Numbered from the whole stretch's first letter, positions 1 through 63,059 are shown. The stretch is 63,059 nt of DNA, filler included, from Octopus bimaculoides (GCF_001194135.2; 4 parts of 4 records of this genome joined end to end with filler, not necessarily neighbours in it); one strand, 5' to 3'. A program made the numbers and translations. The notes: generated by a model not told the origin, from the letters alone.

Positions 1-6
1 TATATA

Positions 7-42
<36 letters not shown>

Positions 43-725
43 TGTACGTACGTATTTATGTACGTATGTAATGATGAATTGGAATTCTTTATTGTAATTC
101 TGTCGAACAACGTTTCTTACATTTAAACACAGTCTTCGTTCATTTATATTTCGTTTTTGCAATATTTTCTTTTAATATCTGAGTCAACAACGATGGTGGC
201 ATCGGCAATGCTCAAGATGCCGCCGCTGCTGCTGCTGCTGGTAATGATGATGATGATGATAATGAGGATGATTCTCTTTCTCTTCTTCATCATCATAATC
301 ACCGTCGGCCTCATCGTCGTCGTCATTGTCATTGTCATCGTCATCATTTATGTATCCAACTGCTTGTATGTCTTTTCACTCTGTCAAACATTTATTTATA
401 TTCATACAATGACGGCTGCTGTTGAAAAGAGTTAATTTCAATGTTGATGTCACGGCTGTGTTGGATAGTCTCTGCTGAATGAAGCTGCACATAGAGAAAT
501 CAGTATTCCGTCTCAGTAGTTTGTATAATGGCCTCACCGTTCTGTAATTGTATCTTGGCTTTGAGTCGATGCTGAAGTGACGTTGATTGAGATTCTTAAT
601 CATTTGGATACTAAACAAACAATTTGCTTCTATATGTGAAAATGTTAAAAAACTGAAATCAAGCTACCTGTTGAGTTTCATTGCGTCGCCTCCCTCACTA
701 ACAGATTCAGAAGAACATTTACAGA

Positions 726-1138
726 CGTGGCTGTGTGGTAAGAAGCTTCCTTCCCAATCACATGATTCCGGGTTCAGTCGCACTGCGCAGCACCTTGGGC
801 AGGTGTCTTCTACTATAGCCTCAGGCTGACCAGAGCCTTGTGAGTGGATTTGGTTGACGAAAACTGAAAGAAGCCCGTCGTGTATATATACATACATATA
901 TATATATATGTGTGTATGTCTTTGCGTCTGTGTTTGCACGGCCCCATTACCGATTGGCAACCGGTGTTGGTGTGTTTACGTCGCTGTAACTTAGCGGTTC
1001 GAAGAAAAGTGTCCGATTGAATAAGTACCGGGCTTTATAAAAAAGAAATAGGTACTGGGGTCGATTCATTCGACTAAAAACCCTTCAAAGCGGTGCTCCA
1101 GCATGGCCGCAGTCAAATGACAGAAACAAGCAAAAGAC
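726..1138 (+). mobile_element. SINE family A (tRNA-like head, CORE-like domain, internal microsatellite, conserved tail)
   Basis: A-box-like GTGGCTGTGTGG, B-box-like GGGTTCAGTC and CORE-like CCTTGGGCAGGTGTCTTCTACT. Tail GGCGGTGCTCCAGCATGGCCGCAGTCAAATGAC; many copies in the window. Confidence 0.85.
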
Positions 1139-1697
1139 TATACATAAACATTTACGGTGGTGCTCCAGCATGACCGCAGCCGCTTGGCTGAAACGAATAA
1201 AAGAATACACACACACACAGACACACACACGCACAAAACACATGCACATGTACAAATAGTTTGGTGTACACAATCACATAGTCAGAAGAGCACACACACA
1301 CGGACGTTCACATTTATTCTCACAAATACACAATAAGATATTAGAGATTACTATTTTGTCATACACATGGATATGCATCATTGTGTACACGTATATCTAC
1401 ACGAGCAAATGTGGAGTTGTTGTAAGAAGTTTGCTTCCGCCATATGCATGGGCTTCCGTTTGCGCCTTCCGTGTGCGTGCAGGTTTGTGTGAGTGCATTT
1501 GCGTGTGCGTGCGTTTGCTTGTGCGTGCACGTATGTGTGTGTGTGTATGCGTATGCGTATGTGTGCATGCGTGTGTATGTGCGTGTGTGCGTGTATATGT
1601 ATGTGTGCGTGTATGTGTATGTATGCGTGCGTGTGTATGTGCGTGTGCGTGCGTGTGCAGTCGAGTTTGTGCGCGAGTGCGTGAGTTCGCGCAGGTT

Positions 1698-1743
<46 letters not shown>

Positions 1744-2774
1744 GTCTGTGTGTGTGTCTTTGTGTCTGTCTCACACTACCGCTTGAGAAACGGTATTGGT
1801 TCCCGTAACCTAGTGGTTCAGCATGACAGTCCGACAAAATAATTATCNNNNNNNNNNNNNNNNNNNNNNNNNNNNNNNNNNNNNNNNNNNNNNNNNNNNN
1901 NNNNNNNNNNNNNNNNNNNNNNNNNNNNNNNNNNNNNNNNNNNNNNNNNNNNNNNNNNNNNNNNNNNNNNNNNNNNNNNNNNNNNNNNNNNNNNNNNNNN
2001 NNNNNNNNNNNNNNNNNNNNNNNNNNNNNNNNNNNNNNNNNNNNNNNNNNNNNNNNNNNNNNNNNNNNNNNNNNNNNNNNNNNNNNNNNNNNNNNNNNNN
2101 NNNNNNNNNNNNNNNNNNNNNNNNNNNNNNNNNNNNNNNNNNNNNNNNNNNNNNNNNNNNNNNNNNNNNNNNNNNNNNNNNNNNNNNNNNNNNNNNNNNN
2201 NNNNNNNNNNNNNNNNNNNNNNNNNNNNNNNNNNNNNNNNNNNNNNNNNNNNNNNNNNNNNNNNNNNNNNNNNNNNNNNNNNNNNNNNNNNNNNNNNNNN
2301 NNNNNNNNNNNNNNNNNNNNNNNNNNNNNNNNNNNNNNNNNNNNNNNNNNNNNNNNNNNNNNNNNNNNNNNNNNNNNNNNNNNNNNNNNNNNNNNNNNNN
2401 NNNNNNNNNNNNNNNNNNNNNNNNNNNNNNNNNNNNNNNNNNNNNNNNNNNNNNNNNNNNNNNNNNNNNNNNNNNNNNNNNNNNNNNNNNNNNNNNNNNN
2501 NNNNNNNNNNNNNNNNNNNNNNNNNNNNNNNNNNNNNNNNNNNNNNNNNNNNNNNNNNNNNNNNNNNNNNNNNNNNNNNNNNNNNNNNNNNNNNNNNNNN
2601 NNNNNNNNNNNNNNNNNNNNNNNNNNNNNNNNNNNNNNNNNNNNNNNNNNNNNNNNNNNNNNNNNNNNNNNNNNNNNNNNNNNNNNNNNNNNNNNNNNNN
2701 NNNNNNNNNNNNNNNNNNNNNNNNNNNNNNNNNNNNNNNNNNNNNNNNNNNNNNNNNNNNNNNNNNNNNNNNNN

Positions 2775-2810
<36 letters not shown>

Positions 2811-3037
2811 AATATATATACAAGTGAGTGGATAAACGAAAGAAAGGCACTCAACAAATTTATTGGATCAAAATTGTTTTATCACATTCGTTTCAAAGAT
2901 GATGCTAATTTTCAGCCATTTCTGATTTGGAATACGCACAAATCTAAATCAAAATGTCGATCATTAGCTGAAACTGACATTATTTAATAATGTTAATATT
3001 TACTATTATTATATATATACACATACAAGAAGTTTAG

Positions 3038-3199
3038 AATAATTGTCATTACATATCTATCCTTTATTGGAGCAAATTTGGCTTCCAGCAGTCATTATAG
3101 GTACATCACTGATAAATAATGTACATATATAATGAGTACTGGAAACAGCTGTAAGTCAAATTTGCTCCAATAGAGGCAAAATATGTAATGACCATTATT
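3038..3199. repeat. Imperfect ~160-bp palindrome, MITE-like
   Basis: aataattgtcattacatat...attggagcaaatttgg pairs with tcaaatttgctccaat...atatgtaatgaccattatt. Confidence 0.7.
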
Positions 3200-3413
3200 T
3201 TTAACATATTTTTTATATATCACTCTGTGTAAAAACCAGTTTGCCTGATGCCTATTTACGGACTTACAATAGAGAATTGTGATGAACCGTAACCTACCAC
3301 AAGACTACCGGGAGTTCATCACTAATTTTAGCCTGGTGTGCCAACAGAAGACTTATGAAGTATTTTTCACGGATTGATTATCGTTCACACTTCCTCCCCT
3401 CTCTCTCTCTCTG

Positions 3414-3439
<26 letters not shown>

Positions 3440-3444
<5 letters not shown>

Positions 3445-3720
3445 AATCTAAAATTAAAAACGAAGAAAAGACACAAGAAAAAACAACAACGCGAGTACGT
3501 GGTACATGCAAAGTATTAAAATACGCTCAGGGAAGGAGAGAATGCGTGTTTTACGTTTCGTGCAAAACTCTTCTTCAGAAACAGGAGTCATAGGAAAGTC
3601 CAAGAGAAAAGGAAGATGGAGGAAAGAAATCGCCAACAATCCACATATAGTTACATATACATATCAAACCAGGAAGTTTGAAAAGCATTTTGGCATTTAT
3701 TCATCACTACGTGTCTCATT
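3440..3720 (-). mobile_element. Penelope-like 3'/pseudo-LTR remnant containing a hammerhead motif
   Basis: Pyrimidine-rich minus strand surrounding the hammerhead at 3547-3583; no ORF remains. Confidence 0.5.
3547..3583 (-). ncRNA. Minimal type I hammerhead ribozyme motif
   Basis: Minus strand: TGTTT CTGAAGA AGAG-TTTTG-CAC GAA ACGT A AAACA. 5-bp helix I, palindromic helix III, one mismatch in helix II. Confidence 0.65.
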
Positions 3721-3860
3721 TGCTAATACAAATTAGAAAGTTGTACATGATGGATAAACATGTCAGAAATCACCTATTTGAAACTATTCACACAGAATTA
3801 AATAATACTATTATTGCTTCTTTGAAGAATTTGTGATAGTTAAATATAAATAAATGCAAG

Positions 3861-4181
3861 TCAATATTTGAAGGTAGTTGATACATTTAATACAAAAAGG
3901 TATTTAATACGCCGCCGTTCGACTTGACCCTTTATAAGGAAAGTAATGATATCATACCTGTTTCTGTTACATCCTCTTGTAATGGTATTGAGGATTACTG
4001 CGATATAATCTTCAATGTCGTTACTGTAACACCAGGATAGACTTAGCAGCCTTAAAGCCCTGGGCAAATCAATACACATAGCTGTACAATAACTATATAT
4101 TGACGAAAGCCGCAGCACATATACGTTATAGTTGGACCCGTAGAACCTTGAGACCCCTGGGAAACTACCCGGTGTGCTCAT
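3861..4181 (-). mobile_element. Possible degenerate non-LTR reverse-transcriptase fragment
   Basis: CIDLPRAL followed by IEDYIAVILN...FLIKGQV loosely resembles the RT motifs FIDxxKAFD...GVxQG. Confidence 0.3.
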
Positions 4182-4811
4182 GCATGAAGACAGCTCTGAG
4201 TAATATTTAAATCAACATACATTATCATTACTCCATCGGTGATATTCATAGTAACACCCTGTGTTTCGTGCTGTTTATGTGACCCTTTAGATTACACTGT
4301 GTAACAAAATCTGTTTTTTTTTCTTTTGTCTTTGGTCAGTAAGTGTTATTTCCTATTTGCTTCTATCAAGAAATGAAAGGAAATGACTACTATTCCCTTC
4401 AGTCTTTGCTTTTGTGACCTGGACATCAATGTTTTGAAAAAGATCTCCTTTCCATTACATTTCAGACAAATTCAGTGCTGATTTGCCGAAGCAGAAATAT
4501 CATTATAACAAATATTCTGCTCAATACCACAGACTTGCTTGTCAGTTGCTTGACCTTAACCATTTGAACATGTCCATGTGTTGAGAGCGATTTTTTGGGA
4601 CTGGAATAAATGTAGCAAAAGTAAAGTTTGAAAGAAATATTAGTAATTTTTCATACTTTCTTGGGGTAAGCAACTAGGAAATATCAGTTGCTACACAAGG
4701 ACAAGAATCGTGTTACACAGTGTTACATATGGTGACACTAAACATTATATATATCTATATATATATATATTATATCAATCACATCGAAATCAACAGACAC
4801 CATATTATATA

Positions 4812-5075
4812 GATGCGAAGGCGCATGGCCTCGTGGTTAGAGTGTTGAACTCATGACCGCAATATCGTGGTTTCGATTCCAAAGACCGGCGGTGCGTTAT
4901 TCTGTTGTGCCGACTCATTTCACATTGCTCCAGTCCGATCAGCTGTAAATGGGTAACTCTGCGATGAACTGGCGCTCCGTTCAAGGAGAAATGTTGGCTT
5001 ACCCACTTAATCAGCGTCGTTGAATCATTCGGAAGTTACAACAATGCGAGGAAGTGCATGGTGGCCAGTGGTGTA
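4812..5075 (+). mobile_element. SINE family C (tRNA head plus V/Ceph-like domain)
   Basis: GCATGGCCTCGTGGTTAGAG...GGTTTCGATTCC head, then CACATTGCTCCAGTCCGATCAGCTGTAAATGGGTA. Related copies at 9655-9890(-), 16110-16400(-) and 26560-26720(-). Confidence 0.75.
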
Positions 5076-5466
5076 TAGCGAAATTCGATAATGTTACCCT
5101 TTACCAAAACAGATGATCATTATTACTTCGATATTAATGCGCTGTATATCATACTATTAGTCTGAAAACGTACATCAATCAACATACATTATCATTATTA
5201 TGATAGATCAGGCATACTGACATTAACAAACATTATGTTATATAGATAATGTAACTCTTTACATAAACAAACATTATCATTATTACTTTGACATTAACGC
5301 ACTGCTTATCATACTTTTGATATGGCACTATACATCAATCAACATAATATAGTACTATTACATTTCATTAGTCCCATTGACATACTACATCATACCATGA
5401 ACGTAAAGTTTTATATCAATATTCAGTACATATATCGTCGCTTTACATTAATTACATTGGACATTA

Positions 5467-5499
<33 letters not shown>

Positions 5500-6334
5500 N
5501 NNNNNNNNNNNNNNNNNNNNNNNNNNNNNNNNNNNNNNNNNNNNNNNNNNNNNNNNNNNNNNNNNNNNNNNNNNNNNNNNNNNNNNNNNNNNNNNNNNNN
5601 NNNNNNNNNNNNNNNNNNNNNNNNNNNNNNNNNNNNNNNNNNNNNNNNNNNNNNNNNNNNNNNNNNNNNNNNNNNNNNNNNNNNNNNNNNNNNNNNNNNN
5701 NNNNNNNNNNNNNNNNNNNNNNNNNNNNNNNNNNNNNNNNNNNNNNNNNNNNNNNNNNNNNNNNNNNNNNNNNNNNNNNNNNNNNNNNNNNNNNNNNNNN
5801 NNNNNNNNNNNNNNNNNNNNNNNNNNNNNNNNNNNNNNNNNNNNNNNNNNNNNNNNNNNNNNNNNNNNNNNNNNNNNNNNNNNNNNNNNNNNNNNNNNNN
5901 NNNNNNNNNNNNNNNNNNNNNNNNNNNNNNNNNNNNNNNNNNNNNNNNNNNNNNNNNNNNNNNNNNNNNNNNNNNNNNNNNNNNNNNNNNNNNNNNNNNN
6001 NNNNNNNNNNNNNNNNNNNNNNNNNNNNNNNNNNNNNNNNNNNNNNNNNNNNNNNNNNNNNNNNNNNNNNNNNNNNNNNNNNNNNNNNNNNNNNNNNNNN
6101 NNNNNNNNNNNNNNNNNNNNNNNNNNNNNNNNNNNNNNNNNNNNNNNNNNNNNNNNNNNNNNNNNNNNNNNNNNNNNNNNNNNNNNNNNNNNNNNNNNNN
6201 NNNNNNNNNNNNNNNNNNNNNNNNNNNNNNNNNNNNNNNNNNNNNNNNNNNNNNNNNNNNNNNNNNNNNNNNNNNNNNNNNNNNNNNNNNNNNNNNNNNN
6301 NNNNNNNNNNNNNNNNNNNNNNNNNNNNNNNNNN

Positions 6335-6379
<45 letters not shown>

Positions 6380-6689
6380 CTGCTAATACGACACTACGCA
6401 TAAACGTTATCAATAATACACTTCGTTAATCACATTAATATTAACAAATGCTAAGACATAATGCTCATGTAACTCTTCACAGAAACATACATTATAATTA
6501 CTACATTAAATTCGTTATATTGTTAATGTAACACTGTACTTCAACATATATTATCATTATTATTCCAATCACATTGACATTTTATTACATTATATCATTC
6601 CACTATTACGTTTTTTTCATCAACATGCAGTACCATGAGTTAATCAAGAACATTGAAATACTATTACAATGACATTACCCATCGACATA

Positions 6690-6735
<46 letters not shown>

Positions 6736-8390
6736 GTTGTTGTTGTTGTTAGTATTCAGTAGTCTTATTTTAATCACGTGCTTTCACATCACTACCGAGC
6801 GCAGCTTTTGTGCCTTGGGTATGTGCTGTGGTTTGTTGTCATGCTTTTATTTTTACTGTATTGAAAGTGTTTGACGTAGGATGTGTACGGTGTCTAGTAG
6901 TGCTATTTTCTGTACGTTATATATACTTGTAAGTCCTGGTACTTTTTTTATGTATTTGTCTGAATGTTTTTTTTATATCATACATAATGCACCCACTATG
7001 ATAACAATTGTCTCCGTTTTTAGGCTCAACATTCGAGTTACCTCTAGTTCCAGATCTTTGTATTTTGAAAGTTTCTCCGTTTCTTTTAAAGAAACATTGT
7101 CATCTGTTGGTATTGATACATCGATTAGGAACCCTTTTTTTTCTTGATGATCTCTGACAACTATATCCGGCCCATTGGCCTTAATTTTTCTATCTGTATG
7201 TATTGGCATATCTCAGAGTATGGTTGCTTTCTCGTTTTCTGTGACCTTTTCTGGCGTGTGCCTATACCATCATTTTTCTGTTGTTATTATATAGTGTTGG
7301 CATAGCTTCCAGTGTATATAGGTTCCAACTCTGTCGTGTCTCTGAATATATTCCTTTTTTAGCCAGGACTGGGCAGCCAGAGACAATATAATTTATTGTT
7401 TCTTCTGTATCCACACATATTCTGCAGTTACTTGAATTTCATTTCATTACATACTTTTGATGATTTCTGGTGGAAAGGCTTTGATCTTGTGCTGCAATTA
7501 AAAAACCTTCAGTCTCTGCTTTGAGTCCTGAGCTTCTTAGCCATTGTTGGGGTTTTGCATTGTCTGTTTCTTTTCTGTTTAGCTTAACCCAATATTTGCC
7601 ATTTGCCATGAAGGAGCTTTTCTTGCCATCATTTTATCATGATCCGTTGCTGTTCCAGTTTTAGTTTGGATTTCACTTATTTTACAGCTTCTGTTGTTTC
7701 TTCTCTTTCTTCATAGTTGTTAGGTACTATGAATTCTTTTTTGTATTTGTCAGCTTTCATGAAGACTGAAAACAATTTGTTTTTGTTTTCTTCGTGTTTT
7801 CTGGCCATTTATATTCGTTTTCCCTGCTTCTGAAGTAGGTATTTCTGTAGTCCTATTGTGGTTATTTGTAAAAGTTTTCTAGCTGTATAACGCATCTACC
7901 ACCTTCGATATGTTTTATACATAAAGCCTTTCTATATCAGATTTTGTGTGGTGCATCCTAAATCCTGTCATTATTTTCTTTTTTTTTCTTGTCTATTTTG
8001 ATTTGTTCATTTAGAGTACAGTTAAAAATATTGTAGCTATAACTTATAACTGGGACGGCTAGAGTAATGATATATATTATCTTGTTTTTCACATTGAGTT
8101 CTGTTTTCAGTATTAATCTAACTCGTCTATAGTATTCTTTTTTATCTTCTCTCTCATCTGTGTGTGCTGTATCGTATCTAGTTCATTGAATCCTAAGCAT
8201 TTGTATGTCTAGCTTTGGTCTAATTCTCTTATTTCATTTGTTTTATCTAGTGTGATGTTGCTACACTTAGCTAGTTTTCCTCTTTTCAGTGCTGCTTTGG
8301 CACATTTTTATGAGCCAAATTTCATGTTTATTTCTTTGGTAAATCCATATACTGTCTGTAGTAATGTTTCCAGCTGTTTATTATTTGTAA
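6690..8390 (-). mobile_element. R4/Dong-like non-LTR retrotransposon, 3' part (RT thumb, zinc knuckle, restriction-like endonuclease), degenerate
   Basis: Minus-strand peptides KEINMKFG..KCAK, KEYYRRVRLILKTELN, ERLYV..GGR, CRICG and TDRKIKANGPDIVV...LIDVSIP..EKLSKYKDLELE. The 3' end runs into (AAT)n. Confidence 0.85.
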
Positions 8391-8394
8391 CCAC

Positions 8395-8912
8395 CCGTCC
8401 GATAAGGGTACACCAGGTACATGCATCACGACCATATGTGCGCGACATGGTGAGCTCATATCAAGATAAACGGCGTATGACCTTGCAGGTGGGGCCCAGT
8501 TAGAATTTTCTTTGGGTTGAGTTGCCCATCCCGCACAAAAGGTCCCTGAATAAGGGTTGTTTAAGGATGTTGAATGAAACACCCATATTTCAAGAGGTGA
8601 ATTATCCAAACTCCAAAGAATTCCTCTCAACACATGGCTATGATTCTCCCCCACTACTTCTGCTCCTGATCATAGATGCACATCAGCCATAGATTCACAT
8701 CAGCCATAGATGCACATAGATGCACATCAGCCACTAAGGGATATGCTCAATTGGTTAAGGTCAAACAATTGACAAGCAAATCTGTGGTATGGAGCAGAAT
8801 ATTTGCTGTAGTCCATCTTTCATACCAAGACAAAACAATGTACATGATAACACTTCCAATCAGTAAAGACCAGAAGCTATAAGAGCCACTATCTATCTGG
8901 TACTGCACCGGG
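8395..8912. mobile_element. Unclassified interspersed repeat; partial opposite-strand copy at ~4505-4585
   Basis: Shared segment CAAATATTCTGCTC(A/C)ATACCACAGA(C/T)TTGCTTGTCA occurs at both places in opposite orientation. Confidence 0.55.
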
Positions 8913-8915
8913 GCA

Positions 8916-8972
<57 letters not shown>

Positions 8973-8974
8973 AA

Positions 8975-9173
8975 GTCGGCAAACCGGTAGGACGCCAGCA
9001 AAAAGCTTAGCATTTCATTCGTCTTTACATTCTCAGTTCAAATTCCGCCGAGGTTGACTTTGCCTTTCATCCTTTTGGGATAGATAAATTAAGTACCAGT
9101 GAAACACTCGGGTCGATGTAATCGTCTCATCCCGTCCCCACAAATTTCAAACCTTGTGTCTATAGTAGAAATG

Positions 9174-9226
<53 letters not shown>

Positions 9227-9445
9227 CATTAAGGCGGCGAGCTGGCAGAATCGTTATCCCGCCGGGTAAAATGCTTAGCAGTATTTCGTCCGTCTTTAGG
9301 TTCTGAATTCATATTCCGCCGAGGTTGACTTTGCGTTTCATCTCTACGAAGTCGATCAAATATGTACCAGTTGAGCACTGGGGTCAATGTAATCGACTTA
9401 CAGCCACCCCCGAAATTACTAGCCTTGCGCCAAAATTTGAAACCA
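8975..9445 (+). mobile_element. Two tandem SINE family B copies embedded in (ATT)n
   Basis: Head GGCGGCGAGCTGGCAGAATCGTT...GAGTTCAAATTCCGCCGAGG and core GCCTTTCATCCTTTCGGGGTCGATAAATTAAGTACCAG. Other copies near 10515, 16915, 25030(-), 28750, 30195, 33400(-), 35480(-), 36570, 36790, 36960(-), 42420 and 54065. Confidence 0.85.
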
Positions 9446-10697
9446 TTATTATTGTTACTATTACTATTATTGTTGATTATGTTGTTGTACAGAATGCTTA
9501 GTGGAATTTCTTAAAACTCTTTCCGGTGCTTAAATCTCGCCGAGGTCAGCTTTGCTTTTATACCTAAAATCAACTACCCCTACTCCTAAATTTCATGGTC
9601 CTGCATCAAGATATGAAAATGATAAGAATTATAATCTTATCAGCCACATTGACATGAAACTGGCACTCTGGTTACGACGGCAAACGTTCCAATTGATCCG
9701 ATCAACGTAACAACCTGCTCGTGAAATTAACTTGCAAGTGGCTGAGCATTTCACAGACAGGCGTACCCTTAATGTAGTTTCCAAGGAGATTCAGTGTGAG
9801 AAAGCTGGCCCTTTGAAATAAAAGTACCACTCATTTTTGCCAGCTGAGTCGGCTGGAGTGCCATGAAATAAAGTGTCTTGCTCAAACAACCACTTAGCCT
9901 TGCGTCTTTACAACACATTGTCGTTAAGATTTTCTATACCATAGTATCACTGAGCCACTAGACATCATACAATATTGTTATGACATTAATCTCGTTGAGA
10001 TTTACATATTTTGCATAGCGTTATTACTATAATAATGACAAATTTGCCGATCTTTTTGTGAGCTTCTAAAATCCGCCAGCAGATGTCCTGTTTCATCTTT
10101 CTACCACTTCGACCCATATTGGAACTGTTTCTGATTCTCTGAATTAGTTAATTACATGCAGCCTACCGAAACCAGTCCCAAGCTCACAGTTCTTCTCTTT
10201 ACTGCCTCCTCTCCGTAAAATAGTAGTAATTTTTTTGCGCGGCACTTCCTGCCCCGAAACGTGGTGTAGGAAGGACAGAGCAAAAAATGAGAATGTGGCC
10301 AAGTGAGTACTTCATCTGACCACGCTTTTTCTAACAGATATCAATCTACCTACAAAAGTTCGATATTAGCATCGATCTTTAATAATCTCCTTTGAACTAT
10401 ATTAAACTCTCTTGGCAGGGAAAGCCCACAAACATTCATCGTTAGAGTTAAGGTTGTCAAAACTGTAGTTAGTTAGTGTCAGTGAAACTGGATTCTTATT
10501 ATTTATGACACTCAAGGCAGCAGCTGATAGAATTGTTAGTAGACCGGCGAAAGAGTATTTCGTCTGTTTTTATGTAATGAGTTTAAATTCCGCCGAGATC
10601 GACTTCACCTTTCATCCTTTCGGGGTCAGTAAAATAAGTACCAGCCCAGCACTGGGGTTGGTGTAACCGACTTCGGCACCCTGCAAAAATTGTTGGC

Positions 10698-11246
10698 TTT
10701 GTGCCACAATAAGAAAGGATTATATAAGACACTAGAGTTTCTCAACTGTCATGTTATGGGTAATATTGGTGGTACATTTTATCATTCTGATTAAAAGTAG
10801 GTATTATTAAAAAATTACAATAGTTATTTTCCTTTGTTAGAAAAATTTCATGGCGCTTATACAAAATAAAGAAATGAATACTAATGATCAAAGTAAAACT
10901 ATTTATTTAAATTAAAATTAAAACAAATTTGTTAGTTGTATATTTGCAACAAATATATTATCAATAACAATAATATTGTTAAATTATCAAATAATGATAA
11001 AATAAAACATTATGTGTTTGCTTTAATTTTAATTTAAATAAATAGTTTTACTTTGATCATTAGTATTCATTTCTTTATTTTGTATAAGCGCCATGAAATT
11101 TTTCTAACAAAGGAAAATAACTATTGTAATTTTTTAATAATACCTACTTTTAATCAGAATGATAAAATGTACCACCAATATTACCCATAACATGACAGTT
11201 GAGAAACTCTAGTGTCTTATATAATCCTTTCTTATTGTGGCACAAA
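10698..11246. repeat. Perfect inverted repeat, 225-bp arms (10698-10922 / 11022-11246), 99-bp spacer
   Basis: Arms reverse-complemented line by line; no mismatch found. Confidence 0.95.
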
Positions 11247-12903
11247 CTTAAGAGGGAAAAAGTATACCACCAACATTACTTGCCATTAAGCTTCAAGTAA
11301 ATATAGAGTAGCCAAGCGAAATAATTGCAGTAAGATCAGATTTATTTCGCTTTGGGGGACTGACAAACAGAGAAAAGTAGAGAAACACTGGCAATTATTT
11401 TAATAGATTCCAAATCAGACAAGTCTTAAAGGATGGCTCTTTCAAAATTTTCAAAGATTCTGTTTCTGGAATAGAGTGCAGGAATACGTTATTAGCGTGT
11501 TAACCAATGCTTATTTCTACAGGAGGGTCGATGCATCACTGTAAAATAACTAAACATTCACTTTTGTTCCTTGTGTAACCGTTGGCCCATTCCCTTTTAC
11601 AGTGTATTATCTAGTTGTGTCGAATGGACTTGAAATTCATATTGCTTTACTATGGACATATTTCGGAAATGGTAAACGGGACACGAACCCACTAACCTCA
11701 CCCTTCGTTTGATCCTCAGCTATTCTAACGATTCGATTATTCGCAGTTCTCTTTTAATGGAGCAACGTATTATTTCTGTAAAAACACTTCGGAGTGTGTT
11801 TTAACGAGTAAGATTCTGTTCTGTCATACAAGACCGAACGTCATAAAGAGAATATTTCATGTCGTCACAGTAAACAAATGATATGACAATCCCATCTTAA
11901 CACACTACATGATTGCCATATTGAAATACACCACACGACCTTATATTTTGTATATATTAGAACAGCGCGTGGATTACAAGTTAGCAAAATAAAACATTAT
12001 GAAAACAACACAACGTTTAGTTCGGCCCCACACAACGCCATTATCTCGAAAACGACGTTATTCTCTAATACTGTCGACTGGAGATCAATCCTTTCCACAT
12101 TCATTCCCTTCGTTCCCCACACTCATTTCATAGCATTCTTATTCCAGCTGTTGTTCTTCATTGTACTTATCGCCACTTCTTTATTTCTTGTTTCGCGCCG
12201 AGCTTTGCTGAAGCTGCGCTAAACAAAAGCAAGAGAGATTACAAAAAAATAAACATCGACGAATGGTTAATTAGAAAACGTCATTTTCTCTGAATAATAT
12301 CTCCGAAGTCATTTGACATTTCGCTTTAATTTCTGCTGTCTATTTAAAAAGGCAGCACGTACTTGTGTTATGATTGTGTAGTTATCTTACTGATCGTATG
12401 TTTGATTACGCATTTATGTATCTAAGTATGTATGTATGTATGTATGTATGTGTGTGTATGTATGTATGTATGTGTGTGTATGTATTTGTTTGTTTATATG
12501 TATATGTATTTATGCATGCATATACATACGTATTTATGTGCATACGTGCATATTCATGTATGTATATATGTGTCCATAGAAAGATGGTTTTGTTAACATA
12601 TGTGTGCAATATGTGTGTGTATGTGTGCGTATGCGTATGCGTGTGTTTAATGTGCGTATGATTGTGTACGATTCTTTGAGCGTGTAGAAAGGGCGAGGTT
12701 GGGTAGAAAGACCCCCCACCAACATACAGCGTTGGACGGCAAGCCAACACTCAAGCACAGCTATCTACAGCAACAATAAAGATGACAACACCAGACGATA
12801 ACGGCTATATGTATGTGGGGGTATTTGGTGTACGGTGGGGGAGCGATAAGAGAATAAGGTGGAGAAATATAAAAGGAAAGAAAAGTGAAAGGTGAAGAAG
12901 GAC

Positions 12904-12964
<61 letters not shown>

Positions 12965-14071
12965 NNNNNNNNNNNNNNNNNNNNNNNNNNNNNNNNNNNN
13001 NNNNNNNNNNNNNNNNNNNNNNNNNNNNNNNNNNNNNNNNNNNNNNNNNNNNNNNNNNNNNNNNNNNNNNNNNNNNNNNNNNNNNNNNNNNNNNNNNNNN
13101 NNNNNNNNNNNNNNNNNNNNNNNNNNNNNNNNNNNNNNNNNNNNNNNNNNNNNNNNNNNNNNNNNNNNNNNNNNNNNNNNNNNNNNNNNNNNNNNNNNNN
13201 NNNNNNNNNNNNNNNNNNNNNNNNNNNNNNNNNNNNNNNNNNNNNNNNNNNNNNNNNNNNNNNNNNNNNNNNNNNNNNNNNNNNNNNNNNNNNNNNNNNN
13301 NNNNNNNNNNNNNNNNNNNNNNNNNNNNNNNNNNNNNNNNNNNNNNNATATATATATATATATATATACATACATACATATATCTATATACATGCATGCA
13401 TGCATACACACACACACACCCCTATATATGTACATATAACATATATAGGCACAAACACATTATGCAGAAATACATATGTATACGTAAATATATAGAGATA
13501 GACAGAGAAGGGAGAGAGAGAAAGGGAGAAGGGGAGTGAGGGAGAGAGAGAAAGGGAGAAGGGGAGTGAGGGAGAGAGATGTATACATACATCCTTATAT
13601 ATTCAGATAACATGTATGTTTTTACATGGATAAATGCATAGAAAGATTATACTAACAAAGAGGGTGAGAGTGGGAGGTAGAAATAAAAGGAGAAAAATAA
13701 TGAGGAAGAAAGAGAAACGGGACGAGAAAGATGTTCGGCTATCAAAAAGAAAACAAAAACAAAGAAAGAAAGAAAGAAAGAAAGAAAGAAAAGTAAAGAT
13801 TGATGATAGAGAAGGCGAAAGAGCGAAGAGCGTAGAATGAAGTATTCAATGAAAGAAAGAAAAACGAAGAAGGAGAAGGAATAGAATGAGAATGGCAAGA
13901 AAGATAAAATGAAGAAAAGAGAGAGATAGAAAGAAAGAGAAAATAAGATTACACAAAAACGAGAAAAATGGATTATAGAAGGAGAAAGAGAAAGCGATTA
14001 TCAATGAATGAGATACAATAGAGATGGAGTAAAAGAGGAAGAGAAATAAAGTAAGCAGTGTAACTGAAAGA

Positions 14072-14189
<118 letters not shown>

Positions 14190-14202
14190 AGAAAGAGACG
14201 TG

Positions 14203-14251
<49 letters not shown>

Positions 14252-14619
14252 CGGTGAATGAGTTGGGGTGGAGTAGAGAAGTATTTTGATAGAAGATTCC
14301 AAGAGGCAGCGAACATTGGCATACGGTAATCATTTGTTTGTCTAGCTGTCATTTATTTGTTGATATTCATGAACAGGTCTCTACAGCACAATTGCTCAAT
14401 TTGAACTTAGAAATGAGTCAGGTCTTATTTGTATTCAAGTGTGATAACGTGACGCCGCGACTTGTTGCCACGTACACTGAACCCTGCTTTCTATAGATGG
14501 CTCCCAGCTTTTTCTTTCTTTCTTTTTTCTTTTTCTTTTTCTTTTCTTTCTTTTTGTTTGTTTTTCATAAGTACTGCACAACACAGCGCACACAACACAG
14601 ACTTTTCTCATCTTGATTT

Positions 14620-15235
14620 GGCATTCGTTGCCGCCGCCATTGCTACCTTGTACCGACATCAACCCACCTCCACCGCCGTTCCCCCTCCCCACCAGTAGCA
14701 GCAGCAGCACCACCACCACCACCACTACCACTATCACCACCACCACCATCACCATCAACACTGCCACCACCAAGTCCACCACCACTACCGTTACCAACGC
14801 CACCTACACCAACACTTACAACCACCAACGCTACCACCACTTCTACGATCACCAATACTACAACCACCCCACAACCACTACCACCACCAACAACATCAGC
14901 ATAACCAGCACCAGCACCACCACCTTCACCACCGTTGTCACAACCACACGACCATACATCAATACCGCCGCTACCACCACCATATCCAGAACTTCACTAC
15001 CTCACCGCCACAACAACCAAGACTATCACCCACCTCAATACCATCATCCACCGTTACATCACCACCAACCCAACCATACCATCACCATCGCCATCATAGG
15101 CGCCACCAGCGCTGCCATTACCACCATCACCACCATTATCACGACCACCGCCGCCTTCACCACCATCGCAGCTTCCAACACCACCACCACCGCCACCACA
15201 ACCACCACCACCACCATCACTACCGACGCCATAAA
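14620..15235. repeat. Degenerate (ACC/CAC/AAC)n trinucleotide tract; similar tracts at 185-350 and 41480-41790
   Basis: Cryptic triplet simplicity; the Thr/His/Val-rich ORFs are by-products. Confidence 0.85.
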
Positions 15236-15367
15236 CCAGTTGTCATTTCTCGACAGTTTACAGACATTGTTTTACTTTCTATTCCAGGCGGAGTTCTGAT
15301 ATTGCTTGTTAATAGGCTCCTGTCTACCTGTATACACACACACCTACACACTGACACACGTACACAT

Positions 15368-15398
<31 letters not shown>

Positions 15399-15530
15399 CG
15401 CAGAGGGAAACTTGCGTAAGCTAGAAAATACAGTTGCAAACTCTGAAATACACATGCGCATATACACACAATCCATACACATCGCTATACACATACATAC
15501 ATACATACATACATAGAGACTAACAGACTG

Positions 15531-15565
<35 letters not shown>

Positions 15566-15967
15566 ACGGTAGGAAGAAAGATAGATTGGTATGTAGAAAG
15601 ATAGATAGACAGATAGACAGATAGATAGATGATAGGTGGATAGATATTAATATTTGGCAGAAGTTGCAGAGTGACTCATGTGCCGAGAGTTTCGTGTTTT
15701 ATATTCACATGCATATAATATGGAGGCAAGTGCATACAAACAATGGCTGATTCAAGTGCATACACACATTCAAACACATACTCGCACGCGTACATAGGCA
15801 CACAGACAAAGACACAAACAAACAATTCACATATACAATTTACTCGCACACAGAGACACGCAGGTGTGCACATTAATACACCTCCTCTTTCTCTCTCTTT
15901 CTCTCTGTCTTTCTTTTGTCCTTTCTGTCTTTCTATCTACATACATCTCTCTACCTATCTACCTACA

Positions 15968-16014
<47 letters not shown>

Positions 16015-16109
16015 TTGTATGCCAATCTCTCTCCCCCCCTCTCTCTCTCTCACCCTATATANNNNNNNNNNTATATATATGGAGGAGGAGGAGGAGACCC
16101 CTTCAATCA

Positions 16110-16400
16110 GATTTGCGCCTCCGAGGCGCAAATCCGGGCAAGGTTGTTTATAGAAGGCCAGTAGTCGCCCATGCATACCAGCCTCCCCACTCCACGCCAT
16201 TGATGTTATCCAAGGGAAAGGCAAAGGCCGATACAGCTTGGCACCAGTGATGTCTAAACTCATTTCTACAGCCGAGTCAATAGGAGCAACGTGAAATAAA
16301 GTGTCTTGCTCAAGAACACAACATGCAGCCCGGTCCAGGAATCGAACTCACAACCTCACGATCGTAAGCTCGACACTCTAACCACTGAGCCATGCGCCTC
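16110..16400 (-). mobile_element. SINE family C-related copy with a different tail
   Basis: The reverse strand begins AGGCGCATGGCTCAGTGGTTAGAG...GAGTTCGATTCCTGG, then TTTATTTCACGTTGCTCC. Confidence 0.75.
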
Positions 16401-16737
16401 TGTCTCTCCCTTATATATAATTTATATAAGGGCATTAACTATATAGTAATGTCTCACGCTCAGAGGGACTAAATAAGTCAAAAACTTTCACGCTGACTAC
16501 TTGATAAATTCTTATAAAGCGTTTATCCTAATATTATATTATATATATATATATATCAGGACGCAGAACGCTTGTGTCACGTAGCCAACTAAAAACGGTT
16601 TTTCTTGGGACTAAATAACAGTAACATTCTTCCTTTTCCTGGGACTGCCACATTAAGTTGGCCACAAGCCATCACTATATCGTGCTGTTACTGTATAACT
16701 CTCTCTGAGAGATTTAGAAATACAATATATATATATT

Positions 16738-16781
<44 letters not shown>

Positions 16782-17289
16782 GGTGTGTGTGTGTGTATGT
16801 GTGTGTATAAATTATTTTAATTATATGTCACTCCTACAAAATGCTGAGTTCCTCTTTTCTTCATTTGTCCACTAACTCATAATCTGAAATGTCAGATTTT
16901 TTTCTACCCTGTTGACGGAGGCAGGATTTATCGAATGTTAGCACACCGGACGAAATCCTTAGCGGTATTTCATCTGTCTTTACCTTCTGAGTTCAAATTC
17001 CGCCGAGGTCGACTTTGCCTTTCATCCTTCCGTATCGATAAATTAAGTACCAGTTGCGTACTGAGGNNNNNNNNNNCCTTCCGTATCGATAAATTAAGTA
17101 CCAGTTGCGTACTGAGGTCGATCTAATCGACTGGCCTCTTCCCCAAAAATTTCGGGCCTTGTGCCTAGAGTAGAAACGAATATAAAAAATATTTATAAAT
17201 TTATACTTGAATATTCATCATCTGAAAATGTTCAGTCTTTGCTTTCTCTCAATTTACATGGATACATATCTTTTATATCGAACCGAAGG

Positions 17290-17420
17290 GGTTTTATTTG
17301 TTTATTAGCATCATTGTCTCCATATCTGCTCACCTGGATTCCTCTTGTATTCACTCTTTGCCCTGTGGACTTGGTTCTCGGTAAAAGTTTCGGAGTGTAA
17401 GTTCAAATCCTTTCAGCACT
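17290..17420. repeat. Unclassified interspersed repeat; second copy at 45075-45215
   Basis: GCATCATTGTCTCCATATC...CTGGATTCCTCTT...GGACTT...GTGTAA.TTCAAATC is shared between the two loci. Confidence 0.6.
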
Positions 17421-18119
17421 ACTGCATGAACTTATACAACAAAAAGAGAAAAGGCTCTTTGCTCTCATGCTTTTTTCCGAGGTTACCGTGGTTTTTTGTA
17501 GGGTTTTCTTTCCACGGATAACCCTAGTCAGTGTTATATTTTCTCCTCCTTTTGGGGATTTCTGTTTTAAAAACATTACCTTGTTATCTCTTTATGTACA
17601 CGTCTCAAGACGTTTTCGATCACTATTGATCGGTTTTGAAAAGAAAAATTCTACATTGTATTGTTCCTTCTGTGTTCGGCTCTGCGTGGCTTAATAAAGA
17701 AATCTATATTGAGAATATTTGGATCTCATGTTGACTCAATACATACATACATACATACATTCATACATATATGTATGTATGTACACACACAGAGGCGAAT
17801 TAGCAGAGTAGTTACAGCGCAAGACAATACACCTTCCAATATTTATTGTGGTCACTGTGCATTGTGTTCAATCCTTCTGAACACTTTTCCTTTCACCTTG
17901 CGGAAGTCGATAAGATAACGGATCAACAGAATTGCAGGATTACTAGGGCAATGGATTAGCAGAATTGTTAGAGTACCAGACAAGATGCCTTATGGTATTT
18001 CTCCTGAGTTATTTTTTTTTTTGTTTGTTTGTTTAATGGTGGACATTATCCGTCGGCCAGTTTAACAACTGCCATCTTTTCATGTGATATAGAATTGACT
18101 TGACAGAATTCACGCTCAC

Positions 18120-18166
18120 CGGTTTCAGGTGAGCTTCATCTCTCCTTCCTAACCGACTCAGAGACA
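18120..18166 (-). CDS. Tentative downstream exon (47 nt, phase 1-0): MSLSRLGRRDEAHLKP
   Basis: Acceptor ttaattttttcAG, donor CG|GTGAGC, single open frame, phase-compatible with the 28997 exon. No diagnostic motif, and it lies across a synthetic scaffold join. Confidence 0.35.
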
Positions 18167-18453
18167 CTGAAAAAAATTAAAAGAGTCGTGGGCGCATCAG
18201 TGCTCTCCCTAAAGAAATATGGGAAAAAAAATATGAACAGATAAAAATAAATATGTGTACATGAATATGGTTTTTAAATATACGCACTAGTCTGGAAGAC
18301 AAATCGTTTGTACTCCATGTGAGAATGTATTTGGGAGTGTACGTGTGTGTACGTATGTATATTTGTATATTTCTAGACATCTATCTGTAAGTATACGTAT
18401 CGCAGTCAAATGACTAAACATGTAATAGAATATATATACATACATATATATAC

Positions 18454-18513
<60 letters not shown>

Positions 18514-18698
18514 NNNNNNNNNNNNNNNNNNNNNNNNNNNNNNNNNNNNNNNNNNNNNNNNNNNNNNNNNNNNNNNNNNNNNNNNNNNNNNNNNNNNNNN
18601 NNNNNNNNNNNNNNNNNNNNNNNNNNNNNNNNNNNNNNNNNNNNNNNNNNNNNNNNNNNNNNNNNNNNNNNNNNNNNNNNNNNNNNNNNNNNNNNNNN

Positions 18699-18749
<51 letters not shown>

Positions 18750-19437
18750 CTAGCAGCTAAGCCCGGTTTCACCCGGTCGGTTTGGATGATGTGGCTGTAA
18801 AACCTGCCTGCTCTGTGTAAGCATTCGACTTGTTTGGGCACGCTTACGTTAAAAAATAATTTTAGAATGACTTTTTCTGTCAAAACGCTATAAATAACTG
18901 ACCACCACCAAAAAAAAAAAAAACACCCAAGATTCAACCAAATCAAAAGTAAACCCAAATACTAAGCGAACAAAGATGAACCATCCTACTTCCATTGCAC
19001 GCGAACACGCACACACACACATACACGCACACACACGTTCACATACCCCCCTTTTACATACACATACATATATTCACACAGAGGTGAAACGCTGTTTGAT
19101 TTATTTTTTTCAGCGTGCAATTTTCATCATCCCATTACGAAGCATGACATCACACCTTCCTTCCTCATTCATCCCCTTCCATTCTCATTCATAAACACAA
19201 GAGTATTTTTATAGTAGATTATCTTGGTAACCATGGGAGCTATGAAAAATTACAAACCCAGCGTCAACACCGAATCATTCTACATATCTGTGTAATTTTT
19301 CGCGCAATTCCACCCAGCCGTTTGACCGTGAATTCCAAGACAAGAAAGAATCGCCCATGCCAAATTTATGTGTATAAATATATATATATGAGATCGATAA
19401 AAAAAAGTCTACAATAATCTTGCAGTGGTGAATGGAA

Positions 19438-19473
19438 GATCCGATGTTTCGGATAGATCCGTCTTCAGTGAAT
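19438..19473 (-). ncRNA. Degenerate minimal hammerhead motif
   Basis: Minus strand: CTGAAGA C GGAT-CT-ATCC GAAAC ATC GG. Helix III palindrome is broken (ACAT rather than ACGT) and helix I is weak. Confidence 0.4.
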
Positions 19474-19886
19474 AGTGGAATCAACTCGAGACAGTAGAGT
19501 TTTATGCTATATACATTGGACACACTACCTACAGCAAATTCACTGTACTATTTTTGGTCGCTTTTATTAAATAATCCTAGTCATGTGGACATAAACTATC
19601 TCCAGTCTCTCTGGTTTCTGTCAGATATCATATATATATATTTTCTTTAATTCTTTTATATGCTTCAGCCCTAAGGTTGTGGCTATACTGGAGCACCACC
19701 ATAAAAAGAATGGAGAGGTGTAGATCTTCGACAATTATTTGTTACAGAATTATTCTCATTAAATTCCAATCTCAGACATGTTTCTGCTGGATAATTTCGC
19801 CTACACGATTGGGTAAAATCTTGAAGAAAGCTGTATAGGAATGTTTTCTTTGAATGAATATGTACTGTAAATAAAACAAACTAAAT

Positions 19887-20347
19887 AGGTGCAAGAGTGG
19901 CTGTGTGGTAAGTAGCTTCCTTGCTTACCAACCACATGGTCTTGGGTTCAGTCCCACTGCGTGGCACCCTGGGCAAGTGTCTTCTACTATAGCCTCGGGC
20001 CAACCAAAGCCTTGTGAGTGGATTTGGTTAACGGAGACTGAAAGAAGCCCTACGTATATATGTATATATATATATATATGTGTATATTTGTGTGTGTGTG
20101 TGTGCATTTGTGTATGTATATTTGTGTGTGTGTTTCTGTGTCTGTGTTCTTCACCCCCCCACCATCACTTGACAACCGATGGTGGTGTGTTTGTGCCCCC
20201 GTAACTTAGCGGTTCGACAAAACAGATCGATAGAATAAGTACTAGGCTTACAAAAAATAAGTCCTGGGGTCGATTTATTCGACTAAAGGCGGTGCTCCAG
20301 CATGGCCGCAGTCAAATGCCTGAAACAAATAAAAGAGTAAAAGAGAT
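19887..20347 (+). mobile_element. SINE family A, full-length
   Basis: Head, (TA/TG)n interior and tail are all present. Other copies: 20736-21277, 21989-22150 (head only), 29823-30172(-), 43180-43612. Tail-only copies near 1770, 25485, 27640, 30940, 37725(-), 45283, 54370(-) and 57165. Confidence 0.88.
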
Positions 20348-20900
20348 AAATCCTACATTAAAGGACACTAGGGCACTTGTCCAACAGAAATAAGTGTTCC
20401 ACAAAACACCCAGTGAAGCGAACTCAGTATCTACTACTCGAATAAAGTACCGTTGAATTGTTTATCCAAAACAATTCTGTGTTCCCTATCATTCAATGTC
20501 GTTAACGAGATCTGGATTATATCAGAAAGCTAATAAGGTACATGCCTGAATTTCAAATCCTTATTCCTTTACATTATTCACACACACACACACAAACACA
20601 CACACGCCCCGCCCCCCACACATGATTGTGTGTGTATTCTTTTATTCTTTTACTTGTTTCAGTAATTTGACTGCAGCCATGCTGGAGCACCGCCTATATG
20701 CGCCTGTGGGTGTGCACATATATATATATATATATGGCCCGGGAGTGGCTATGTGGTAAGTAGTTTGCTTACCAGCCACATGGTTCTGGGTTCAATCCCA
20801 CTGCGTGGCACCTTGGGCAAGTGTCTTCTACTATAGCTTCGGGCCGACCAAAGCCTTGTGAGTGGATTTGGTAGACGGAAACTGAAAGAAACCCGTCGAA

Positions 20901-20963
<63 letters not shown>

Positions 20964-21495
20964 NNNNNNNNNNNNNNNNNNNNNNNNNNNNNNNNNNNNN
21001 NNNNNNNNNNNNNNNNNNNNNNNNNNNNNNNNNNNNNNNNNNNNNNNNNNNNNNNNNNNNNNGTGTGTTTCTGTGTCTGTGTTTGTCCCCCCAACATCGC
21101 TTGACAACCGATGCTGGTGTGTTTACATCCGCGTAACTTAGCGGTTCGGCAAAAGAGACCGATAGAATAAGTACTAGGCTTCCAAAGGATAAGTCCTGGG
21201 GTTGATTTGCTCGACTAAAGGCGGTGCTCCAGCATGGCCACAGTCAAATGACTGAAACAAGTAAAAGAGTAAAAGAATAATATATATATATATGTGTTTG
21301 TACGTATGTAGGTAGGTAGTTAGGTATATGCGTGTGTGTATGTTTGTGTATGCACTGCGTTTTTTTTCTTTTTCTGAATGTGTTTATGAATGCATATATG
21401 AACATATGTAATGTTTTTGTTTGTATTTGGGTTAACTGTGTTACTTGACTTCTAATTATATATATCTCTGCTGCACAATTGCATGCATATAGTTA

Positions 21496-21557
<62 letters not shown>

Positions 21558-21768
21558 CACACACATTGAAATAGCAAATGTATCTGGCAAACATGGACAC
21601 GTCTCAACGTGACAAGTGGGCGATCATATTTCAATATCAAGCATTTGATTTCCTTTATTCACTAATATATTTGATAAACCAATGAACTTCACACATCATG
21701 AATCTTCTCACTAGTGTCAACTGAAATCATCACACACACATTTCTATAAATGTGTGTGTGTGTGTGTG

Positions 21769-21816
<48 letters not shown>

Positions 21817-22185
21817 TTTGTCTAGTGATGCCGGCCGTTCTTTTACTGTTGTTAGTGCTTGAACAGTGGCGTAAAGAGCGATGACAAATAAGGGCATAAA
21901 CAAAACAGGGTATTCCTAGATCAGTAGACTTTCTTAATTCACGATGATATACACATATGAGTATTTTGTGTGTGTACATGTGTGTGTAGGTGCAGGCGTA
22001 CCTGTGTGGTGAGAAGCTTACTTCCCAACCATATGGTTCCCGGATTCAGTCTCACTGTGTGGCAACTTGGGCAAGTGTCTTCTACTATAGCCTCGGGCCT
22101 ATGGAAGCCTTGTGTGTAGATTTGATAGACAGAAACTAAAAGCTCGTCGCGTATATATATATTCACAGGAATTTTCAATTGGCCG

Positions 22186-22246
22186 GATAACTGAAGAGAT
22201 GTTGGCGTGGGCTCCCACCCTGGCATCCGAAACTCGGAGTTTTATC
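22186..22246 (+). ncRNA. Type I hammerhead ribozyme motif with extended helix II
   Basis: GATAA CTGAAGA GATGTTGG-CGTGGGCTCCCACC-CTGGCATCC GAA ACTCGGAGT T TTATC. Helix I 5 bp, GATG/CATC helix II, ACTC/GAGT helix III. Confidence 0.7.
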
Positions 22247-22360
22247 ATGGATACTAAATAAGTGTCACATATTTTTACAGATAAATTCCTCTATTTGCAT
22301 AATATCGAGGTCTCTCTTTTTCTTTTGTTATCCTTCCTATCAAATATATATATATATATA

Positions 22361-22395
<35 letters not shown>

Positions 22396-22878
22396 NNNNN
22401 NNNNNNNNNNNNNNNNNNNNNNNNNNNNNNNNNNNNNNNNNNNNNNNNNNNNNNNNNNNNNNNNNNNNNNNNNNNNNNNNNNNNNNNNNNNNNNNNNNNN
22501 NNNNNNNNNNNNNNNNNNNNNNNNNNNNNNNNNNNNNNNNNNNNNNNNNNNNNNNNNNNNNNNNNNNNNNNNNNNNNNNNNNNNNNNNNNNNNNNNNNNN
22601 NNNNNNNNNNNNNNNNNNNNNNNNNNNNNNNNNNNNNNNNNNNNNNNNNNNNNNNNNNNNNNNNNNNNNNNNNNNNNNNNNNNNNNNNNNNNNNNNNNNN
22701 NNNNNNNNNNNNNNNNNNNNNNNNNNNNNNNNNNNNNNNNNNNNNNNNNNNNNNNNNNNNNNNNNNNNNNNNNNNNNNNNNNNNNNNNNNNNNNNNNNNN
22801 NNNNNNNNNNNNNNNNNNNNNNNNNNNNNNNNNNNNNNNNNNNNNNNNNNNNNNNNNNNNNNNNNNNNNNNNNNNNNN

Positions 22879-22935
<57 letters not shown>

Positions 22936-23439
22936 ATATATAATTATATGCACATGTGTATATATGCATACCACCTCGACAGATAGTTCGTCAGACAATT
23001 AACACTAAGCGAACACGGTACTGTTACTAATTCCACTAACTTAGCAAGGCATCACACCTCCATTCGATGTTTTCAACACTAATAAATATTAAACGAAAAC
23101 GAATTAAATGTTACACATCTGATCATTTTAATATAAACAATGTCAAATTAGTGTTTATACTATATAGAGGTGTCAGCCGCTTAAGCACTTCAAAATGAAA
23201 CTAAAGTTAATCGTAGAAAGACTATGAATATTCTAGATTATGAAAAGACCTTGAGAGTTAGTCTTTAACCATCATCCGTTTTAATACCACTTTTGTACCT
23301 TAGGGGTCCTTGGCGAAGTGCTCACTCTCGCCAATGCAACATTCAAGCCAGGTTTCAATTTTGAGGGTTCCTTCCTATAACCCTCTATCACACAAGTCTT
23401 GTGAAAAATAAAAAGTTCTATATTTGAGAGATGAGGAAT

Positions 23440-24105
23440 TATGTACATTATTTACATATGACGGATATTTGTCCTCAACTTCTTTGTTGTTAAAATGTTT
23501 TGGCTGATGTACTCTCCAGCCTTCATCAGGTGTCCAACCAAGGTTCTCATTCCCAGGTATTTTTCCGATGCTATTATTATCATTTTTATCATTATTATTC
23601 AGGTCACTGTCCGGAATCGAATTCATAATCTTGAGGTTAGTAGTTCACGCTCTTAACCACTACGCCATATGATAATGGGCAATTATGGAGTGTATTTCAT
23701 GGCTTATAAATCTAATATTTTCTTCTTCCTTAATACCGGTTCCTATATGTTACTCATATCTGCACTATGTCTGCTTAGGAGGTTATTATGTCCTAGCTTC
23801 ATCTCACTGAGGGAGGTGGTCTCCGTTTTTCCATACATGGTCAGCTATACCCAATTTATCAATATCTCCTCGTGTCACAGCTTTGCGATGTTCCTCTACC
23901 CTTACTTTGAGGGGGCTGCATGTTTCACCTTTGTATAACCTACCACAGCTGCATGGAATGGAGTACACGCTGTCTTTGGTCATATTCTCTTCTATTGATG
24001 GATTTACTCGAAGGAGATATTTCCGAAAGTCTTGAATACTGTCCTGATGGCATATGGGTCGCATGTCTTTTGTATCTTTTCGGAGAGGCCTTTCACACAA
24101 GGTAG
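23440..24105 (-). mobile_element. Penelope-like element 3' fragment (GIY-YIG endonuclease, tRNA-like segment, decayed hammerhead)
   Basis: VYSIPCSCGRLYKGETCSPLKVRVEEHRKAV is the GIY-YIG signature. The hammerhead copy has GAAAC changed to AAAAC. Confidence 0.85.
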
Positions 24106-24109
24106 ACAA

Positions 24110-24965
24110 TCTATTAAGCAACAATTATGCCCAAAACATACTATCCACTCCAATTATGAAGAGAAGAGAGGATGAAACCCATAAACTGACCACAGTTTGT
24201 CCACCCTATGTGAAAGGCCTCTCCGAAAAGATACAAAAGATATGCTGCCCATATGACATCAGGACAGTATTCAAGACTTTTCGCAAACATCTCCTTCGAG
24301 TAAAACCACCAATAGAAGAGAATATGACCAAAGACTGCGTGTACTCCATTCCATGCAGTTGTGGTAGGTTATACAAAGACGAAACATGTCGCCCCCTCAA
24401 AATAAGGGTAGNNNNNNNNNNTGCGTGTACTCCATTCCATGCAGTTGTGGTAGGTTATACAAAGACGAAACATGTCGCCCCCTCAAAATAAGGGTAGAGG
24501 AACATCGCAAAGCTGTGACACGAGGAGATATTGATAAATCGGGTATAGCTGGAAAAACGGAGACCACCTCCCCCTGTGGGATGAAGTTAAAATAATAAAC
24601 AGAGAACACCACTGGAAAATACGGAAACTAAAAGAGGCAGCACATATGCTAGGACATAATAACCTCTTAAGCAGACCAAGTGCAGATGTGAGTAACATAT
24701 GGGAACCGGTATTAGATTTATAAGCTCTATGGCGTAGTGGTTAAAGTCATATGGCGTATTGGTTAAGAGCGCGGGCTAAGATTCCAAGCAGTGGCCTGAA
24801 TAGTAATAATAATAATAATGATATCGGTAAAATACCTTAGGAATGAGAACCCAGGTTCGAAATTCCCTCAGGACATCTGATGAAGGCTGGAGAGTATATC
24901 AGCCGAAACGTTGTGTTAACAACAAACAAGATGAGAACAAATATCCGTCAAATGTAAATAATGTA
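24110..24965 (+). mobile_element. Penelope-like element 3' fragment, inverted partner of the previous one
   Basis: PYVKGLSEKIQK...CVYSIPCSCGRLYKDETCRPLKIRVEEHRKAV. No Cys linker before the endonuclease (Penelope/Poseidon type). 24422-24497 duplicates 24336-24411 across a 10-N gap. Confidence 0.87.
24872..24917 (+). ncRNA. Intact minimal type I hammerhead ribozyme motif (Penelope type)
   Basis: GACAT CTGATGA A GGCTG-gagagtatat-CAGCC GAA ACGT T GTGTT. All core residues present; palindromic ACGT helix III. Confidence 0.85.
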
Positions 24966-25384
24966 AAAGATTAAATTTCAACGCAAAGTTAGAATACTAC
25001 GCTGGTTTCAAATTTAGGTACAAGGATAGGAAACGCAAAGGAGGAGGTACAACATTTACATCAATCCAAGTATTCAACTGGTATTTATTTTATCGACTTC
25101 GAAAGGATGAAAGGCAAAGTCCGCTTCGGTGGTATTTGTACTCAGAATATAAAGACTGACAAAATGCCGCTGTTTTGTCCGGTATGTTAACGATTCTGCT
25201 AGCTCACCGTCTTGAGATATAATATTATATGAACTACTCTAAGCATAATGACTTTGTTAATTGGCTTTCAAGGTTCTAAAGAAAATGGAAAAAATTGACG
25301 ACAAATACTCGAATACAAAAACATTCTCTAATATCTAAAGTTTATATATACATACATACATATATACATACATACATATATATG

Positions 25385-25420
<36 letters not shown>

Positions 25421-25888
25421 CGTGTGTGTGTGTGTGTGAGCGCGCGCGCGTGCGTGTGTATTATGTATATATATGTATATGTGTATCAGTTCGGCAAAAC
25501 AGGCCTATAGAGTAAGTACTAGGCTTAAAAAAGTAAACACTGGAGTCAATTTCTTGGAATGAAACTTACAAGGCAGAGTCCTGTACGACAGTTATCCAAT
25601 GACTGAAACAAATAAAAGATAGAAAAAAAACAAATAAAAGATATCTACACGCACACACACACACACACGCACACACACATAGTGCGTCTCATAATGACGT
25701 GTCACATTTTAAGATTAAGCTACTACGACCAGAATAAGCACGGGCGGATAATTCATTCGGGGACAGTTAAATAAGTATCATTCCAACGCTGATATCGATA
25801 TAATCTACTTACTCACTTCCCCTTAAAATTTCTGACCTCATGCCAAATTTTGAAATAATCAGTAACAGATATCCTGTATATGTGTGTA

Positions 25889-26213
25889 CACCTTCTAGAC
25901 TTACGACCGAGTTCCGTTCCAAATGACAGGTTGTAAGTCGATCTGGTCGTATATCGGATTTATATTTATCAACACTACTTTCATTCAAACACAACTGATG
26001 CTTGAAAGCGACTGAGTGAGAGACAGGGGCTAGCAGTGGATGCCTGGGTCTGAGGGAGGCCTGCGTTGCCAGATGCTATCATACTTATCGCACGCGTAGC
26101 TGCCCAATGTCCGAAAATCGATTTTTTATTCATTTATTTTTATTTATCTATTTACTTTTTTTGGTCGTGCGGATGGTTGTAAGTCGCAAATGTCGTAAAT
26201 CGAGGAGAAGGTG
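25889..26213. mobile_element. pogo/Tigger-like MITE with TA target duplication
   Basis: TA-CACCTTCTAGACTTACGAC ... GTCGTAAATCGAGGAGAAGGTG-TA, with subterminal GGTYGTAAGTCG repeats. Confidence 0.7.
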
Positions 26214-26284
26214 TATGCATTTATGTGTGTATGTATGTATGTATCTATGTATGTATGTATGTATGTATGTATGCTTCTCAAAGC

Positions 26285-26530
26285 AGACCTTACTCAGCCA
26301 CAAGGTAGATCATGGCAGTGCTCCCATCTAGCGGTCTTATGTCCAGCGTGATCTCTCGTGCACCATGTGTAGCAGAGTGTGTATCGATCGCCATTGTAGA
26401 TTCCAACATACAGATGATTGGGATGCTGCTGGAGGACAGACTTGTTACCTGTATGAAATGACTTGGAGATCCTTTGCAGGAATTAGAAGCCATATGAGAC
26501 GTCATCAGCGTTGTGGAGATCAAAAGTGAA
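26285..26530 (+). mobile_element. RTE-like LINE 3' end with decayed C2H2-type fingers
   Basis: DLSCTMCSRVCIDRHCRFQH and WRSFAGIRSHMRRHQ resemble RTE C-terminal zinc fingers. Confidence 0.45.
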
Positions 26531-28332
26531 GTGTTTCTTAGAGTGAAATAGGTTTAGGAATTGGTCTTACTCGGTCATGAGTCGACTTCCCTCACCTCAC
26601 ATCAGTTATCGTAGTGACAACAGAACAACGTGGGACGAAGGTGATTAGTTCAAGAACAGTGAGCACCTTCCTCTCCAGGAATTGAAACCACTGTCTCACG
26701 ATCGTAACACTCTAACAAGTAAGCAATTCATCCATCCATCCATCTATCCATCCATACATACACCCCCCACGCACATGCGTACACATACACACACTCACCC
26801 CCCCCCACACACACACGCACGCATATACACACACACACAGATAAATTGATAAATAGATAGATATACACACACAAATATATACACGTGNNNNNNNNNNNNN
26901 NNNNNNNNNNNNNNNNNNNNNNNNNNNNNNNNNNNNNNNNNNNNNNNNNNNNNNNNNNNNNNNNNNNNNNNNNNNNNNNNNNNNNNNNNNNNNNNNNNNN
27001 NNNNNNNNNNNNNNNNNNNNNNNNNNNNNNNNNNNNNNNNNNNNNNNNNNNNNNNNNNNNNNNNNNNNNNNNNNNNNNNNNNNNNNNNNNNNNNNNNNNN
27101 NNNNNNNNNNNNNNNNNNNNNNNNNNNNNNNNNNNNNNNNNNNNNNNNNNNNNNNNNNNNNNNNNNNNNNNNNNNNNNNNNNNNNNNNNNNNNNNNNNNN
27201 NNNNNNNNNNNNNNNNNNNNNNNNNNNNNNNNNNNNNNNNNNNNNNNNNNNNNNNNNNNNNNNNNNNNNNNNNNNNNNNNNNNNNNNNNNNNNNNNNNNN
27301 NNNNNNNNNNNNNNNNNNNNNNNNNNNNNNNNNNNNNNNNNNNNNNNNNNNNNNNNNNNNNNNNNNNNNNNNNNNNNNNNNNNNNNNNNNNNNNNNNNNN
27401 NNNNNNNNNNNNNNNNNNNNNNNNNNNNNNNNNNNNNNNNNNNNNNNNNNNNNNNNNNNNNNNNNNNNNNNNNNNNNNNNNNNNNNNNNNNNNNNNNNNN
27501 NNNNNNNNNNNNNNNNNNNNNNNNNNNNNNNNNNNNNNNNNNNNNNNNNNNNNNNNNNNNTATATATATATGTATATATATGTATATATATGTGTGTGTG
27601 CGTGTGCGTGTGTGCGTGTGTGTGTGTGTTTGTGTGTCTGTGTTTGTCCCCCCTAGCATTTCTTGACAACCGATGCTGGTGTGTTTATGTCCCCGTCACA
27701 GCAGTTCGGCAAAAGAGACTGATAGAATAAGTACAAGGCTTACAAAGAATAAGTCCCCGGGTCGATTTGCTCGACTAAAGGCGGTGCTCCAGCATGGCCG
27801 CAGTCAAATGACTGAAACAAGTAAAAGAGTAAAAGAGTATCTGTATGAAGATGTTCCAAGGTGCTCTAACTGCAATTGGATTCAAGGATAGATAATACTG
27901 TAACATTGCTCAAAATGTAGTAAGAGGCAATAGCACAATAGCAGAAATGATGGAGTAGATTGTGTCCATAGTGTGTGTGTGTGTGTGGGGGGGCGGTGTG
28001 TTTTAGACTACTGGGAGAGAACAGGAGCTGTATAGTGTCATTGTTTAAGTGGGATCAAGACGGAACTGAAGAACGGTTAAGGAGTGGAATCTATAACAAT
28101 TAGGGCTAGAAAAGAGAATGTTTCAGCCTAAGGCTGATTTGCAATGACTGGAGGCTAAGTGATGAATAACACAGGCATGCACGTATTCACAAATATATGT
28201 GCGGCCTGATGCAATCATACTTCTACATAAAATACATAACATATAAACACACATGGCCAAATAAAGACCACACGTACATACATACATACACACAAACACG
28301 CCCACCCATATATATATATATATATATATATA

Positions 28333-28432
28333 NNNNNNNNNNNNNNNNNNNNNNNNNNNNNNNNNNNNNNNNNNNNTTAATTAATTAANNNNNNNNNNNN
28401 NNNNNNNNNNNNNNNNNNNNNNNNNNNNNNNN
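28333..28432. other. Synthetic scaffold join (44 N + TTAATTAATTAA + 44 N); also at 52443-52542 and 60570-60669
   Basis: Identical 100-bp construct three times; the 12-mer has stop codons in all six frames. Confidence 0.95.
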
Positions 28433-28665
28433 TACTTGCCATGCAGAGGTTTCTGTTCCCATCTGCTAGCTAATTTTTCATGTGCTTTTGTCTTTGCAAT
28501 TAATTTTATTTTCTTTGCAGCAGCAGTTGGCGCACTTCCTTCAACCTGATCAAGTTGGTGGATATCTAAGAGTTCGGTAGCGAATTTTTTTGCTCTCTTT
28601 CAGAATAGAGTGAAGTCTTTTCGGTCTTTCATGTTTTTCAACAAGTTTCAGCATCCAATCGTTGG

Positions 28666-28668
<3 letters not shown>
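28433..28668 (-). mobile_element. R4/Dong-like fragment (post-RT region)
   Basis: NDWMLKLVEKHERPKRLHSILKESKK followed by a decayed W.QKPLHGK-type motif; parallels 7500-7850. Confidence 0.6.
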
Positions 28669-28716
<48 letters not shown>

Positions 28717-28996
28717 GATCATCATCATTGTCATTATTATTATTATTGGTAAGGCGGCGAGTTGGCAGACTCATTAGTGCGCTGAACGAAATACTTAGCG
28801 GTTTTTCGCCCGTTGCTAAGTTGTGAGTTCAAATTCCACTGAGGTTGACTTCGCCTTTCATCCTTTCGGGGTCGATTAATTAAATACCTGTGAAACACTG
28901 GGGACGATGTGATCGACATGTCCCCTTCCCCAGAATTTCAGGCTTTGTACCAATATTAGAAATGATTATTATTATTATTATTATTGATAAACTTAC

Positions 28997-29131
28997 TGAA
29001 CACAGGCAGGTAATTATTTGGACACAGTAGAATAGAATAAGGTAGAGACCTCAGGTAACGCGTCAGTACTTCTGCTATGTCGTAAGGTGTGTATCTTGCC
29101 TGTTTGATGTAATGAGATGCTGTGAAGCTAC
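28997..29131 (-). CDS. Exon (135 nt, phase 1-1): CSFTASHYIKQARYTPYDIAEVLTRYLRSLPYSILLCPNNYLPVF, RhoGAP core
   Basis: Acceptor tctttctgtttcctcttcAG, donor GTAAGT. DIAEVLTRYLRSLPYSIL matches the RhoGAP xIAxxLKxYxRxLPxPL motif. Confidence 0.92.
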
Positions 29132-30887
29132 CTGAAGAGGAAACAGAAAGACATTAATGAAGAAATAGACACATTATTGTGATTAGGATATATTAGTTAT
29201 AAGCTGTTAGATAATTTATCAGCAAAGCCTGACGATGATAAACTGATCAGAAATCAGGTGCTTCGGTAAATATACTGTTTCGACAAAACGCATGAGTTTA
29301 CTCCCGAGGTTCGATCCCAGAAAACCTATGTTTGGTTTCAAATCCGAGCGGGTAACAGATATAAGTATCAACCAAATAGTGGAATCAATACAACTCACCT
29401 TTCGCATCAATTTGTATCAGCATTTTTATATATTTTCTGGGGTTTTTTTTTTATTAGTTGACCAAACAGTAAAATACAGCGACAATGCCCATTTTCAGTA
29501 CTTCTGTGACTGGCGAGAGAAAGGGAACAAGTGATTTTCAACACGTGGAATCCACTACAGGAATCCAAGAGTTAAAGGTGCTGTTGAATCGCACCATTCC
29601 AAAAATAATAACAATCCTGCCGACAGACTTCCACACAGCCTAACAAATTTCATTTACAAGGCCTTCATCGACCCAAAGCATATTCTAGAAGACAGTAGCT
29701 GATGATACCACGCAATGGGATTCGAACCCGAAAACCCGTAGTTCTGAAATTAATTTCTTAACCACACAGTCATGCCTAATTTGTAGGATGCAAACAGTGT
29801 GTTCAAACCTTAGCAATACCTATCTTTTACTTGCTTCAGTGAAACAAATCGACCTCAGGACTTTTGTTTTTATAATCTGGTACTTTTGCTGAAGTTCTAA
29901 GTTACCAAGACGTAAATAAACTTAACACCGGCTGTCAAGCGATGAGAGGGGCAGATACAAGCACACACACATACAGAGAGAGAGAGAGAGGCACACACAC
30001 ATGTATGTATGTGTGTATGTATACGATGGGCTACTTTTAGTTTTCAGCTACTTTATCGACTCAAACAAACCCGCGGGTTACAGTGGAAGACACTCGCCCA
30101 ATGTGCCACGTAGTGGAACTGAAACTGAAACCATATGGTTGGGAAATAAACTTCTTACCAGACAGCCAAGGCTGCCAATAAGTTAAACTTTTAAGGCAGC
30201 GAGCTAACAGAAACGTTAGCACGCCGGGCGAAATGCTTAGCGGTATTTCGCCTGTCTTTACGTTCTGAGTTCAAATTCCGCTGAGGTTTACTTTGCCTTT
30301 CATCCTTTCGGAATAAATAAATTAAGTACCAGCCGCGTACTAGGGTCGATCTAATCGACTGGTCCCTAACTCCAAACCTTAACCCCCAAAATTTCGGGCC
30401 TTGTGCCTAGAGTAGAAAAGAATAAGTTACAATATTTGATCTTTCGATATAACAGTCGGGCATCTTAATGTCATTCAAATTCAGGGACCACCTGGGTGAC
30501 CTGTTTCATTAACTGTTGAATATTAGTTTGCTATGATAAGANNNNNNNNNNNNNNNNNNNNNNNNNNNNNNNNNNNNNNNNNNNNNNNNNNNNNNNNNNN
30601 NNNNNNNNNNNNNNNNNNNNNNNNNNNNNNNNNNNNNNNNNNNNNNNNNNNNNNNNNNNNNNNNNNNNNNNNNNNNNNNNNNNNNNNNNNNNNNNNNNNN
30701 NNNNNNNNNNNNNNNNNNNNNNNNNNNNNNNNNNNNNNNNNNNNNNNNNNNNNNNNNNNNNNNNNNNNNNNNNNNNNNNNNNNNNNNNNNNNNNNNNNNN
30801 NNNNNNNNNNNNNNNNNNNNNNNNNNNNNNNNNNNNNNNNNNNNNNNNNNNNNNNNNNNNNNNNNNNNNNNNNNNNNNNNNNNNNNN

Positions 30888-30932
<45 letters not shown>

Positions 30933-33900
30933 ATATGTTTGTGTCTCTGTCCCCCCAACATCGCTTGACAACCGATGCTGGTGTGTTTACGTCCCCGTAA
31001 CTTAGCGGTTCGGCTAAAGAGACCAATAGAATAAGTACTAGGCTTACAAAGAATAAGTCCTGGGGTCGATTTGCTCGACTAAAGGCGGTGCTCCAGCATG
31101 GCCGCAGTCAAATGACTGAAACAAGTAAAAGAGTACTATATCGTTGTATTAGCTAAATTTTGTTGTAGAAACGTATTTCATTGGATTATAGTAATATACA
31201 AACAAACAAGAGGACCTCTTCACGTCCGCTAAAAATAGCAATTAAATCTCTTTCAAATCACACTTCCTCCTTAAAAGGATACTGATGCACTACATACATT
31301 ATACAGTGTTTCCGTCCCCTTTTCTGCAGACTACTTGAAAGAAAAAGATAGTGTGTTTATGGATGGATCGCCTTTTATCAACGAGAGCTGTCTTGGGTCT
31401 ACGCAACAGAAAAACTAGAACATAGAGCGTTAAATTAATTTCTTACAGTATAGGTCATTTGAACGTGAATTTTTTTTTTCTTTTTGGAAGGATAGGGTGT
31501 GTACAGTTACAAGGCAGTACCTACAGCACACAAGCCTCGGAGCATTTGCATGCAGTGTTTCAATATAGCAACAAACCAATCAACAATTTTACAGTGCTAC
31601 CATTTTGTGCCATTGCCGTGTGTAAAAACAACAGCAACGGAAAGAGAAGCAGCAGTAGCAACACTGGAAGAACAGATTAAGACGAAAACAAAGAAGGATA
31701 CTTTATTTAATACTCTAATACTTACAAATATCAAAGACGGCAACTAGATCATTCACTCTTGTGTCATCTCCACGCATTATGTAAATAAATGACGTGTCCA
31801 AACCTTCGAGGAAAACAGAAAAATTAAAAGTGAGAGCTGCCATATGCAGGCATTATTTACATGTTACATGAAAACATCTGTACAATGAAAGGAAACAGCA
31901 ATAAAGCACCTCCTCCAACGTTACGTTTGAAGTTTGCAGAAGAAAGTTACTGCATTTGTAGATGTATATTTGGAGTATCTACATGACAACAGTACAGGTC
32001 TCAACAATATTCCTTCTAAAATGTATTTACTTGAATCATATTGTAAAGTAATTTTTAAAATAACAGCAAAACATTAAAGGGAGGCTTAAGGCTAAGTCTA
32101 GAAAAATGTATTAAAAAATTCGTTTTGATCGCAACTTTTAAGTTTCGCTTGACGGTTTATTCAACCAGTGATGAATAATTAAATATATTATACGATTGAG
32201 AAGAAAGAGAGGGAAGTGGGAGTTTTCCCTTAATGGCTGCAACCTTAAACTCCCATCTATCTATCTATCCATCTCTCTTTCTTCCCCCTCCTCTTTTCTA
32301 GCAAAACCACCTTACGCCCACTCCTAAATATTTAACCGCTTTCTTTCCTTTTCTTCTCATTGCATTATCAAATCTTCAGAGATGTACAATTTTCATTTGT
32401 AATTTTAGGTATGCTTGTTGCATTAGTGAAAACGTTACAATCACTGCTACTGCAATAACTGTGAAATGCGATTAAGGACAGAGTTTACATAGTTGGCATC
32501 TAGTGGAGAAGTGCCATGCACATATGTGTGTATGTGTGTATGGATGTGTAATCGTACCATCCTGCCTTTAGCACTATAAATGAACCAATCCAATCGTATA
32601 ACTTTTCTAAGCTAGCTGATAATTTTACAGAAAAGGTTCTGGTTACTAAAAAGTGTGGGAGAAATAAGACATAACTTTCGACTGACTCAAAAAACAACTG
32701 ACGTTCCTAAAGTTCGTGTTAGCTTTTGTGTAGTCTTGTGAAGGTTTATGAATAACATAGCCTAGTTATACGAGTGGGGTGGGGAATATTAATAACACTA
32801 ACATCGAAGAGTTAATAAAACTACAATGTCTTACCTCTTTGTTCTATTTCCTCAATACAGCTCGTTACAATCAGGGGAATCTTTCGCTCTTCACGCCTTT
32901 TCAAAACAATAAGGATGAATAACAACAACAATAATAATAATAATGATAATAATAATAATGATGACGATAAGGATGGCAATTTCCTTTATTTGCCACCAGA
33001 CCGAAGGATGAGGGGAACAATATGAAGACAGACATAAAGTGTGGAGGTTTACGTATAATAAAACGATGAAGACAAAGTTTTAAAAAGTATATATATATAT
33101 TTAAAAAATTCACTCGAGGACAGCACCACCCTCTCCACCCTCGCTTACCTTAACAAGTAAAACTTTAAAAAGACGATGAGGGCTCTACCAAAAAAGAATT
33201 TCTCTGTCCGCATGCCTTTCAACCTCGTTCACCAGACAACCTCTTTAGTCACAGCCACCAAGCAAAGGAGAACTACCTTATCTTCCCAATCAAAGGAAGG
33301 CGGCGGGGCAATCATCTCTATTGATTCTTATTTCTTTACTGCCCAAAAGGGGCTACACACAGAGGGGGCAAACAAGGACAGACAAACGGATTAAGTCGAT
33401 TATATCGACCTCAATGCGTAAGTGGTACTTATTTAATCGACCCCGAAAGGATGAAAGGCAAAGTCAACCTCGGCGGAATTTGAACTCAGAACGTAGGAGA
33501 CAGACGAAGTACCGCTAAGCTTTTCGTTAGGCGCGCCAACGATTCCGGCATGCCAACGATTCCGGCATGCCAAAGATTCCGGCATGCCAACGATTCCGAC
33601 ATGCCAACGATTCCGGCATGCCAACGATTCTGCCAGCTCGCAGCCTTTCTAATGATAATGATAATGATGGTTTCAAATTTTGGGACAAGGCCATAAGAAA
33701 AATAAAAACGAGATTCAAACCCAACCCGACCTCAGAAAATTAAATAGTAGATAACCATCACATGGCCTTACTCACTTCAAAACATCCTTTATGCATTGGC
33801 CGAACACTTTTCCACGCATGCGCCACATACGTAGAACATCGTCGTTAGAGGAATCTAACATAGTCCGCTGTTTCTCTTTGAATTCGTGAGCGAAAAATCG

Positions 33901-34595
33901 CACTGACATGACCAGGTATAGTCTCTGCAAGACAGAGTGAGAGTAAAGCATTGAGGAAGTCAAGGAAATGAGATAAGTGTTTTAGTTGTTGTTGTGGAGG
34001 ATGGGATCGGCATTTCGTTTTGTTTGTTTGAGGTCATTGTTGGCATCGTTGTGTTATGGTCTGTTCTGAAATTCTTTGAGAGTCTAACAAACAGAAAGAT
34101 ACAAGACTGACAGCTAGTCAACTAGCAGTGTATCTTACTGGAAGTAAATACAAAGATGAGCAGCTAAAGAAAGACAAAGATACATGCACCACCCATACGT
34201 TTACATAAAAGATGTATGTTCGTTTCTTTTTTGCATCTGTTATATTTCATTATTGATCTGCTATATTAATGAAGATATATCCTTTAATTTGCTGCTTTTC
34301 TTTAAACGAACTGAGATGATATGATACTTTGCAGAACTGTAATTTTAACGAGTTATATCTATTTATCACCCGAAGAGACACATCTACACCGTCGGATGTT
34401 CTCGAATCAGTCATTAAGTATCCCATCCGTGAGGAGTCGATGCTAGATGGGTCGAAACAATTGTAGTGATTAATAAAAATTCTTGATTCTTCCATCTTCC
34501 GTCTCTCTCGTTAACCAAATGCACAACGAACAGAGTGAAAGCGAACGTGCTTTACTGGTAACCTACCAGGTATAAACCATATCATTTATTATATA

Positions 34596-34659
<64 letters not shown>

Positions 34660-35717
34660 NNNNNNNNNNNNNNNNNNNNNNNNNNNNNNNNNNNNNNNNN
34701 NNNNNNNNNNNNNNNNNNNNNNNNNNNNNNNNNNNNNNNNNNNNNNNNNNNNNNNNNNNNNNNNNNNNNNNNNNNNNNNNNNNNNNNNNNNNNNNNNNNN
34801 NNNNNNNNNNNNNNNNNNNNNNNNNNNNNNNNNNNNNNNNNNNNNNNCAAGGACAAACAATTCGCGAGAAAAAATATAATTCTCGAAAATTAATTTGCTA
34901 AAATATTAATTTTGTTATCATCAGAAATGACTATTTAAAAAAATGATAATAACAGAATTAATAATATAGGTGATCGCAGGCCCAAGAAAAGCATTAAATA
35001 GCTGAAGGATTAAAATTAAAATTAATCAAAGGACAAACTAGGTATGTCTACTTGCTGGAAATAACAGTCAAAACTTATTTAAAGCGCCAAAGTTACACTG
35101 ATGATAACTACAGAAACCAACCGAAGAAGATCAGGTTAATAAAATCTCCTAACGTACATTTAAGTATAAGGAATCAAATAATATGATAAAATGATAAAAT
35201 GACGGGACGGCGACTGTGGGAAAGCCATTTAATGTATCGCTAAATGATCTGCTTCAACGGACCTGACCTGACGTGAAATAACAATAACAAAAGAAGAGGA
35301 AGGGATACAGGAAAAGAAAATAAATAAAAACAAATAAGAAGCCACGTAGCAACACTTACAGAATCGGCTGGTATCAACGGGACGGTAACCAAGCAGTAGT
35401 GATCGCTGAGATATGCTGTGTGGAGCTGACAACAAAAGATAATTTAAGATTGAGACCCTTCTATTCGCCGTAACACTCGGTTATATTACATTTCTGCTAT
35501 AGGCACAAGGTCCGAAATTTGTGGGGTCAGGGACCAGTCGATTAGATATACACCCCACCCCCCACATCCAGTACGAAACTGGTACTTAATTTATCGACCC
35601 CGAAATGATGAAAGGCAAAGTCGACTTCGTCGGAATTTGAACTCAGAACGTAGCAGCAAAAGAAATACCGCTAAGCATTCCGCCCATCGTGCTAATGATT
35701 CTGCCAGCTCACCAATA

Positions 35718-35763
<46 letters not shown>

Positions 35764-37935
35764 GTGTGTGTGTGTGTGCGCGTGTGTGTGCGCGTGTGTG
35801 ACGTCGCTTTCGCGTGACTGATGACATATAACCCATTTCAACGTTTTGCATGGTTGAGTCGTCGGCGACTAAACCGGCAACCCCATCCAATTTGGCTTAG
35901 TGAGGAAGGTGATTTTTTTTTTAGCGAAGGGGCACCCTGAGGGATGGAAAAGAAGACTCGTAGAAGGGTGGAGGAACTCAGCAGAGTTAATAGCCATCCA
36001 TAATAGTCATGGGTAGATGGTACCCATCAGTCGTGTGAAGACAAGCCATATAGTAGAATGAAATCGCGAGAAAGGGTTTTATTTCAGAGATTTTTATGAA
36101 CACATGCTTACAAACTGATGATCGTTCTGGCTCAGGCACTATTGGTAACGCGAAGCAATGGAATCCCAAACATTAGGAAACATTTTGTTCGATAGTTGTG
36201 CGCACTCTAGTTCAATATCGTCGACTGTCGGCAGTTGCAATCATACTTTTTTAAGTACTTCCCCTTTTAAAAATTTTTAGTGGTGTGAGGTCTGTTGAAC
36301 ACGGAGGGTTTTCAACTGAACCCTTTCTTTCAATTAATCTATTTGACAAAATCTCATCAAAGTAGGCCGTTACATTACTACAGCAGTGGTGAGGTGTCCC
36401 ATCTTGTTGGAAATATTAAAAGATCAAATACGACAGACATTATTGTTGACAAACAGTTGAAACATAGCGTCCTATATGTGCTGATTGTCAATTTAATTAT
36501 CACTGAATTTGAGATCACGTGTTAATAACTGAGAGTACCTGGACATTTTGATATTAAAAGAAGACAAGATCGCGAGCTGGTAGAATTGTTAGCACGCCGG
36601 GTGCAATGCTCAACAGCATTTCATCCATCTTTACGTTCTGAGTTCAAATACGGCCGAGATCAACTTTGCCCTTCATCCTTTCGGGGTCGATAGATATCAA
36701 TTGAGTACTGGGTTCGATGTAATTGATTTACTCTCTCCTAAAATTTCTGGCCTTGTACCAAAATTTGTAATCGTTATTAAAACGAGACAAGATAGCGAAC
36801 GGGCAGAATCATAACGCGCCGGACAAATTGCTTAGCGGCATTTTTTCCGGCTTTACGTTCTAAGTTCAAATTCCGTCGAGGTCGACTTTGCTTTTCATCC
36901 ATTTGGGATCGATAAACTCACGTAAAACTTGTTGGGAAAATAATGATAATATTGGTTTAAAAGTTTTGACGCAAGGCTACCAATTTCGAAGGAGGGGGCA
37001 CGTCGATTACATGACCCCAGCGCTCAGCTGGTACTTAAATTATCAACGCCGAAAGGATAAAAGGTAAAGTCGACCTCAGTAAAATTTGAACTCGAGAACG
37101 GACGAAACACTGTTAAGCATTTTGCTCGGCGTGCTAATGATTGCGCCAGCTCATCGCCTTGAGTACAATAATAATATGTCTGAAGTAAAAATCCAAATGC
37201 AATTAGAAAAATAAACATTAAATAGAAAGCATAAATAAAAATATTCTAATTACAATAATGATGCAAAACGAAATTTAAAAAACAAAACTTGCTAAATGTG
37301 ATTTGGGGTCCGGCAACAAATCGCAAACTTTTGTCTATTTACTTCGAATGTACCCATAGCGAAAAACTGGAAATCCTGGAATGTGCTTGGGTTACGTTTG
37401 TAGGCGTTGATCCTCAACGTTTGAGAACAGTTCAATGATATTTCAAACTTCTGATCAAAAATTAGGTCTCTGCTCATTTTTGTGATGTCACTTGTGAAAA
37501 CTCTGGAGAAAAATCCGCCTAAGTAGTCGACTTGCAAGGTTAAAAATACGTCTGCTGGAAATATGGTAAGAAGAAAAATACAATTGTAGAAAGTCGTACG
37601 TATAAAAGTTACAAAGATATGTTGGGTATGTGGTAAAATGATTTGGGTCTAAGTTGCAACGGATGTGATGGGAATATCGATTAAAAGACAATAAAACAAG
37701 TGTATTAGTATTATTTTTATTTTTTACTTGTTTCTGTCATTGGATTGCGGCCAGGCTGTGGCACCGTCTTGAATGGTTCAGTCGAAGAAATTGATCCCAG
37801 TACTTACATGCTCTTTAAAGTTTGCTATTTATCTATAGTTAACATTTGCCGACCCGCTAAGTTACAGGAAAATAAACAAACTCCGGTGTGAAGAGGTGAG
37901 GTGACAAACATACATATTAAAAAGGCATACACGTA

Positions 37936-37987
<52 letters not shown>

Positions 37988-38089
37988 TACATACATACAT
38001 ACATACATACTGCCTTACTGACTAAAGTAACTAACCATTGTCCCCTACTATAACTATGGTAAATAGCAGGCACAACCACAACGATTACT

Positions 38090-38174
<85 letters not shown>

Positions 38175-40088
38175 AAGTAGTCCGGATTATATATTTGTCA
38201 TATATGCCTTACTGAAATTTTTCCAGAAAAAATAACTTTGACTTTGAAGTACTCTCTCCTTGAGAGAGTATTCCCTGCCAAAGTAAGTGAAAAACCCCAC
38301 CAGATACGGTATTAAAAGCTATTAACGAAATTGGAGTATTTACAGCAGTGTAATGAACCCTCATTCTGGCAGATTAACGCCTGTCTATATTCCCTGTCTA
38401 CATAAACGACATTTAAAAAGTGAACAAAACCCAAACAACGAAGAAAGTGCCATCATAGGGTTTGAAGACAGAGAAAAAGATAGGACATTTGCGGAAAACC
38501 ATCAGGCATGTGATGATGCTCATTGCGTGCAAACAAGCAAATCACTATATGTTTCACCAAGAAGAAGTGAAGAAGGAGATAGAAGTGATGTTTGGAAACA
38601 GCAAAAGGAGGTCACTCACTTGCAAACTAATCATCCTCAAGCAGGAGCTAAAAGCTGTCAGTGAGAAACTCCGACATCAGAAGAGAATAACCGAGAGAAA
38701 ACAATAAACGAAAAATTTAATTGGAACCACGCAGCAGTGTACAGACATGAAAGGTAAAGCAGTCAGCATCACAGGAGTTCCTTCACCAGAAGACATAGAC
38801 TCCTTCTAGAAGAAAATCTGGAGTGAAGAGGAGTTTAACCAAGATGCTCTGTGGCTGGAAGAAATTCGAAGTTATTGTCCATGCATTACACCCAAGACAT
38901 ACATCTTTGATGGTGATACCTTTGTAAATGTGACCCAGAAACTTCAGGATGGAAAAGCACATCCCTTCAGCAATATCTTTTAACTACCAAGTGTCGAAGT
39001 GCATCCCTTGACCAAGTTTGCATACATGAAGCTGATAACATCATAAGACTTGGAAAGCAGTTCCTTGAGCAGCGTTCCTTGTCTGATAACCTTAAATACA
39101 TACCCAAAGAAGTTGCACAACTCTACCGCAACATACCATTAGAGGAAAAGATGAACGTATATAAGCAGAAGACCATGCGTGGATATGTTTGTAGAAAGCT
39201 CCTGGATGTTAGTAGCATTGATCATCAAAGCAATCTATCATGGACCAACAAACGGGTTACTAACTTCCACTTTGAAAGGTATGCATTTGCAATCCAGGAA
39301 CAAGAAATATCAACTTGATACACAAAAAGGACAGAGATGCATGAAAAGCAGCAAAATGCGATAACCTATGCAGACTTTGTGGAGTTAACACCAAAGATAT
39401 CACCCACATCATAAGCAGCTGTTTGCAAATGTCATCACGGTATTATCTGCCGATGAGATACGATGTTGTAGCTAGGTTACTGTATAACGAAATCCGTTGG
39501 AAGGATAAACCTGAGTACAAAGAAGTAAGAACCTACAGTATGGCGGAAGTTATAGCCACTCCTAATTAAAAGGAATACTGGTGGAATGTCCCAGTGAAAA
39601 CCTCAATAAAATGTAAACATAATAGACCTGACGTAGTAGTTTGGGACAAAGAGAAACTGGGCACAGCTGTGGAAATCAACTGCCCAGCAGATGTTAGCAT
39701 AAAGCTAAAGATCAGCGAAAAAGAAAATACCCACACTGAACTATTGAGAAATCTACAGTCACTCTATCCAGATTACATGTTCAGGTTTACACCTGTAACT
39801 ATTGGGCCACTGGGACATGTAACACACTGCCTAAATACCAATCTTGAGAAATTAGGCTTCTCAAAACCAGAAAGGAGAAAGCTGGTTTGAAAACTACGGA
39901 TCCAAGCCATCACTGGAATTGTAAAAATTGGTAAAACTTTCCAGAAGTTCATCATGTAAGTATATATATGAGCATGTCTAGACTTGCAAGTATATGCATG
40001 AGAAGACAAAACAAAACATATAAATCAAAAAATATAAAACAAAAACATATAAATCTGCACATATAATACAGTCATGCATACATGCATG

Positions 40089-40119
<31 letters not shown>

Positions 40120-41569
40120 ACACATACACACACATACACACAAACAAACAAGCAAACACGCAAACACGCATACATTCAAAAATATCCTTTTGATGTTGAA
40201 ATTCCAACGAAGGAACCTCGGATCTAGGTTAGAAACTGAGTCTTTCTATATTGGCAAAAAACCTTGGAATAAAACTGAATAATGACATACATACATACAT
40301 ACATACATACATACATACATACATACGTAATATAAAATACTGGCACTCCATCGATTACCACGACGAGGGTTACAGTTGATCCGATCAAAACTTCTGTCAA
40401 ATGTAAACATAAACAGGCCGGATATTGTTGTTTGAGACAGACGGGCAAAGGTACGTATCATCATAGAGGTCAGCTGCCCTGCAGATATAAATATCTCTTT
40501 GAAAAATCAAAGGAAAAGAGGATATTTATGGACAACTCCTCGAAACCTCTAGCTTCTATATCCAGATTATGAATTCATATTCATACCAATAATAATTGGA
40601 GCATTTGGTTTTGTTAGTAAATGCTTAAAGGAGAATCTGGATAAACTGGGATTTTCAGGAAGAGAAATCGACCGGCTAATTCGTACATTACAAGTCCAAT
40701 CTGTGAGTGGAACAGTAAAAATATGCAATATTTTTCCCAGGTTCCAAATGTGAATTTGTCTGTGTTAATTACATCCCAAGAATTGAGCCTTGTATGTTTG
40801 TTGGAAGTCGGCTCTCTCCTCAGTGGAAGATTTCTAATAATTAATAAATAGAAGAGAAATACATAAAGGCGCACATATATTCTTGAATCCCACCACAGAC
40901 ACACACGTCAAACCTCTTATGTAAACCATTCCAGACGTGACAAGATCATCCTATTGGACATATAGCACCCAGGATCACATTACCTAACGTGATCCTTTTA
41001 TTAGGTCTAATCTGAAGGAATTTTATCTGATATTTCTATCGAAACAAGCGATCATGTAGAATCCCTCTTGTTGCTTCAACACGCACATATTGACGCAGAA
41101 GCATAAACACACAGACAGACACAAGCACACGAATACACACGAATAACACATGCACAAATATGCTAACACACATAGATATACATACGCGTATACACTCACA
41201 GACCGAGGCATATGCACACAAACACACATATACACACAAATATACACATACAGGTAGAGGTAAAAAAAAGAAAGAGGCAAATGAAACCACTCACCTGTGT
41301 CTAATACAATCCCCCTCATTTGATGCAAATAGACATCGAGGGTCCCCTCATAGAAATTCAGCGGGTTATCTGTGGATTAAATACAGCAAGCATCGTTATA
41401 ATATAGCGATAGTGTTTGAGTGATTGAGATGAAAGTGTTTGAGATGAAAGTTGGACGTGATAATAGAGATGCAGTAAATGTTGTAATAGTGGTGGTCGAG
41501 GCTACAGTGGTGATGGTAGGGGTACTGGTGGTGGTGGTGGTGGTGGTGGTAGTGGTGGTGGTGGTGGTG

Positions 41570-41600
<31 letters not shown>

Positions 41601-43332
41601 GTGGCGGCGGCGGCGGCGGCGGCGTCGTTGTCGTCGGCGGCGTCGTGCTGCTGCTGCTGCTGCTGGTGATACGGGTGCTGCTAGTGTTTGTAGAGGGGCT
41701 GCTGCTGCCTATAGAGGTGCTGCTGCTAGTGCTGCTGCTGCTGGTGGTGTTTGTAGAGGTGCTACGGCTACTGGTGATGATAGCAGGCTGTCATTGACAT
41801 TGGATGAACTGATACTGGAGGTATGTTAATTGTGGCATTAATAGGTGGGGGAGGGGTGTCAGATTTAGAGATGATGGCAGTGGACTTCGTTCAAATAATT
41901 TTGATAGCGTTTGTGCTTTCCCTGTCTTTCCTTTTCCTCACTACAATCTCCACTTATATTCTGAAGAAGAACTATATCCGAAACGTCACAATTAACTATT
42001 ATCCAGTTTTCCCTGCGTCAAAATAATTATTTTGAATAAAAGCTTGTCTATGCTTTTATGCTTGTATATAAATATACACATCGGTATGAGGTAGAAAGTA
42101 ATTTCATGGCCAATCAAAAACCAAAACCGGTATAACTACTGGTTATTGATCGGCTGCGAAACAATTCCAATATTGTAATATGATTACAAGAATGATACTG
42201 ATATAAGCTAGCTAGTAAAACATAAGTATTAGATGTGACTTAAGCTTTGGAAATAGGCATTTGATATAATTGCAAACTTGAACTCTCAGCAGGCACTGGA
42301 GGTGTTGTTCGCAACTCTATCTCACCCAACATCCCGTGTTGGGATGTTTTTCATGTTAAACTGTATTAGTAGTCTAAAAATTATTAGAAATGCTGATGTG
42401 ATGAGATTAGGTTAATCACCAAGCCAGCCAACTAGTAGAAACGTTAGTATGCCGAGCAAAATGCCTACCGACATTTCGTCCATGTTCTAAGTTCAAACTC
42501 TGCCGGAGTCGACTCTGCCTTGCAACCCATTGAACACTGAAGTTGATGTAATTGACTAACTCCCAGCCCCGAATCTGCTGGTTTGTGCCAGAAAATTGAA
42601 ACCAATACTAGTTTAATCATTGCATCAAGGAATAGCGGGGTGTAATTCCAAAAATGTTCCAGACTTATTAGCTCTCTTCAGCGGAGTATAAACTTTATCA
42701 TACCGGTCCACCTTGTTATTTACTTACTTAAATATTTTACTTATTTAAATATTGCAGTATTTCTACCACCACCCCGTCAGGCTCTGTTTTGTACATGTAC
42801 TTATTATTAATTTCCTTAGCCCTACGAGAAAAGTATATACCCAGCAGAGAAGGACTTATAGGACCAAAACATGCCTGGAGTTGCCTTCCTTACTTGGCAA
42901 AAATGTTTTTAAATAATGGAGTTTTTTCTCCGTTATGTTTATGTCTTTTTCTTACAACTAAAATATTTATAATTAGATTTCTAATATACGTTTCATTACG
43001 TTGACACTATCTTAAGTTCTGCTTCTCAGACAGCCTTTCTGTACAATTAATGATAGAGTTTTTCATAGTTAATAGATAACTGAGAATAAAAATGTTTTTT
43101 TCTGCTTACTTGCGTTGCTCAGACTAGTCAATCTTGGAATCTGCCAAAATAAAGAAAAGATTTCAACACTGAAATAGACGCGAACGTGGCTGTGCGGTAA
43201 GAAGTTTGTTGCCCAAACATATAATCCTGGTTCAATCCCACTACGTGGCACATTGGGTAAGGATGTTCTGCAATAGCCCTGAGCCAACAAAAGCCTTGTG
43301 TGTGTGTGTCTATATATTGTAGATAGATAGAC

Positions 43333-43384
<52 letters not shown>

Positions 43385-43733
43385 GACTGTATGTGTGGTG
43401 TAACTCTGTGTGAGTGGCTTTGTTTTCGCATATCTCTCCACCACCACTTGACAACCGGTGTTGGTTACTAACGTCCCCATAACATAGCGGTTCACCGATA
43501 GAATAAGCACCAGGCTTAAAAACAATGGTTACTGGAGTCGATTTGTTCTCACTAAACTCCTTAAGCTGATGCTCCAGCATGGTCGTTTTCAAACGACTGA
43601 AATAAATAAAAGATGAAATACTTAAGATATGAAATTGCTCGTATCTGAAAAGAATTTTACTTTCTGGTTTGAGTCTTCTGTAGACTATTTCGATGGAGAG
43701 AAACAAAAGGTGAAAATATTTAGATGATGAACA

Positions 43734-43768
<35 letters not shown>

Positions 43769-45747
43769 ATATAGATATTAATATATTTACAGAACAGACT
43801 TACATGGAGAACAAAGATACATGAAATTAAGGGGAGGAAGCATGGTAAAGAGATTGGTATCTAATATACCAATCTCTCCGCCCTGCAGACGATAATCAGA
43901 TTAACGTAATGTTTCTATGCATCGACTTCTGGTTACATATTCTTGACATTTTGCACACTCCATCTGCTAATATTGCAAATATTACGGATTTCCGATGTCC
44001 CAGAAACAGTTGTCGGACCTGAAATAACATGCCCTCATCCCGGAGTCCATGTAAATATTTTCTGTAAATATATAAATACCTATATGCTTTTATATGAATG
44101 TTCATGTGAATATTTTCAGTTTTTGCTTCTGTCTCTCTCTCTATATATATATCCTTAGATACGTATCGTGATCAATAAGTATCCGGAGTGTTGCTATAGT
44201 AACGAAGCTAAAGCACGCAGAGTGAAGCTGCTTGGCACGGATTGACCTTGAACTCTGCTCTGCATGTTGCACTAAGTTTTAACGTTCTAGTTCACTTTCA
44301 CAGTTTACAGCAGTGTTTGGAAGGAAGATTTGTATCATGTGATCGTCGCATTGGCCATGACAGAGAAAGTTGAGCAGAAAATCTGCATCAAATTTTGCCA
44401 AAAGCTTGGCGATACCAACTCAGAGGCCTACTCAAAGTTTTCAAAATGTTTTCATCGTTCACGATACAATCAAGTATATCTTGTGCAACTGAAACCCCAG
44501 TGTCCTTTTGGTTAGCTGAAAGCAGTTTTGTCAGAAACAGGCAGACACGCGTCTCATACCCAAATCTTCAGTGATAATGGACTGAACTGAACCGTAACTA
44601 ATCTGCACATCCTCTGATAAATCACGGATGGCGATTCGACAATTCCCTCTCACAGCTGCATGCATATCTACGAGGTTTTTTCTCAGTTTTGCTGGTTGTG
44701 GGTCACCTAGAACATTTGTCACTATCGACATTTTTCGGCCACTTGTGAGCGGCTCATACAATCCTCTCCATACACTTTCTGCAACTCTGTGCATGCCTCT
44801 GAGCAGGTATCACCATGAAAATTTTTTCTATCACGGTCAATGCGTCGATCACACACTACACACCTTCCTTCCAAGCACTGCTGTAAACAGCAGAAGCGAG
44901 TTAGAACGTTAAAACTTAGTGCGTATACACATCAGTCTTCAAGATCAATCTGTGCCAATCCGTTTCACTCTGCGTGCTTTAGTTTAGTTACTATGGCAAC
45001 AGGATATTTATTGATCAGACCTCGTATATATATTTACATGCCAATATATGTAGTTATATTTCATTTATCAATCCCAAGCGTGCTTACTTGTTTATTTGCA
45101 TCATTGTCTCCATATCAGTTCAACTGGATTCCTCTTATAGCCAATCTTTACCCCGAGGACTTAGTCCTCGATAAAGATTTCGAAGTGTAACTTCAAATCA
45201 TTTGAGTACTACTGTTTTCTATATTGAAGATCTTTGGATCTCTTCTGTTGACTACATGTGTGTGTTTACGTGATTATGTATTTATGTCTCCGTAACTTAG
45301 CGGTTCTACAAAACAAGCCATTTGAATAAGTACTACGCTTTCAAAGAATAAGTCCTGGGGTTGATTTCTTCGACTAAAACCTTTAAGGCGGTGCTCCAGC
45401 ATGACCGCAGTCAAATGATTGAAACAAGTAAAAGAATAAAAGAATATATATATATATATATATATATANNNNNNNNNNNNNNNNNNNNNNNNNNNNNNNN
45501 NNNNNNNNNNNNNNNNNNNNNNNNNNNNNNNNNNNNNNNNNNNNNNNNNNNNNNNNNNNNNNNNNNNNNNNNNNNNNNNNNNNNNNNNNNNNNNNNNNNN
45601 NNNNNNNNNNNNNNNNNNNNNNNNNNNNNNNNNNNNNNNNNNNNNNNNNNNNNNNNNNNNNNNNNNNNNNNNNNNNNNNNNNNNNNNNNNNNNNNNNNNN
45701 NNNNNNNNNNNNNNNNNNNNNNNNNNNNNNNNNNNNNNNNNNNNNNN

Positions 45748-45801
<54 letters not shown>

Positions 45802-46564
45802 GTGTGTGTGTGTACAGACATATAGTCAGGTGAAGAAAACTGTTTAAAATGGTAGACATCGACTTACTATTCCGTAATTTGCTATACAACTCTCATATGC
45901 CACCAGATCCATATCTAAGAGAGAGAAAAAAAAAGGATATTCATTTCGTTCATTTAATCTCAAATACAAACGACAAGTTTAATGGGTCGCATGGACTTAA
46001 ACCATGTCGGTAAAATATAAACATGATGGTAAGAAAAATTGGAAGACAACACTAGGAATGAATTGGAAATTTTAGAAATTTCCTGAGGGCGGGACAGTAT
46101 TATCTCTGTGTCCACTACCATGTAGCTCTCATCTGTTTATGCTATGCACGTGTTGCTGGAGCATTTCATTGTTTGGCATATGACACACTAACATACATGC
46201 GATATTCTTACGATTGCTCATTTACATATCTGCAAACACGGAAATATCATCCAGTCTACTCTTAAGTAGTTGGTGTTAGGAAGGGTATCCTATTGTAGAT
46301 ACCATGCCAAAGCTGACATAGGAAATGGTGGTTCTATATCTGACTCCTCTGTTCTTGTCAAACCATCCAGTCATGCTAGCATAGATAAAAAGGATAATGA
46401 TAATGATGATGATGATGATGATGATGATACATACATGTACATGCATGTAAATACAAACACATACACACACATATATATATGCACAAACAAATGCATACAC
46501 ATACACGCACACACACTCTCCCTCCCTCCCTCTCCCTCTCTCTTTCTCTCTAAGTAAATATGTC

Positions 46565-46648
<84 letters not shown>

Positions 46649-48271
46649 AAGAATTTCAAGCACTTATAAATGGACTTGATTTAAACGTTCAATTCACGAT
46701 GAAATATAGCCATCAACACCTTCCCTTCCTCGACATCCTCATTAAGAAATCTAACAACGTAATAGAAACAGATCTATACTATAAGCCCACGGACTCCAAG
46801 CAATATCTATCGTTCAACTCATGCCACCCCAGACACACCAGAATAAATACCTCCTTCAATCTAGCAAAAAGGATCCGTACTATAGTTTCTAATACAAGCA
46901 CCAGGGGCACACGACTACATGAACTAAAGGATACATTAATCACCAGGAACTACCCGCCTTCACTAATTAACATATGCTTTCAACGTGCCCTACAACTCAA
47001 CATCCACGAATTCATACATCCCCATTAAAGAAGGATTTACAAACAAAAGCTCTACCATACATCTCCACACACAACCCTCTTAACCATGAAGCCTTCGATA
47101 CCATCCTTCGAAACATTCCCCTGCTAAAAACGGACCCCAGAATGAACTTAATCCTCCAAACACACACCATCATAAAGCGCAAGAGACAACCCAAATCTAT
47201 GGAAAGTCTCTTAAAACAAGCCCGTATATGCTCAACAACACTGAAGCCGTTAGTAAGAAAATGCGGAAGACCCAAGTGTGGGAAATGCGTCAATTTAATT
47301 GAGGGATCAGAGTTCTTCTTCAAACAGAGACAACGTTTCACAGTGAAAAGCAGCTTTGCTCGTGCTTCGGAGAACCTGATATACGCACTAACCTGCTCTG
47401 GATGTTAAGAGCAATACATAGGCCAAACAAAAAAACAGTTTACGTCAAAGGATGGCTCTGCACAGGTCCCAGATCAAAATTCCGAAAAACATAAAAATAG
47501 CATTCAGCCAACACATCGACATTTGCACCAATAACAAAAATCCAAGCTTCAGAAATTTTACCCTTTTTGAACGCATCTACAACAAATGACACATCCACCA
47601 TGACTTTAGAATAACACACACGCAAATATTAAAAATGATACATTCAGAAGAGATACCCAAGAATTCATTTAAAACAGTCCTAATCACTACTATAATCCAT
47701 GAGCCACTTTTAGATTACTTGACCATTTAACATCCTACTACTATCATACCACCCCACATTCTTTTATTATTCTTTCTCTTCTCCTCCTTCCCCTTTCTCT
47801 TCATCTTTTTCTTCCTCTCCGCCACATCCTTCCTTATTTTACCACTACTGCTGTTTAGAATAACACCCACGGAAATATTAAAAACATTCAAAAGAGATGT
47901 CTCAAGAATTCAATCACCACTACCATCCACAACAAGTCACTTTCAGAGCACTTGACCATTTAACATCCTACTACTATAATACCACTCCCGCATTCTTTTC
48001 TTCTTCTTCTTCTTCTTCTTCTTCTTCTTCTTCTTCTTCTTCTTCTTCTTCTTCTTCTTCTTCTTCTCTGCCAAGTATTCAGTACGACCTCGAACCCACA
48101 AGAGTAAATAAGAGAGACAGAGACAGGCAGAAACAAAGAAAATGTCCCTTGTATTTGGATACTATGCAAATGTTCATTTAAAAAACTTTTCATTTAATTT
48201 TTCCAAAATTTAATTGATTTCCATACTTAGAGCTGGAAAAGTCTCAATGACTGAAACCGGTNNNNNNNNNN

Positions 48272-48328
<57 letters not shown>

Positions 48329-48955
48329 CCATCTCAACATCTTACACCAAACTTCCAATGATTTCTTGTACAGAAAGCTCAAAACATTCCATAGTTTTGT
48401 TAAGGCAATTTTGTCTCCTTCAGCAACACAAATATTCTAACAAAACATATCAAAAACATTACATATTAAGTGCTATATTCATAACCCTAGCTAACCTTGG
48501 ATAACAGGCAACCAGATCATCAAATTGCTACTAGTACTAGACTTCATTATCATGATGATCTTTCATAGCAAACGCACATCATCAAGCAACCGACAACTGC
48601 ACCGTGAGACAAACAAAACCAGATGCGTACAACAGATATACTCTTTCTGCAGTATTTACAAGACTTTTATGTTGATATAAACACACATTTGGCACCTAAG
48701 GAATAATGATATACGTATAAAAATAAACTGAGCAATTGTAAACAATTGCGAAACTACAACTACACACACTCTCACACGCATACACACCCAATATATTTCT
48801 TTTATATTTATTTGTTTCAACAGAAACAAATCCACAGCAGAAAAAAATATTCTTGCATTATTACTTACACGCGTAATCATGATTTTCGATTAGGTCTTTC
48901 CAAGTTTGGTATTCAACTCGCGAGAAAAATAGTAAATGGTAATATTTTTTGTCGA
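28997..48955 (-). CDS. Spliced gene, partial (>=10 exons): divergent BCR/ABR-like PH-C2-RhoGAP protein; 5' and 3' exons not located
   Basis: Ten exons with AG/GT boundaries join in one open frame with matching phases (1,1,0,1,1,0,0,2,1,1,1). The peptide follows the BCR/ABR order: PH C-terminal helix, C2 (LQVDYLG...FEISLNCSQTLRI), linker (VFGQCI), RhoGAP start (KREERKIPLIVTSCIEEIEQRG). Compared with BCR from memory, not by search. Confidence 0.88.
31726..31803 (-). CDS. Exon (78 nt, phase 1-1): GLDTSFIYIMRGDDTRVNDLVAVFDI, RhoGAP arginine-finger segment with Arg replaced
   Basis: Acceptor tttttctgttttcctcgaAG, donor GTAAGT. Aligns without gaps to BCR [25 protein letters not shown]. Confidence 0.92.
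32835..32896 (-). CDS. Exon (62 nt, phase 2-1): KREERKIPLIVTSCIEEIEQR, RhoGAP helix A
   Basis: Acceptor ttgttttgaaaAG, donor AG|GTAAGA. Close match to BCR KRERSKVPYIVRQCVEEIERR. Confidence 0.95.
33535..33630. repeat. 17-bp minisatellite GCCAACGATTCCGGCAT, 5 full units plus a partial, inside a family B SINE head
   Basis: Units start at 33535, 33552, 33569, 33586 and 33603; two carry one substitution each. Confidence 0.95.
33776..33924 (-). CDS. Exon (149 nt, phase 0-2): RLYLVMSVRFFAHEF...RMRGKVFGQCIKDVL, end of C2 and pre-GAP VFG motif
   Basis: Acceptor ctttactctcactctgtcttgcAG, donor GTGAGT. Resembles BCR VKLSVKFNSREF...TGVFGVKIAVV. Confidence 0.9.
34425..34470 (+). ncRNA. Decayed hammerhead motif
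   Basis: (G)TGAGGA...GAA ACAATTGT A GTGAT. Perfect 8-nt palindromic helix III; C3 lost and helix II disrupted. Confidence 0.35.
35360..35425 (-). CDS. Exon (66 nt, phase 0-0): LHTAYLSDHYCLVTVPLIPADS
   Basis: Acceptor atcttttgttgtcAG, donor GTAAGT. Position matches BCR LDPQALQDRDWQRTVIAM. Confidence 0.85.
37343..37554 (-). CDS. Exon (212 nt, phase 1-0): ADVFLTLQVDYLGGFFSRVFTSDITKMSRDLIFDQKFEISLNCSQTLRINAYKRNPSTFQDFQFFAMGTFE, C2 core
   Basis: Acceptor tttttcttcttaccatatttccAG, donor AA|GTAAAT. Aligns to BCR LEVDSFGYFVNKAKT...[20 protein letters not shown]. Overlaps track ORF 37292-37537. Confidence 0.92.
38280..39960 (+). mobile_element. R4/Dong-like non-LTR retrotransposon, internally deleted and degenerate
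   Basis: GVPSPEDIDSF*KKIWSEEEFNQDALWLEEI, YAFAIQEQEIST, CRLCGVNTKDITHIISSC and KCKHNRPDVVVWD...VEINCPAD. The RT catalytic core is absent. Confidence 0.8.
40390..40760 (+). mobile_element. Second, diverged R4/Dong-like endonuclease 3' fragment
   Basis: KCKHKQAGYC-like start, IIEVSCPADINISLK and FIFIPIIIGAFGFV are collinear with 39600-39950. Confidence 0.75.
41295..41369 (-). CDS. Exon (75 nt, phase 1-1): NNPLNFYEGTLDVYLHQMRGIVLDT, first C2 strand
   Basis: Acceptor tttaatccacAG, donor AG|GTGAGT. Resembles BCR LYGFLNVIVHSATGF. Confidence 0.85.
41956..41992 (+). ncRNA. Degenerate minimal hammerhead motif in a Penelope-like 3' remnant
   Basis: CTGAAGA AGAACTATATCC GAA ACGT C. Core intact; helices I and II eroded. 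Confidence 0.45.
43110..43140 (-). CDS. Exon (31 nt, phase 0-1): IPRLTSLSNA
   Basis: Acceptor cttttctttattttggcAG, donor GTAAGC. Phase-compatible; resembles the BCR IPLT segment before C2. Confidence 0.65.
44162..45024 (-). mobile_element. Non-autonomous mariner derivative with fold-back ends (two 5' ends), TA TSD
   Basis: TA-CGTATCGTGATCAATAAGTATCCGG ... GGATATTTATTGATCAGACCTCG-TA. MTEKVEQKICIKFCQKLGDT on + and ...SYGSVQSIITEDLGMRRVSA on -. Confidence 0.88.
45868..45914 (-). CDS. Exon (47 nt, phase 1-0): YMDLVAYESCIANYGI, PH-C2 linker
   Basis: Very strong acceptor tttttttttctctctcttAG and donor GTAAGT. Only one frame is open, and it is phase-compatible with both neighbours. Confidence 0.72.
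46645..47640 (+). mobile_element. Penelope-like (Neptune-type) RT C-terminus and GIY-YIG endonuclease, frameshifted
   Basis: LPFLDILI...TDLYYKPTDSKQYLSFNSCHP, Cys linker CGRPKCGKC, and NLIYALTCSGC*EQYIGQTK. A diverged ~150-bp tandem duplication follows (47600-47760 / 47855-48000). Confidence 0.88.
48869..48955 (-). CDS. Exon (87 nt, phase 1-1): xDKKYYHLLFFSRVEYQTWKDLIENHDYA, PH-domain last strand and helix
   Basis: Acceptor actacAG, donor GTAAGT. Resembles BCR KSYTFLISSDYERAEWRENIRE. Confidence 0.8.
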
Positions 48956-49199
48956 CTGTAGTTATTAGAGTGAGTTTCAAATGTGGGAGCATGAGTGCAA
49001 GAGAGGCTTCCTAGATTTAGAAAATAATTAAAAGCAATATGGCGGATAAAATGATCGGGAGTAGGTTAGACACGTTCTCAGTAAAGTTCAATAAAGATAT
49101 TTCTGATAAAGATATAGTTTCTATAGAAGTCTCATCTGTATAGTATGTTATATATAGGTGTAACAGAACTAGTGAACTAGTCTTTAACTCAACTCCACG

Positions 49200-49281
<82 letters not shown>

Positions 49282-49504
49282 AAGTATGGCGGTTTAGTTC
49301 ACAGGTGAGCTAAACGATTAGGTACGCTAAGTAAGTGCTGTAACGGACTACGAGGGCTCCAAGGTTATAGCAGAGACGGTAGTTATGGAGCCATTGCAGA
49401 TTTCCTATGTAGCGGATATATTATTGGTAAAGAGGACAACAAACATTAAGGCAAGGCATACATCTCAAGTCGTATACAACATTATTATTGGGAAAAAATT
49501 CAAA

Positions 49505-49560
49505 GTCTTACAGTTGTTTCTGGGATATCTCCGTGTATGAAATATTCCATCATCAGAGAC
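49505..49560 (-). ncRNA. Type I hammerhead ribozyme motif, sense to the host pre-mRNA
   Basis: Minus strand: GTCT CTGATGA TGGAATATTTC-atacacg-GAGATATCCCA GAA ACAACTGT A AGAC. Confidence 0.8.
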
Positions 49561-50177
49561 AAATAGGGATAAATAGGGAAAATGAGAATGGTGTATCTTA
49601 ATGAGATGATGACATAGAGGAAGGGAGTAAAAAAATAAGGAGCTGGAGAGAAAGAAGAAAAAAGAATAAATGTTTATAGCTGTAAAAACAAGAGCATAAG
49701 TCCTTAGGTGCAATCCTGCGAAGATCCATGTGGGTAAAAATCCTGATAAAATAAACCTCTAGAGAAAAAAGATGCGAACGTATTAACGTTCAATAACAGA
49801 ATGGTAGCGGAGGTGGCCATTAAGTGGTAAAAATAAAGAAAAGAAAAGAAATAGAAAGAGAAGTAGCCAGAGGGGGGATTTAAGGATTGGCTTAGGGTAA
49901 AGTAACTTCTGCTACTATTCTGTTATTGAACGTTGATATGTTCACGTCTATTTTCTCAAGAGGTTTATTATATCAGGATCTTAATCCAAATGGACCTACG
50001 CAGGATTGCACCTCAGGACTTATGCTCATGGATCTACGCAGAATTTCACCTAAGGATTTATGCTCTTGTTTATACAGCATCTTCTTTCTCGGCATCTCCT
50101 TATCCTTTTACTCCATTCCTCTATGTCATCATCGCATTAATATATACCATTCTCATTTTCCCTAGTTTTCCCTATTT

Positions 50178-50233
50178 GTCTCTGATGATGGAATATCCCA
50201 TACTCGGGGATATCCTAGAAACAGCTGTAAGGC
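50178..50233 (+). ncRNA. Type I hammerhead ribozyme motif
   Basis: GTCT CTGATGA TGGAATATCCC-atactcg-GGGATATCCTA GAA ACAGCTGT A AGGC. Perfect palindromic helix III. Confidence 0.83.
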
Positions 50234-50592
50234 TTTGAATTTTTTTCCAATAATAATATTGTATATGACTTAGGATGCTTGCCTTGCTTTAATGTTTGTT
50301 GTCCTCTTTAACAATTATATATATATANNNNNNNNNNNNNNNNNNNNNNNNNNNNNNNNNNNNNNNNNNNNNNNNNNNNNNNNNNNNNNNNNNNNNNNNN
50401 NNNNNNNNNNNNNNNNNNNNNNNNNNNNNNNNNNNNNNNNNNNNNNNNNNNNNNNNNNNNNNNNNNNNNNNNNNNNNNNNNNNNNNNNNNNNNNNNNNNN
50501 NNNNNNNNNNNNNNNNNNNNNNNNNNNNNNNNNNNNNNNNNNNNNNNNNNNNNNNNNNTATATATACATATATATATACATATATATACATA

Positions 50593-50628
<36 letters not shown>

Positions 50629-50644
50629 GAGAGTTTTTGAAGTG

Positions 50645-50858
50645 ATGTCAACATCCTAGAATGGCCAAGAACTTGTGGCGAGACTTGAAAACCAGGATGA
50701 TGGTTAGGAAACCGACCAACCTGACACAGCTCGAGGCTTTTGCTAAGGAAGAGCGGGCCAACATCCCACAGGAGACATGCAGGAAGCTTGTGGACACGTA
50801 CAAAAATCGTCTAGAAGTAGTCACAAAAAGCAAAGGCTATGCTATTAACTATTAAAGA
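50645..50858 (+). mobile_element. Tc1-family transposase C-terminal fragment
   Basis: VNILEWP, then (SPDLNPI deleted) NLWRDLK...PTNLTQLEAFAKEE..NIPQETCRKLVDTYKNRLEVV..KGYAINY*. Confidence 0.85.

Positions 50859-63059: not shown

What the first reader, a model, noticed from the sequence alone, without database searches (positions are those of the whole stretch)
28997..33924. Hidden BCR/ABR-like gene whose RhoGAP domain lacks the arginine finger (candidate pseudo-GAP)
Seen: four consecutive exons translate to VFGQCIKDVLKREERKIPLIVTSCIEEIEQRGLDTSFIYIMRGDD...DIAEVLTRYLRSLP. Established: active RhoGAPs carry GIYRxxG (the catalytic Arg) and a conserved Lys in LKxYxRxLP. Here the Arg position is Ile (codon ATA), the preceding Gly is Phe and the Lys is Thr, while structural residues, splice sites and frame are intact. 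A-to-I editing of ATA gives Val or Met, not Arg, so recoding cannot restore it. Inference: a maintained but catalytically dead or repurposed BCR/ABR paralogue, a Rho-binding scaffold in the manner of Arg-less GAP domains such as C. elegans SYD-1 or OCRL. The Arg two residues later might partly substitute.
Basis: partly seen in the sequence, partly recalled or inferred. Interest (0 to 1): 0.78.

Follow-up and report, generated by a model that had tools for sequence, protein, structure and literature searches.

The report
Octopus BCR-like gene with dead GAP domain
This is a real, already annotated Octopus bimaculoides gene from a small octopod-only family of BCR/ABR-like proteins whose Rho-GAP domain has lost its catalytic arginine, so it is a new example of a known kind of "dead enzyme" domain.

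Summary
On the minus strand, four exons (33776-33924, 32835-32896, 31726-31803, 28997-29131) have canonical AG/GT splice sites. The arginine-finger position is Ile (ATA, 31778-31780), the preceding Gly is Phe, and the partner Lys is Thr (ACG, 29061-29063). The N gap (30542-30887) lies inside intron 9. Gap-free orthologous loci in O. sinensis and Argonauta hians show the same exon 9/10 junction and no alternative GIYR exon.

The gene is not hidden. It is RefSeq XP_014790547/8/9 "breakpoint cluster region protein" and UniProt A0A0L8I5W8. It belongs to a monophyletic octopod family of three old paralogues (A, B, C). All lack the Arg (I/V, I, L) and the Lys (T/L, L, M/V). A canonical GIYR-bearing BCR/ABR co-exists in Argonauta.

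The reading frame is conserved:
- Octopus-Argonauta dN/dS is about 0.15.
- The exons have no indels, against about 0.8 gap-opens per 100 bp in the introns.
- The GAP exons are 3.6% diverged, against 8.8% for the introns.

The ortholog models as a confident RhoGAP fold. The Arg two residues downstream is not conserved, so it is unlikely to substitute. Verdict: a maintained pseudo-GAP paralogue, a new member of a known kind, of modest interest.

The parts
48869..48992 (-). Coding exon 1 of the RefSeq model (end of the PH domain: MLPHLKLTLITTVDKKYYHLLFFSRVEYQTWKDLIENHDYA). The open frame continues upstream of the annotated Met (EASLAL...).
   Evidence: the O. vulgaris model P0004 continues upstream into PH exons
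45868..45914 (-). Coding exon 2
43110..43140 (-). Coding exon 3
41295..41369 (-). Coding exon 4 (start of the C2 domain)
37343..37554 (-). Coding exon 5, the C2 core (..CSQTLRINAYKR..). A NAGNAG acceptor (37554 or 37551) gives isoforms X1 and X2.
   Evidence: weak C2 Pfam hits in the orthologs; beta-sandwich in the AF2 model
35360..35425 (-). Coding exon 6 (LHTAYLSDHYCLVTVPLIPADS)
33776..33924 (-). Coding exon 7: end of C2, linker and start of the RhoGAP-like domain (..RMRGKVFGQCIKDVLK)
32835..32896 (-). Coding exon 8 (REERKIPLIVTSCIEEIEQRG)
31726..31803 (-). Coding exon 9: degenerate finger loop LDTSFIYIMRGDDTRVNDLVAVFDI
31778..31780 (-). Codon ATA (Ile264) at the arginine-finger position (p50RhoGAP Arg282). 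It is GTA Val in O. sinensis and GTG Val in Argonauta.
29132..31725 (-). Intron 9. It contains the assembly gap 30542-30887, a SINE-like copy and the alternative terminal exon of isoform X3 (29454-29509).
28997..29131 (-). Coding exon 10 (CSFTASHYIKQARYTPYDIAEVLTRYLRSLPYSILLCPNNYLPVF). The rest of the domain lies beyond the piece.
29061..29063 (-). Codon ACG (Thr305) at the conserved Lys position (p50RhoGAP Lys319). Arg309 (AGG, 29049-29051) keeps the Arg323 position.
   Evidence: PMC8305018

Best explanation
The region is the 3' half of an annotated Octopus bimaculoides gene. The gene descends from the BCR/ABR family (DH-PH-C2-RhoGAP) and belongs to an octopod-specific cluster of three old paralogues.

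Shown here:
- The RhoGAP-like domain keeps the RhoGAP fold.
- It has lost the catalytic arginine finger (Ile/Val), the Gly before it, and the partner Lys (Thr).
- In the complete orthologs it has also lost Asn391 and Val394 of the Rho-binding surface.
- The loss is shared by all three paralogues, so it predates the Octopus-Argonauta split.
- The reading frame and exon structure have been kept since then.

Inferred, not shown:
- The domain cannot accelerate GTP hydrolysis.
- It serves as a non-catalytic module, either a binding or an autoregulatory domain, of a BCR-like DH-PH-C2 protein.
- Ordinary Rac/Cdc42 GAP activity is left to the canonical BCR/ABR gene that co-exists in octopods.
For: - Exon model. 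Ten exons with canonical splice sites reproduce XP_014790547.1.
- Domain identity. RhoGAP Pfam hits score 59-100 bits for family members.
- Residue mapping. Alignments to solved RhoGAPs and to canonical BCR/ABR give R282->I/V/V (A), I/I (B), L/L (C); K319->T/T/L, L/L, M/V; N391->I, A, S; V394->G, R, L. A review names Arg282 and Lys319 as the defining basic pair, and Arg323, Asn391, Val394, Pro398 as binding determinants. It lists Arg-less RhoGAPs as inactive (PMC8305018).
- Family. Members are O. bimaculoides P0151/P0002/P0003, O. sinensis P0157/P0153/P0156, O. vulgaris P0004/P0159 and Argonauta P0158. The family is monophyletic with 100% bootstrap.
- Canonical copy. The Argonauta protein (P0017) has GIYRVSG, LKLYFRELP and NLAVIFG.
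- Selection. Octopus-Argonauta pS is about 0.70 and pN about 0.27, giving omega 0.14-0.18. Exon sizes and phases are identical. There are 0 indels in 979 exonic nt against 0.79 gap-opens per 100 bp in introns (P=4e-4). The GAP exons show 11 differences in 307 nt against 8.8% in introns (P=2.7e-4).
- Fold. The AF2 model of the O. sinensis ortholog has pLDDT 84-97 across the GAP domain. Foldseek TM-scores are 0.84-0.88 to Myo9b, chimaerin and p50 RhoGAP domains.
- No alternative exon. No GIYR-bearing exon exists in any of the three loci.
Against: - No transcript or protein evidence was examined. Expression rests only on the existence of RefSeq isoform models.
- dN/dS between O. bimaculoides and O. 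sinensis is 0.86 overall and about 1.0 upstream of the GAP domain. Recent constraint outside the GAP-like domain is therefore weak or mixed with positive selection.
- The O. bimaculoides copy cannot be seen whole. The 5' DH-PH exons and the last exon fall beyond or inside assembly gaps.
- Catalytic inactivity is inferred from sequence precedent, not measured.
- A canonical BCR/ABR was shown in Argonauta, not directly in O. bimaculoides.
Confidence: 0.72

Rival explanations
1. It is a non-functional duplicate on its way to becoming a pseudogene. The missing catalytic residues are simply decay.
For: - Omega is 0.86 overall and 1.04 for the pre-GAP part between O. bimaculoides and O. sinensis.
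- Exonic divergence upstream of the GAP domain (61/672, 9.1%) equals intronic divergence (8.8%).
- Gene models are fragmentary in every species.
- No expression data were seen.
Against: - The frame is open across 420 codons and 12 exons in three species separated by saturated synonymous divergence (pS about 0.70), with omega about 0.15.
- All splice sites are canonical.
- There are no indels in 979 nt of exon (P=4e-4). The chance of no stop after 72 random substitutions is 0.043.
- The GAP exons are significantly more conserved than the introns (P=2.7e-4).
- All three paralogues are retained in both Octopus species.
- Model fragmentation is explained by assembly gaps.
Confidence: 0.1
2. It is still an active GAP that uses a non-canonical catalytic residue, for example the Arg of IMRG two residues after the finger position, or a residue supplied in trans.
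For: - O. bimaculoides and O. sinensis both keep Arg at +2 (CGT).
- The finger loop and fold are otherwise well modelled.
- Arg323 and Pro398 are kept in paralogue A.
Against: - The +2 residue is Gln in Argonauta, Lys in paralogue B and Pro/Asn in paralogue C.
- Lys319, Asn391 and Val394 are also replaced.
- Known Arg-less RhoGAP domains are reported inactive (PMC8305018).
Confidence: 0.08
3. It is an artefact: the true transcript uses another exon, possibly hidden in the N gap, that supplies GIYR.
For: An unsequenced stretch (30542-30887) lies between exons 9 and 10.
Against: - The gap is downstream of exon 9, which already encodes the finger loop.
- Gap-free O. sinensis and Argonauta loci contain only the Arg-less exon 9 and the same junction.
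- tblastn with canonical finger-exon peptides finds no other candidate in any locus.
- The length between FD and LP matches canonical BCR to within two residues, and the same two extra residues are present in the cephalopod canonical proteins.
Confidence: 0.02

Closest known systems
BCR / ABR (DH-PH-C2-RhoGAP proteins; canonical invertebrate ABR-like proteins such as Argonauta hians GAB1608419.1 and Limulus XP_022253185.1)
   Same: - C2 lies immediately before the RhoGAP domain.
- DH-PH lies upstream: RhoGEF hits in paralogues P0153/P0156 and in the gene fragment just upstream in L004 and L001.
- The best hits outside the family in a search of 1.84 billion proteins are ABR/BCR proteins, aligned across C2 plus GAP.
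- RefSeq names it 'breakpoint cluster region protein'.
   Different: - Only 21-28% identical to any canonical member over C2 plus GAP.
- The finger Arg, the preceding Gly, Lys319, Asn391 and Val394 are replaced.
- All domain HMM scores are far lower: RhoGAP 59-100 against 151-159 bits, RhoGEF 17-32 against 70-100 bits.
- Proteins are about 700 aa rather than 1300-1500 aa.
- No Bcr oligomerisation region was seen.
Arg-less RhoGAP-like domains (OCRL1, INPP5B, p85 alpha/beta BH domain, ARHGAP36, DEP1/DEP2, FAM13B; C. elegans SYD-1)
   Same: - RhoGAP fold without the arginine finger.
- As in p85, residues around the finger and some binding determinants are also lost (PMC8305018).
   Different: - Independent origin inside the BCR/ABR lineage and a different domain architecture.
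- Restricted, as far as these databases show, to octopods.
- Present as a three-gene family.

Membership tests
RhoGAP domain (Pfam PF00620) | Significant match to the family profile | tested here: met
   E=6.9e-12 for the four exons. E=5.2e-16 for XP_014790547. E=1.4e-22 and 5.8e-24 for the complete orthologs.
RhoGAP domain (Pfam PF00620) | All-helical RhoGAP fold | tested here: met
   AF2 model of the O. sinensis ortholog (94% identical over the window's GAP exons): pLDDT 84-97 in the domain. Foldseek TMt is 0.84-0.88 to 5c5s, 2osa and 1tx4. The window's own copy is incomplete in the assembly.
Catalytically active RhoGAP | Arginine finger (p50RhoGAP Arg282, GIYR motif) | tested here: not met
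   Ile (ATA, 31778-31780). Val in O. sinensis and Argonauta. Ile or Leu in paralogues B and C.
Catalytically active RhoGAP | Conserved Lys (p50RhoGAP Lys319, LKxY) | tested here: not met
   Thr (ACG, 29061-29063). Leu in Argonauta. Leu, Met or Val in the paralogues.
Catalytically active RhoGAP | Rho-binding determinants Arg323, Asn391, Val394, Pro398 | tested here: inconclusive
   Arg323 is kept (AGG, 29049-29051). Asn391, Val394 and Pro398 lie in the last exon, which is missing from the O. bimaculoides assembly. In the O. sinensis and Argonauta orthologs they are Ile, Gly and Pro.
Catalytically active RhoGAP | Stimulation of GTP hydrolysis by a Rho-family GTPase | not testable with these tools
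   Needs a biochemical assay.
BCR/ABR family | C2 domain directly N-terminal to the RhoGAP domain | tested here: met
   Exons 4-7 align to the C2 of ABR/BCR proteins (query 2-202 aligned). Weak C2 Pfam hits in the orthologs. Beta-sandwich in the model.
BCR/ABR family | DH-PH (RhoGEF) module upstream in the same gene | tested here: met
   This lies outside the piece. A 342-aa RhoGEF-bearing fragment lies upstream on the same strand across a 4174-N gap (L004). The O. vulgaris model P0004 joins its PH exon (L004 687-752) to this gene's exons. Paralogues P0153 and P0156 carry RhoGEF plus C2 plus RhoGAP in one model.
BCR/ABR family | Groups with BCR/ABR rather than other RhoGAP subfamilies | tested here: met
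   Every hit outside the family whose alignment spans C2 plus GAP is an ABR/BCR-like protein. The exact branching point relative to canonical molluscan copies is unresolved (24% bootstrap).
Pseudo-GAP (maintained non-catalytic RhoGAP-like domain) | Loss of catalytic residues combined with purifying selection on the domain | tested here: met
   Omega for the GAP part is 0.14 (Octopus-Argonauta) and 0.35 (O. bimaculoides-O. sinensis). The GAP exons are more conserved than the introns (P=2.7e-4). There are no indels.
Pseudo-GAP (maintained non-catalytic RhoGAP-like domain) | Expression of the protein | not tested
   No transcriptome data were reachable. Only the existence of RefSeq isoforms X1-X3 is known.

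The most novel reading that the evidence does not exclude
Octopods carry a lineage-specific, physically clustered family of three BCR/ABR-derived genes. In their common ancestor the GAP domain was converted into a non-catalytic module: finger Arg, Lys319, Asn391 and Val394 were all replaced. The DH and C2 domains are also strongly diverged. The GAP-like domain stays constrained while the PH-C2 part evolves at a near-neutral or adaptive rate. On this reading, the family has a new function that may not depend on GTPases and is specific to octopod cell biology.
Probability: 0.35. Interest if true: 0.5.

Novelty: new member of a known kind. Interest (0 to 1): 0.3.

Why it matters
RhoGAP-like domains without an arginine finger are a recognised class of pseudo-enzymes. 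No BCR/ABR-type example appears in the review read here, and a full-text search found no paper on octopus BCR-like genes.

If the family is expressed, it offers a natural experiment. BCR/ABR normally combines a GEF and a GAP in one protein. Here the GAP half was silenced early in octopod evolution, and the genes were then kept and duplicated. That could show what a RhoGAP fold does when it no longer catalyses.

For annotation, the result also shows that the O. bimaculoides RefSeq models for this gene are truncated by assembly gaps, and that the name 'breakpoint cluster region protein' overstates functional equivalence.

Tried and rejected
1. My first guess for the small exon between the C2 exon and exon 7 (about 34365-34475, MEESRIFINHYNCFDPSS...) was wrong. 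It has no polypyrimidine tract, and the annotated protein and orthologs use 35360-35425 instead.
2. A possible next exon at 28435-28599 (KKFATELLDIHQL...) was considered. It does not fit the RhoGAP consensus. The real exon 11 lies beyond the piece (L004 32644-32757).
3. The first word-index homology search with the 141-aa peptide found nothing, although an identical RefSeq protein exists. This is a limit of the tool, and the full HMMER scan found the protein.
4. The third word-index search, with the Argonauta canonical C2-GAP, returned only proteins under about 750 aa. It did not return an Octopus canonical BCR/ABR, so co-existence is shown only for Argonauta. P0163 is a cephalopod-like canonical fragment from run SRR25114244 whose species I could not determine.
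6. Exact-product look-ups of P0001 and P0156 found nothing on record.
7. Intronic ORFs that look like transposon remnants mostly gave no Pfam hit. Only a weak mariner HTH_48 match appeared.
8. ARAGORN found no tRNA-like genes in the SINE-like repeats.
Full report
**What is in the sequence**

The finding lies on the minus strand. Four exons carry it: 33776-33924, 32835-32896, 31726-31803 and 28997-29131. Each is bounded by a canonical AG acceptor and GT donor. Joined, they read RLYLVMSVRFFAHEFKEKQRTMLDSSNDDVLRMWRMRGKVFGQCIKDVLKREERKIPLIVTSCIEEIEQRGLDTSFIYIMRGDDTRVNDLVAVFDICSFTASHYIKQARYTPYDIAEVLTRYLRSLPYSILLCPNNYLPVF.

The peptide matches Pfam RhoGAP (PF00620) at E=6.9e-12. phmmer alignments to solved RhoGAP domains (ARHGAP15, ARHGAP12, N- and beta2-chimaerin, RLIP76) are unambiguous:
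- LD-TSFIYIMRG aligns to LD-VDGIYRVSG.
- LTRYLRSLP aligns to LKxYxRxLP.

So the finger Arg is Ile (ATA, 31778-31780). The Gly before it is Phe. The conserved Lys is Thr (ACG, 29061-29063).

**The assembly gap**

The N run 30542-30887 lies inside intron 9 (29132-31725), downstream of the exon that encodes the finger loop. Exon 9 ends in phase 1 (T) and exon 10 starts GT, giving Cys.

Two orthologous loci contain no N: L001 from O. sinensis and L002 from Argonauta hians. Both have the same two exons, of the same or nearly the same size, and the same junction peptide (VFDICSFTAS and VFDMCSITGS). The O. sinensis intron aligns on both sides of the window's gap. The extra sequence in the window is a SINE-like copy plus (TA)n/(TG)n repeats.

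tblastn with canonical finger-exon peptides finds no second, GIYR-bearing exon in the window, L001, L002 or L004. Nothing coding is hidden in the gap.

**The gene is annotated, not hidden**

A full HMMER scan of 1.84 billion representative proteins returned a 99%-identical protein. It is RefSeq XP_014790548.1. Its cluster mates are XP_014790547.1 and XP_014790549.1, "breakpoint cluster region protein isoforms X1-X3" of Octopus bimaculoides, also UniProt A0A0L8I5W8.

Ten exons in the piece reproduce residues 1-326 of X1 exactly. These are 48869-48992, 45868-45914, 43110-43140, 41295-41369, 37343-37554, 35360-35425 and the four above.

The piece equals L004 6551-30560 of assembly GCA_001194135.2 (chromosome CM046606.1), and large N runs bound it on both sides. 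The RefSeq model is truncated at both ends by these gaps:
- **5' end.** A 342-aa RhoGEF-bearing "gene" upstream on the same strand is the N-terminal half of this gene. The O. vulgaris model P0004 joins its PH exon (L004 687-752) to this gene's exons.
- **3' end.** Exon 11 is at L004 32644-32757. The last exon has no counterpart. The O. sinensis interval 40726-46450 falls on an unsized 100-N gap. The model's stop codon is a read-through of the intact donor AA|GTAAGA.

The real product is therefore most likely DH-PH-C2-RhoGAP-like, as in the paralogue models of 698 and 743 aa.

**A family, not a single oddity**

The same searches found two further O. bimaculoides paralogues on the same chromosome. 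B is XP_014782258. C is XP_052824455, also A0A0L8GCV6. Their O. sinensis and O. vulgaris orthologs were also found, along with an Argonauta hians ortholog of the window's gene that is 56% identical. In both Octopus species paralogue B lies tail-to-tail just downstream of this gene.

A neighbour-joining tree of the C2-GAP region groups A, B and C with 100% bootstrap on a long branch. Argonauta A sits inside clade A, also at 100%. The attachment point to canonical BCR/ABR is unresolved.

Residues at the functional positions, in p50RhoGAP numbering:

| Position | A (O. bim. / O. sin. / Argonauta) | B | C |
|---|---|---|---|
| Arg282 | I / V / V | I / I | L / L |
| Lys319 | T / T / L | L / L | M / V |
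| Arg323 | R / R / R | K | L |
| Asn391 | I (orthologs) | A | S |
| Val394 | G (orthologs) | R | L |
| Pro398 | P (orthologs) | A | Y |

A review names Arg282 and Lys319 as the characteristic basic pair. It names Arg323, Asn391, Val394 and Pro398 as binding determinants. It lists ARHGAP36, CNTD1, DEP1, DEP2, FAM13B, INPP5B and OCRL1 as Arg-less and inactive (PMC8305018).

The loss of the finger therefore occurred before A, B and C diverged, and before the Octopus-Argonauta split.

The Arg two residues after the finger (CGT, 31772-31774) is Gln in Argonauta, Lys in B and Pro/Asn in C. It is not a conserved substitute.

A canonical copy exists in octopods. Argonauta hians GAB1608419.1 (1515 aa) has GIYRVSG, LKLYFRELP and NLAVIFG. 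It scores RhoGAP 151 bits, RhoGEF 78 bits and C2 33 bits. I could not retrieve the O. bimaculoides canonical gene with the tools.

**Is it maintained?**

I rebuilt the orthologous coding sequences exon by exon.

- **Octopus against Argonauta.** Synonymous sites are saturated (pS about 0.70) and pN is about 0.27. This gives omega 0.14-0.18 overall and 0.14 for the GAP part. Exon sizes and phases are conserved.
- **O. bimaculoides against O. sinensis, overall.** Omega is 0.86 (dS 0.087, dN 0.075). It is 0.35 in the GAP part and 1.04 upstream of it.
- **Intron baseline.** Collinear intron alignments differ at 8.8% of sites, with 0.79 gap-opens per 100 bp.
- **Exons against that baseline.** The exons have no indel in 979 nt (P=4e-4). 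The GAP exons differ at 11 of 307 sites (P=2.7e-4). The pre-GAP exons differ at 9.1%, the same as the introns. Seventy-two random substitutions would leave the frame free of stops only 4% of the time.

The frame and the GAP-like domain are under purifying selection. The PH-end, linker and C2 part has recently evolved at a near-neutral rate, which I cannot explain.

**Fold**

I modelled the complete O. sinensis ortholog (P0157) with AlphaFold2. It is 94% identical to the window's protein over the shared GAP exons. Mean pLDDT is 80.7, and 84-97 across the GAP-like domain. The model shows a beta-sandwich C2 followed by an all-helical domain. Foldseek against the PDB gives RhoGAP domains as top hits. 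These include Myo9b 5c5s, N-chimaerin 2osa (rmsd 2.1 Å) and p50RhoGAP complexes 1tx4 and 2ngr, with target TM-scores of 0.84-0.88.

**Interpretation**

Shown:
- The gene is a BCR/ABR-derived, octopod-restricted paralogue.
- Its RhoGAP fold is intact and constrained.
- The fold lacks the catalytic Arg, the partner Lys and, in the complete orthologs, two of four listed binding determinants.

Inferred:
- The domain is catalytically inactive.
- It acts as a non-catalytic module of a DH-PH-C2 protein.
- Whether it still binds a Rho GTPase is open and rather doubtful.

Rivals:
- A decaying duplicate. Deep conservation, no indels and retention of all three paralogues argue against it. The recent omega near 1 outside the GAP domain and the lack of expression data argue for it.
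- A non-canonical active GAP. The non-conservation of the +2 Arg and the loss of Lys319 argue against it.
- An assembly or annotation artefact. This is excluded by the gap-free orthologous loci.

**Comparison and novelty**

The gene resembles the known Arg-less RhoGAP-like domains (OCRL, INPP5B, p85 BH, ARHGAP36, DEPDC1, FAM13B, SYD-1), but it arose independently inside BCR/ABR. It fails the membership test for "active RhoGAP". It passes those for "RhoGAP fold" and "BCR/ABR architecture".

A full-text search found no paper on octopus BCR-like genes. I rate it a new member of a known kind. It is modestly interesting, mainly because it is a three-gene, lineage-specific family rather than a single oddity.

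Noticed in passing
window 29454-29509 (minus), inside intron 9: This is the alternative terminal exon used by RefSeq isoform X3 (XP_014790549; ...VFDI|FTEVLKMGIVAVFYCLVN*). It has acceptor ccag|TC and stop TAA at 29454-29456. It would truncate the protein right after the finger loop, removing most of the GAP-like domain.
   Followed up: partly
window 37551-37554 (minus), acceptor of exon 5: A NAGNAG acceptor (ccag|CAG|ACG) explains isoforms X1 (..LDTADVF..) and X2 (..LDTDVF..).
   Followed up: partly
L004 1-2240, 2377-6550 (N), 32644-32757, 36121-36220 (N): The RefSeq O. bimaculoides models are truncated by assembly gaps. The upstream 342-aa RhoGEF 'gene' is the 5' half of this gene. The last coding exon is missing from the assembly. 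The annotated stop after ...DHMAK is a read-through of an intact donor (AA|GTAAGA).
   Followed up: yes
L004 41734-42760 and L001 51536-55191: Paralogue B (XP_014782258 in O. bimaculoides; XP_036359602 in O. sinensis) lies tail-to-tail downstream of this gene in both Octopus species (about 6 kb in O. sinensis, about 9 kb from exon 11 in O. bimaculoides), so the family is physically clustered. In Argonauta the downstream neighbour is a 7tm_1 receptor gene instead (L002 34252-35202).
   Followed up: partly
window exons 1-7 (48992 down to about 33800): Between O. bimaculoides and O. sinensis the PH-end, linker and C2 part has dN/dS about 1.0 and the same divergence as the introns. The same region has omega about 0.17-0.22 against Argonauta. 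This could be recent relaxation or positive selection. It is unexplained.
   Followed up: partly
alignment (window residues about 288-300, IKQARYTPYD): The Arg-less family and the two cephalopod canonical BCR/ABR sequences share a two-residue insertion before the helix carrying Lys319. Other molluscs, Limulus, Lingula and human BCR lack it. This may mark a duplication within cephalopods.
   Followed up: no
window 28828-28845, 30270-30287, 33467-33484, 35624-35641, 36865-36882, 37073-37090: At least six copies of a SINE-like repeat (core TTCAAATTCCRCYGAGGT) lie in both orientations in the introns. About 0.01 matches are expected by chance. ARAGORN calls none of them a tRNA.
   Followed up: partly
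window 44725-44931 (minus), 46699-47408 (plus), 39594-39890 (plus), 36254-36415 (minus): Intronic ORF fragments look like transposon remnants. Only a weak mariner HTH_48 match (E=0.002) was obtained for 44725-44931. The others gave no Pfam hit.
   Followed up: partly
window 34660-34847, 45469-45747, 48262-48271, 50328-50558, 51245-52147: Five further N gaps lie in the piece, all intronic or upstream and mostly flanked by dinucleotide microsatellites. Window sequence above about 49280 does not align to the O. sinensis upstream region.
   Followed up: partly
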